From Cladosporium halotolerans (lineage: Eukaryota), in the NCBI RefSeq assembly GCF_011745625.1, contig NW_027191468.1, positions 496,001 through 560,000 on the forward strand: 64,000 bases of DNA. Direction: 5' to 3'. Below are positions 1-64,000 of this stretch, one piece after another. Below the pieces are notes generated by a model. The model was not told the origin of the DNA. It did no database searches and saw only the letters and a list, made by a program, of their open reading frames with translations. Made by a program: the position numbers and the translations under genes. How positions within the stretch are numbered: position 1 is the first letter of the stretch; each line of letters opens with the position of its first letter.

Positions 1-989
1 GCGCAGAGTCGAGATGCCGGCAATGCATGCTGGGATAAGTGAAGCGTACGATTTGTGAAGCATTTTCCGGAGCCTGGCGCAACGCCTCGCGGGGCCGCTA
101 TCCTCAAGCCTCGAGACTGGTGGCAAGGGAGTGCTGAGCCTGTAGCCTTTGGATACCAGCTCGACCTCCTGAATGAATTGCAAAGCACTAGTGCTCGAGA
201 TCTCGAACGCTTGCCAATTTGTTGTCAATTCCGTCGCGCCGCCTACGGCTTGTTGGCGGAGGTATTTTACCCACTGCTTTCGGACGTAAGCATAGCCCAC
301 CAGCGCAAGCAGTGCAAAAACGGCCATCACAAAGGTTACGCGACCCTTGTTGAGATATCCTCCTTTTGCCGACCTTGCCCAATGGATCAACCAAACTGCT
401 GCGAAAGCAACCCCTGCCGTTGCAGCCGCGCCATAGAGACTGTTCGCGTTGTTGAAAATGGCCGGTTCGTTCGCAACGCCATCTGCGCCCTGACTTGATA
501 TGGCCGTAGGTGGTGGTAAGGAGCCTTGATCCAAATACTCGTTCAGTAGCTGTGAGGCCACCAGTGTGTAGCGGAAGTGCTCGAGGAACTTCGCATTGTC
601 CGCAGCCCCAAGGCGGGAGTTGACAGCTGTTGACCAAGCATTGTGGAACTGGGTCAGGGAAGCTCGCGTGTTCGGAGGGCTCGCGATGTGTATGGGTGGG
701 AGGATCTTCCGGCGCAGGCGTGACGCGGGTGCAGGCAACGCGCTCGAGGGAGCGAATGATGTGGGCTTGTCGGCATCTTGCGCTCGAAGAGAAGGACTGT
801 GGTCTACGTCGCTGTCATGGCTTGGATCATACGAGCCCTCGCCTGCACGGCTCTTGTCAGCACGGCGCTTGCGAGCGTCTCCGCGGAAAGACGGTCCGAG
901 AAGGTGGGCAGCGAGGATAGTAGTAGGATGGAGGACCAACCTTCCAAGTAGGCAGCTAGAGGTGTACCGTCTGCATATATGGGCTCCAT
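1..989 (-). CDS. vezA: Vezatin-like (myosin-binding domain) protein, 5' part; runs off the window start. Exon 1 989-941, intron 940-843, exon 2 842-<1
   Basis: Spliced translation MEPIYADGTPLAAYLE/GEG...DNAKFLEHFRYTLVASQLLNEYLD...two hydrophobic segments...FIQEVELVSKGYRLSTPLPPVSRLE matches motifs I recognise from fungal vezatin homologues. Intron is GTTGGT..GCTGAC..CAG. The ORF track misses exon 2 because it has no start codon. Confidence 0.85.
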
Positions 990-2851
990 TCCATGACCCG
1001 CCTACGGGCGTGGGGGCAACTCGCCGGTCAGATGGGATTCAGGGTGCGGCCGTCTGCGCGTGGGATGATGTTGGTGTTGGTGCTCGGCTTATGGCTTGTG
1101 GGTCGCGTGAGTTGGTGACTGGACTGGTATACGGCGGTGACAGGGTGTTGCGACAGAGTGTTGTTTGTTTGGGCAAGGTGACGCACGGCGGCAGAGGTCG
1201 AGATTACAGACCATGTGTTCCAAACGGCCGCATGGGCGAAGTTCATGGAGATCACAAGGGTTGGCGCAACGGTCCCCCTGGCGCTGGCGCGCCTAGACGT
1301 GCCGTCCGTCGCCAGTGCACGCGCTGCAGATTGTGGGGTCGGTCGGCCACATGCTTTGGATTGGAAACGTGGTGTGAGTGCCCTCAAGATTGTGCTGCAC
1401 CAGCATATGACAATACAGGAGTGGCTTCTCTGACTCTGACGCGTGGTTGATCGACGAACACACGGAATTGTGGTGCCTGGCTGATTAGACTTCCACCTTG
1501 CGTGACGCCGCCAGCATCAAACCTCCGAAGCCCATCGTCATCCGTCAACGGCCGGGCCCTGATGTGGGAATTATTAGCACGACGCCGTGGCGCGGGACAT
1601 GCGCCTCAATGAACGCCTCACTGGATCTACGCCTTACACATCTAAAAGGCATTTAAATTCGTTGCTGATTTGCAGCAAAACCACTTTCATTCGCAACTCG
1701 TTAATTTATGCACATGCACCGAGGGCAACGTCCAGAAAGAGTGCACGCCTTGCAAGGAAATACCATGCACTTCGGCGCTGACCTCACTCCGTCGACCGCT
1801 GCTGTATGCGGATTCACGCCTATACCTCGCGATTGTGCGATGATCGATCGATGTTGGACACCTGCATCTCCCATCTCAGCTCACTCACACCTAGGTAGCG
1901 AGACTGCCTTCCTTTCGATGATGTTTTGGGGCTATGTGCGGCCGTCTAGGGCCGAGGTGCTGCATAATTAGGTTGTTGCTGCGATAAGGCCGGCTGACTA
2001 CGGCTCTCTACACACCATAAGGTATCCTTACATCCGTTCACCTCCGCCACCAACTGATCGACGTCACGGTACAACAGCAGCCTAGACTTCATGTTTCTTC
2101 ATGGCACCTCGCTGCTGGAGCCGTATACTTTCGTTGCAGCAGAGTAAGCCTGGCTAACATCAGTCGATGAATAATCTTCGTGAGGCTCCGGCAAACTTCA
2201 GCTCGGCAGCCGGTGCTTCGTAATCATGAGCCGACCTCACTTGCCCACCAGATGATGACTTCACGTCGCACAGCACACTGTAGGCACTCGCAAGGGCAAG
2301 TACCCGTCACCGTCATTTCAGCGGCCTTGCTCTGTGACTGCATGCTTCCACGTTCTCTGCAGGTACTTCCACGGACCCTACGGTGCCGATCTTCCCTATG
2401 ACAGGCAATCACAGGGAGTCGCGGATGAGAGGCGTTCGGTTCGTGGCCTAGTAGGCCACAACCTTCGCTCCCTCCGAGTAAGATTGGAGTCGCCACCTTT
2501 CCTGGGCGTCAGCTCGGCCAGGCGTAGACCTATCTTCGAGGCTATGCATCTCGGTCCACGCCTGCTTGTCGAGGCCATGACATAATCACAGTAACGATGC
2601 GCTCTCTTCCATACCTCCAGGTCCGACGCATCAAGTCATCACGGATATGTCTCTCTCCGCTACGTGCTTGGGAGTGACTGGCTTCCTCCATTCACAGTCC
2701 GCTTGGGCGGACAAGCGAACTGCAGAACGATAACCGCTTGCCCGGGCGCGATGTGAGGCCTATGAACGATTGCATCTTGCGAACGCGAGCTGTCGACGCT
2801 GTCCACTTCAGCCTTCATATAAGACGCTGGTGTAGGCAGTACCGCTCAAAG

Positions 2852-3709
2852 ATGTCACCTCCCAATATCAGACCACGCTTGATCCCCGCTCTACCCAGCA
2901 TGAACGAAGACCAGCGTATCGCCGCCTGCAAAACGGCCATCGCCCAGATCTACACCATGCTGCGGTCCTCACCCCAGCAGTGGCGAAGCTTCCTCGCTCT
3001 GGCGCGAGCAACCATCGCATCTCTGGACAGCACGACTCTCATGCAGCAAGCAGCGCGAACGCCCGAGCAAGTCTGGATCACAACAGCTCTACAGCTGATC
3101 GCTACCAAAGACGTCGAAAACGGCGCCGTCGCCGACATCGCTTCCTGGTGCTCGCGCCAGTGGCTACTCATCCTGCAACGCGACTCGCAGAATCTCGCGG
3201 CGCTGAGGGGGCTGGGTCAGATGTGGCTGTCGCGGGCGCAGCCTTCGCTGGCACGCATTCATGCGGGTCAGAGTCGAGCTGGCTCGGAGTCGGCAGCGGA
3301 GGCCGAGCGACGAGTTGGTGCCGCAGAATACGTTGAAGCGAGGGGCATTTTGCAGCCAGCGGTTGAGTACCTGGAGAAAGCGGTCGCTGCGGCGTCGAAG
3401 CAGAGCGCGTTAGCGGGCGATCTTCTGGCTAAGGTGGGTTCGAGAAGTGATCTGTAAGATCGAAGTAACGACGACTGAGTGTGTGTTCTAGGCAGCGGAA
3501 GCGTACATGTCGCTAGGGAACGTCTCAAGTCCCAGATCGAACGAACAATACTATCGCCGCGCTTTGCAGCTTCTGCAGAGGGCTTCGCAGATACAGGGGT
3601 ATCAGCTGCCTAATCATTTGCAAAAGTGAGTAGTTCGGGAGGACAGCAAATACCGGGCTCTGACTTAGTGAACAGATATCTGAACGACTATGGCAAGCTG
3701 TATAAGTGA
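2852..3709 (+). CDS. Conserved hypothetical alpha-helical (TPR-like) protein; introns 3434-3491 and 3626-3675
   Basis: ATG at 2852, GT..AG introns that keep frame, spliced C-terminus AAEAYMSLGNVSSPRSNEQYYRRALQLLQ...YLNDYGKLYK*. TPR-like amphipathic pattern; function unknown. Confidence 0.72.
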
Positions 3710-4103
3710 GCAGTTGGCCGCTCCATATTCGGATCCTTGCTCTTGACCAACACAAGCATCTTTGTGACGCGTGCATGCGAGCAGAAAATGGGACTGTCCT
3801 ACAAATGTATTAGTATAGACAAAGTATCATTCAAGAGCAACATATATTCAATGACTTGGTCTAAGAGCATGCGACAGGACACAGTACGCTTCTATCCCGC
3901 TGTTACTAATTATAGTCACGTCGTTAGTCATCCGGCTAATAGAGCGTCTGGCTCTAGGCCTCACACACTACGGAATTCTTACTATATTCCTTTCTTCCGG
4001 AAAAACATATATGGTCATGTAGCTCTCCTATGCACGCTTTACCCAGGGTCTCTGCAGCTCCCAACTCCTGGACTGTCAACTAGATCTACAGCACTCAGGC
4101 AAA

Positions 4104-5255
4104 ATGGCAGATGAGTGGCAAGAGGAATCAAAGAGCTATGCAATCCATTTGCAGGAGTTGCAATCCGCATGCAAGGCAAAAGATACCTTGCGTATCAGCT
4201 CGCTCCTCCGCGAAGACTTCATCAAAGCCACCGATGCGAGCGCATGCCTGCCCATGGCATGGCCACACGTCGAGGCCATGCGATTGCTTCTCGAGCACGG
4301 CGCTGACCCCAACGTGTGTGCGACGGTATGGTATATGAAGAAGTCGATTGGAGTCGTCAAACTTCTTGTAGAATTTGGGCACGACATCCGGACCACTGGA
4401 CATCTTATCTTGCAGTGAGGATTTGTAAAGTGACATTCCATGATCATGGCAATGCTAATGACCGCCAGAGATTTCGCTCACGATCGAGAAGCCCTTGACT
4501 GGTTGCTTGACCATGGTGTAGACGCCAGTCGCACCGATCACAAGCGCGTCGATACCGGACGCCCACCAGGTGGCGCTCATGACTATTCCCTGAAAGTATT
4601 GAACAACATTGCGGCACGAGGCGACATCGAGCTCTTCGATCACATAGTGAAGCGCGGTGCCGACCCTCACCGTAGCCTAGCACTGCATTGTGCATCCAAA
4701 TGCCCAGATCCCGAGAAGGCCATGGCCATGATAGATCACCTGCTGGAAGTGCACAACATGGACATAGAAGCCGACAATGAGAAACTACGAGACTTCTTCC
4801 ATGCGGCGGGTGATTCTGGCACACCGTTGAAATGTGCAGTGTACTACCAAAATCTACCTGCGGTCCGAAAATTGCTGGAAAGAGGCGCGAATCCAGAAAA
4901 GGCTGTGTATACCACGATTGACAGTGCCATTTCTGCGCCGTGGGTGCCGGCCCTCGAGCCCCTGCTAGATGCCGGTGCGAGCGCCGACGATGCGCTCGAG
5001 CACGCGGTCGATCATTTGAATTTCGAGGCCGCAAGGATATGCGTGGCAAAGGGTGCAGATGCTACCATGGTGCTCGGGAAACAGCACTCTCGAATCGCTA
5101 AGATTCAGGCGGGGACTTTTGATTACGAGAGAGATGCGGAACCTGGAGCACAAGGCTATTGGTCCGAGGACGACGAGGAGACTGCGGGCGAGAGGAGGGA
5201 TATGAGGGCACTTCTGAAGTCGGCAAGTCTCGATAAGCCAACAGAGAACTGCTAG
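4104..5255 (+). CDS. Ankyrin-repeat protein; intron 4415-4468
   Basis: Repeated ankyrin signatures (LLLEHGADPN, LLDHGVD, GTPLKCAV...LLERGANP, LLDAGA, KGAD). Intron GTGAGG..GCTAAT..CAG joins the two ORFs in frame. Confidence 0.85.
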
Positions 5256-5839
5256 GCAGAGGCGCTTCTGGGTCTAATCTATTGCGCCTAGCGATGAACG
5301 GTGATAAGTAACATCACACGCTTGATCTCAATCGAATAGTTCGAAAAATATGGTACCTAGTTAGATGCTACCCAAAGCAGAATGTAGACATGACCTGGAA
5401 GATAGCAAGATCCACCATCTCCAGACCGAGCGCACGGACTTCGTTCTGGCGCTCGACCCGATTGGGCAGCCCCGGGTTCACCACGTTCACCTTCGGCGTT
5501 GCATCTGCACCTTCAGGTAAGGCATGCGCCAGCACAGAAAGATACCATTAACTCATCTTTACATCGTTACTCTCTGGGCCACGCACTCAAGTGTGTCCAA
5601 ATAGAATCACCCCATATCGTGATTGCCTTGCACCCGACGCGGGCCAACCTCGACGCCGAAAAGTCCGCGGATCGCGAACATCAGCTCGGACGTAACGCAC
5701 CTTTTCGTCCGCTGACTTGACTTCACTTCGCCTCACTTCCATCGATCTACGCTGCGGTACCAGGCGTTGTAGTCGCTCGGCTGCGTCCTCGATCCGACTT
5801 CGCCACCAATAGTCCCCTGCACAGAGACGTCACCACGCC

Positions 5840-6232
5840 ATGCTCGACGAACGCCAGCTCGCCCTCAAGCCCATAGTAGGCGAGAGTGTCGGCCACAACG
5901 CTCGTGTAAGCGTCTCTTCCATGCCTCACTCTATCTTGGTTTATCGCACTAACGTACCTGTCTCTCAGACCGTCTCCAACATCCGCGCCCTGACAGCCTC
6001 GCTCTTCGGCGTCGCCGCCGGCACGCTCGGCCTGGAATCCCTGCCCGGCTTCTTCTTCTACTTCGTCGGCACCGCCATCGTGTCCCTGCTGGTCTTCTCG
6101 CTGAAAGCGAACGGCGACGCAAGCGCGTACTTCTTCCGGCCGGTGGGCGATTTCTGGATCGGCGATCTGTTCGGCGGGCTGATGAGTTTCGTGCTCACTT
6201 GGACGCTGTTCTATGGGCTTTGTAAAGCCTGA
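5840..6232 (+). CDS. EMC6: ER membrane protein complex subunit 6; intron 5906-5968
   Basis: HN..TVSNIRALTASLFGVAAGTLGLESLPGF and C-terminal GLMSFVLTWTLFYGL are EMC6/Rab5ip signatures. Intron is GTAAGC..ACTAAC..CAG. Confidence 0.92.
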   Translation: MLDERQLALKPIVGESVGHNARVSVSSMPHSILVYRTNVPVSQTVSNIRALTASLFGVAAGTLGLESLPGFFFYFVGTAIVSLLVFSLKANGDASAYFFRPVGDFWIGDLFGGLMSFVLTWTLFYGLCKA

Positions 6233-7075
6233 TCTTGTGGTTTTCTGGTTTTGTAACGCTTTCTGGCCTTGGAGCTGGTATGAAGCAGTCCTGACTAGGG
6301 GTTCTATTCGCTGTGGCAGGGTCGATGGGGACTCCAGACGATTCTTGTGGCCATTTGTCGATTTCGCCTTGCACGACTAAATCGAGGAGGTCTAGTGACG
6401 TGCAATCTTTGGAAACGCCGACCTGTGGGTGCAGCGATTCACCTCTATAGTAATTTCCACTTTCAGAACGGTCTCACGCCTCGCATGGGCCGCGCTTCAG
6501 CTCGCCTGGCTCAACTCTTTCGAATCACTCCCGGCGCTACCAAAGACGAACTGGTCTGTGAATATCTAGAAGAAATTTTTGGCGAGATGGCACGGTTCAC
6601 TTCACGATTGGCTGAGTAAGAATCCCCGTCTGCTATTAGATGCAGAAGGATTGGGGAGACATCTGCAGTGCCCGTAGCTCTATTACACAAATTTTTCATC
6701 TCATAATGCCTCCAGATTCAATTGGCATAGCGCGCGAAGCAAGAGCGCTGCTAAACTGTACGCACAGTTCACATAAATAGTGTCTTTGCCGTTCACATGC
6801 GTCCCGCAAATGCTATGAACAACAGCATGTGCAAGACATCTTAATATTGAGTCAAAGGCATTGAGTATATTCTGTTCAATAATGGGTCATACGCAATCGC
6901 CTGCGAACATTGAAGATATGTCTCATTTGAGAGAATGTCAATCTTATCAGATCATCTTCAGCGGGAGGGGCCGCCGCAACCCCAGACTCGCTTCTCGAGA
7001 AAAAGTTCAAGTCTCAAAGCCGACCAGTCTTTGGATCGCCTGGCCGAAAGCTCTCACACACCACATCCCACAACC

Positions 7076-9658
7076 ATGCCCGCCTCGCAATTGAAGCGGC
7101 TGAAGGCGTCGCTGCGCGAGCAGGGCGTCACAGGACCGCAGCAGTCCAAAAAGCAAAAGAAAGAGCACAAGGGCCGCTCCGGCCAGGAGCGCGTCGAGCG
7201 CAACGCCGCGATCCAGCAGATCCGCGACTCCTTCAATCCCTTCGAGCTGCGCCAGGCCGCGCGCCCGGCCAAGTTCCCCAGCGCGAGCAGGAAGGATGCG
7301 AACGACGGCAAGGCGTCCGGCCGCTACAAGGATGTCCTCCACAGGCCGGGCGTCAGCAAGAGCGCGGGCGAGCAGATGCGCAGGGCCACGCTGCTGCCGG
7401 AGATGCAGAGGAGGAACAAGGCGGGCGGGCTGGTGGATCGCAGGATTGGCGAGGGAGACGTCGGGATGACGCCTGAGGAGCGCGCGACGGAGCGGTTTGC
7501 GCTGGAGAAGCAGCGGAAGAAGGGAGGGTCGATGTTTGATCTTGAGGCGAGCGATGATGAGGGTGGGTTTGGGTTAACGCACGGTGGGCGCAGTATTGCG
7601 GATCTGGCTGGGGATGACTTCAAGGATGATGTTTCGGGCGGCTCGGACGATGAGTCTGACGGCGAGCTTATCCGGAAGAAGCGTCGACGATCTGACGTTG
7701 ACGATGAGGAGGAGGACCAGCAACCTTTGCCGGAGGAAGCGAAGGAGGAGCCGGAGCGGAAGAAGACAAAGAAGGAGGTCATGGAGGAGGTTATTGCCAA
7801 GTCGAAGATGCACAAGTACGAGAGGCAGAAGGCGCAGGAGGAAGATGACGAGCTTCGTGAGAAGATGGACAAGGAGATGACGGACATGTTGGACCTGCTG
7901 AAGGGATACAAGCCGCCGCCGAAGGCACAACCGGCCGAGGCAGCAGCGCCGCAAGGCGGCAATGCCGGTATCAACCCTGACCGGCAGAGGTTGATTGATG
8001 GAATGGATCGCGCGGCGGCCGACAAGGAATACGACGTTCGCATGCGCCAATACGCCCAGGATACTCGCGCCAAACCCTCCGACCGCACAAAGACCGAGGA
8101 AGAGAAGGCGGTTGCGGAAGCAGAGCGCCTGCGCAAGCTCGAGGAGAAGCGTGCTAAGCGCATGAACGGCGAGGAGGTTTCTGACGACGAGGCGGAAGAG
8201 GGCGCCGACACTGGTGCTGACGCCGCTCAACGTGAGCTGAATGGAGATGACGACTACCACGACGAAATGGCAGAATTCGGCTTCACTTCGTCGAACGCGC
8301 CACAAAAACCTGCGAAGGAAGAGAAAGCCGTGCAGCCTGACGAGGACGATTTCGACTTAGATGACGACTTGATCGCGAGTGGGTCTGACGCCGAGGATAG
8401 CGATGTCTCTGTCGACGAGGATATGGTGGATCTTGGATCTGGATCTGATGCGGAGTCGGAGGAGCAGGAGCCTGCGGTTGATGAAGAGGACGAATTTGTT
8501 GAAGATGAGGATGAAGACACATCTGCCGGTAAGACGGGTGCAAACATGACGGATCTGGGCGTCAGGTATACCTACCCTTGCCCTCGGTCACACACCGAAC
8601 TTCTGGATGTCATCAAGGATGTCCCGGTTGAAGAACTACCTGTCATTGTACAGCGCATCCGCAAGTTGCATCACCCCTCACTGTCCGCCGCGAACAAAGA
8701 GGCGATGGCTGATTTCTCGGAGGCACTTGTTGATCACATCGCTTACATGGGAACCAACGATCAAGCGCTGGCAACCATCGAGCGGCTGATCAGACATCTT
8801 CACTCGCTCTCACGGACCTATCCTACAGAGATTGCCACGGCTTTCAGAACGCAGCTTCAAGCTTTCCACGAGCGAGGACAGCCCACAGCTGGCGACTTGG
8901 TCATCCTCACTGCGATTGGATCTGTGTACCCACCCAGTGATCACTTTCACCAGGTCGTCACCCCTGCGGTCACACTCATGGCTCGCTGGCTAGGCATCAC
9001 AAACCCGACCAGTTCCACGCACCAAACACAAGGAGCTTACCTTGTTCGCCTTGCTCTGAACTACCAGAAGCTCAGTAAACGCTACCTGCCGGAGGCCGTT
9101 CGTTTCACACTGCGGGCACTCTCCGCGAAACCCGCACCTGATGCTGCCCAGAAGCAAGCACATCTGGAGAATGTCATCGCCATGGCCAATCTTTGGAAAG
9201 ACAAGACCGCTTTCACCGAGATCTTCCAGCCATTCGTTACCACCCTCTCCAAGTCCGGCGCCGCAAAGAAGGACGTCCAACACCTCAAAATCCTCCTCGA
9301 TCAAGCTCGCCTTCACCGCCGTCCGCTCGCTCTGCACAACCACAAGCCCCTCTCCATCCGCACCAGCATCCCCAAGTTCGAGGAAGCCTTCAACCCAGAC
9401 AAGCACTACGATCCGGACAAGGAGCGCTCCGACGCCGCCAAGCTGCAGAAGGAGTACAAGCGCGAGCGCAAGGGCGCCCTCCGCGAGCTGCGCAAGGACG
9501 CCAACTTCATCGCGCGCGAGCAGCTGCGCGAGAAGAGGGAGCGCGACGCCGCGTACGAGAAGAAGTACAAGAGGCTGGTGGCGGAGATTCAGGGCGAGGA
9601 GGGCCGCGAGGCGAAGGAGTACCAGAGGGAGAAGATGAAGCGGAAGGGGCAGCGGTGA
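7076..9658 (+). CDS. NOP14: Nucleolar protein 14 (SSU processome / 40S biogenesis)
   Basis: MPASQLKRLKASLREQG start, NPFE, KTKKEVMEEVIAKSK, acidic linker, and IPKFEEAFNPDKHYDPD...ERKGALRELRKDANF C-terminus. ATG 7076 has a good context (CAACCATG), so I prefer it over the ORF-track start at 6935. Confidence 0.95.
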   Translation: MPASQLKRLKASLREQGVTGPQQSKKQKKEHKGRSGQERVERNAAIQQIRDSFNPFELRQAARPAKFPSASRKDANDGKASGRYKDVLHRPGVSKSAGEQMRRATLLPEMQRRNKAGGLVDRRIGEGDVGMTPEERATERFALEKQRKKGGSMFDLEASDDEGGFGLTHGGRSIADLAGDDFKDDVSGGSDDESDGELIRKKRRRSDVDDEEEDQQPLPEEAKEEPERKKTKKEVMEEVIAKSKMHKYERQKAQEEDDELREKMDKEMTDMLDLLKGYKPPPKAQPAEAAAPQGGNAGINPDRQRLIDGMDRAAADKEYDVRMRQYAQDTRAKPSDRTKTEEEKAVAEAERLRKLEEKRAKRMNGEEVSDDEAEEGADTGADAAQRELNGDDDYHDEMAEFGFTSSNAPQKPAKEEKAVQPDEDDFDLDDDLIASGSDAEDSDVSVDEDMVDLGSGSDAESEEQEPAVDEEDEFVEDEDEDTSAGKTGANMTDLGVRYTYPCPRSHTELLDVIKDVPVEELPVIVQRIRKLHHPSLSAANKEAMADFSEALVDHIAYMGTNDQALATIERLIRHLHSLSRTYPTEIATAFRTQLQAFHERGQPTAGDLVILTAIGSVYPPSDHFHQVVTPAVTLMARWLGITNPTSSTHQTQGAYLVRLALNYQKLSKRYLPEAVRFTLRALSAKPAPDAAQKQAHLENVIAMANLWKDKTAFTEIFQPFVTTLSKSGAAKKDVQHLKILLDQARLHRRPLALHNHKPLSIRTSIPKFEEAFNPDKHYDPDKERSDAAKLQKEYKRERKGALRELRKDANFIAREQLREKRERDAAYEKKYKRLVAEIQGEEGREAKEYQREKMKRKGQR

Positions 9659-10121
9659 TTTGGAGGTGGTCTTTTCTTTGTAGGAATACATTGCTCGGCT
9701 TCGATACTAGGCATCGAGACAATAGAATGCGCTGCGGCCCGACCGCTTCGGCGACTATCACAGTTTCCCGTCTCATAATGCTATCCTACTTGCACCGATC
9801 CAAAGTCACTATTTTTCGACGAGTTGAAGTACTTGCTCAGCATGCGATGAATTATGCAACCGATGAGGATGTCTGTGGTCCGCGGAATACTTGTTGTGGT
9901 TAACCAGTTACCCATGATCCACGTCGTTGCTCTTCCCGCCCTCATCCCCGTTTTGCCATTTTCGAGGAAACTGTTCGGATAATGGTACAATCATAAAAGA
10001 AGTCACGAGCTTCAAACCAGTCACTCAAGAACTCTAGCAAACATAGTCGCCAACGAAGATGAGAAGCTAGCAACCCATCAATATCTTGCTCTGCAAGAAT
10101 CGCCGGGTGCATGGGGTAGCC

Positions 10122-10133
10122 AGGGTTAGGGTT
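10122..10133 (+). repeat. Two telomere-type repeats (AGGGTTAGGGTT), interstitial telobox
   Basis: Exact match to two TTAGGG-permuted units in intergenic DNA; function not shown. Confidence 0.4.
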
Positions 10134-10549
10134 GTTGTTGTTGCTAAGAGTATCATCGAAGCAGGCATGACTGGGTTGACTGCAAATTTCTGCATATTGC
10201 TGTCATATCTTCGCTAAGGCATGAGATGGGCAGCTCAGCATATTAGTGGTGTCTGGGAGGGCGTGATTAACGGAAATCTCTCATGAGAAGCCTGCGATAG
10301 CAAATCGGTGGTGCCGAACACACCAACGCCAAAGATCCACTGGAAAGGACTCGCAACGATCATAGGAGCCGATGTATATTCAACTTTCCCCGATCAGAAG
10401 GAAATCGTAGATAAGCGATAGAGGAGTAGTACATGCATCGATCACCAAAACATACCTCGTCGCCGGTCACGATCAATTGTACAGGGCAACAACTTCACCA
10501 TCGAAGCCCATCCCTGCACATTCTCGCGCATCCTTAGAAAGGTCATTGA

Positions 10550-11400
10550 CTAAACAACATTACATAGTCGAACCCACCCTGCTACAGAACCACTTGCAAA
10601 TATCCATCTAACCCCCGACACAATCACAATCACGAACACACCAACAACACACTCATCTGCGTCCCACCTCCCACCGGACATTACTCCACTCATCCACCAT
10701 CCAATAACTGAATCAAACCACGCCCACGCACAGGCATACACCAGTCTCGCCGTAATGAACCAGAACAACACACCGCTTACTGTTCACACTTACCCTAACA
10801 CCACTGTACACAACGGCAGCTCCAACCGCGCGGGAAAGTCAAAATCAAACTCTCATCAAAAACCGCCGCGGGACCAACGCACCTGCGTCCGCGGACGAGC
10901 AGCCAACGGCTCGGGCGCGTTGGAGATACTTTAGCGCGTGCCTGGTTTCGCTGCTAACGTTTACTGCAAGTTTGTGTGCCGTGCGTGCATGATGTCTCAC
11001 GGCAGCGAAGGCAAGTTCCGATCAGCGCAAGCCGTGCCGTTGTGGGGAGGGAGGGAGGCAGGACTGTAGATTTCGGCTGGCGGGGACGAGGGATAGGGGT
11101 TCGCGCTATTGTGTTTCTTAGATCTCGGTGCTCGTGGCGTGGCGTGGGGGAAAGTGTCGATTCAACGGCTTTTTTGGATAATGTCTCATGTCCCCAGGTT
11201 CTTGCGGTGCCCTGGGTCGTGTGGGGGAGTCTGGGGATTTGTCTTGAGGTTACGGTATGTTGGGCTTGTTGTTGTTTCGGCGGTATATTGTGGGAATGGT
11301 CTTTTTGGGTTTCGGGCTGGGAGTGGGAGGGAGGTTCTCGACTGCGCGGGTGGTGGTGCAGGGAACGAGCGTGTTGATGGCGGGAAGGCGGCAGAGTGAC
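10550..11400. ncRNA. Candidate structured non-coding transcription unit (unidentified)
   Basis: No credible ORF. Nested inverted repeats, e.g. CACAACGGCA 10809-10818 / TGCCGTTGTG 11035-11044, and TTCGCTGC 10947-10954 / GCAGCGAA 11002-11009. Family and strand not determined. Confidence 0.3.
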
Positions 11401-11582
11401 TGCATGTTGAGTCTAGGCACACGGAAGCATTTCCAAGCATTGTGCTCGTCGATCCCTCGACCGAACGAAGCACGCACTATAGAGCAAAAAAAAGCACGCT
11501 GGGTATCACCGACAACGCAAGTAAGAAGCCCAAAAAAACGTAGTCTCCAACAAAACCCCGACCGATCGAGCCTGATCATCAA

Positions 11583-14500
11583 TCAGGCCTCGAAAACCTC
11601 CTGCACCCCGCTCCAATCCCCCTTGACCCTCCGCTCCCAATAACCGCCTTTCTCCTTCAGCTTCCACATCTCCTCGCCGTCGCAGGCCATCTTCTCGAAG
11701 AACTGCGGCTTCCACTCCTGCCCGTGGTTGTCGCGGACCTTCTTGCGCGACCGCTGCCGCTCCTCCAGCTTGGCCTTCGTGCTCTCCGCTTTATCCACCT
11801 CGCCCTGCTCCAGCAAGCGCTGGTCGGGCCTCAGACGGGAGTCCGTGGGCGGGAGGAAGCCGTCCTCGTTCTCCGTGATCTCGTTCAGCGCCGCCGCGAA
11901 AGTCGTGAAGCCGTACACCTTGCCCGTGTCCGGGACGAGCGCGCCCGCCTTCCAGATCTCCGCGCCCGTGTCGGTGCGCTTGAGGCTCTCGGTCCATTTG
12001 CCCGCCAAGCCGAGAGAGATCGGAGCGTCGCCGGCAGCCGGGTCGAACAGCTGCACGGTGACTTCCTCGCTGCGGCCGGCGAACATGCCGCCGGCCTTGA
12101 AGGTGGCGACCGCGCGCGCGCCGCTGCTCTCGTTGACGACGGTCATGCTCTGCACGGGCTCGACGTACTTCTCGCCGGCGATGACGTTGCGCAGGAAGCA
12201 GGTCGCCTGGCCCCAGGAGTAGTGCTCGCCCTTGCCGTCGTTGGGCGCGTGCAGGACGACGTGCGAGCGGCCCTCGGTGTTCAGCTCGACGGACTTGCCC
12301 CAGAACTTCTGCACGGGCTGCGGCGACTGTGCGAAACACCATCCGCCGTTGTTCAGGCTCTCGGCTTGGCAGGCGGCGCGCACGGGGTGGTGCGAGACCT
12401 TCTCGGCGAGGAAGCGGAAGCCCAGGTCCTCGCGGACGAGCTCGTAGGTCTCGCCGAGCATGGGATTGAAGGGTTTGCGGATGGCACGCTCTTTGACGCG
12501 GTTGTATGCGAGGCCTGAGATGGCGAAGGCGGCGACGTAGAGTAGACGCTCGTTTGCAGGAAGCGATGCGGAAGCGGCGGAGTCGAGCAATGGCGAGTAC
12601 TCCATGCATTCCGATAGGCGCTGCAGTAAGGATGTCGGCTCATTTGCGGTGACAGGCATGGAAACGGTTGATAAATCTTTTCCTGCGTTCTTCCTAAGGA
12701 ACCCAATAATGCTAGGTGGAGCCTGCTTGGGCGGGAGCAGGGTGTTTCGACGCTTGGTTGGCGGAAGTGGCAGTGGCGTGAGAGATTTCGGTTTCGGGAG
12801 GATGATGCCAGTGGACGCACTCGCATACATTGACTCGTCCGCGGCGGTGCCGTCGGTGCTACTAGCATCAGAGTCTGCGTATGTTACAGGTTCCTCGGCG
12901 TTGGCCTCGTTTGTATCGTCGAATTCGCTCGAGCGGCGGATGGTGAGGAATTGCGAAGGGGTGTTTGTGCCGTCAACGGCGTCGAAGAACTCCTCGCTTC
13001 TCGTGGATTCCATGGACATGCGAGAAGTCGAAACCGGTAGAGGCGGCAAGCGACGAGCCTTGCTTTCTGCTATCAAAGCGGAGAATCCGCTGACGGCCTC
13101 ATCCAGGTCGCGCAAGAGGGCCATACATCTGTCGTGCACGTCTTCGTCCTGGTGGAGCTGCTGCTGTGACGCCGTTTGTCTGGATTTTGACACGTTGAGA
13201 GATCCAACAGAAGGTGACGCTGGCGCTGGAGATGGAGCGGACACAGCTAGGTGGCCGGACACGGTTCGTCTGAGCAGTGTTGACGGGGCGCGCGTGGCGC
13301 TTGCTGTGCTCGGCTTTCTCTTCCAGAACGGCCGTTTGTCTTGAACTCTCTCGTCGGACACCTCCTGGAAGTAGTCATTGACAGACTCGTGAGAAGCAGG
13401 GCTCGGCATGGTGCTGCTGCTGTTCGAAGTTGTGTGGCTCAAGCCCAAGCCGGAAGCACCAGGAGCGTACTTTGGATCCGTGTCTTTCGCCAGCCTGCGC
13501 ACAGCGTCCCGTGAGCCCGCCACTTTGCTGACCAGCTGCTCGACGCGAGCCCACTCGTTCTGCTCGGCGGGATCGGGCTGTTTGGACCTTATGAAACTCT
13601 GGAAGGTATTTGAGGGCGTAGCCGGTGTAGAAGCAGCATTGGCAGAGGCAGCGGCGCGTTCCAATGCATCCTTCCACCCATCGAAGTCCTTCCTGTTGCT
13701 AGCTTTGAGATGCCACAGCTCCGCACCCGAGTCGACTGTGAACTCCCTGGCTTTCTCATTCACTGCAATCGCAGCGAGCGAGAGCGGGATCGCCCCGCGA
13801 AGCGCAGACGAGTGACGGTCACGGTAGTAGGACAGCGTTGCGGATGTAAAGTCCAACGAAAAGAACCGTCTCGCCAGGCCTTGTCCCTTCTTTCTACGCT
13901 TCTTGTGCAACACTCCGGTGTAGAACGTGGCGCCTTCCAAACCCCGTGACTCAGTCGCGTTCGATTTCGGCCGCGGGTCCTCCAGCACGCCGCGGTGCAT
14001 AGTCGAGTCGCTGTTCAGCGATTCCACCGAGTCCGGCACTGGGCGCAGCGCCGGGCTCGAGACCTTCCTGCCGCCCGGGGCGCTGGGCGCAAAAGCCTGC
14101 GAGTAGTGCAGGTGGTGGCCGGACTTCGGCGGCGCATTGGTCGGGTGCGTCATGAGCACGAAGGTGATCGTCTTGCCCGTCGTCTTGGAGAAGGTGTTAT
14201 CAAACACCAAGCCGTACATCCCGCCCTCGCCCTCCGCGACGTCGTACCGGCCCATCGACACCTTGTCGGCCTCGCATTTACCCGTCCACGCGACCGAGCG
14301 CAGCCCAATTCCTTGCAGCTTCTCCACCAGCGCTTGCGAGGCATGCTTGCTGCTGACCGACCCGCGGTGTCCTCGCTTTCCTTCTTGAACTGGGGCGTCG
14401 GCGCCTGTGGAGGGAATGACGGGCGTCTGCGGCTGGTCGAGGGTTTCGTGCGTTTGCACCGGAGGCGCGAGGCCATTCTTGTGGCCGGGGTGTTTGAAGA

Positions 14501-14689
14501 TGCCGAAGTCAATGCTCTTCTTGTGCGGCTGCACGCTCCATGAGATCGAGTGGTGTTCGGGGACTTGGATCCAGCGGACGAGGTAGCTCTGCATGCACGA
14601 TCGGTCAGGTATGGAGAGCAAGGCTTGTATTATGTGCAGGGATGCCGGCTTACCTTGGAGTGCACGACAATGTTCTCTATGCCGGCCAT
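11583..14689 (-). CDS. OSH3: Oxysterol-binding protein Osh3-like (GOLD-PH-FFAT-ORD); exon 1 14689-14654, intron 14653-14589
   Basis: MAGIENIVVHSK/SYLVRW GOLD start, FDNTFSK, PH domain (GVLHKKRRKK..RRFFSLDF), FFAT motif EEFFDA, ORD signatures KPFNPMLGETYE, EKVSHHP, LPPTDSRLRPDQR. Confidence 0.93.
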
Positions 14690-15461
14690 GTTGCCAGCTT
14701 ACGTAGGTGGCAGGCAACAGAGCACGGCGTTGTTTGTTCCCATGCGTGGCCTGCAGCAGGCGAGGGCTTGTGGTTATTCAGGCCAATTCAATGCACTGCA
14801 GGGTGGCTTTGCTGATATGTTCGTGCGGAACCAGGCGGATGTTTCGAAGTCGCTCGCGGCAGGAAAACGCTCCCTTAGGTATCCGGATCAGCTGGCGTCC
14901 CTCAGCCCAGCAAAGTCCCGCGGTGCCCCGAGGTGTTTGTGATCTGCGCAGGGATGCTTTGCGCGTTGCCGGCCTGCGCGTGTCTACCGAGCCCTGCAGG
15001 ACGGATTGTGGTTGGTGTGGTCGTATACAAGCAGCGCGAATTGTTTACAATGTCAACACGTGCGCAGCGAACGAGGGCGAGCGGTCGCGCGCGGTCGTAC
15101 GAGCGCAGCCCTAGGTAGCCTCCCTCTCCTGTGAAACGCAACGTCTCGTGGCTGACGCAGCCTGCAGACTTTCGGGCCTCGCTTCGCCCAGCCTTACCCA
15201 CACCTCCCCGCTGCCGAGAGGCTACAGACGGGATGCCTGGCAGCCTGGCTGCGTGAGGTGTGATCCGAGAAGATGCGAGGCGGCTCGTTCCTGTTGTAGG
15301 GCTGACGGTGGTGTGAGGATGTCGGTGGTGGCGTGTTCGCGCGCAAGGCACCTACAGGAGATTCTTGCATTGTTCATGAGAAGGTTTCTCGAGCATCTAT
15401 TGAATGCTGGAATCATCAAGGTGATCTTGCAGTGCATCCACTGGAGAAAGACGACGATGTC

Positions 15462-15481
15462 TTAGGGTTAGGGTTGGGGTT
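15462..15481 (+). promoter_or_regulatory. Telobox-like element TTAGGGTTAGGGTTGGGGTT in the divergent OSH3/KES1-like promoter
   Basis: About three TTAGGG-like units lying between two divergent start codons; a Tbf1/Myb-type site is inference only. Confidence 0.35.
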
Positions 15482-15970
15482 GCCAACTCCATCCGATCGT
15501 TTCTCACGACCAGCCGCTCCGTTCGAAACCTCGCTGTCAGGATCGATTATACAAGGCGGTATGCAAGTCTGTCTCATGTGTTCCAAACAGTGACCAAATT
15601 CAGAAATAATCGTGAACCGACATTATTTGATCTGCCAGATATTGACCCCTGTGGAACGCGACAGATCTGATTGACAAGCGATGCCTTGAGCGGCTGTGGC
15701 TGCGCCCCGAATTCGTAGGGCGAAGTGACGACATATCTCTTGGAAGCCACCTCACACGGCACAACAAACCAGCATCCTGTAGACTTCAATTATTGTCGAG
15801 CGTCGTAGACTGTGCAAATTGTCTTCATCTTTCTGTCGTTCTTATAAACCCATCGATGAACTCATTGGCATAGAAAATACGAACCCCACTAATAAATAAG
15901 GTAATCACTGCTATCGAAGCCGACACAGGAAGACAAGCGAAGGGTCACCGTTTCCGCGAGAATAGTGACA

Positions 15971-17373
15971 ATGGCGGAAACTGGTGCGCAGCAGAGCTCT
16001 CTGAAGCAATTCCTTGCTGTAGGTTCCCCTTCAGTATTTTTCATAACCAAAAAAAAATCCACATCTCCCTCCAAGCATGGCTTGTTGGACCACACCACCG
16101 CCGACATTGGCTGCACTACGAGAACACACCATGATGGAGAAGAAGAACACAAATCAAACCTCAAAAGCACACGAACCCCACACTCACGAGCAACATCAAC
16201 ATCGTACTCGCCGCTTACCTTCTTCTCCAGTCCATCGCCACCATCAAAGGCGACCTAAGCAACATCACCGCGCCCCCCTTCGTCCTCGCAGACAAATCCA
16301 CCACCGAATTCCCCCGCTACTGGATCGAACACCCCGACCTCTTCGTCGCTCCCACGCACGAGCCCTCCCCCGAGAAACGCCTCCTCGCCGTCCTCAAGTG
16401 GTTCCTCGCCTCCCTCCGCGGCCAGCAATACGCCGGCCGCTCGCCATCCGACGGCGTCAAGAAGCCCCTCAACGCCTTCCTGGGCGAAGTCTTCGTCGGC
16501 GAGCTCGGCGACCCGGGCGAGGAGACCAGGCTCGTCAGCGAGCAGGTCAGCCACCACCCGCCCGTGACGGCGTGTTATCTCTGGAACGCGAAGCACGGCG
16601 TGCGCGCGGAGGGCTTCACGAGGCAGGAGATTACGTTCTCGGGCAGCGTGAACGTGCGGCAGACGGGGCATGCGGTGCTGCGGTTGGATGAGTGGGAGGA
16701 GGACTATCTCGTGCCGCTGCCGGATGTGAAGGTCAAGGGGATTTTGACCGGGGGGCCCTATCCGGAGCTTAGTGGCACGTATAGGATTGTGTCGTCGTCC
16801 GGGTGCGTGGCGGAGGTGGATTTCACGGGTAAAGGCGTGCTGGGGCTGGGAGGGCAGAAGAATCATGTGCAGGCGGCCGTTTATGGCGCAAGCAACGAAG
16901 GCGAGGCGAAGAAGAAGCCGTTGTACTCGGCCGAAGGGAATTGGACGGAGAGCTTTACGTTCACGGACTCTGAGGGCAAGACGATCGAGACGTACGACGT
17001 CGCGTCGGCGCCCGTGACGGAGTGCCGGACGGCGCCGTTGGACGAGTAGGATGCGTGGGAGTCGCGCAAGGCGTGGCGCGGCGTGATCGACGCGATTCAC
17101 GTTGGGGACATGCAGAGGGTGTCGGACAGCAAGAGCGCGCTGGAGAACGCACAACGGGCCTTGCGGAAGGAATCGGGAACGAGCGAAGAAGAATGGCGAC
17201 CGCTCTTTTTCCGGAAAGAGGATCGGGATCCGGTAGCGGAGAAGCTTCTCGAGGCCGTGGGGGAGTCATTGGATGTTGACGCCACCTGTGGGATCTGGAG
17301 GTTTGACGTTGAGAAGGCCACATCATTGGATCGACCTTGGAGAGCTCAGCTCACTCCACATGGGCTGGAGTGA
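15971..17373 (+). CDS. Short oxysterol-binding protein, Kes1/Osh4 family, interrupted by one in-frame TAG at 17047-17049 (pseudogene, recoded allele or sequence error); intron 16019-16230
   Basis: SLKQFLA/SIATIKGDLSNITAPPFVLA, KKPLNAFLGEVF, EQVSHHPP, GGPYPEL; then APLDE*DAWESRKAW...LENAQRALRK...WRPLFF continues in the same frame to TGA 17373. Confidence 0.88.
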
Positions 17374-19919
17374 GGCAATTGGGGCTGTTACGACTGCCTT
17401 GTGATCTACGAAGGCGGCAGGTGGAGTGGAGTGGCTCCGGGAGACCACCCAGTTGTCTGAGAGTCTATGACAAGCCAACTAGTAGGCTACCTAGCGGGGA
17501 TTCACTATTGCCAGTCCAGGTAGCTTTTACAGTACTATTGAAGACATTGTCGTAAGCGTCTGAGGAGCCTCTCGGCAGTCAAGATACGAGTTCGAGGTGC
17601 TATTATTCCCTATGGGGCATGTGAACTCCACGTCGACCAGGGCGACCATTGGAAGTTGTGATGCCGTGGACTGTCGGATAAACTGATGGAAGGAGCAACA
17701 GGGTGGGCGGCCCTTCCGGAAGGATCGTGGGTCACCTTCGGGAGTCTGCACGGTTCGAGGCTAGGCAGTTCTAGAGCATGAATCGTAGGGCATGGTGTGT
17801 TGGCAGTCTATCATCAGATCGGGCAGCAACTGAGCAATCGTCGTTACGTTGAGAGTAGAGCTAGTCATTGGCGCAGAAGCATGCGGACGTTGCGCGAAAA
17901 AACTTCCAGAAGTTCCAAGCGCTGAAACATGCGGAAGGCCATGATGCGTGCGTGCGCGTGGGTAGGGCATTTTTTCACGACGTGTGGGGACCCCCGGCAG
18001 ATAGCACACCCTTCTGGAGATGAAATACTTTGGCTCGCACGAGTCCCGGCTCGAGGCATATGGGGTGTAATGGCGCGATGATTCGATGGCCGCTCCTGGC
18101 CGCGTAGGCTGAAGTGTCATGATCCTGCCGTTCCCGCAAGGCTGACAGGGCAGCTTGGAGAAGCCAAGGTTCTGTGATCCACCTCGAATCCATCTCCATC
18201 CGACCCCAGTCCCGGCGCGCGTAGAGGCGGGCGGTGCGGCCTCGGTGCAATGATGAATTCCAAGGCGGCGACGCGACAGCAGTACCTTGCAGGATGGAAG
18301 TGGATATTCTTCGGAAACGCGCCGCCAGGAACCCAATTGACGGGAAGCGGGCCCTGAGGACGGTCCTGTCGATCATGGGGCTCGGGCGGCGTCTCAGATT
18401 GGTTGCGCATCTGTGAGCGCTACGGCGAGGGTGTTTGGGTTGGGACGCCAAACGGTCGGGGTCGAGCGCCGACGCAAGCGCACTTGCACAGCGTCGCGCT
18501 GCCGAATTGGGCCTGATGATAAGATTCATCAGCGCCAAGCCCTGGACGTTGTCGGTTTTGATCAAGCCGCTGCGATCGGCATTGGGCGCAACCTTGCCAA
18601 TTAGACATGTGATACCGCCGCAGGAGAGGCGCCGGAATTGCCTCCTTAAATGATAGCGAGAGGTATATCGGCCTTGGCGCTGCAATGCTTGTCACAGCGC
18701 CACCGTGGTAGTACTGTTGAGGTGGCGAGCGCAGAGGATGACCGACAACTCGCAAGTGCCATCGCCGGCCTCGACGCGCATGCCGCAACCGACGCCTGGC
18801 ACGATGGTTCAGGCCCCACGGAGGGCCTCGTGGAGGCCATGACGGAGCGAGTGGGCACCGCGTGCGACGTCGAGCAGCGACCGAGGCGCTGGAACGGCGC
18901 GGTGGTTACAGGGTGGGCGTGGGCGGGCGCTGTCGAAAGCTTGCGGCGATCCTACCGCGATGCGCAGCCGCAGCGCAGCGCTGGCGGTGGTGGGTGAAGA
19001 CGCCGACTGGCGGAGGGACCATGGGACGCCCAAGCGGCGAAGAGGGCACAAGCATTGTCGGCGAAGTGGCTTGAGAGGGCGAAGATCATCATCAGTGAGA
19101 GGGCGAGGAGGGCGTTGCGACTTCTCCCTTTGTCGTTGGTCGTGCTCAGGCTGCGAGACCCGCTCTGCCCTTAGGCCAACAGCGCGGATGGGCGATGTCC
19201 CCCTGAGCGGCGACCTGAATGGTGGCTGACGGTGCGGACGCCGGGTGGGAGTGCCAGGTGGATGATAACGGGCGGATAAGCTTTGCTCCTCCACGGTGGG
19301 CTGTCACCCACGGCGAGCCAGTCTAGACTGCTTGCGGCGGTGCGATCTGGCGTGGCGATAACGACGTCGCCGGGGTGTGAAGACAGATAGCGCGACCTGT
19401 CAACACGGGCGCAGTTGCACGACACACTACCAGGGACTGTACTGAACACACAGGGAGCAGCAAGCAGGCGTTCGCGAGCGCCACGCCCCAGGCACCGAAC
19501 CTTGCTTATAGGAGGGCGCTGGCGGTGCCCCTGCGCAGGCTGTCTATTTCGGTGCGCTGGCCAGCCCGTGGCGCAAGCTGGTTTGATTGATTGACGGCGG
19601 ACGGAGTGACAAAGACGGGCCGCCTGCAGCCACACGCCACCGACGCACGCGGGTGGAGGAGCACACCACAGTGACCACACACTACTACCAGGACCAGGTA
19701 CCACCCGCACACAGCAGGGCGGCAGGGCACACGTGACTCGGAGGACGTCCGTCAGCGCATCATCGTCGGATTCGTCGCTATCTACGCCGGACTGCCAAGT
19801 CAACGGTGCCGGGTTAGCCCCCTCGGCCCTCTACCACGGACAGGAGAGCGCGCCGGCTGCCCCGTTCGCCTGCGCGGCGCCTGCTCGCCAGACGAACCAG
19901 CGCAGACAGACACCCGCAC

Positions 19920-19938
19920 ACGCACGCACGCACGCACG
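19920..19938 (+). repeat. (ACGC)n microsatellite, about 4.7 units
   Basis: acgcacgcacgcacgcacg seen directly. Confidence 0.7.
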
Positions 19939-21255
19939 TAGCGGTGGCGGCACTCGCTGTTCACACGCCGGGAGGCTACCATCGACGAGCGTTCTAGCGA
20001 TGTTCGCCCGACCGGCACCGGCAATGCTGTTCGCGCGGCCCAAAAGCAGGACTGGCTTCGCGCGCCAAACCCTCGCGTGGTGCCGTCGCGTGTACCTGCA
20101 GCGAGGCGCCCATGTGCCGCCCGCCGGCTGGGACGAGATGCGAACCTTGAGCGTCGATCGCGCGTGCAATCGACTGGTCCGGCGGATGACGAGAGCGTTT
20201 CAATCTAAAAGACTGTGCAGATGCTTGCCCGCCCCTGCTAGCGCTCCCGCTGCCTTCCCGGCATGCAAATTTCAGCCGGCCGCCGCCCCGTAAGGCAGGC
20301 TGGCACGGTGGACCTCACTTGCTGCGTCCGGCCGGCCCAGCAGCCTCCAGCCTTGCACCACCTCCCATGCCGCCCTGCAGCGCGTCTTTGCGTCTTTGCA
20401 CTCGCCCGCCCGTGCAGGCCCTCAACACCCCCCCGAGCCCCGGCGAGCGAGGGCGTGCCAGCAGGGCGGTCTGCGCAGTCCGGAGTCCGCGCCGCGTGAT
20501 GTTCGTCCCCCAGGGCCAGCCCAACGGCGTACCGCGCTGCAATCGCCTTCGGCAGCCATGCGCGAGACAAGCCGCTAAGGGCGGGCTCACACTGTCTTAT
20601 TGCACCAGTTGCCAGCGCAGGGCCCCATGCCCTCCCGTATCGCCTATGCTGCTCGCCACCCGCGCCGAGCCCTACGCTCTAAGCCCTGCAACATGGCCTG
20701 CGTGACGCCGAATCATTCGAACGCGTACGCCAGATGGCTCTCAGCCGCCAGATCGCGGATTGACAGGTCTCGAGTTTCACGCGAACTGGAGTTTACTGGA
20801 TCTCCCACGCCGGTGTTCAAGCTAGCCTCCCAGGGTGGGATGGAGATGGCACAGCACGGACTTGTTGCAGAGATAGTGGGTCTGTGGACCGACCGTTGTT
20901 CGGGTGTATTTAGGGCGGCGCGGCGCTACAGACGGGTGGTGATGTTGATGCAGCATCCTTCATTTTCGTGTTGAGCGGCCGCGTGTTTTTGGGTTGACGA
21001 TCTTTCGGTCTACTGTGCACGCTTTCGTCTCGATCTCCAGCTCCACTTCCCTCGAAGACCTCTCCACCACACTCGCTTTGTTATAGACGCTCTTTCCTGC
21101 ACCGTATCCTTCTGGGATCAGTACCCCGGCTCCTCATCTGGACTTCCCATCTTGCCATCCCCCACCACCTGTCCGGCCGGAGCTGCATCCTTCAGCAGCG
21201 GACCTCGACCATAGTGTCTCCCTTTCAGTAAACACGCGCTCTACCAGGCTTCGCT

Positions 21256-24200
21256 ATGGCGAACGCCGTCGGCCAGATCGAGGCATTCGCCTTGGCCTCC
21301 AGCCTTCCTCACTCTAATGACCTTACGAAATACTTCTCATTCACACAACAAGCCGTCGCTTCCGGATCGCCAGATCGCACACAACTGCTCGCGCAGATTC
21401 CCAGATCCAGCGTTCCCTCCTATGGACCTCTCTCTACCCTGTCGGCTCTCCTGTCGACACTGCCTGGATCATGGCCCATCCTCCGTCTCCAGCAGACCTA
21501 CACCGAGCTTTGGAAGCAGCTGCCCAGCGAGGCAAAGGCTGGCAAAGCGCCTGAAGCCGCGAAGAAGCTGCTTGACCTCGTTCTCCGCCAGTGCAAAGAT
21601 TCATACTCGTCGATGACCGACCTGTTCCACCCCGAGGTCACGTCGACTGCTATGATCAACCCCGAAGATGGTCAACATCTCACCCACCACGAGCTCGCCA
21701 GCTGCGTTGCCGACTTCAGATTGCCTGTGACTGCGATTCCTGGCCAGAGCAAGCCCGTAGTGGCAATCTCTCTCCCTAACGGTCCCACGTTGGCCCTCAC
21801 AGTCCTGGCCACGGCCTCTTACTACACTGCCGCTCCCGTCGCCCACGGAAGTGGTGTCGGTGCCGAGCAGTTCAAGTCCGACGTCCTTCAATCACAGACT
21901 AACCTGGTGTTGGCTGCGCCTGCGGATGTCGATCGCCTAGGCCTTAGAGACCAATGGCTGGCCGACGCTAGCATTGAGGTGTTGCTGGTCGAGCTTACAG
22001 CCGACATGAAACTGCAGCTCCGTGACACCAACGGCAACCCTCGCCACGATTCGCACTTCTGGCCTCAGCCTGCTCCTAACTCCGCAGACGACATCGGCAT
22101 AATGCTCTTCACCTCTGGTACCAGCGGAACGAAGAAGCTTGTGCCTTTGTTCACCCACTCGCTTGTCTGCGGCGCGGCCATGGTCATCGACTCCTGGGGA
22201 CTGTCTCCCAGCATGCGCTGCTTGAACCAGATGCCTCTCAACCACGTTGGTGGTCTGGTCCGTAACCTTTTCGCACCTGTCATGTCTGCAGGCTCGGTCA
22301 TCTGCTGCGCTGCGTACGACGCCAACTTGTTCTGGGACTGCGTTGAGGACCACGCTCCTACCTGGTACTACGCCTCTCCAAGTATGCACCAGGGTATCCT
22401 GGAGGCTGGCGCCGACCGACCGGAGACCGTCGCCAAGAGCACCATCCGACTGATTTGCAACGCCGCTGGCGGGTTGCTTCCCAGTCTTGCACACCAGCTC
22501 AAGGACACTTTCTCCGTCAGCGCACCGACGACTGTTCTGCCTTCCTACGGTATGACCGAGTGTATGCCTATTTCCACACCCCCTCTCAACTACAAGCTCG
22601 ACAGGACCGGTACATCTGGTGTGTCTGTCGGCCCCGAAATTGCGATTCTTGATGGCAACGACTGCTACATCGAGGACGAGACCGTTGGCCGCATTGCTGT
22701 CCGCGGATCTCCTGTCTTCAATGGCTACCTGAAGAACAACAAGCTTGACACCACTTGCTTCAACGAGGAGGGTTGGTTCGACACTGGTGATATGGGATAC
22801 CTCGATGCTGATGGCTTCCTGTACATCACTGGCCGCAGCAAAGAAGTCATCAACCGTGGTGGTGAGCTGATCAGTCCCTTCGAGGTCGAGGAGGCCGTCG
22901 TTGCAGCGGGTGCCAACCCTGACTCGCCCGTCTATGGACGCATCACCAAAGCCCTCGCTTTCTCCGTCACCCATGACGTTCTGCAGGAAGTCGTTGGTAT
23001 TGCCGTCGTCACACCCGAAGGCGCGCCTCGTGCCGATCTTCGCGGTTTGACCGAGGCTGTCAAGGGCACCTTGTCCTCTGTCAAGATCCCCGTCTTCATC
23101 GTATTCATGGACGAGGGCGTGCCTACCAACAACAACAAGGTTCTGCGCATCAAGCTTGCCGACCGTCTCGATCTTCCCACCATCTCCGATAGCACTCCCG
23201 CATCCGAGCGTTACTACGAGGCTGACTGCCCTCCCAACAACACCCCTCTGAAGGAGCCTATCGCCAGCCGCCCTCTCCAGGTCTCGCACGAGGAGCTCGA
23301 GGAGACTGCCAAGCAGGTCCTCCCTGCGGACGTCGACGTTCACGTTCGCGAGGACGAGTCTGGCTTCTACCCTCAGCTCGTTCTGGCGCCCACTACCGAC
23401 TCGTCCTACCCCGGCACCGTTGGCGACATCTCTGCCGACATGCTTATCCTCAAGCTTTCGGAGAGCCTGCCTGGCTACCTTACTCCTAAGCGTGTTCACC
23501 AGCTTCAGGAGCCTTTGCCTCGCAGCCGTCAAGGCAGCGTCGACACTATTGCTGTGGAGAAGCTCGTGAACGTCAAGCCCGTCAAGAGCTCTGGCGCCAC
23601 CGGCCTCTCTCCCAGCGAGGAGAAGATCGCGGATGCGTTCTCGTCGATTCTCGCCATCCCGATGGGTGATCTCGATGGCACTTCCGACTTCTTCGATCTC
23701 GGTGGTGACAGTATGAAGGCTGGCCGTCTTCTGTCTGCCCTCCGCAAGGAGTTCAAGGTTCGCCTTGCCATTGATGCGCTATTCACCAACAAAACCGTCT
23801 CTGGCCTGGCCAACATCATTGATGCTAAGATTGGCGACGAGAAGAAGGGTGCCTCTGCCACTGCGACTGCTGTCGAGCCGGAACCTCTTCCTGGCCTTGA
23901 CGTGACCTGCAGCTCCACCAACCCCTTCCTCATGCTTCTTCAGCTCGTGCCCATCGGTATTCTTTACCCGATGAAGCGCGCTCTGACCTGGACTGTCTTC
24001 ATGTACTGCATGTCGTACACTCAGAACCTCAGCACCAACAGCTCCGTCCCTGGTCGTCTTCTGGACTTGGTCGTCTCCATTGCCATTGGCAAGTGTGTCA
24101 CCAAGATTGTCGCTCCCTCTATCTCCATCGCTGTCAAGTGGATCGTTATCGGCAAGCACAAGGAGGGTCTCTACCCGATGTGGGGCAGCTACCACACCAG

Positions 24201-26502
24201 GTGGTGGTTCGTCCAGAAGACCATCGAGACCTCTGGCATTGGTCTTTTCGGCATGTTCAACTGGACTAGAATCCTCTACTACCGTCTCCTCGGTGCCAAG
24301 ATTGGCAAGAATGTCCAGATTGTCCTCGGCGCGAAGCTCGGTGAATACGATCTGATCAACATCGGCGACAACGTCGTGCTCGAGCGCTGCAAGGTCCGTC
24401 CTTTCGCTGCTGAGCGCAACACCTCCATGTACCTTGGACGCATTGACATCGGTGCCAACTGCTCTGTCGGTGTCGCCTCCAGCGTCGCTGCTGGTGCCAA
24501 CCTCCCTGAGAACACCTGCATCGGTCCGAACTCCTCCAGCTGGGAGATGTCTGGCGCCGATGAGTCGAACCGCGACCTGAACCAGTCCATGATCCCGAGG
24601 GGTCACTGGCTCCTCAACTGGACCATCGGTCTTCCCCTTGCCATTATCATCATCTTCTGCGGCTGCATTCCTTGGCTCGCTGCTCTCGTTGGTATGGTCT
24701 ACGGAAAGCCTGGTGGCAACCACCCTGACAACCTCCGCACCGTCCTCATTTGGTTCTCTGAGCCCGAGCGAGTTGGTTTCCACTACCTCGCCATGGCTGC
24801 TCACTCTGGCGTTGGTCCGTACTTCTTCTTCTTCGCCTTCCTCTTCGTCAAGACTTTCTTCGACGCCTGCATGGGTGTCCAGAAGGGTGGCTCTTGGCAG
24901 GGACAGTCCAACATGGCCAAGTTCCGTCGCGATTTCATGAACACTATGATGCCTGCTTCTCAGTTCCACAGGCTCACTGAGCTGTTTGGCACCCACTACG
25001 AGTCCACTTCGATCTTCGCGAGGATGCTCGGAGCCAAGATTGGCAAGCGTGTCTACTGGCCTGGCACTGGTCCGACCATCCAGGACTGGGACCTCATTGA
25101 GATTGGCAACGACGTCGTTTTCGGCTCGCGTTCTCACCTTGTCACGACTGACGCTCACGGTAGCGACAAGGTCAAGATCAACAGCGGTGCCATGGTTGCT
25201 GACCGTGTTGTCCTCCTCCCCGGTGTTGAGATGGGCGAGAAGACTGTCATGGGCAGTGGTGCGCTCACTCGTCGCAATGGCTACTACGCTGATGGCTCCA
25301 CCTGGGTCGGCTCCAAGAACGGCGAGGCTGTCTGCCTGTCCTCACCCGACTCCGCCTCCACCGCTACCTCGCCTTCCCTTGGCCGCAGGACTGAGATGTA
25401 CTACGACCTGAAGAAGGCCAACCCCCCGATCCCGACCACCAGCCTCAACTCTTCCAGCACTACCCTCGTCAAGCAGACTCCCATCGACTCTGAGCAGTCC
25501 AGCCTGTACGCCGTCGAGGAGGGCCACGAGCTCAAGTTCTTCTCCAACGCCGACCTCAAGGATGCTCAGCGCGCCAACGCCTACCGCATGTCCGCCATGG
25601 TTCGCGACATTCCTGATGACGACCCTACCACTCCCGCCGAGGACGAGTCCTCCTCTCCTTTCGGTCGCGCCTTTTACCAGGGCCAAGCTTCCTACCACGT
25701 CTGGGGCCAGTTCTTCATCTTCTGCTACTCGACTCTCATCATCATCGCTGTCGCTGTCTACTGGAACATCGGCTCTATTGGTGCCGTCCAGGTTGTCGGT
25801 AACCTCGTGCGCCGCGACGACTACTCCGAGTACGTGATGGCCGTCGCTCCCGAGCGTCCTGTCATCCTGTACTTCATCTTCTGTGCCCTCATCATGGGTA
25901 TCATGGGCGCTCAGACCATCATCGCTCTCCTCGCCATCATTGCAGTCAAGTGGATTCTCATGGGCCGCCGCACCCAGGGCAACTACGACTGGGACAAGTC
26001 CCCCTACTGCCAGCGCTGGCAACTCTTCCTCAAGTTCGAGTCCTTCCGCCGCACCTGCTACGGCGGCCACGGCATCCTCGGCCTGCTTACCGGCACCGCC
26101 TGGGTGCCGATGTACTTCCGCTGCCTCGGCGCCGAGATTGGCCTGGACTGCTCCATCTTCTCCTCTGGCACTCCCTCGCTCTACTTCACTGAGCCCGACC
26201 TGCTCAACCTCGGCAACCGCGTCTGCGTCGACGACGCCTCGCTCGTCGGCCACATCAACACCCGCGGCAAATTCGACCTCAACCCGCTGTACGTCGGTGA
26301 CCGCTCCGTGCTGCGCTCCGGCTCGCGTCTGCTGTCCGGCGCCCGCATGGAGCCTGACACCTGCCTGCTCGAGCACACGCTCGTCATGGCCGGCGACATC
26401 GTCGACCAGGGCTCCACCTCCCAGGGCTGGCCCGCCGAGGAGTTCAAGGGCAACCGCATGCCCACGCTCAAGGCGCAGAAGCACTGGGTCATCGCGGAGT
26501 GA
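21256..26502 (+). CDS. Membrane-bound NRPS-like polymer synthetase (A - T - 3x TM/left-handed beta-helix); Pls / poly(malic acid) synthetase-like
   Basis: Intronless 1748-aa ORF with strongly C/T-ending codons. A motifs FTSGTSGTKK, MPLNHVGG, SYGMTE, WFDTGDMG, GRSKEVINRGGE. Carrier site DFFDLGGDSM (Ser codon 23710-23712). Three C-terminal repeats with LGAKIG/LGAEIG hexapeptide runs and KW..IG/MG..G.Y.W motifs between hydrophobic helices. Confidence 0.88.
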   Translation: MANAVGQIEAFALASSLPHSNDLTKYFSFTQQAVASGSPDRTQLLAQIPRSSVPSYGPLSTLSALLSTLPGSWPILRLQQTYTELWKQLPSEAKAGKAPEAAKKLLDLVLRQCKDSYSSMTDLFHPEVTSTAMINPEDGQHLTHHELASCVADFRLPVTAIPGQSKPVVAISLPNGPTLALTVLATASYYTAAPVAHGSGVGAEQFKSDVLQSQTNLVLAAPADVDRLGLRDQWLADASIEVLLVELTADMKLQLRDTNGNPRHDSHFWPQPAPNSADDIGIMLFTSGTSGTKKLVPLFTHSLVCGAAMVIDSWGLSPSMRCLNQMPLNHVGGLVRNLFAPVMSAGSVICCAAYDANLFWDCVEDHAPTWYYASPSMHQGILEAGADRPETVAKSTIRLICNAAGGLLPSLAHQLKDTFSVSAPTTVLPSYGMTECMPISTPPLNYKLDRTGTSGVSVGPEIAILDGNDCYIEDETVGRIAVRGSPVFNGYLKNNKLDTTCFNEEGWFDTGDMGYLDADGFLYITGRSKEVINRGGELISPFEVEEAVVAAGANPDSPVYGRITKALAFSVTHDVLQEVVGIAVVTPEGAPRADLRGLTEAVKGTLSSVKIPVFIVFMDEGVPTNNNKVLRIKLADRLDLPTISDSTPASERYYEADCPPNNTPLKEPIASRPLQVSHEELEETAKQVLPADVDVHVREDESGFYPQLVLAPTTDSSYPGTVGDISADMLILKLSESLPGYLTPKRVHQLQEPLPRSRQGSVDTIAVEKLVNVKPVKSSGATGLSPSEEKIADAFSSILAIPMGDLDGTSDFFDLGGDSMKAGRLLSALRKEFKVRLAIDALFTNKTVSGLANIIDAKIGDEKKGASATATAVEPEPLPGLDVTCSSTNPFLMLLQLVPIGILYPMKRALTWTVFMYCMSYTQNLSTNSSVPGRLLDLVVSIAIGKCVTKIVAPSISIAVKWIVIGKHKEGLYPMWGSYHTRWWFVQKTIETSGIGLFGMFNWTRILYYRLLGAKIGKNVQIVLGAKLGEYDLINIGDNVVLERCKVRPFAAERNTSMYLGRIDIGANCSVGVASSVAAGANLPENTCIGPNSSSWEMSGADESNRDLNQSMIPRGHWLLNWTIGLPLAIIIIFCGCIPWLAALVGMVYGKPGGNHPDNLRTVLIWFSEPERVGFHYLAMAAHSGVGPYFFFFAFLFVKTFFDACMGVQKGGSWQGQSNMAKFRRDFMNTMMPASQFHRLTELFGTHYESTSIFARMLGAKIGKRVYWPGTGPTIQDWDLIEIGNDVVFGSRSHLVTTDAHGSDKVKINSGAMVADRVVLLPGVEMGEKTVMGSGALTRRNGYYADGSTWVGSKNGEAVCLSSPDSASTATSPSLGRRTEMYYDLKKANPPIPTTSLNSSSTTLVKQTPIDSEQSSLYAVEEGHELKFFSNADLKDAQRANAYRMSAMVRDIPDDDPTTPAEDESSSPFGRAFYQGQASYHVWGQFFIFCYSTLIIIAVAVYWNIGSIGAVQVVGNLVRRDDYSEYVMAVAPERPVILYFIFCALIMGIMGAQTIIALLAIIAVKWILMGRRTQGNYDWDKSPYCQRWQLFLKFESFRRTCYGGHGILGLLTGTAWVPMYFRCLGAEIGLDCSIFSSGTPSLYFTEPDLLNLGNRVCVDDASLVGHINTRGKFDLNPLYVGDRSVLRSGSRLLSGARMEPDTCLLEHTLVMAGDIVDQGSTSQGWPAEEFKGNRMPTLKAQKHWVIAE

Positions 26503-27151
26503 AAGAAAGCTCGCCAATCAACCTCATACCCGTGGACCTTGTCAGTTCGCTTTGCTTTACGCTGCTGCTTTGCTCTCGATCGTTCAAGCCCCAGCAACAA
26601 GCTCTGTTTTTCTCTCTGCCTTTAAGAGACTTCTTTCGTACCATTTTCTCTTCGTCTCTTTCTTTCTTCTATACCTCTTTCTTGTCTTTTCTGAATTACT
26701 CGGGATACCCAACCGACAACGCGCTTTCTCTTCCCCTCGCCTCGCCTCTCAGAGGGGAGGCTGGGGGGAAGCAAGAAAATACACAAAAAGCGTTCTCGAC
26801 CGCGCTCGCATTCGTTCTTGCATACACGCACATATACATACGTTCGCTGTTTTGATAATCGGGGACCGGTCTGGGAGGCGTTCCTGCTTGCTTTTTATAT
26901 TTTTTGCGATCATGACCAAATAGAGGAGGTGGGAAAACGCGTCTAGGGGAATCAACAACAACAACGATGTATGTTGTCGCGGCGTGCGTCGCCGTCGTTT
27001 CTACTATTACTACCTTTTCTTACTACTACTACCATCTCTTTTCGTTCTTTTCTTCATGTCGTCCTTAGGTACTTTAATCGCTAGTCCGCGTCGGCCGATA
27101 GGCCCAGATGCACAAACATATTGTACATATCTCATCCATCGAACAATATCA

Positions 27152-27169
27152 CATCATCATCATCATCAT
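27152..27169 (+). repeat. (CAT)6 microsatellite
   Basis: catcatcatcatcatcat seen directly. Confidence 0.75.
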
Positions 27170-28104
27170 GAAACAAACACCCTCGCCCCGTCATACATAC
27201 ATCCTCAACAACCAATCCCTGCGCACGCGCGTCGCCTCTTCGTCCCAGGGAGACGCACGACGCACTCTCACCTTGGCGCGTCGCCGGGAGGTCGACTTAA
27301 GCTCGCCGCGCGTGGCGCTCGCAAACTTCCAGCCCGCCCCTCGCTTCCGCACGCCTGGGTGGTTGCGCAACGCGCTTACCTCCGCCCCTCGTATTTTCTT
27401 TACCTTGGCTTTTTAGGCGAGAGCGTTTCGTGTTCTCGCTTGCTGCCGGTAGGGCGTAGGGCGGGAAGGGGGTTTCTGGGTTCTTGGGATTTTTCTTTTT
27501 TCGGGACGGAGTCGGTGGCGCCGCGGGATGGGGGCTCGTCCCGTGTTCTCGGTCGTGCCGACTGCCCGTATTTTCGCTCGTGTTCTTTTCTTGGATAGGT
27601 GGATGGGTGGATGGATTTTGACTAAATACGCGAGACGAGGGTAGGGTTCGGGTTGTGTTCCGTTTTCTTTATTTGGAGGCGGGAGACGGTACAGACGTAT
27701 TTGATGGTGGTGGGTTTGGTGGAGGGTATTGATGGTCAGGCGTCATTATGCGATTCGCGTGCCTTGACCGAGTTTGATGTGGTCGAACGAGTGATGTTTG
27801 CGTGAATGTGAGTGAGTTCATTGCGGAATCGTTATTTACACGTTATATCGTCTTGACGTTGCTATGCTCCTGCTTCTCCATCTTAGGATGCCTCTTGAAT
27901 GCCTTCCAACTACGCCACCTCTCAACGCCACTCCTTACTACTGCTACACTTACGGCGCCGCCATAGCATCCAAAGCCCAAACCTTCTAGGTTGAAGACGT
28001 TGAGATGTAATCCTTTGTAAAACGCCTCGCTCTGCAAACCCACACGATCGCCAAATCATTCATAAAGCCCACAGGCCCCTTTCACATCATCGTCAACTTG
28101 ACTC

Positions 28105-29173
28105 TTACGCAGGCGCCTCATACGGCTTGACGAGCATCTCGCTGAACTTGGAGATGCTCTCGGTGCCGCGGACCTCGTCGACGAGCAGCGGCATCTTGAC
28201 GACGTGGAAGTCCTCGCCGTACAGGTCGTCGATCTGCTCCAGGTATTTGCGCTGCATCTTGCGGCGGCTGTTGCACTGCGCGCACGGGTTGTCGGCGCTG
28301 GGGAACAGCAGCTGGTTGACGACCATGGCGTGCGTGTCGATCTCGTAGCTGCCCAGCTCTTGGATCATGCGCTCGGTTTCGTAGAGGGAGAGGAATTCGG
28401 GGATCAAGACAGGGATGAAGCTGTTGTTGGGAGAGTTAGTGATGTTTGTCAAGGGGTATGTGCTCGATGTTAACTTACGTCGTCAGGTCGGCGTCCTTGA
28501 ATTGCTTGTTCACCTCGCCGATAGTCGCGCGCAGGTCCTCCATCTTCTTCAGCACGTCGTCCAGGCTCTGGCCGTTGGGCAGGCCGCCGCGCGCGCCCAG
28601 CACGGAGTTCAGCATGGGCCCGAACTGCTGGCTGAGCTGGCTAAGCTTCTCCAGCGCCTTCTCCATGACGGTGGGGAACTGTAGGAAGCGCAGCGTGTGG
28701 CCGGTGGGCGCGGTGTCGAAGATGACCACCTCGTACTCCATGCCCTTGACCTGCTTGAGCACCTCGGCGAAGCTCATCGCCTCGTCCACACCGGGGATGC
28801 TGAACGCCATGTCCTGGAACATGTTGCCCACGCCGCCCAGGCCCTGCATGGCTTCCTGCGCGTCGTCGCCGCCGGCCGAGATCAGGTCCTGGATCGAGCC
28901 GTTCGGGTCGATCTCCATCGCGGCCAGGTTTTCCACGCCGGGCACGGGCCTGGCGTCTTTGCCGAACTTGACGCCAAAGGCGTCACTCAGGTTGTGCGCG
29001 GGGTCGGTCGAGATGAGCAGGACGGACTTGCGGGCGCGCGCCATCTGCACGGCGAGCGAGCACGAGGTGGTGGTCTTGCCGACACCGCCCTTGCCGCCGA
29101 CGAAGACCCATTTGAGCGTCTTCTGGTCGAGGATGGGCTGGAGCGAGGGCGCGAGAGCGTCTGCGTCGGCCAT
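28105..29173 (-). CDS. GET3: ATPase Get3/Asna1 (tail-anchored protein targeting); intron 28478-28421
   Basis: [11 protein letters not shown]-loop, [39 protein letters not shown] and CxxC (CAQC). Intron is GTAAGT..ACTAAC..CAG. Confidence 0.97.
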
Positions 29174-29578
29174 GGTTGGAGGGGTAGTCTGTTCTTGTGT
29201 TGTGTAGTCGTGTCTAGCAGTGTATGTGTGCGAGGGAGGGTGATAAGTGTTGGCGATACCGTAAGTGGAGAGAGAGATTGAAGCGTGCGAGAGGGTGTTT
29301 CGCTGCCTAGAAGGTTGGACGAGGGCGGGTGGTCAAGTGGGATAGAGTTGGCTGCACGTGGCTTTGACGATTTGGAGCAGCAGCCCACGCGGCGACGTCA
29401 GATGGAGGGCGCTGTGAGACCCTTCACGCGCCACGGCCCTCGAGCTTGCACCGCCACATGTGGCTGCGATTTTTCTGCTGCGAAGCCCGACCAGCCGAGA
29501 ACTTTTGGCTGCTCGTTCATGTGATCCTGCCACGACAAACACCACCCACACCCACTCTCCACCACAAATACACACACA

Positions 29579-31210
29579 ATGGCTGCCGAAGTGCAGCCCG
29601 TGGCGCCGGTGCGTGCGGCGCCTGGCCCTGCGCCTCTGACCGCCGACCAGGCCTACTGGCGCACCTTCAAATCGCAGCTGCTCGTTCCCTCGCCGCACAA
29701 CAGCGCAATCACCTCTATTACCATCGGCGCCAACGACACTTTCGCTGTCACTTCCGGCGGCCGGGTCCAGATCTTCAGCTCTCGCACCCGGAAATTAATA
29801 AAGACTATCTCGCGATTTGGCGTGGACGATGTGGCCCGCTCTGGTGTTCTCAGACGCGATGGCAGGATTGTGCTGGCTGGCGGAGAATCTGGTGTCATCC
29901 AGGCATTCGACACGGGCAGCAGAGCTATCTTGAAGCAGTTCATGCGCGAGGAGAAGAGGAGGCAGGCCGTGCATGTTGTCAGCTGGAGGCCGGATGTCTT
30001 GACCGAGTTCATGACATGTAGCGACGATCGGACGGTCAAAGTTTGGGATCTCACCGAGGACGAGCCCAAGTTCACTGGTCTTGGACACGAGGACTACGTG
30101 AGAGCTGGATGCTGGCTACCTGGCCAGGAGGGAATGTTGGTGACGGGCAGCTACGATCAGACCGTCCGTGTCTGGGACACTCGACAAGCAGGCCGAGCGG
30201 TCATGGTGTTCAAGGTCGCCGGTGCTGTCGAGGACGTCCTTGCCCTCTCATCCTCCACTGTCGCCGTCGCCGCCAGCAACACCGTCTCCATCCTCAACCT
30301 TATCTCCGGCAAGGCTGAGGTTATCCTGCGCTCCCACCAGAAGACCGTCACAGCCCTCTCCCTCGCACAGAACAACACCCGCCTCTTGACCGCCGCTCTC
30401 GACGGCCACGTTAAAATCCACTCCACCACCAGCTGGGAAGTTGTCGCCTCCGCAAAATACACCGCCCCCATCCTCTCCCTCTCGACTGTCCCCTCTACCA
30501 CCGGCGACTCCAATGACCGCCATCTCGTCGTCGGCCTGCAAACCGGCCTCCTCAGCATCAAAACCCGCCTCGCCGGCGCCGAGAAAGTCAAGTCTCGCGA
30601 GAAGGAACAGCGCATGCAGGCGCTCCTCGCGGGCACGGCGGACGAGTACGAGCGCAAGCAGCGCAAGAAGGACACGCGCCAGGGCATCCGCGCGCGCGAC
30701 CGCGGCAAGGACTTCCGCGGCGAGGGCGCCGACATCGTCATCACGGGCAATGAGCGCGGCGCGAAGCCCAAGAAGCTAAGGCCCTGGCAGCAGAGCCTGC
30801 GCAAGGGCGCGTACGCGCACGCGCTTGATCTTGTCCTCACGCCTCCCGACGGCCCGGATTACTACTCCAACGAGGACGTGCTCACTTGCTTGACTGCGCT
30901 GCGTCACCGCTCGGCGCTGCGCACGGCGCTCGCGAATCGCTCTGAGGAGCAGCTGGCGCCTGTGCTGGAGTGGGTGCTGAAGTACATCAACCACCCGAGG
31001 CTCATGAGTCTGACGACCGACGTTGCGCTCGTCGTGCTGGACCTGTACAGCTACAAGATGGGTGGCTGGGCAGAAGATGCTGCAGGCGACGAGGGTAGGA
31101 GGGTGTTGTCGCTTGTGGAGAGGATAGGGAAGAGGGTGAGACGAGGCTGCGAGTTGGCCCAGCAGGCGGAGGGCGTCATTGGCGTTTTGGAATTGCTCGG
31201 TGAGGGTTGA
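29579..31210 (+). CDS. UTP15: U3 snoRNA-associated WD40 protein Utp15
   Basis: YWRTFK start, WD repeats (SDDRTVKVWD, HEDYVRAG, GSYDQTVRVWD), SRAILK, and UTP15 C-terminal region (LRHRSALRTALANR). Divergent from GET3. Confidence 0.93.
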   Translation: MAAEVQPVAPVRAAPGPAPLTADQAYWRTFKSQLLVPSPHNSAITSITIGANDTFAVTSGGRVQIFSSRTRKLIKTISRFGVDDVARSGVLRRDGRIVLAGGESGVIQAFDTGSRAILKQFMREEKRRQAVHVVSWRPDVLTEFMTCSDDRTVKVWDLTEDEPKFTGLGHEDYVRAGCWLPGQEGMLVTGSYDQTVRVWDTRQAGRAVMVFKVAGAVEDVLALSSSTVAVAASNTVSILNLISGKAEVILRSHQKTVTALSLAQNNTRLLTAALDGHVKIHSTTSWEVVASAKYTAPILSLSTVPSTTGDSNDRHLVVGLQTGLLSIKTRLAGAEKVKSREKEQRMQALLAGTADEYERKQRKKDTRQGIRARDRGKDFRGEGADIVITGNERGAKPKKLRPWQQSLRKGAYAHALDLVLTPPDGPDYYSNEDVLTCLTALRHRSALRTALANRSEEQLAPVLEWVLKYINHPRLMSLTTDVALVVLDLYSYKMGGWAEDAAGDEGRRVLSLVERIGKRVRRGCELAQQAEGVIGVLELLGEG

Positions 31211-31898
31211 AGAGACCGATGCTACTTTTCATCCTTCCTGTCGTTCGTCCGCCTGGGTTGGTGGATTCCGTCCAGGAGGCGCTACTGGGGACCTGAAGAT
31301 GGATGCGATTGAGCTCTCTCAAGCTTCAATTCCACGGTGCAGTGATTCATGAAATCAAAGAAGGGGTTAGTGAGCTCGAGCACTGCAAGGTCGCTATCCA
31401 AGCGGCCGGGGGGGTTCGTCTCATTCATCGGAAGACCACGCACTCTTAGCCGGCTCATCGCTTGCGTCGCGCAGGCGCTGCTTATTGAAGGCACGCGGAC
31501 ATGCTATCAGCCTGTATAATTTACACGGATGTCCTCCCAACCTCTCTAGAAGGGTACAATGGCACTTCGCCAGGGTTGCGAATGTTGTTCATACATAATG
31601 TCTCAACTTGCATAATAGAGACGAGTTGGGACCAAAGATACCATTGTAAAACCACAGTTTCATTGTTTTCTAGTCAATTCTGCATCGCTCGAACCTCTCA
31701 TGCAAGCAAGTCCTCAGTTCTTCCTCCTACTTCACGGCAAATTTCACGCCATTCCTGAAGCCGGCTTCGTCGGTACCCGTCCAAGCCCTGGTTTCAGTCC
31801 GTCTCAACGCTCGTGCAAAACGGAGAAATGCCGCGTACTCGCCCCTTGTGGACTTTGTGAAGACAAAAAGAAAAGGTAAAAGAGATGCGTTGTTCTCA

Positions 31899-31981
31899 AG
31901 CTTCCTCCCGTGATCGAAACAGGGACCTTAGGATGTCTTGCATGGCTGCAATCCCACGCTCTACCACTGAGCTAAAGAAGC
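31899..31981 (-). tRNA. tRNA-Cys(GCA) with an 11-nt intron
   Basis: Reverse complement folds as a cloverleaf: acceptor GCTTCTT/AGGAAGC, D arm GCTCAGTGGTAGAGC, anticodon stem TGGGA/TCCTA with TT-GCA-G[intron]A, T loop TTCGATC. Downstream T-runs fit a Pol III terminator. Confidence 0.92.
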
Positions 31982-32485
31982 TGAATTGTCATGCTTAGAT
32001 AAGCTTCATTGTTTATATATACTCACAACATTTTCCAGGGCATGATAACCTGTAAGGTTCGCTGCCAAATAAGGGTAAATACCTACCCAAGGAACTGCAC
32101 TAGGGTAAGGTAAGGGTAGCGTACACGAGCAAGTTACATCTGACAATCGATTTGCTTTCGAATGAATCTTTCTCTTTTTAGTAGCATTACCATCTTGTTT
32201 GCTTGATGGATCACACTTCAAAACCGCCTTTAGACGTAAATCACTTCCTTGGACCAAAACGTCGTTGTAAGCGCGTCTGCCTCGGCTTCGATCACATCTA
32301 TCAGACCGGTATCGGCGCGTGTTGGAGTTGAGTTCAATTGCCCCTCAATGTGTCCGCTTCGCAGGTTTTATATTGACACCAATGTACGAAATATACTGAT
32401 CAAAACATAAGCCATTTCGTATCAACTGTATCAGCTTCGGTAGTAACTACTTTCCGTCGCGCGAAACGATCAAGCATTGTCAATT

Positions 32486-33127
32486 ATGCCTCCACCCGTG
32501 TTCTCCGTCAAAGCCCTCGACCATGTCGTGCTGACCGTGAGATCAATCCCGGCGGCTGTCGCTTTCTATACAAATCGCCTGGGCATGAAACATGAGACGT
32601 TCGTCTCTGGCGTTGGAGAAGAGCGGTATGATACCGTACCTCAACCCTACTCAACCCAACTATACCCTGCCTTATCTTCCTGGGCGATTAACCATAGCTA
32701 GTCGACGATCGACAGTATCGCTGACGATAGTAAAGCCATGCGCTCAAATTTGGCGCACAGAAGATCAACTTGCACCTCTCTGGAGCGGAGTTCGAACCTA
32801 AGGCTGCGAAGGTGCAGCCCGGGAGTGCGGATTTGTGTTTCATTACGGAGCACAGGATTGATGATGTGTTGAGCGGGTGGAAGGAGGCCGGCATTGAGGT
32901 CAGTGGTCTCCGAGGCGAAATGGCGCATTTGGCTGACTCAATTGATACAGGTGCTGGAGGGATCGAAAGTGGTGGAGCGTACAGGTGCGGTGGGGAAGCT
33001 GCGCTCTGTCTACTGTCGCGATCCGGACGGCAATCTGATCGAGTGAGTTGGTGCTCGTGTTGTCGCCAGTAGAAAAGGGAAGGAATGCTAACGAGAATGC
33101 ATTTACAGGGTCTCTAACTATGTGTGA
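32486..33127 (+). CDS. Glyoxalase/VOC-family protein (GLOD5-like), 137 aa; introns 32626-32735, 32899-32950, 33043-33108
   Basis: Spliced product LDHVVLTV...FY...LGM...ALKFGAQKINLH...EFEPKA...PGSADLCF...[26 protein letters not shown]; exon lengths sum to 414 nt. Confidence 0.92.
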
Positions 33128-33153
33128 TCTTACAAGTCTGCGTCCATCATCCG

Positions 33154-34822
33154 TCAATCCATCCGAACGACCGGAGGCTCTCGGCGGAGGATGTAAATTT
33201 TGGTTTCCATCTTCATCACGGGCCAGTAGCCGCGAGTCGTTTTCTGTAACTTTTGCCCGAGCGACAAGTACCCGCGTGTCAAGGTCGCTGCCGTCCCTGA
33301 ATCGTCCGAAATTGCCATGTCTTGCTCGCTCGGCCTCAGCGTCAAGCCTGCGAAGCCTTCCACTGTGTCGACCACCTTCCAGCTACCAATGACCCGCTTC
33401 GTGTCCTCGGCGAGCACATAGTCGAATTGCTGCCAGAAGCCGGGGTCTAGCAACAAATCCTCATCTTCCGTCTTGTCGTAGGTCCACGTCGGCTGCGTCT
33501 GTTGGAACCGGGTCACGCCCGTTTGGCAGGAGAGGTTGTCCAGGTGAACTTTCTGGCCGGGCGATGGCTCGATCTTCTGCAGTCGCGAGAGCGCTGCACC
33601 GCCCGGATAGTTCAGGCTGGAGATCAGCAATAGTCCGGCGCTCGCGGCGAATGAGGCGAGAGTGGTCAGCACGAGACCAAGGCTTAAGATACGGTAGACG
33701 ATGGTCTTAGATCGGCGTGTCCAAATCCACGAGGCGCCAGCGGACGCTACGGCGGTGAAGGCGGGGATGCTATAGATGATGAAGCGCCATTCTTTGTGCG
33801 GCAGCAAACTGTAGATGGCAATGAACGCCAAATGCGGCACCAGAATGTCCTGACTTGTCTTTTGAGTGGCTTTCACGCCCATAGCGAGTGGGATGCAGAC
33901 AAGTAAGGTCATTGGGTTCAGCATCAAGCGCGGCAGCGCGTTGATGAAGTACCATGTTGGTGGGCTCGTGCCCCAATCTGCGGACTTGCCGAGAATTGTG
34001 TTGTAGTAGAATCCTGTCCACTCAGGCCAGAGCGGAAACTGTTGCCAGAAGAACGAGTCGACGGTGACGGTGACGAGAAGACCAATGGCCGCACCAGCGA
34101 TGCCGGCCGGTATAATTTCTTTCACCAGCGACGCTCGCTGCTGGACGAGCAGGACTACTGTCTCCATAGCGAGCAGGATTGCTATCTCCGAGCGGAAGAT
34201 GACACCGGCCACGGTGAGGAGGTACAAAGCCAATCGCCTCCGCTTCTGGCTCCTCGTCGACTTTGACGCGACAGCTTTCGCCAGTACGAGGCTGCGCAAG
34301 GCGATCGTCGTGGCTGTGAAAGCAAACATATTCGGCAGCGTCCTTGACGCGTAGAACATGACGTGGAACTGACTTGCTTGGAACAAAACGAACCAACGGC
34401 CGGCGATCTTGCCGTACGCCGTATCGACAGCTGATCGTAACGATAGCAGAGCAGCTGCATTGGCAAGGCCCAAGATTGATCTGACGAGAAGCTGTATCTG
34501 GTCTGGGGAGCTCATCAAAGGGGCGAAAGGAGTAGCGGCGCCGGCGAGGACGAGAGCGCCGGTGAAGGTTCGCGGCACCGAGCCTGGGAATGTGGCATGG
34601 TCGAACTTGTCGGCGATGACAGCCGTCGAGTTGGCCCAGGGAAGGCCGTAATTCAATATGTCATGAGTTGCTTGCAGATTGAAAGATTCTTCCACTTTTG
34701 AATAGGGCGCGGCGTATAAGTGACCCAAAACGAGACTTGGAACCAGCAGGTTGATGGCGAAGTCTACATGTATCAGCAACGTGTATGCGATTGAACGCTT
34801 GGAAATCAAACCCACCAGCCAT
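33154..34822 (-). CDS. ALG12: Dol-P-Man alpha-1,6-mannosyltransferase (GT22); 7-nt first coding exon 34822-34816, intron 34815-34764
   Basis: [69 protein letters not shown]; multiple TM segments. Confidence 0.95.
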
Positions 34823-35120
34823 CTTGCTCAATCTATGCTTCTGGGGCCATATGCCTTGCTGGAGACGGAACTGCAATGCACGCTCAGCGTAATGGTGCGC
34901 CAACGACATTGATATGTCTCCGTGTCCGCGAGTGATGTCCAACAGCGGAGCAAGTCAAAGCCAAAGCCCGAACAGGCTCCCACCAGCTGCAGCCAGCCGA
35001 CCACGTCCCGCGTTTCGAACAGCTTTCCCAGACAAACATCCACCACCTCCTGCAGCATCTTGTCCGGCAACGTCAACCCTCTTTCCAAAGTGCTCCAAAG
35101 CAGCAACACAAACCGCGACA

Positions 35121-35585
35121 ATGGCAACCCTTCTCTTCTCCTTCGGCGGTCTCTTCCAAGGTCGGCACCCACCCTGCCTGCCACACCCTCACCGCAACCA
35201 AACTAACATTATACCGTAGTCTCCGTCCTCCTCGTCAACGCCATAGCAGTCTTGTCCGAAGACCGCTTCCTTGCACGCAGTACGCTCTTGGCTTGCATTC
35301 CCTTCTCTTCGAGGAACGCGCAAAGCTAACCACACCTAAACACAGTCGGTTGGGGCAATGCGCAACAAGCTGAGCCTTCCTTTGGCGGCGGCAGCGCGGA
35401 TGGTGCGAGTGTGAAGGCGAAGACGATCAATTTGATCAATTCTGTGCGCACGCTTATGCGGAGTATGTTATGCGCCGCCCAATCAAGGAATCCGAATTGA
35501 AGATGTGGATGCTGACTGAGGGGTTACAGTCCCGCTCATTTTCCTGAACGTCCTCATCATTATCTGGGCTGTGGCTTTCGGCTGA
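35121..35585 (+). CDS. YOS1: Yos1 / IER3IP1 ER-Golgi transport membrane protein, 90 aa; introns 35161-35219, 35280-35345, 35463-35529
   Basis: Spliced product ...LLVNAIAVLSEDRFLARIGW...SVKAKTINLINSVRTLMRIPLIFLN...FG*; exons sum to 273 nt. Absent from the ORF track. Confidence 0.93.
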
Positions 35586-36190
35586 GTATTGGATTATTTA
35601 AAACTGGGAAGCGACAAGAGACAAAAGGCTGGCTTGCTGCTGCGATTGAGGGGAGGGACGGGAGTTGAGGACTGAGAAAGGAAAGGTGCCCCTGTGGTTG
35701 GGGGGAAGGATGTTGCCACGGCTACGATTATGACGCTACGAGACTATGGGTATAAGACGAGCGACCTTGCGGCGATGCGAAAGGCATACGTAGGCTTGGG
35801 CGAGGAGGAACGAAAACCACGGTTGGAGCAAGCCAGAGTGAAGACCGCCCGGCCAGCCACTGCTTCTCTGATTTGGCCGGGCGAGGCGCCTCTACCAATT
35901 CGAAGCATGATCTCGAGCAAGCAAGTCAGCCAGCCAGCTCTGAAACGATCTAGGTCATCTGCCAATGCCTCGCACCCCCCATTGTGCAGGGCAAAGAAGT
36001 CAGCGAGTTTACACACGGGCAACCATAACTTACGTTAGTCGTGGAAGAGAAATCGTACGTGTAGAGCAACCACATCTGAAGCTCTAGTTAAGAGAAGAAG
36101 GCGTTCTGAAGGAGTTCTTGTCAAGTCTATCTCAAGCGAGCCTCATGCGGCAAGAATATGTACATTTTCCCAATTGTAACTCGTCTCCCG

Positions 36191-37765
36191 TTACCGACCA
36201 GCAGCATTGGCAGCGCTCTCCCGCTTTCGCCTCCGCCACTCCCGTCCCCTAGCCTTGAGTACTTCCTCCGTGACATAGTCAGGCGGCAGCTCGAACTCCC
36301 TTTCATCGAAATCCGGCAACGGCTGTCCGAAAGCTGTGACGCTGCGACCGTGCCGTGTCTTCTTGAGGGCTGCGTCGCGCAGGTGGCGCTTGGAGTAGAA
36401 GCTCGTGATGGGCGAGGGCGGGCGATAGGGTATAGGCTCTGGCGGTGGGACAATCGCGGCGCGGTTCTGGGGTTTAGGTTGCTGTGGTTTGTTGCTGTGT
36501 GCGGCGTGGGACTGCCTCGAGCTTGATTTGAGCGCGGACGCGGTTTCTTGCTGCAGTTGGCGCGCTGCTGAGGCGTTGAGGTCACTGCTTGGCGGTTCGA
36601 CGGAGAGCTCGGAGCTGGAGGTACTTTCGTCGTCGTCGTCGTCGTCTTCTTCTTCTTCGGCTTCGCGCTCGGCAGCCATGGCGGCTTCTCGCTCAAGTCG
36701 CTGCCGTTTCTCTTCGTCCTTCCATTCCTTGTACTTGTCGACGAGCGCTTGTACCTCGGCAATGAAGTAGTCTCGTTTGGGCTCGTACTTCCTCGCTTCG
36801 CCGTCCGTGACGCCGGTGATGCCCAGGACTCGCAGCCAGTCGTGGCCTCGGAGACCGTCTAGAAGGCGGTCCAATTGGACTTTCTCGTGCATTGCGCGCT
36901 CGCGCTCGATGTTGCGGAGCTGCTTTTCCTTGCGTTCTGCGCGCTTGTGGGACTTGAGGAAGGCGTCTTCGGAAAGAGGATCTTCTGCTGAGTCTGGGAC
37001 ATTCTTGAGGAACGTCGAAAGGTCGACGACTTGACATCCGTTGTAGCTCGTGGACGAGGATTGTACAGCCGGAGGAGCCTGTGTCCCATTCCTGCGGGCG
37101 CTGTTTGGTGTTCCTTTCATGTGCCGACTGTTCTTGCTGGGCGAGGGCGTTTCCGCCTTCACGGCCTTGGGTGTGTCGTCTGTTACGTATATAGCCGAAT
37201 CGACCGTGATGAACTCCGGCTCCATGGGCGTGTCGAACATGATATCCTCGAAGTTCCCAAAATATACCGCCAGCTCGCTCTTCAGCCTTGGTCCGTCGTC
37301 GCGACTTCTGAGCGATCTTCGCTCCTCTTTCTTGCGCTTCTCCGCCGGCTGTGATGCCGGCATTGGTCGAGCATCAGGAGCAGCTTTGCTCGGGGTATCG
37401 ATCTCGCCATTCCCATTATCCTCTACCGTAGCATCTTCCCCAATGGTCAGCTCAGAACGCGTGCCATTGACCGTCTCAATCAGCGGACCATGCGGGTGCG
37501 CGATTGTGATCTTGTTCGGCGGCTGGACAGGCTCGGCGGCGATGGCGGCGGCACGATTGAAGAAACCCAGACTGTCGAGCGTCTGCTGCTTAGGCCCGGC
37601 GCGGATCTCAAGCCTCCTCTTCTTCGCGGGGCGGTCGTCGCGAAACATGCCATCGTCAGGGCCGTCGGAGCGCGCGAGGTCGGCGTTGTGCGAGGAGGAG
37701 GAATTGCGCGAGGGCAAACGCCGTCGAGCCGCCGGGCGCGGCGCCTGAGGGTGTCGCGATGGCAT
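36191..37765 (-). CDS. SAS4: SAS acetyltransferase complex subunit Sas4-domain protein
   Basis: DPLSEDAFLKSHKRAERKEKQLRNIERERAMHEKVQLDRLL...DWLRVLGITG...KYKEWK matches the Sas4 domain as I recall it. C-terminal PITSFY...AFGQPLP..EREFELP. Confidence 0.82.
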   Translation of the reverse strand: MPSRHPQAPRPAARRRLPSRNSSSSHNADLARSDGPDDGMFRDDRPAKKRRLEIRAGPKQQTLDSLGFFNRAAAIAAEPVQPPNKITIAHPHGPLIETVNGTRSELTIGEDATVEDNGNGEIDTPSKAAPDARPMPASQPAEKRKKEERRSLRSRDDGPRLKSELAVYFGNFEDIMFDTPMEPEFITVDSAIYVTDDTPKAVKAETPSPSKNSRHMKGTPNSARRNGTQAPPAVQSSSTSYNGCQVVDLSTFLKNVPDSAEDPLSEDAFLKSHKRAERKEKQLRNIERERAMHEKVQLDRLLDGLRGHDWLRVLGITGVTDGEARKYEPKRDYFIAEVQALVDKYKEWKDEEKRQRLEREAAMAAEREAEEEEDDDDDDESTSSSELSVEPPSSDLNASAARQLQQETASALKSSSRQSHAAHSNKPQQPKPQNRAAIVPPPEPIPYRPPSPITSFYSKRHLRDAALKKTRHGRSVTAFGQPLPDFDEREFELPPDYVTEEVLKARGREWRRRKRESAANAAGR

Positions 37766-39541
37766 TGTCGCTGCGCGCGCGGGGCTTCATCTCGACATGG
37801 TCGTGTTTGCTCCCAGGACGCGTTGCGGGCGAGGTTGCGACGGACGTTTAAGGCGGCCTCTGCGGCGCGCGGTTTGGCCCTTTTGCAAGAGCCTTGCTGC
37901 TGTCGCCTCCCTGAAGCTTGCCTTGGGCGAGGGCGAGCTTCTCAAACGGCTTTTGGCTACGGTTGGGCAAGACACCACACTTTGGTCATGCGAGTTTGCT
38001 TTTCACATGGATTTCAGGACTTCGCAATTCAGAAAGAATGTTCTTATCAATAACTGGGTCGCTGGTATTGCCGTGTGCGCTGGTAGCATTCTTGGGAAAT
38101 GTGCTTGTCTCGACGACCCTGCGAAAGCACCAGCAGACTGCTTTGAGATGGCCGACCAGATTCCTTAGTTGGGATGAGACAGACTCAGTGATCAGCAAAT
38201 GCTTCAGGCCAATTGCAATGACAAAGTCCAATTTGGACGGAAAAAACTCTAGGATAGCAGGGTCAAATCAGAAGCATCTGTAATAAAGTTTCAATGTTCG
38301 CCCGAGAGCTCCTGGCCCCGATGCTTCGACGGGGCAGAACGCTGAATTACCACCTGACTGAACCCGAATGCCTTGTATTCGATTATGGCGGCTGTAGAAA
38401 TATCGTTCATCCTTCACTAAAGGATACAAATAGCGTGTACATGTTCAATGCCGCAAAACTTTGCTCTGCGATCCGAGGGGATGGTAGGTACATCCGAGAT
38501 GATTTTCATTACGGACTTGCCTAGGGAAAGAACTCGCACATCGCCGTCCTGCCCTTCATATATTTCACATTCCTTCTGGAAAGGACTCTTACCGTGCTCG
38601 GACTCAACTAGGGCCAGTCAAATGCTCCCTCGATAAGGGCACCCATGATAGACGTCCCAATCAACCCTTGCTACGAATTTGGTCATTCTTCAATCACTTC
38701 AAAGTCCTGTGCTATGATGTGAATTCGCAAGGGTGGGCTCTAAAGCTCGCTTCGACGAGACATGCCAGATAGCTAGATAGCTGACGCTTCTCAGGTACTC
38801 CGAAGCACTCGAGGTCAGGTCGCGTACTACCCTCGCCTCTGGACCATCATGAAGTAATATTTCCAGCGAGAGTTAAGAGCCGCGTGCCACAAACCTTCGC
38901 ATCAGTGGTTGATTGAGCTCAGTGTGGCTGCTACAGCAAACCAAGGTACACAGAATGAGTGTCGGCTTACGAACATCAAGCGAAACCAATAGTGCCCTAT
39001 TTCCTCATCCTACCCTGGCCTCCCGAATGCCGTCGACACCCCCGTCCCGTGTTCAGGCGTTCGAAGGCGTTCGTGGGCGGGTCTGGCTCAACGGTCAATA
39101 GTCATTGGTGGGGAAGTCGATTTCGTGGCTCTTAGCGCATTCGATTCTGAGCAGGTGTGGACTCTGAACCAACTTGTCGAAGGCATTCGAGCAATTGGTA
39201 TACTCAAATCATGTGCGGTCGAGTCCGCGCTCAGTGAGAGTTTCACTGGCTCATAACGATGGTATAGAACCTACGGCGGGATAATGACAGAGTGCAGTAG
39301 CTCGAGCCGAGATGGGACGAGGCGCCGATCGCGGTGGAGACTACCCCGGCTTCTCGCTCTTCTGGAAGGGGGAGGATGAAACGAGACGAGGCTCAAGCCG
39401 TGGCGCCGGGTCCAGATGGCAGACGGCGAGGGAGCGGACGTGACAGCCAGGCCGGGCATAGGGCAGCGGGATGATCATGGGCGTGACGTGGAGGCCAGGC
39501 GCAATCCCGGCGCGGAGTACGCACCGCCAATGATGGAGGAC

Positions 39542-39568
39542 AGGGTGGTGAGGGTGGTGAGGGTGGTG
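39542..39568 (+). repeat. 9-bp tandem repeat (AGGGTGGTG)3 upstream of the Sel1-repeat gene
   Basis: Seen directly; G-run rich. Confidence 0.7.
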
Positions 39569-40120
39569 CATGTGGTGGCCGAGTGAATTTCCTTAATTGC
39601 TGCGGCGCCGCGAAACTCAGGGGGGCGACAAGCGACGCAGCCCCAGGCGCCGTCCCGATTGGCCGGCGGTGGGGAATGGCGCTCAGGGTCAGGCACTGGA
39701 GCATCTTCACGCCCGCAGTCCGCCCTTGGGACTCCCTACTGCGCTGCGGCTGCCGGGCCACTTCGCACTGCCTACGTGTGCGCTGCACCTCGTCGACTCC
39801 TCCCGCACGCCACTCCTCACCTCACTTCACCTCACCTCCCACGCGAGCCCGTGTCGCCCGTGGCAGTGCTGCTTGCTGCGCCGCCGTCCGTTCATTACCC
39901 CCCGCCCACCAGCCAAACACCTCCCACCGCACTTTGCGCCGCATACCGCGACTGGGCCATACCACCATCTCGCGACCCACCGTCTTGCCCGTCGCGCCAC
40001 GCCCGAACCAACCACTCGACCACTGTATTCTCTTTCTCGGACCACGAACGGCAGCATATCGAACTCACGCATGTCCACCGGCCGCTCCACTCCACTCACT
40101 GCATCCGCAAATCCGCAACC

Positions 40121-42515
40121 ATGGCCCGGCGACCCGCACACCTGGACTTATCCAAGTCGCATAACAACGCCGACTTGACACCTCCACGCTTTCCAAACTT
40201 CCATGTGGACCTACCTTCTCCGCGTTCTGGCGAGGCGCCGCCCGCCCTCTCGCCATTGGACGCCTTCGCCCAACACTCGCGCATGCTTGCTATGAAGTTC
40301 GACCAGGAAACCGAGGACGGAAAGCGACTCAGTCGCTTGCCGCATGCCGACGTCGCAAGGGAACTCGCGAATAGGCCAGGCTATTTCAGAAGCGTTAGCG
40401 GCAACTCTGATAGTGGCATGAGCGATCTTGGCGAGGTATCGGACGAGGACAGGCCCACCACCAGCGATCGCTATACGGTCAAAGAGGAGACCAAGAACAA
40501 GCACAAGAGTCAGTATCCGATGCTGGGCAACTTTGGCAGAGACAGCCAGAGACAGTCTGCAGCCTCACATTTCTACGACGTCCCAGAGCCTTCACCAATA
40601 CGAGAGGAGCCCAGGGACTATTTCAACATCGGCGCTCCTAGGGCTTCTTCACCGGAGGCCGTGGAGGCAAATGCCGCGAACGTCGGAGCACCCTCACCTA
40701 ACCTTCCACCGAGTTTGACAAGCAGTGTGGACTCGTATCGGTCTATGTCGCATCCGCGAACCCTCACCAATGGATCGACTCGCTCCCAGAAATCAGACCA
40801 AGGATTCCTGCTTCCCAAGTCGCCAGCCTTCACAAGCTCGCCAAGGAGCAAACAAAACGCCCGGCCAATGCGACAGGATAGCGGGGAAGACGAAGGTTCA
40901 CAATCGGGACGCCAGCCGCGTTCACAGTCGAGACCAGCTTCCCCATTCACGAACGTACCTGCAACCAAGCGATCTCCTTCTGCAGCTTCAGAGCGTTCCT
41001 TGAATGGCTCTTACTCCCGCTTGCCGAAGCCTTCATTCAATTTCTCTCGGCCTTTGAGCAGCCACGGCAACCAACTAGCATTCGACGGCAGGAAATCGAG
41101 TGACGGTCGACCGTCGTTTGAAACCCGTCCGTCAACTGAGCGCCCCCACAGGCCTTCCGCTGCGTCAACCATGACCGTGGGAACAACAACAAGCACACCT
41201 CTGTCAAGGCAGGTGTCGCAAGATGATGAAGTCTGCAAGCCTGCTGCATCATCGCAAGCAAATGCTTCAACGCCGAAACCTGTCAAGCGCCAAGACAGTG
41301 ATATGTCTAGCAATGGCGCTCCTCCCCAGACCGCTCAAGGTGAGGATCTTCCTCGTGGCAGAGAAATGTACCGTAGCTCCGCCGATCAACGTACATCTTG
41401 GATCCACAACCAATTCAAATGGGATAATTCGTCAGAGGATCTGAGGAAGACCGTTGGCCAAGCATCAAAGTATGATTCCACCGTAAAGCTCGTAAGCCGT
41501 GAGAACTCGCCTACGCCGTCGGAAAGGCTTCAAAAGATGGCGGAACTGCAGATCGAGGCAACAGAGCGTCTGGGAAGGAACGCTGGATTCTCATCGATGG
41601 CTCGCAGTCGAAGCGCTGATCCACGCGCCGGCTCGAGGGCAAATGCGAAGCACAACCCGACTCCCTCCGTGCAGACTGACAGCACCGACCGCACAATCCG
41701 ACAGACTCCCTTGCATCAACGCGCGCCATCAGCGGAGTTAACGGCGGAAGAGCATCTCGAAATCGGCATTCAAGCGCACAGCTCTGGCTCCCTCACCAAG
41801 TCTACATACCACCTGCGGCTTGCAGCCAGGGAGGGCTTGCCAACCGCAATGCTCCTGTATGCGCTCGCTTGTAGGCACGGCTGGGGCATGCGTCCGAACC
41901 AGGAGGATGGCGTGGCCTGGCTGCGCAAGGCGATTGAGGGTTCTGGACTGCAGCCCTCGGACGTCGAGCAGACCCTCACCAATGCCTCCAGGATGGACAG
42001 CAAGGGTGACCCCGCGGCTGAAGCAGCAGAGCGCAGGAAAAGGAAGGCACAGTTCGCGCTGGCAGTCTACGAGCTTGGAATCAGCTACATGAATGGATGG
42101 GGCTGCCAGAAGGACAAGGCCCTTGCCCTGCAGTGTTACGAAGTTGCTGGTGGTTGGGGTGATTGCGATGCTCTGGCCGAGGCTGGGTACTGCTACACCC
42201 AAGGCCTCGGGTGCAAGAAGGACATGAAGAGAGCAGCAACTCTGTACAGGAAGGCAGCCGATTTGGGCATGTCGATGGCTGGAAACAGCTGGTGAGTTCC
42301 GCTTATAAGAACAATATCTTCGGGTCATCCTAACACTGACCGCTTTTAGGATCTACAAGCCCAAGTACATGGACGACCCGGCTGCCGAGAAAGGCAAAGA
42401 TTCGAAACGCCCGGAGACCATATTCCTGGGCAAAGACCCCAATCAGAAAGACGCCAACAAGCCTGCTGGCCGGTCAAGAGCGCGCTCCATCTGGGGAAGG
42501 AAGAAGGAGAAATGA
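40121..42515 (+). CDS. Sel1-repeat protein, Dsf2/Nif1-like cell-cycle regulator; intron 42292-42349
   Basis: Ser/Pro-rich N-terminus, then AMLLYALACRHGWG, LAVYELGISYMNGWG, DALAEAGYCYTQGLGCKKD and spliced GNSWIYKPKY. ATG 40121 (CAACCATGG) preferred over the ORF-track start at 39659. Confidence 0.85.
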
Positions 42516-44107
42516 TGCACATACATCATACGATCTGTTGCTTTTCATGCATTCTCTTTGGTTCTTGGTTCATATCCTTGCTTTTTCTTTTTCTCTGCCC
42601 TTTCTTTGCTTTTTTGGTTCCGTTTTCTCTTGCTCTTATGTCCATTTGCTTTGTTCCTTTTTTCTCTGTACCGTATGGCGCCCGGCGCTGCTTCTTCTTG
42701 TGCCACGACTCGTCACGGCCAAGTGAGGAGCCTAATTCTGCACCTTTCCTTTCAACATCTGTGGAATTTCTTTTCTTGTTGGGTGGATTCGCGATACAGC
42801 GATCAATGGTAATCGCTAATCGCTTCGGCCATGGATACACCGCTCGTCGGCGTGAGAGCAGGGTCGAGGTTTTCTTTCCTTTTCTTTTCGTCAAGTTTCC
42901 CTTGGATGGCAGATTTCGAAGCCACTGAAAGTCGGCGTACAAACCTACATACGCGCAGGATAAGGTAGCCAGCTAGAGAGAGCGAGCGATAATGTTCAAA
43001 AGTAAAAGCTGCACATATGCCGCTGCTGCAGAGATAATCACCCATGATTTTACGTGCTTTTCCTGAAGTTCAACCAAACCTCCCCTCCCTCTCTCGCCTG
43101 CTCGATATGGCCTTCAGGCGCGAGTCTCGTCACAAGCTTTCCACCACCGCGCCTCGGCGCCGCCCTTGTACCTCGTTTAGCCAGCTCACGCGAGCAACGA
43201 TCTTCAACAGCTGTAGAACCTACTGCAGCGCGGGTAGAGCGTAGAGTAAACACAAATTGCGCCACGGCTTCGAGCTGTCTCCAAAGCTAGAGGTCATCGC
43301 CCGTGGGAGGAAGACATCCACGACGCCCTGTTTCCCATGCTGCGCAGAGATGCGTAACCCGCGAGAATCCGGATCCTTCGTCAGACAGATATCATCGATT
43401 GGTTTCGCGTGCTTTGCTGGCCTGGAGGACCCGCTGTTCAAGCATCATTTGAGGCCGGCACGGCGGAGCTTGGTTGCGGGCCTGAAGGGCGACGTCACGG
43501 GTGGGAGAGCGTTGCGGAAGGGGTGATAATGACTTTGCGACGTTTTTGAGGGTGCACACGTCGATTTGGGAGGCTTCACCGATACCTGCTCTGATTTTGG
43601 CGAATTTGGAATATCAGGCTCTCATTGAATGGTGTTTAGGGTAGACTTGAGCCCATTGACAATACGACGTATCAAGTCTGCACATGTTTCAAATTATCAT
43701 CACTTCCGACGCAAAGGATGCCAACGACCCCGCAACAACATCACGGCTGGCTAGATGCAAGACAACGCCGCCGCCGCCACGTTCCAGAGCTCCAGCTTTT
43801 GCCGCGGGCGCCCGTTCACCGAGGGATTGCCCGCGTGCTACAACTACGTAAGGCTCTGCCGATCCGCAATGGCGCTATGTGCCTTGGAAGGCGATGGAGC
43901 AGATAATCGGGGTCCATTGCGTGGTTGGGCGGGAAGAAGAACTGGAATCCATGAGGTAGATATACCTTTGCTTCTGCTCCTCGCCGATACTCTTCGTCTC
44001 TACACAATTAGTTTGCTACATCACATCGATTATACCCAAGTCTAATAGTCACTCTTAAACCGTAATACTTGCCAAACCACTACCTACCTACACCTCGCCT
44101 GCCCACA

Positions 44108-45405
44108 ATGTCCACAGAACCCACCACGAACACTTCGTCCGGTCTCACCGGCGACAACACCACAACCACCACTGGAAACAATGGCCAAGAGGGCATTGTA
44201 CCTACAGTCCTCAGCTATGTCGGTCTAGGAGGCAACGGCAACACAACAAGTGAGCAAGCCCCCGCCACAGCAGACGACCGTGGCGCAGCAGTAGGCGTTG
44301 GCGCCAGTGCAGTCGCCGCATCCAGCGCTGCCGGCGCAGCAGTGCAGCAAGGCCATGGCCCTGCTGCGGCCGCTGCCGGGGCTGCTGTCGCTGCTGGTGC
44401 AGCCGGCGCCGCGGCCTATGGAGGTTCGAAGGCGGGTGCTAACGATGCTGCAGCTGAGGGCGCGCACTTGCACCCTCACGACGAGGATTCTGCCCGCTCA
44501 GTCGCTGCTCGTGCCACGGGCGGCGTGTCGTCTGGCTACGGCGACGGCTCTGGTCTGGAGGGCAACACTGGCGTCGGTGCCGACAAGGTCAGAGACACCA
44601 CCGGCGTTGGCGCCGTGAACGATGGAAGCTATGCTAGCGGTGGCCGCTCGACCTCTGGCATCGGATCTGGGGTTGGCGTTGGCTCTGACGACGCTTACGC
44701 CAACAGCCGCTCGGCCTCTGGTGTCGGGTCCGGTGCTGGCGTGAACGACTCAATTGGCCGCGACAACCCTGGCATGCACTCTTCTGACGCCAGCACTCGC
44801 GACAGCAGCGCCGGGCTCGCTGGCACGACGGTCCAGGACGAGACGCGCAAGACCGAGCGCGCGGACGACGGCACGGCCACGGGCTCCGAGGCGCAGGAGA
44901 GCCAAGCGACGACGGAGTCGCGCAACAACAACCAGACGCAGGGCGGCGGCAGCCGCGGCAAGATGGAGAACAAGGACGCGATTCCCATCGCCGGCGGCGT
45001 CAAGCTGGGCGAGAAGCACTGGGGCGAGAGCGAAATCATCCCGGACAACCCCAAGCCCAGGTCTGACGAAGGCGTGTCTTCGTCCGAGGGCCAGCCTGAC
45101 CGTTAGTATATATCTTTTTACCTTTGCTCGCATTGGTTCGCATGAGTTTGCATTGCATTCTTGCATGTGTGAATACGTAGTTTTGCCTGCCTCTTTGGTT
45201 TGGGACGAGAAATGAATCTTCCTTTTTGTTTTAGATTGTGTTCTACATACCATCACCTTACTAATCGGCTTGTGTAGAGTCGACGAGAGATAACACCTCT
45301 GCCAACACTGGCGGTGCTTCGGGCCCGCCCCGATCAGGCTCGGGCGAGAAGGAGGGGTTCATGGATAAGGTCAAGGATAAGCTGAACATCGGGAACAAAG
45401 ACTAG
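44108..45405 (+). CDS. Gly/Ala/Ser/Thr-rich hydrophilin-like protein, 373 aa, with a dehydrin K-segment-like C-terminus; intron 45102-45277
   Basis: ATG in CACAATG context, biased codon use, intron GTTAGT..ACTAAT..TAG, last exon ending EKEGFMDKVKDKLNIGNKD*. Confidence 0.8.
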
Positions 45406-46880
45406 GGTCGGGTTACTGGAGGCGCTGCTCCCTGCTTATGACTGCGGCGCTTGTTGAGCAAGAACCGTGACTGGCTCCACCATAAGTGCTTTTGATGTTT
45501 ATGTTCTATGATTTTTGGTACCGCTCAGACGCGGATGATGCTCTCCTGGATCTTCGAATGTACAGATTTTTCCAGCGTGTTCGTACTTTCCTCCTTGCTC
45601 TTAACACTGTAGATTCTGAGCATCGAAAGGGACGCCGGCCTTCTTCCTTGGGCATCCCGCGCACTATCGGGAGCAAGCTCCATGCATATTTCTACTCGTC
45701 AAAGTCGAGCGCCACCTCAACTGCCACCTTGTGTCTGTTGATGAGGCAATTTCCCCGAAACGTAGGCCGAACAATGTGCTTTGCGGGGAATTTTACTCGG
45801 GGGCGCGCATTTGAGCTTGAGACCAGCACGCGCTCTGGCTGGAGCTTTTTTCTTTGGTTGTCAAAAAGCGCGTATTTAGGGTGTCGATGGCGACTGCAGC
45901 GTCGCGCGTCGAAGTCGGGGGAGGAGAGTAAGTTACTATTCGGTGGGGAGCGGTGCGGTTGTCAGGTTTCTACGCGTCAGTTTGATCGCATCTTAAGAGA
46001 GACGTGGAGCTGTCTTCTCTTGACCGTAACACGAAGGGGCGGCTATTCCGATTTAAGACGTGAAGAAATTTGAGTAGACGAGATGGATCATGCAAGTGTG
46101 TTAGGACGGAGGGTTTGTCGCATCACCTACGCTGAAATGCCTACGAATGACACGGCACATGCGGCAACGGCGAGGAGCTCGCTGATCACACGGCCGCGTT
46201 CCGTCTCATGGAGTATGCCCAGGTTGTACAATTCGTCTTCTCCACTCTGTCATAGAACCCGTGCATGCATTTCGTCTAATATGGCCGTGGAAGGGTGTGG
46301 CGGATATCGGCTCGCTTGGTGTCCTGCGTCGTACGTGGCGGGGACGGGTGGGGAAACGACGAGTCTTGTGATGACGATGCTGTAGGAAGCTGTCAAAAGC
46401 GCCGTGCTTGCTTCTCTGCAGATAGAGGCAGATGGCAGCTGCGCGCCATTGCTGGTTTCTCTTGATACAGCGGAGGAGGTGAGGTGAGGTCGACGACGGA
46501 CGCTTGCCGAATGGGGAGGCTGTGGGTGGAGAGAAAAGCCGGGACGAGTCTTGCGGGCGCCCGTTTGCCATCGGCCGCCGCCGCCGCGCACCTGATCAGA
46601 CATCAGCGACAGAACGCCGCCATCTGTGTGCAGGAGCATCAAGCGAGACGGCACCATTATCTTCGACGCTTGTGGCCACAGCCCTTCACGAAAGTCGAAG
46701 ATTTGCCTCCGCCAAGCGCTCGGACCTCACCATCCAAACCGCCGCCGCGGCTTAGCCACATCGGCCGCATCGATCGCCCCATATCGCACCCCTCACTTCC
46801 CAAACCTCAATGGCGATAGCGGTATAGCTGGAATACATGGTGCTACTTGAAGGATTCCGAAAGTCTGGAAGGATATCAGA

Positions 46881-49800
46881 ATGGCTGCGGTAGCCAGTAT
46901 TACATCCGACGCCGCCTCAGCGGTCGAGACGGCAGCGATCGATGCCCGCCCGGCCAAACACTTGCGCATTGACGAAGACGAATCCAGTCTGTCGTCGACG
47001 GGCAGCGACCTTTTCGATCAAAATAAGCCCGCATCCAAAAGTCAACATGCGTCCTGGGAGGTTGATGCGGACGGCGAATGGAGGCGATATAGCTCCCTCG
47101 AATCCGCCACCAGCACCGCTATTTCTTCGATGTGCTCCTCAACCGTTGCAGAAGACTCTCAAAAGGAACAAATCATCGTTCCGTCGCCTTCGAGAAAGCG
47201 CATGTCGAACGGCACAGTCAAGCAGCCATCAATCCGTCTAAATTCGAGGGTCAGTGATCTAGCGTTGACACTCCCGAGCACGAAGAAGGAGCCCAATGCT
47301 CTGGAACAATCTCCCCATACAGCGCCACCAAAGCGCCGTGGGCGACCTCCCAAGGACAAGACAGTGGCTCCCAGTTATATCCCGAGGGTGCGTCGCGCGT
47401 CTATGATCTCGAAGCTGCAAGACGTTGTGAAGCCACGGTCGTCGATACCTTATACGCTTCCGGTCACCGTCTTCGCTAGTCAATGCATCGAAGCCGCTCA
47501 TGCATCGCGCCTCGATCCTTACTCTCTGCACATCGGCGAGAACAACCTGCTTATGGACACGATCACCTCTTCTGAAGCAACAGTCTACCTCAATATCCGA
47601 AATGCTATTCTTCGCCTATGGGTTCGCAATCCCCGCTGTAGCATATCCGTGGAAGAGGCTGCTGGCTGCGCAAAAGAAGCACGATATTTTGGTCTTGCAG
47701 AAGTGGCATACAAGTGGTTGATCAGGAGTGGATACATCAACTTTGGCTGCGTGGATGTGCCCCGTGATCCTGGCGCTGCTATTCACGCAAAGAAACTCAA
47801 CAAGCAGAAGGCAGTCGTTGTGGTCGGTGCCGGTGTCTCAGGCCTTACGACAGCTCGGCAGCTCGAAGGTCTCTTCGCACAAAATTCGGACTACTGGCTC
47901 GAAAAGGGCGAGAGACCGCCTAGGGTGGTCGTCATCGAAGGCCGCAAGAGGATCGGAGGACGTGTATACTCCAAGCCACTCAGAAGCCAAGTGAAAGACA
48001 GCCTACCCAACGATCTACGGAACACAGCAGAAATGGGCGCCATGATCGTCACCGGCTTCGATCACGGCAACCCACTCGACACAATAATACGCGGTCAACT
48101 GGGACTGCGTTATCACATGATGACCGATGCTTTGACCATTTATGACACGAACGGGAAGGCGGTGAAAGAGCGCAGGGACATGTTAAACACAGATTTATAC
48201 ACGGATATTACAGATCGAGTGGGCGATTTCAGGGCTGTGGCGCACCGTCAGGAGACCTTGAAAGGTGACGAAGAGCTCATCAACCGCTGCCGAGATCCCC
48301 TTCCCAAAGGAACCGATGCTTTCCAACTGGAGCCGATGCCCTCAGTAATCGAAGCGAAACGCAAAGCTATCATGAAGAGAGGGAGAAGAAGGAACGCGCC
48401 TCCTGGGACGGAGAAGTTGACCGGCAGAAGTCAGGTCGCCGAAAACAGCAGTGGGACCGTAAGAGCAGCTCGCGCGGCAAACGACATGGGCTGGAAAGTC
48501 CGCGATGGCGTCTCAAAGAACCACACGCTCTCGCTCCGGTCGACGGCGGAAGCCTCCAAGTACCCGACGTTAGGTGCGGTCATGGACGAGGCAATCTCAC
48601 AGTACCAGGGCTTGCTCGACATGACTGCTCAGGACATGCGCCTCCTCAACTGGCACCATGCAAATCTCGAATACGCAAACGCTGCACCCGTGCCTTGGCT
48701 CAGTCTCAGCGGACACGATCAAGACACCGGAAACGAGTTTGAGGGTGCGCACTCGGAGATTGTTGGTGGTTACACTCAGCTGCCTCGAGGTCTGATGAAC
48801 TTGCCGACCAAGCTCGACGTACGGTTTGGCCGAGTAGTAGAGAGCATTCACTACGATGCAAGTGAAGATGCCGACAGTGATCTGGTGACCAAGATCGTCT
48901 GCACGGATGGCGAAGTCATTGAGGCGGATGAAGTAGTGCTTACTACGCCGCTTGGCGTGCTCAAGTCCGATGCGATCGATTTTGATCCTCCTTTGCCGGG
49001 TTGGAAGCAAGGAGCAATCGAGCGGATGGGCTTCGGACTGCTCAACAAGGTAAGTAGCAGGGATTTATGCTGCGCTCATTTTGATCTTGCTGACTTGCAA
49101 CCAGGTCATCCTCCTCTACGACGAACCGTTCTGGGACGACAGCCGTGACATGTTTGGTTTGCTGAACGAAGCGGAACGCGCCAACAGCCTCAACCCAAAG
49201 CACTACGAGCAGGGCAGAGGACGATTTTACCTGATCTGGAACGCCACCAAGACTAGCGGCAGACCAATGCTCATTGCACTCATGGCAGGGTTTGCAGCAT
49301 ATCAGGCGGAAACGACGGATACCAATACGCTTATGAATGAGGTCACGGAAAGACTTCGGCGGGTCTTCTCCCCCAGCGTTCCTACACCTCGAGAGGTGAT
49401 TGTCACACGATGGAAGCAAGATCAGTTCACAAAAGGAACATACTCATACGTGGGTCCTCGCACGAGACCGCAGGACTATGACACCATGGCCAGATCGGTC
49501 GGCAATCTGCACTTTGCGGGTGAGGCCACCTGTGGCACACATCCGGCTACGGTGCACGGTGCTTTCCTCTCTGGACTTCGCGTGGCAGCAGATGTCATGG
49601 ATGCGATGGCCGGTCCGATCAATCTGCCGACGCCTCTCGTGGGCTCAGCAGCTGTCACCAAACGCGAGAGCACATCGACGTATGCTACGCCTCTCGCTCC
49701 TGCCGTGTCGCGTCACACACCGATGGTCTCCACCTCACGAACAGCAAGCTTGTCAACCGCACCCACGGAGCCAGCAATCAAACAAGACCCCGACACCATT

Positions 49801-50361
49801 ACCGTTGCCAACCCCTCAACCGTGCCCCGCAACTCCGTTTGCTCCACGGACCCCTCTTTCTGGGCCAGCACGGCCACCACCTCCGCTTCCAGCAGCCTCG
49901 ACTACGAAGCCGCCCTCGTCGGCTCCCTGCTGTCGCAGATCGGCGAGCGCCCGCCCAAACCGCTCCGCGCCGGCGTCAACCCTTTCCTCCTCTTCACCAA
50001 GGCCAAATGGGACGAGTGCCGCGAGCACTGCGCGCAAGACCCCGCCCTCGCCAACGCTCGCAACGCCATCCGCTCGACGCTCGGACTCTGGTGGAAGGCG
50101 CTGCCGGAGGCGGACAAGCAGCCTTACTTGCTGCAGAGCCAGCAGGCGCAGGAGGCGGCGGACGAGGCGCGGAAGGAGTGGGAGGCGAGTGTTGCGAAGT
50201 GGGATGCCGAGGCGAAGAGGATCAGGGAGGAGTTTGTCAGGGAGAACCCGCCGCCTGCTGATGTTGGTGCTGGCGCTGGGGGTTTGGGTGGGTTTGGAGG
50301 CGAGGGTGGGAGGAGGAAGACTAATGTCAGTAGTTCTATTGCGCTGGATTTGCCGATGTGA
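46881..50361 (+). CDS. AOF2: LSD1-type flavin-dependent histone demethylase (AT-hook, SWIRM, amine oxidase, HMG box); intron 49050-49104
   Basis: KRRGRPPK, SWIRM YLNIRNAILRLW...GYINFG, FAD motif VVGAGVSGL, RIGGRVYS, LHFAGEAT...ATVHGAFLSGLR, and HMG-like NPFLLFTK...WWKALPEADKQPY. Confidence 0.92.
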
Positions 50362-51588
50362 TGGGGCGGAAGAGAGGGATGAGGGGGTGTCTTGCTTTGC
50401 TTTGCTTTTGCTTGCTCTGTCTGGGGTTTCTGGGTTTGCTTCATTTATGGTGTCAATTCTTATTGCTGTCGAGACGATTTGGAGGGGTTTCTGGAAGGAT
50501 GGCAGATCTGGTGGCTCGCTTTTGCTATTTGATACCTCAGTCGGCGCAGATTAGCTGTTGTGGCTGCTGGGCGATTCCATCACACCGGATACATGTTGGC
50601 ACTTTTAGGCACTGCTTTCCGAATGCAGGAATGTGAGTTTTGGCTTTTAAGCTTCCTATCGTCCTTGTCCGCTCCAGATATGGTAGGCTGAGAGCGCTTG
50701 CTTCTCGGCAAGCGAGCTTGACTCCGCGGACGAATCCTTGCAACTATCACTGAAAACTCACATCCTCAGCGACGAACTCAGACATCACAGCGGACCGAGA
50801 GCAGAGGAACAGCAGCAATCCCTCGCCGGTCTAAAGCTCACAATCGGCTCTTACCGCCGAACATTACCGGATGCCCTAAGGTATCACCGAAGGCCACTTC
50901 TCCGATGCCGACTGAGATGCACGGCGGTATGTCGATGCATGCACGCAAAGCCAAGTACCTTACCCACGCAATCTTAGCCACATTTTCACACGATATCTAC
51001 AGCCTCCTACTCGCCCGACTCGCGCGCAGCTCCCCGGAGCCCGGCTAGCTGCTTTCTCCACCAACGACGGTATTAATCAGCGGGTCATCGACTACTGCTG
51101 AAGCCCTCGCGCAGTGGCTGCCTCCAAGCGCCGAACTCTTGTCATCCTTCCTGCTTGGCTGATGACGGCGTGCGTGTGTATGTGTGCGCGAATGCAACGC
51201 TGGGGTCGCATGCTGTGGCTGGGGTCACTCGCTCGCATCGCGCGGTACGGCGCATGGGAGGCATGCAGGGCGTCGGGCGGCGAGCTGCTCGAGTCAGTGC
51301 GAGTTGGCGATGGCGTCAGGGGATGCGGTGGGGAAGCGATGGGTGCCACGGGTGCTGGACGCAGGTGCATGGAGACCGATGGGAGCTCTGTGGGAAGCGC
51401 GGCGGTGGGAAGGTGTTATTTCGCTATCGATACGAGATATACACGGGTACACAGCCTCGAATCCCTCCGAGAGCGCCAGAGGGATGATGTCAGCGGATAT
51501 GGAGCAGAGCGGAGGCGAGGTGGAGATGCCAGTCGCTCTCTTCCGGGCGGGTGGTGATGGCTCTGCAGCAGCTGGCTGTGCGGGCACG

Positions 51589-51626
51589 GCTTCTCGTGCA
51601 TGTTCTGCTTCTCGTGCATGTTCTGC
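51589..51626 (+). repeat. Perfect 18-bp tandem duplication (GCTTCTCGTGCATGTTCT)2
   Basis: Seen directly, upstream of creB. Confidence 0.8.
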
Positions 51627-51913
51627 GGTGGGGTGGGCAGACTTCTAGAAGAGCGTGGACGGCGACGGCGGGCGCGGGTGGCCTCAGATCGTCGAAACTC
51701 GCCGTTTCCGCAGGTCTCGTGCGTGCTGGGGCGCTGGGCCTGCTGGCACTGGCACGCCGGGTGGGCGCCTGGGGCACCTCGGGCACGTGGCGCTCGCTCA
51801 TATACCCGGCGCGAGCGCGCCCGAATCTCCGTCCGTGGGCGATCGGCGGCTGTCAGCGAGCAGAAGAGTTCGCCCGGCTCGCCCTCCCACGCGAGCCACG
51901 CGCCTGTTCCGTA

Positions 51914-51961
51914 GTGCCTGAGTGCCTGTCTGCCTGCGTGCCTTGGTGCCTTGGTGCCTCG
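51914..51961. promoter_or_regulatory. Six TGCCT (AGGCA) cores at 8-bp spacing upstream of creB
   Basis: gtgcctga gtgcctgt ctgcctgc gtgccttg gtgccttg gtgcctcg. The repeat is certain; a regulatory role is inferred. Confidence 0.5.
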
Positions 51962-52714
51962 TGGTGAGCGAGGGAAAGAGCGTGGTTGTGTAAGTGAATG
52001 GAATATCTATTGAGGATTCATACCGACACTCATGTTCATCGACCACCACCAAAAATCACACCAGCGACAGACAACAGCATCTAGACATCCTTCTCCGCCT
52101 CCCGTCCAGCGCCACCGTCTCCGCCTTCCAACGCCGCCGTGGCCTGGCGCGCTCGCCGACGGGCCAACTGCGCGCCAGTGCCCCTCTCCACGGACCCCTT
52201 CTGCGCCTAGCGAGCCCAGAGTCCCGCCCTCTCCACACCCGGCCGCCGCGAGCTGCGGCGCATCCCATCCCGCTGCCCTCGCTGTGCGCCCGCCTAATAC
52301 CCATCCCATCCACCTGCCAGTGCTGCCCTTCCCTGCCCGCCTTTGCTGAATCCCACCGCCGCACTCGCCTTCGTCGCGCCGCCGCGCCTAGAACCACGCT
52401 CGCTCGCTCGCTCGCCCACCCCGTCGCCTGCAGTGCCTGCGTCTTGGCCGACAGCGCTGCTCGCCTTGCCTTCTCTTCACCCTCACATCTCCTCGGCGAT
52501 CTGAACTCTAACTGCTGCCCTCCGCAAAAAGGCGCCCCGCCGCGTCCAGAACCACCGCTCTCTTTCTGGCCCACATCACTGCCTCTGCGGCTTCGTATAC
52601 CGTCTTCGACCAGCAAGAGAGGAACACCGGCACTGGAGCGGGAGCAAAGCTTGTCACGAGCGCGCGCGAGGCGCATTGGAGGCCCGGACGAGCTAAGAGG
52701 AGGATCTCATAATT

Positions 52715-55168
52715 ATGTCGTTCTTTGGGAAGTTCAAGCCTAGTTCCGTGAGTCTCCTCCTGCCCGCCATCTCGTCGAGTGCATTTCCGAGAGCACGAGC
52801 CTCTGCAATGCGACAATTCGTCCTCGAACACGCCTGTCGCCTGGACTAACACCTGCTCGCGCGCCCACAGACACCTAGCAACCCCAATGTATCACCACCA
52901 GCAAAGAAGGACCCGAATGCGCCCCAGCCGACGCCTTTGGAAAAGCTCTTGGCGCCAGACTCACTTGAGCCGGTTCGCGCGGATGGAAGCGACAAATACT
53001 TCGGTTTCGAGAACGTACGTGATCCTCAAAGCTTCAATTCAATTGACTTCAGCTGACCTTTTTTCAACAGTACGGTTCAACATGGTTCGTGGATATTGCT
53101 TCTCGCGCCACAACTCAACACTCCCACTGACTCCATCCGCAGCTATTGTAATTCGATCGTCACGGCACTCTACTACTCAGAAGCCTTCCGCGATCACGTA
53201 ATCAACTTTCCCTCAAAAGCCTTCCTTGACAGCATCAGCGATGAGCTCGAGAAGTCAGCCGCCAATGGCGGTCTTACAGGTCACAAGAACACAAGCACAA
53301 CACCATACCCCAACCCCATGTCGCCTGCGAGGAAGGTGGCACAGCCCACGTCGCCGGGCCCAAATACACCAGTAAAACCCGAAGAAAGCAAAGACTCGCC
53401 GGAGTACAAGAAGAGAATGGCCATACAGAACGGGCCTGTGTTGGACATGACATACGATAACTCGAAGAAGTACGGCATGGACGAGTCGCTGTTCACATCC
53501 TTGAAGGATATCTTCGAGGCGGTGATTGAGCAAAAGTCGCGGATAGGCGTGGTCAGCCCGCACAAGTTCCTGGAGATCTTGCGAAGGGAGAACGAAATGT
53601 TCCGGACTGCGATGCACCAAGACGCCCACGAATTCTTGAACTTGCTCCTCAACCAGGTCGTTGACAACGTCGAGATGTTCTCCAGTCAGCACGCTGCGAT
53701 TGTATTGCAAGCACAAGCGAATGGAGGAGCACCGGAGAAGGCCTTGTCCAAGACCACGACGAACGGCGTCAACGGAGTACACACCCCATCCAACGGACTT
53801 GACACGCGATGGGTGCATGATTTGTTCGAGGGTACACTCACTTCGGAAACGAGATGCTTGACATGCGAGAACACCTCGCAGCGAGACGAAGCTTTCCTGG
53901 ATCTCTCAGTCGACCTTAGCGCGCATACTTCGGTTACGTCTTGTTTGAGGAAGTTTTCAGAAGAGGAAATGCTTTGCGAGCGCAACAAATTCCACTGCGA
54001 CAACTGCGGTGGTCTACAGGAAGCAGAGAAGCGCATGAAGATCAAGCGTTTGCCTCGCATTTTGGCTTTGCATTTGAAGCGGTTCAAGTACACGGAGGAC
54101 CTACAGCGCTTACAGAAGCTGTTCCACCGGGTCGTGTACCCTTTTTACCTGCGCTTGTTCAACACCACCGAGGACGCCGACGACTCGGATCGATTATACG
54201 AGCTCTACGCTGTCGTCGTCCACATCGGAGGCGGCCCATACCACGGCCACTACGTCAGCATCATCAAGACGCAAGACCGTGGCTGGTTGCTCTTCGACGA
54301 CGAGCTGGTCGAGCCCGTCGACAAAAACTACGTCTTGAACTTCTTCGGCGGCGAACCCCAGCCCGGCGTCCAGGACGCCAAGCAGCTCGCCTGCGCCTAC
54401 GTCTTGTTCTACCAGGAAACCACCATGGAGGCCATGCTCAAAGAGCAAGAAGCAGAAGGCAACCAGCAGAACAAACCGCGCACCTCAGACGCCGGCACCA
54501 CCCCAATGGATCCTTCAACCTTCTCCCCACCGAACCTCTCCCACCTCCACCACACCCAGACCGTCACCGACCCGCCCCACGAACTCCTCGACCACATGAA
54601 ACCCCTCGCCCACGCCGCCACCGCCCCCGTCGCCCCGGACCACCACCACGCCCACTCCCAAAGCGCCCCGGCCATGCCCTCCGTCGCCAACCTCAACGTC
54701 CCCAAGTCCAAAAAGGAACTCAAGGCCGAAGAGAAAGAACGCAAGGCCGCGCAGAAGGCCGAAGAGAAGGCCCTCGCCGCCCAGCGGAAAGAGTCCGCCA
54801 ACAAGCGCATGGAGGCTTGGCGCAAGCAGGAGGCGGAGATGGCCCAGATCATGGAGCTTTCCAAACAGAGCGCCGCCGAGGAGGCGCGGAAGCGAGGCGA
54901 GGAGCCCGCTGCTGAGAAGAGCGGCGGCGGCGGTTTGTCGCGCTTCGCGAGGCACGGCAGCATGAGTCTCAAGGGGAAGCCGAAGATTTTCGGCGGCGGC
55001 AAGGATAGGGACAGCAGTGCTGGTTTGCCTGCTGTGCCGCAGGGCGCGGCGCCGGCGGACACGGCGCCGGCGGAGACGCCGATGAGTCCCGGCGGCGCTG
55101 GTGGGGAGGAGAAGGCGAAGAAGAACAGGTTCAGTTTGGGGAGGAAGAAGAGCACGAGTTTGATGTGA
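52715..55168 (+). CDS. creB: Ubiquitin C-terminal hydrolase CreB (USP12/46 family); exons 52715-52747, 52871-53014, 53071-53084, 53143-55168
   Basis: Spliced Cys box [38 protein letters not shown], His box [28 protein letters not shown]. Confidence 0.93.
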
Positions 55169-55696
55169 GCTGCTGCGGCTCGGTTGGTGCAGGGGAAGGG
55201 GGAGGATCTCACGTTCTTCGACTTTTATTCACTTCTTTTGGCGTTGTATTACCCCCCAAAGTGTTCTTGTCTTCTGCAAAAAGTGTAGGTATGCATTGTG
55301 GAAAGCTGAGCTGGTGGGTGGATTCCAGGTTCCTCCAAAAGGCACGAGCATTTGGCACTTTGGCATGGACAGGCACGAAATCGAGCGATTGTTGGTTCAG
55401 TTTCGCAATATCTTTTTCAGTTGGAGCATGAACGGCGCTTTGGCTTTGCTTCTACCTACTTCTGGGATGTTGGGTCGCGCTTCGATTCGCACGATGGTGC
55501 TATGGCTGGCTTTGGTGGCCTTGGTTTGGCCTGCTTGTAAATAGCTTCGGAGCGAGTATTGAGATATCTGCCTTGCTGACTTTTGATCGTGGCACTCGTC
55601 GCTATTACTAGGTAAGTTACGATATTGCCTTTCAGGCTTGGGGGCAGATGTGTTGGGGTGAATAGTTTCAGTGGGAACTATCAATCCATGAACATC

Positions 55697-55771
55697 GGTC
55701 GATTAGCTCAGTTGGTTTAGAGCGTGGTGCTAATAACGCCAAGGTCGCGAGTTCGACCCTCGTATTGACCA
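55697..55771 (+). tRNA. tRNA-Ile(AAT), intronless
   Basis: Acceptor GGTCGAT/ATTGACC, D arm, anticodon stem TGGTG/CGCCA with CT-AAT-AA, T arm GCGAG-TTCGACC-CTCGT; T-rich terminator follows. Confidence 0.95.
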
Positions 55772-56601
55772 TTGATTTCTTTTGCCGATGTTGAACGTGA
55801 TTGCAATTTTTTGCGTTTTGGCCGAGGAGCTATCTGAGATGAGCATATACAGCACAAACCGACAGACCGTCATAACATGGTAAAAGTTGCACCGAACCGG
55901 TTTGTGGACGACTTCGTCTCGAGGTAAAACTTTAGTGAAGGCTTGCCAACGTCTCTCTGTGCATCTCCGGTCTTGAATAATCGCGAGATGTTGTGCTACC
56001 ACCGCCCTCGGACCCTTGTGCCATTAAATTGTTCGAAGAGAGGCACAGGCTGCACGCGTCTTGGTTGAACTCCACCTCGGCCTGCTCTGCCGATGACCTG
56101 CCATTTTGGGTACAGCGGTATCCGCTTCACTGCGGTGCGCCGGCGGAGATCGACGTAACTTGATCTCTTATCTGTTTCCGTGACCACGCTACCTGCCATC
56201 GGCCAGCGTAGCGTCGCAGTACTACTGTAACCTGGAAGCCTGTCGAAGCAGAGCTAAGCCTTGACAAGCATCTCGTTGTGCTGCAGGATCCACTTCGTCG
56301 GCGATGATTGGACTCGCCAACCGTATAAACAAGCTCCAACCAGGTGGATGCAAGGGACGCCGGCCGCCGTTCAAACACTCTATCTTATCCTGCCAGGACC
56401 GAGGCTACCTATGGCCGGTCGATAGTCATGCCAATGTGGTAAGCGATGGCCAATGCAGGTGCTACCATCTTCCGTTTTATGCTTCTTCGTAGAACCCTGC
56501 ACGACATTTCTACCTTCTGCAGGTGACCCATTCTTCCTGAACATCTTTCCAACCGTTGCTGGGCCCGCCATAACTATAACAGACCTAGGTAGAGCGACAC
56601 C

Positions 56602-58430
56602 ATGCGTCTCAGCATCCTCGCATTCACGAGCACCGTGTGTGCCTTCTCTCGCAACCCTGCCCATGTGAACAAACGCCATCTTCTCGAGCGTGCACGCCCT
56701 GCGACACACCTCGACACCCGCAGCCCTCCTCCTGCCTACGGTGGCAAGAACACCAGCACGATCATCCCACAGAACGCCAACACCACCAAGTTCGCCGTGG
56801 ACGGGTCTGCCATCCCCGACGTTAGCTTCGACATTGGTGAGAGCTATGCTGGTCTGCTTCCCATCTCCGACAAAGCCAACGCCTCCGAGCTCTACTTCTG
56901 GTTCGTCCCGTCTCCGAATGAGCTTGCTGGAGATGAAATCTTGATCTGGCTCAACGGCGGTCCTGGCTGCTCCAGTCTGGAGGGCTTCCTGCAGGAGAAC
57001 GGCCCGTTCCTTTGGCAGTATGGCACGTACTTGCCCGTCAAGAACAACTGGGCGTGGTCTAACTTGACCAATGTCGTCTGGGTGGAACAGCCTGCTGGCA
57101 CTGGTTTCAGCAGCGTCGGTGCCGATGGCGCCCCCAAGGACGAGATTGAGACTGCCGCGCAGTTCCTTGGTTTCTTTAAGAACTTCGTGGACACATTTGC
57201 ACTGTAAGTCGCGACAGCAAGCAGACAGTGGGGGTTTTGTACTGACTTTCCAGCCACGGCCGCAAGGTCTACATCGCGGGCGAGTCCTATGCTGGGTATT
57301 ACGTCCCTTACATCGCCGACGCCATGCACAACGCCTCCGACACCACCTACTACAACGTGGACTCGATCATGATCTACGACCCGTCCGTCTCGTACGACGT
57401 GATCACGAACGATATCCCGTCCGTGCCTTTCATCGATTACTGGAGCGGTCTCTTCAGCTTCAACGAGACTTTTGTCGACCACCTGCACGAGAAGTGGCAG
57501 TCTTGCGGTTACGCGGATTTCTACGAGCAGGCGCTCACTTTCCCGCCTGAGGGCCCGCTTCCTACTCCGCCGAACGTGCACGGCAACGATACTAGCTGCT
57601 CACTCTGGGTAGGTCTATTCGCTTTCGCTATCTGATGGATCGACTGGGGAGAAGTGATAGTATATCATACATCTGTTCTGAGCTAATCACCATCTTCTCA
57701 CAGAACGAAATCTACGAAGCCGCGATCCTTGTCAACCCCTGCTGGGATGTCTACCAAGTCGCGACCACCTGCCCGCTCCTCTGGGACGTACTCGGCTTCC
57801 CCGGCAGCATCGGCTACCTCCCGGAGGGCGCCAGCATCTACTTTAACCGCACCGAGGTCCAGCGCGCCATCAACGCTCCGCTGCAGGAGTGGGAAGAGTG
57901 CAGCAATGGTGTCCTCGACAACGATGACTCGCCGCCTTCCGGTCTAAGTGTCCTGCCCCGCGTCATCGAAAAGAACAACCGCACCGTCATCGGCCACGGC
58001 ATGCTTGATTTCATCCTGCTTGCCAACGGCACTCTCATGACCATCCAGAACATGACCTGGAACGGCGCGCAGGGCTTCTCCGAGTATCCCGGCGACGACT
58101 TCTTTGTTCCCTACCACGAGGAGCTCAACCTTGGTACGCTCGGCGGTGCTGGCAACTTCGGCAAGTACCGCACCGAGCGCGGATTGACTTACGTCGAGAT
58201 TGATCTTTCAGGGTAAGTTACATCATTCCCATCCTCTTCAACGCTCCCGTTTGCTGACTTTGCACAGACACATGGTTCCTCAGTACGCCCCGACCGCGGC
58301 TTATAGGCAGCTGGAGTTCTTGCTCGGCAGGATCGAGAGTCTGGGAGAGCGTTCGGATTTCACGACCCAGAAAGGCGACTTTGGCAACACGATTGGTGCT
58401 GGCAAGGGGAATGCCACGATGCGCTGGTAG
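56602..58430 (+). CDS. Secreted serine carboxypeptidase (S10, CpdS/PepF-like); introns 57204-57253, 57609-57703, 58213-58267
   Basis: Signal-peptide-like start, [19 protein letters not shown], catalytic GESYAG and spliced GHMVPQY. Confidence 0.94.
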
Positions 58431-58873
58431 ATTGTCCTGACAGCTCATGCTGTGGCTGTTCGGTTCGAAAGAGAATCGGGGATGTCGAAGATCTAGATGT
58501 ATGAACATGTGTATTGCCTTCCAAGACTTAATCGAAGGCTTGTGGTGTGCAGCTTGTGACTCTCCGAGTAACAGCTGTTCCTCGATCATGTAAACGCGAT
58601 GGTAGTAGGTTGTCTTGCTTATGCAACCTCGAGATACTTAACAAACAACGTCGTACACGGCAATCCCCTCCTTAACCCAAGGGCTCGAGTGTCATCACCC
58701 TGAACGTTGATCTGGAACAGCCACAGACTCTCCAATGATGGAGGATAGCGGAATTCTGTCGAAGGATCATCTTGGTTGCCATTGATTTGAAGACCTTCGC
58801 CTTTCTAAGGGTTGCAAGATCTGCCTCCGCGTCTATCAACGACCTTCATCTATCTAGCCGCCCCGCATCACAC

Positions 58874-60413
58874 CTAGTGCCCACCAGGTCCAGCCCTCCA
58901 ATCCTCCTCAGAAGGGAACACGACAATACGATCGAGATCTGCGCCCATCGTCCCGTTGCCGTTGTCCAGCCCGCCAACCGTAATCACATTCTCACCAGCT
59001 TCCAAATCCAATTCCAGCGGCGTCGACATGATGATTCCCTTGTGCGTATCCCGCTGCACCAGCGTCTGCATGCCGGCTGTGTTGCCGTTGACGACTACGC
59101 TGCTGATCCGTCGGACCACCCACGTCCCGCCGATGCGGTCGGGCGTTCCGCCGGGCTGGTCGCCGAAGCCCATGTCGTCGGTGTTCTGGTAGTAGAAGGA
59201 CACCCATTGCTTCTTGCCGCTACCCGAGATGTTGTGGAAGGTCACGGTGCTGTCGTTGCCGGAGATGCCGGTCACGATCTGTCCGTTCGTCGCGAAGGGT
59301 GCTTCTTGCTTGAAGGCGGAGCCTGAGACGGTTGCTTCCGAGGCGGCGTAGCTGGTTCCATTGATGGGCGTGATGTTGCCGGTTGGGATGTCCAGGTCGT
59401 AGATGTCGTACCAGGGCAGGGAGACGGAGTGCTTTTTGTCGTCGACGGTTAGGGGAAGCCAGACGTAACGGCTATCCCAGACGGAGCGCAGATCCCATTG
59501 GTCGCCGAGGTACATGTAGGTTGTGCGTTCGGAGCCAACAATGCGCAGCGAGAAGCCGGACTGCGAGTTGTACGTACGCTTGTAAGGCTCCGCGATCATG
59601 AAGGGCTGCGACCAGGGGCCGGAGAGGGAAGGGGCGCGGAAGGCGACGACGTTGTTGGGCCGGTAGCCGGTTTTGTGGCTCATGAGTGCGTAGTAGCTTT
59701 CGTCCGTCTGGATGATGGTCGGCGCTTCGAGGTCGTACTTGTTGAAGCGGTGCACGACGGAGTCGATGGCGCTGATTGCATCGTTGAAGGAGCTGATGTA
59801 CACGTCGCGACCTTCGCGGCGGTCGCCGTTGGAGTAGAGCGCGTAGGTCTGGTTGTCTTTGTAGTCGGTGAACATACCAAAGTCTTGGGACCAGTTGCCC
59901 AGAGGTGCCGTGGCGTCAACGAAGTTGTATGGGCCTGTGATGTTGGGCGATGTAGCGAAGCCTTGTAGAAGCAGCCCGTATGTAGAGTTATCGGCGTGCC
60001 ACCACATGTGGTATTGTTGATCGACTTCAGAGTAAATCACCTTAGGTCGCTGGATGATCATATCAGGCGAGATGTATGGGTGCCCTTCAATCGGAGCTGG
60101 ATTCGAAGTCAGACACGCGATTTTCGATGGATGATGTGCTGGTGTGCATACACAAGGCTTTGCCATGGAATTGCCATGTTCCCAGGTCGTCAGAGCTGTA
60201 GACCGTCACACCACCTCCCTCCTCTTGCTCTTCGGTCTTGTACTCGCCAAACCAAAAGAACTTTCCCGTAACATGGTCCCAGGTTACACTGCCAGCGTGG
60301 GCGTTGATGAGATTACCGTCAGTATCGTGCCATCTGCCAGCGGGAACGATCCATTTGGCAGAAGCCAACGAGGTGAGCAAAGTGCCAACAACGAAGGCTC
60401 GGATGGACACCAT
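58874..60413 (-). CDS. Secreted GH43 (subfamily 24-like) exo-beta-1,3-galactanase with C-terminal CBM35-like module; intron 60151-60097
   Basis: Signal peptide MVSIRAFVVG, WHDTDGNLINAHAG, WFGEYK, YSSDDL, RPKVIY, LEAP, SHKTGYRPN, TYNSQS, GDQW, C-terminal ADLDRIVV. Confidence 0.85.
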
Positions 60414-61525
60414 GGTCGTAAATGTAAGAGCTGTTTCTCTAGAAGCCACATAGACCGACTACAACACCTACCTGATATATTTGAGCCGAGCAGACAGCCG
60501 CAAGCTATTGACCCGAGAGGCCGACTATACCAAGATTCCATTTGCGGCTCCACATGGCGAAGGCGCAGGAACTGCGATTTTTCCGTAGCGATCCCACTTG
60601 GCTTTGCGGGGTTTCACGCAGGATGAAAGCAAGTTGTAGGCGAGAGACGAAATAGCGCGTGGCTGGTAAGCGAACGTGACCGGCTTGGAGAGACGTCAGA
60701 GCCTCATCGCTTCGTGTGAACGGAGACCGGACTCCGGAAGTATGGCTGAAAGAGGTCGTAGCAGGGTTGCAGCTCTTGAACGTACGCAGCACTGAGCTTG
60801 AGCCTGCGCACGTGAGGCCGAGGTGCCATTGTCGAGCTTACGAGATGCACATTGATGAGAAGGGAAGGTAAGAAGCTACAGGTCAATTCTTTGCCAGCAG
60901 ACACCCCTCCACTTTCTTGTCTGAGCCATGAGGTTCAACGGGTAGATTGAGGTGGACGATGAGGGAGCAGGTATCGGTGCTCAACACACAGATGGCTCCT
61001 ACGTGGACGAGACCGGGTTGAACATGTTTGATCGTGGAGGGATTTGCTGCAACCGCGCATCAAAAGACCACGCGAGACGTGATCGTGATTCACAGAAATA
61101 TTTCATGTGCTTGTCCGGAATCGATAAGGTAGCATCGAAGGAAGACGGGATTATTCGAGTGTTCACATGCGTTCGCGGGCCGAGCGCCAGAAGTCCAGGC
61201 CGCCACCGCCGCGACTTCTGCCGCCTCAGGCACGCGTCGGGAGAGTTCTTGAGCTCCAACGGCGAACTTCCAGCATTGGATCACCAACCCGTTTCGCCGG
61301 CTACGCTTTGCCAGCGACTCGACCTCACCTCTCCCTCCCAAAGAGTCACCGTACGACTCTCATTTCCGACCGTTGCAAAACCCGGGGCCGCAAACACAGC
61401 CTCAATCGAGCCTTACACGGTGCACCCGCCATCCGCGACTCGAATCACGAAACAGCTCGCTTTCCCGGCTGGATCTTCCGTAAGAGCTCGGGCAAGCTAC
61501 AACCCATCCACGAGATCAGATCATC

Positions 61526-63277
61526 ATGTCTGACCGCCGGATGCAGTCTTCTCGCGACGACCGCCGACGCGACCGCGATGGAGGAGACAGGCGCAGACGT
61601 TCGCGCTCCCCGCGCGGCGGCGGAGGGCGTAGGGATTATGGCGATGTAGACTCTTATTCTTCCAGCAGAGACTACAGGGAGAGGGAGCGCGAGGACAGGT
61701 ACTCGGGGAGAGACAACAGACGCGACAGGGATTGGGATCGTGGCGCGGCGAGGAGAGACGCTAGGAGGGACGACGGCGATCGCAGACGTGACAACCGCCG
61801 CGACAGAGATCTTTTTGATGATCGCAGGGGAGGCCGTCGCGATGACAGGCGTGACCGCGATCGTGATCATCGTGGTGACGGTCGGGATACGGATAGGGCG
61901 CGCGACAACGACGACATGCGCCAGATGGAACGCCAGAGTCGCGTGAAGAGTGCATCGCCGCCTCCGCGCAAGCCTAAAGAGCCCACGCCGGACCTCACAG
62001 AAGTGGTGCCGATCATCACTCGCAAGCGCAGGCTGAATCAGTGGGACATCAAGCCGCCTGGATATGAGAATGTCACGGCCGAGCAGGCTAAGCTGTCAGG
62101 CATGTTCCCTCTGCCCGGCGCACCGAGACAGCAGGCGATGGATCCCTCCAAGCTGCAAGCATTCATGAATCAGCCTGGCAACCAGGCCAGCACCAATGCC
62201 CTGAAGCCCGCCACTGCTCGTCAATCGAAGCGTCTTTTCGTGCACAGACTGCCTGCTTCTGCTACCGACGACAGCGTCAGCGCCTTTTTCAACTTGCAGC
62301 TCAACGGTCTCAACGTCACCAAGGGCTCTGACCCTTGCGTCTCAGCACAAGTCAACAAGGCCCAGGGCTATGCGCTACTCGAGTTCAAGACCCCAGAAGA
62401 CGCTACGAATGCCATGGCTTTTGACGGCATGCACATGGATTCCGAAGCTATGGATACCAGCAACGGTGACTCGAACGGCTCGGCGAGCGGCCTTGAAATC
62501 CGCAGGCCCAAGGACTACATCGTCCCTACCGTGACCGACGAAACCCAGAACGAAGCTGGCGTGCTCTCCAACTCCGTTCCTGACACGCAGAACAAGATCA
62601 GCATCACCAACATTCCCATCTACCTCACGGACGAACACATGCAGGAGCTTCTCCAGTCTTTCGGCGAGCTGAAGTCGTTTGTGCTGGTAAAGGACCGCTC
62701 CACCGAGGAGAGCAGAGGCATTGCTTTCTGCGAGTACGTCGATTCCAGCGTCACGGATGCTGCGGTCGAAAGCTTGAACGGCATGGAGCTGGGTGATGCG
62801 AACTTGAAGGTCAAGCGTGCCAGTATTGGTATCCAGCAGGTCAGCGGAGAGATGAGCGTGAACGCCATGAGCTTGATGGCTGGCACACAGGCCAAGTCGG
62901 ATGCCGACAGCAGCAGAGTGCTGTGTTTGATGAACATGATCACGCCTGAGGAATTGATGGACGTCGAGGAGTCTGAAGGTAAGCATTCACGTTTCCCCCT
63001 TGACGCCTGAACGTCAAGACAGATACTAACCCTCGCATCAGAAATTCTCGAAGACGTCAAGGACGAATGCGCTAAGTACGGCAAACTTCTCGACACGAAG
63101 ATGCCCCGCCCTACAGGCTCCAGACAAAGCGCCGGTATTGGCAAGATCTACGTCAAGTTCGAGGATTCGGCTGCGGCGTCGAAGGCGCTGGCTGCGCTGG
63201 CTGGCAGGAAATTCTCGGACCGGACGGTCGTCGCTACCTTCTTCGGCGAGGAATACTTTGACATCAACGCATGGTAA
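61526..63277 (+). CDS. U2AF2: Splicing factor U2AF large subunit (U2AF65); intron 62979-63041
   Basis: RS/RD-rich N-terminus, ULM (KRRLNQWDIKPPGYE), RRM1 with IRRPKDY, RRM2 SRGIAFCEY, UHM VLCLMNMIT...ILEDVKDECAKYG...GIGKIYVKF. Confidence 0.95.
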
Positions 63278-63796
63278 TCCTTGTGTGCATGACAGTCCAT
63301 GGGGTGGCCACAGGGACTGGAGGGGCGGGGGAAATGGCTGATGAGGCGCGTAGCTTTCTGTATTGTAGTATAAAAAGACGCGAGCAAAGTATTGAGCTCA
63401 AAACACCTTGACCTTGAGTTCACGAATGTCTTTCCATTGAATGCCAATGCCATTGATGAGTGCACACCCTACCAAGAACGCATCAGCGCCTCACTCTATG
63501 GCTTGGGCATCTTCAAAGGGTTCTTGATGTTGGTGCCTGAACTGGACCCTGAATGCGGGGAGTGGTCGCGCGCGCTCCGCCACCTGCGGTTGCGTTGCTC
63601 GCACCACTCGCTCCTAAACTCGCTAGGCCGTCTCACCATTCTCCTGAAAATAGATTCAGATCATACCGCTGTCAATCTGATACTGACCTTCAAACACCAA
63701 CTTGCCCCTTCCGACATCTTCCAGCAGGAATATAGTACTTCACTACTGGAAGGCCCCTGGTAATCACCCTCAGCAACACTCACACCACTGCCCGCC

Positions 63797-64000
63797 ATGC
63801 CCTTCGGAATCGGCAGGAAAGATAAAGGCGGCGAAGACCTCGACGCCCAGAAACGCTCCCTCTTCGGCGGTCGCTCAAAATCTAGCAAAAGCTCCTCACC
63901 CGCTCCCTCATCCGCCAACCCCTACGCCGCCCCGCCCCCTCCATCGGGCGGTTCGAACCCCTACGCCAACCAGAGCAGCCAAAATGATCCATACGCCCCT
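63797..64000 (+). CDS. SEC9: Probable Sec9 t-SNARE, N-terminus only (runs off window end)
   Basis: MPFGIGRK...KRSLFGGRSK...ANPYA...SNPYA...NDPYA resembles the NPY-repeat N-terminus of fungal Sec9. The SNARE domains would lie outside the window. Confidence 0.6.
   Translation, partial: MPFGIGRKDKGGEDLDAQKRSLFGGRSKSSKSSSPAPSSANPYAAPPPPSGGSNPYANQSSQNDPYAP

Follow-up and report, generated by a model that had tools for sequence, protein, structure and literature searches.

A putative polymalate-synthetase-type, membrane-embedded NRPS-like enzyme encoded in the genome of Cladosporium halotolerans

The window analyzed here, a stretch of 64,000 nucleotides from the genome of Cladosporium halotolerans (contig NW_027191468.1, positions 496,001 to 560,000), encodes at 21256..26502 a further member of the enzyme family first described in the black yeast Aureobasidium, and one that was to be expected in this window. 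We consider it probable that this stand-alone, membrane-embedded, NRPS-like member of the polymalate (PMA) synthetase family makes a polyester of malic acid; malate as the substrate and an ester as the bond formed are what we infer from comparing its sequence with those of its relatives. As a biodegradable polyanion, polymalate is in demand for drug carriers; to our knowledge, the only identified polymalate synthetase is that from Aureobasidium. Should the enzyme and its pocket be shared by Cladosporium and hundreds of further eukaryotes, many natural variants could be mined for chain length and yield.

Gene model and domain architecture

The gene is a single intronless ORF running from ATG to stop on the forward strand and encoding 1748 amino acids plus a stop; its in-frame extension upstream amounts to 8 codons only. 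The window protein aligns from Met1 to the C-terminal end with full-length homologues of 1727-1759 amino acids, so that no intron is required. An identical protein is already contained in NCBI/UniRef, and the closest named relative is from Cladosporium fusiforme (about 90% identity). The strong codon bias noted in an earlier, sequence-only reading of this DNA is real when set against the neighbours: the gene has an ENC of 37.0 (C3 0.51, A3 0.04), compared with 42-55 in seven of eight neighbouring ORFs, the sole lower value (34.7) being that of a Get3 fragment. By itself, this bias would suggest high expression.

That reading had described one intronless ORF with A and T domains followed by three repeats of TM helices and hexapeptide beta-helix, a layout now borne out by the ORF, Pfam, hydropathy, the AlphaFold model and the TIGR02353 profile (Table 1). 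Pfam detects AMP-binding (residues 131-492, E 4e-42), PP-binding (789-854, E 3e-15) and, just over its threshold, Hexapep (1306-1337, 27.8 bits vs. a cut-off of 27). Neither a Condensation nor a Thioesterase nor a reductase domain is among the four Pfam families found in the window protein at E ≤ 0.01, as expected from the earlier claim that C, TE and R domains are lacking. Hydropathy peaks and the AlphaFold model together place six TM helices in three pairs, with an LbH domain after each pair.

Table 1. Features of the NRPS-like gene and its product (positions in the window; residue numbers of the encoded protein)
Feature	Positions	Strand	Evidence
Whole ORF, PMA-synthetase-type NRPS-like enzyme	21256..26502	+	Aligned over its full length, from Met1, with 35 homologues
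N-terminal region ahead of the A domain, residues 1-130	21256..21645	+	Near-invariant alignment columns, e.g. W73, P90, K94, Y117
A domain, acyl-CoA-ligase (ANL) type, residues 131-640	21646..23175	+	PF00501; oxalyl-CoA synthetases 6qjz, 5ie0, 8aff
T domain, residues 789-854	23620..23817	+	PF00550, E 3e-15; presumed phosphopantetheine site Ser819 (GGDS), nt 23710-23712
Module 1: TM1 about 889-922, TM2 about 931-965, LbH C1 about 966-1113	23914..24594	+	Hydropathy, TIGR02353, AlphaFold, VIA-align
Module 2: TM3 about 1118-1148, TM4 about 1180-1208, LbH C2 about 1219-1360	24607..25335	+	Hydropathy, TIGR02353, AlphaFold, Pfam Hexapep inside C2
Ser/Thr-rich linker between C2 and TM5, residues 1361-1465	25336..25650	+	AlphaFold pLDDT 20-40; poorly conserved in alignment
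Module 3: TM5 about 1485-1519, TM6 about 1534-1569, LbH C3 about 1575-1740	25651..26499	+	Hydropathy, TIGR02353, AlphaFold

In an alignment of 36 sequences (the window protein and 35 homologues), D811, F812, F813, G816, G817 and S819 of the T domain are invariant, Ser819 being the presumed attachment site of the phosphopantetheine. The same alignment shows D1659, D1660, S1662, H1666, N1668, R1670, E1706 and H1707 of C3 to be invariant, and H1294 and E1053 are further invariant residues of the C1-C3 domains.

The C-terminal modules match TIGR02353, the model of the Pls/PosA terminal domain, with an E value of 3e-53 and in three stretches, and each module does so on its own (E 1e-27 for module 1, residues 908-1094, 8e-12 for module 2 and 5e-16 for module 3). 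The match proposed as a check of the sequence-only reading was thus obtained, but the score of 181.1 bits falls below the curated cut-off of 423.1. Judged by these profile scores, the window protein is homologous to the Pls/PosA family, yet stands outside the curated family. The modules are also internal repeats of one another (C1 vs. C3, 24% identity and E 7e-11; C2 vs. C3, E 0.009).

Over module 1 the pLDDT of the AlphaFold model is mostly 80-90. VIA-align placed C1 (model residues 73-235) with the LbH acyltransferases 8vr6_A, 3srt_A and 2iu8_A at a Z score of 10.5, with 105-138 residues aligned at 2.8-3.8 Å rmsd; this one domain fills the list of matches, so the LbH fold is shown in this way for C1 only, with C2, C3 and the TM bundle barely covered. 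A Foldseek search of the model against the PDB gave no match at E ≤ 0.001, the weak rows all being of the LbH acyltransferase class, and a PDB sequence search with the C module returned marginal LbH acetyltransferases only (best E 0.0075) and no Pls-type structure. No report of a cryo-EM structure of Pls was found in the literature.

Adenylation domain and substrate pocket

The A domain is of a non-amino-acid type, as the sequence-only reading had proposed. Its nearest relatives are acyl-CoA ligases and, first among those of solved structure, the oxalyl-CoA synthetases 6qjz, 5ie0 and 8aff (E from 3e-55 for 6qjz to 4e-47). All of the 25 best NCBIfam matches are acyl-CoA-ligase models, led by the FadD7 family (203 bits) and including malonyl-CoA synthase, although on the window protein all of these ligase models score far under their own cut-offs. 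Amino-acid A domains carry an Asp that binds the alpha-amino group at a position in the A4 region. The window protein has H330-V331-G332 there, within the motif MPLNHVGG (residues 326-333) that had been pointed out as standing in place of FD.S. This motif, together with WYYASPSMH (370-378) and SYGMTE (430-435), aligns with LPLFHVHG, WYTAVPTIH and AYAMTE of the oxalyl-CoA synthetases. The P-loop TSGTSGTKK (286-294), the gate His330 and the catalytic Lys628 are present, and the pocket is lined at V331, G332, G333, R336, N337, A403, A404, G432, M433 and P438.

Pocket positions were mapped from the list of eight oxalate-pocket residues of AtAAE3 given in the accessible text of PMC8905533, where Ser289 and His319 are said to set oxalate specificity. 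Five of these residues are replaced in the window protein (H216 by G332, C288 by A403, S289 by A404, A313 by G432 and H319 by P438) and, with the change of A220 to R336 beside the pocket, we count six of the eight as different; V215, M314 and the catalytic Lys stand unchanged. The earlier claim of a resemblance to oxalate-CoA ligases therefore holds for the motifs, which align, but not for the residues that bind oxalate (now Ala404 and Pro438). The replacements enlarge the pocket and bring in a new Arg that does not vary within the family; on this mapping, it is an opened version of the oxalyl-CoA-synthetase pocket (His216 to Gly332), with Arg336 as a candidate partner for a distal carboxylate. 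The AlphaFold model has a pLDDT below 50 at residues 430-459, which form the pocket loop, and is unreliable there. The comparison singles out G332, R336, A404, G432 and P438 as residues of interest.

The 12-position pocket code, HVGGRNAAGMPK, is the same in the window protein and in those of A. pullulans, Hortaea and Trametes. Among 33 representatives with a complete A domain, which besides ascomycetes include a chytrid, a basidiomycete, a mucoromycete and a diplonemid, H330, G332, G333, R336, G432, P438 and K628 are invariant, and A403 and M433 are each found in 32 and A404 in 28.

Family distribution and genomic context

Mean column identity in the 36-sequence alignment is 57%. In the tree built from the same sequences the window protein groups with Cladosporium and Rachicladosporium (support 100), and Aureobasidium lies in the other deep subclade, beside Myriangiales and lichens; the deep branches are short (0.049; SH-aLRT 91-94). 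Each named species appears once, save for a recent chytrid duplicate, so these 36 sequences give no sign of old paralogues. Named family members come from ascomycetes, a basidiomycete, a mucoromycete, chytrids, the green alga Mesostigma and a diplonemid, and all 52 long representatives retrieved with the C-module profile have an ANL-type A domain. The homologues in Fulvia fulva, Pseudocercospora fuligena and Acrodontium crateriforme are publicly named oxalate-CoA ligase. No paper on the spread of the family across eukaryotes was found in the literature, nor was any report of a PMA synthetase outside Aureobasidium.

Members occur in Fusarium, Verticillium, lichens, Mesostigma and the diplonemid, taxa that are not known for PMA, which means either that PMA has been overlooked in them or that the product of the family is something else. 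It is possible, and we put it forward tentatively, that the PMA-synthetase-type enzyme is an ancient membrane polyester synthase, present across the eukaryotes and keeping to a single substrate code, whose polymalate or related acidic polyester is widespread but has been overlooked. If true, the family would be an obvious candidate for the PMLA synthetase of Physarum. It also raises the question of what role a conserved polymalate-type polymer would have in fungi not known to secrete polymalate.

Pfam families were found in 9 of the 17 flanking ORFs scanned. They identify Nop14, two oxysterol-binding proteins, a Get3/ArsA ATPase, Utp15, an Alg9-like mannosyltransferase, SAS4 and a Sel1-repeat protein, and none of these is a tailoring enzyme or transporter, which confirms the housekeeping character of the neighbourhood described in the sequence-only reading. 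The ORFs at 17.4-21.2 kb and at 26924-27598 were rejected as genes and treated as non-coding because they have no Pfam family and their translations are Arg-rich and junk-like. Across 15 related loci (45 of 75 flanking ORFs scanned) no conserved partner gene was found. Neighbours vary by lineage and include N-acetylglutamate synthase, a DEAD helicase, Ndc80, Sir2, a cation-efflux protein and an aspartyl protease; MFS genes occur solely in the two Aureobasidium-type loci. Housekeeping neighbours and a strong codon bias would fit a constitutive role in the cell envelope better than one in secondary metabolism.

Proposed product, rival readings and known systems

The sequence-only reading had named the polymalate synthetase of Aureobasidium as a similar A/T/membrane NRPS-like enzyme, and it is indeed so described. 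In the accessible parts of the published accounts (PMC9210645, PMC11286673, PMC11905612), the PMA synthetase (PMAs) of A. melanogenum ATCC 62921 (QHD40385.1; Wang et al. 2020) has A-like, T and C-like domains and six TM helices but no TE domain, is encoded by a gene of 5049 bp, and its knock-out abolishes PMA. In complementation no more than a third of the PMA came back, and the evidence is genetic, with no in vitro substrate preference described in the portion of the review available (PMC9210645). Just one Aureobasidium cluster is found among the best 120 matches of the window protein. Its proteins of 1688-1690 amino acids carry Pfam AMP-binding, PP-binding and Hexapep and share 50-52% identity with the window protein across 98% of the length. 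From the described architecture and from gene length (5049 bp as published vs. 5067 bp for the A. melanogenum proteins of 1688 amino acids), we infer that this protein is the published PMA synthetase. No report of polymalate production by Cladosporium was found in the literature; both terms occur together in nine papers, and in the text accessible PMA is credited only to Aureobasidium.

Synthesis may proceed as follows. The ANL-type A domain would use ATP to adenylate the beta-carboxyl of L-malate, and the T domain would receive the malyl group on the phosphopantetheine arm of its Ser819. The six TM helices would keep the tandem LbH domains, three in number and acyltransferase-like, at the membrane. 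These domains would then catalyse attack on the thioester by the hydroxyl group either of a free malate or of the chain under extension, so that poly(beta-L-malate) is built up iteratively, as Pls builds epsilon-poly-lysine. A TE domain would be dispensable because the chain is never covalently held in this scheme.

The earlier reading had left the product as either polymalate or an undescribed acidic polyester. Polymalate gains from the pocket residues shared with the Aureobasidium protein, and the undescribed polyester has become less likely since the family was described in 2020. It nevertheless deserves weighing, although we regard it as rather unlikely, that the same family and chemistry give a product other than free polymalate, i.e. 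another polymer of hydroxy- or dicarboxylic acids, or malyl-like esters on a membrane or cell-wall acceptor such as a polysaccharide or lipid. LbH domain C1 resembles sugar N/O-acyltransferases in fold, the LbH modules weakly match the polysaccharide O-acetyltransferases WcaF, HpsU and NeuD (E 4e-4 to 4e-3), the family is well conserved in many taxa without known PMA, and the genes around it are housekeeping genes. Fungal PMLA is, moreover, described in the accessible part of the review as membrane-embedded and possibly bound to polysaccharide, and the case for the Aureobasidium enzyme is made there by genetics (PMC9210645). What speaks against such a product is that the Aureobasidium protein, without which no PMA is formed, has the identical pocket code, and that three tandem domains with six TM helices are the layout of an iterative polymerase (Pls, PosA) and not of a simple O-acyltransferase.

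Two further identities were considered and rejected. That the protein is an oxalate-CoA ligase fused to extra domains and acting in oxalate turnover is very improbable: its nearest solved A-domain relatives are oxalyl-CoA synthetases and three homologues are named oxalate-CoA ligase, but Ser289 and His319 of AtAAE3 are replaced by Ala404 (28/33 representatives) and Pro438 (33/33), the NCBIfam ligase models fall far short of their cut-offs, and a CoA ligase would have no use for the covalent T domain or for the membrane module of 900 residues that this protein of 1748 amino acids carries. The "Oxalate--CoA ligase" names of family members in public records are likely wrong. It is scarcely credible that the protein is an ordinary cationic poly(amino acid) synthetase of the Pls/Epls type, making epsilon-poly-lysine or the like, even though the overall layout is alike, TIGR02353 is matched three times, and the clusters nearest to it in the protein atlas, its own family aside, are bacterial Pls/PosA ones. 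In alignments the A domain pairs with acyl-CoA ligases, with H330-V331-G332 at the Asp position, and it is of the ANL type in 52 of 52 long representatives; the TIGR02353 score is 181 bits against a cut-off of 423; and fungal Epls, according to the text available, retains the lysine pocket and is found mainly in Clavicipitaceae (PMC7179176).

Among known systems, the trimeric LbH acyltransferases (maltose/galactoside O-acetyltransferases, LpxD, sugar N-acetyltransferases) are alike in the predicted fold of C1, at a sequence identity of only 10-24%. The window protein differs from them in having three non-identical LbH domains per chain with a TM hairpin before each, and it would take its acyl group from a carrier-domain thioester, whereas they use acyl-CoA. 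AAE3/Pcs60 (5ie0-5ie3, 6qjz, 8aff) share all ANL core motifs, the gate His and the catalytic Lys with the A domain of the window protein, but they are soluble enzymes of about 55-60 kDa, whereas here the A domain shares one chain with a T domain and a membrane polymerase module, the oxalate Ser/His pair has become A404/P438, the pocket is opened at G332 and G432, and Arg336 is a new invariant residue.

Pls, to whose architecture the sequence-only reading had likened the protein, consists of a single A-T unit, six TM helices and three tandem C1-C3 domains without a TE domain (PMC7179176, as far as accessible). The window protein corresponds in all of these respects, its C1-C3 being of the LbH type, and it probably shares the iterative mode of action, in which a free acceptor takes over the group held as a thioester on the T domain. 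The A domain is of acyl-CoA-ligase type in the window protein and of amino-acid adenylation type in Pls, the bond formed would be an ester instead of an isopeptide, and the family is broad in eukaryotes, whereas Epls is reported mainly from Clavicipitaceae.

The closest counterpart is PMAs of A. melanogenum, from a host in another order of Dothideomycetes. An MFS gene adjoins the PMAs-type gene in two Aureobasidium-type loci and is absent beside the window gene. Unlike the reported Aureobasidium PMAs promoter, the window gene has no Crz1-type motifs within 1.6 kb upstream, the only such sites upstream of it being at 19568 and 19627, ~1.65 kb away. The motif GNGGCKCA gave 21 matches vs. 33 expected and CAGCCAC 20 vs. 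12.9 expected, a number reached in 4 of 100 shuffles; Crz1-type motifs are thus no commoner than chance and are no evidence for or against the PMA-synthetase reading. The window protein is similar in length (1748 amino acids vs. about 1682-1690), and the two proteins share an A-like domain, a T domain, a C-like region with six TM helices and the lack of a TE domain, and between the window protein and the Aureobasidium family member the 12-position pocket code is identical and the carrier Ser invariant.

Domain architecture of the synthetase

The synthetase is encoded by one ATG-to-stop ORF with only eight in-frame codons 5' of the ATG. Because 35 homologues (about 1650-1790 aa) are collinear with it in the alignment from Met1 through the C-terminus, the intronless gene model is sound. 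An identical protein is already present in public databases, in the same cluster (at least 90% identity) as a Cladosporium fusiforme protein, which points to a Cladosporium-like Dothideomycete as the source. Besides the Pfam domains listed in the table, no Condensation, Thioesterase or reductase family was found in the protein at E <= 0.01.

Features of the synthetase, its surroundings and two related Aureobasidium-type loci (window nucleotides unless stated otherwise)
Feature	Position	Strand	Remark
Synthetase gene	21256-26502	+	1748 aa
AMP-binding	residues 131-492		Pfam, E 4e-42
PP-binding	residues 789-854		Pfam, E 3e-15
Hexapep	residues 1306-1337		Pfam, barely over cut-off
Nop14	6914-9655		upstream, Pfam
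Oxysterol-binding-protein gene 1	11586-14777	-	upstream, Pfam
Oxysterol-binding-protein gene 2	16135-17373	+	upstream, Pfam
Crz1-type motif GTGGCGCA	19568		upstream stretch
Crz1-type motif CAGCCAC	19627		upstream stretch
Get3/ArsA-type ATPase gene	about 28000-29332	-	downstream, Pfam; intron apparent
Utp15			downstream, Pfam
Alg9-like mannosyltransferase			downstream, Pfam
SAS4			downstream, Pfam
Sel1-repeat protein	39587-42292	+	downstream, Pfam; 902-aa ORF, Sel1 at C-terminus
MFS gene of locus L015	9381-9965 (L015)	-	about 1-2 kb downstream
MFS gene of locus L016	8680-9824 (L016)	+	about 1-2 kb downstream

An HMM run with TIGR02353, the NCBIfam model for the terminal domain of the Pls/PosA family (Pls, epsilon-poly-lysine synthetase), was proposed in the sequence-only reading. 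It matches the C-terminal modules in three stretches (E 3e-53) with 181 bits, below the curated cut-off of 423, and the C-terminal thirds also match singly (E 1e-27, 8e-12 and 5e-16). Six long helices, in three pairs that are each followed by beta-strand coils, emerge from hydropathy and from an AlphaFold model covering residues 880-1748 (pLDDT 64, pTM 0.67). Of the three left-handed beta-helix (LbH) domains, C1 and C3 can be recognised as repeats of each other (24% identity, E 7e-11), and C2 resembles C3 marginally (E 0.009). For C1, the model can be superposed on the LbH acyltransferases 8vr6_A, 3srt_A and 2iu8_A (Z 10.5, 105-138 residues, 2.8-3.8 A). Foldseek gave no match at E <= 0.001 with the model, its weak rows belonging to the LbH acyltransferase class too, and sequence and fold searches of the PDB returned no Pls-type structure. 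The anatomy originally read from the DNA, an A and a T domain followed by three membrane-anchored hexapeptide modules, is thus borne out.

Substrate pocket of the adenylation domain

The 25 best NCBIfam matches of the A domain are acyl-CoA ligases (FadD7 family, malonyl-CoA synthase, o-succinylbenzoate-CoA ligase and others), all scoring far under the cut-offs of their models, and among solved structures the oxalyl-CoA synthetases 6qjz (E 3e-55), 5ie0 (4e-49) and 8aff (4e-47) come closest to it. In the available excerpt of PMC8905533, the oxalate pocket of AtAAE3 is given as V215, H216, C288, S289, A313, M314, H319 and K500, with S289 and H319 setting oxalate specificity. Counting along two pairwise alignments with oxalyl-CoA synthetases, we found V215, M314 and the catalytic K500 kept in the synthetase (V331, M433 and K628), and H216, C288, S289, A313 and H319 replaced by G332, A403, A404, G432 and P438, respectively. 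Both oxalate-specific residues are therefore lost and the synthetase is not an oxalate ligase, despite the similarity of its A domain. Residues are smaller at four pocket positions, and the Ala found six residues past the gate His in AtAAE3 is an Arg (R336). Judged from these residues, the pocket would suit a longer acid bearing a distal carboxylate, for which Arg336 is a candidate partner. AlphaFold models the pocket loop of the A domain poorly.

A word-indexed search (8000 scored candidates) retrieved 868 proteins matching the synthetase at E <= 0.001. The best 120 of these (identity 47-90%, coverage mostly 90-100%) belong to Dothideomycetes, Sordariomycetes, Lecanoromycetes, an Orbiliomycete and chytrids; all carry AMP-binding and PP-binding, and nearly all Hexapep. 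When the C-terminal module was searched exhaustively as a profile, 3520 cluster representatives scored E <= 0.001, of which 529 reached E <= 1e-30. Every one of the 52 proteins listed from that search that measure at least 1200 aa (49 representatives plus three reference proteins) matches a profile of the synthetase-type A domain, and 41 contain the motif MPLxHxGGxxR; in the remaining 11 the A domain is partial or the simple pattern failed. Named distant members occur, among others, in the basidiomycete Trametes elegans, the mucoromycete Halteromyces radiatus, the chytrids Polychytrium, Nowakowskiella and Physocladia, the green alga Mesostigma viride and Artemidia motanka, which NCBI taxonomy places among the diplonemids. 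Six distant homologues (P0202, P0214, P0215, P0226, P0236 and P0262; 1970-2200 aa) have an N-terminal extension, so that the A domain begins at about residue 250-450; one is from Mesostigma viride, and another is named by JGI as carbonic-anhydrase-like (LbH).

Across the 33 representatives whose A domain is complete, H330, G332, G333, R336, G432, P438 and K628 are kept in every one, A403 and M433 in 32 each, A404 in 28 and N337 in 27. Conservation of the family and its pocket reaches from ascomycetes as far as chytrids and a diplonemid. This wide eukaryotic spread was not found in the papers retrieved on PMA, PMLA or polymalate synthetase, which concerned Aureobasidium or unrelated topics throughout. 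The homologues from Pseudocercospora fuligena, Fulvia fulva and Acrodontium crateriforme (P0013, P0016 and P0021) bear the public name 'Oxalate--CoA ligase', which is probably wrong because the oxalate-binding residues are replaced across the whole family.

Genomic surroundings and codon usage

Pfam families were found in nine of the 17 flanking ORFs scanned. Get3 likewise neighbours the synthetase gene in related loci L003, L004, L006 and L011 (synthetase 57% identical), and the second oxysterol-binding gene adjoins the synthetase gene in L013 too. In Peltaster fructicola, gene model P0056 (2062 aa) joins PF01237 to the synthetase, probably because the models of the same neighbours were merged. 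Across 15 related loci the flanking genes vary by lineage and are mostly housekeeping. An MFS transporter gene lies just 3' of the synthetase-type gene only in two Aureobasidium-type loci, L015 and L016, whose synthetases are 90.8% identical to A. melanogenum P0124 and 99.8% to A. pullulans P0087, respectively; the two MFS genes are orthologous (88-91% identical) and oppositely oriented. No homologue of them exists anywhere in the 64-kb window and the flanks are housekeeping, so the synthetase gene stands alone here, as initially claimed.

The ORFs in the approximately 3.9 kb directly upstream (17400-21200; GC 0.62-0.64) are all Arg-rich and junk-like, and none has a Pfam family. The two Crz1-type motifs in this stretch, 60 bp apart, are the only ones near the gene, and the loci L001, L004 and L006, which are closely related, show weak conservation of positions 20579-20971. 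The strong codon bias noted in the sequence-only reading was confirmed (ENC 37.0; third positions 51% C and 4% A), exceeding that of seven of eight neighbours; the Sel1-repeat ORF has the weakest bias among the ORFs measured (ENC 54.6). High expression of the synthetase is plausible on this basis.

Relationship to known polymer synthetases

As cited in the available portions of PMC9210645, PMC11286673 and PMC11905612, the PMA synthetase (PMAs) of A. melanogenum ATCC 62921 (Wang et al. 2020, QHD40385.1) is an NRPS-like enzyme with A-like, T and C-like domains and six TM regions, lacking a TE domain. According to the same accounts, its gene is 5049 bp long and regulated by Crz1; deletion abolished PMA, and complementation regained one third. 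The best 120 matches include a single Aureobasidium cluster of 126 members (A. pullulans, A. melanogenum, A. subglaciale; 1688-1690 aa), with exactly the published PMAs architecture and 50-52% identity over 98% of the synthetase length; the pocket code of its A. pullulans member P0087 is identical to that of the synthetase. This cluster presumably represents PMAs, with the small doubt that the match is by description and the gene length is off by 18 bp.

In a maximum likelihood tree (36 sequences, 1686 columns, LG+G4, SH-aLRT) the synthetase groups with Cladosporium and Rachicladosporium (support 100) within a Capnodiales-type clade, and Aureobasidium is placed alongside Myriangiales and two lichen fungi in the second deep subclade. 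The branches parting these subclades are short (0.049; support 91-94). Strains and one recent chytrid duplication aside, each named species has one sequence, and the homologues compared show no sign of old paralogy. Sequences from Dactylellina haptotyla (Orbiliomycetes), Xylariomycetidae sp. and Kalmusia sp. (Pleosporales) lie inside the Capnodiales/Mycosphaerellales-type clade, not with their own classes; gene transfer, contamination or poor resolution could account for this.

We consider it very likely that the synthetase belongs to the PMA synthetase family, and polymalate is, with less assurance, its probable product. A mechanism can be drawn by analogy with the Pls layout as excerpted in PMC7179176 and with the PMA model in the available part of its published description. 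The A domain would adenylate the beta-carboxyl of L-malate, and the malyl group would then be loaded onto the phosphopantetheine of Ser819. Catalysed by the membrane-anchored LbH domains, a hydroxyl from either a free malate or the end of the polymer would attack, and the T domain would become free for another round. As the chain would never be covalently held, a TE domain would be unneeded, and the polymer may leave through the TM bundle. The Pls chemistry used as the analogy reportedly goes back to Yamanaka et al. in 2008. In soluble LbH acyltransferases, which are trimeric, the active sites lie at the subunit interfaces, and the three tandem LbH domains of one chain could hence form a pseudo-trimer.

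The synthetase shares the working layout of Pls/PosA, but has no amino-acid A domain and scores under the curated TIGR02353 threshold, and we do not assign it to that family. Its A domain resembles oxalyl-CoA synthetase, but A404 and P438 occupy the positions of the oxalate-specific residues. With the PMA synthetase family, it shares every architectural feature and the pocket code.
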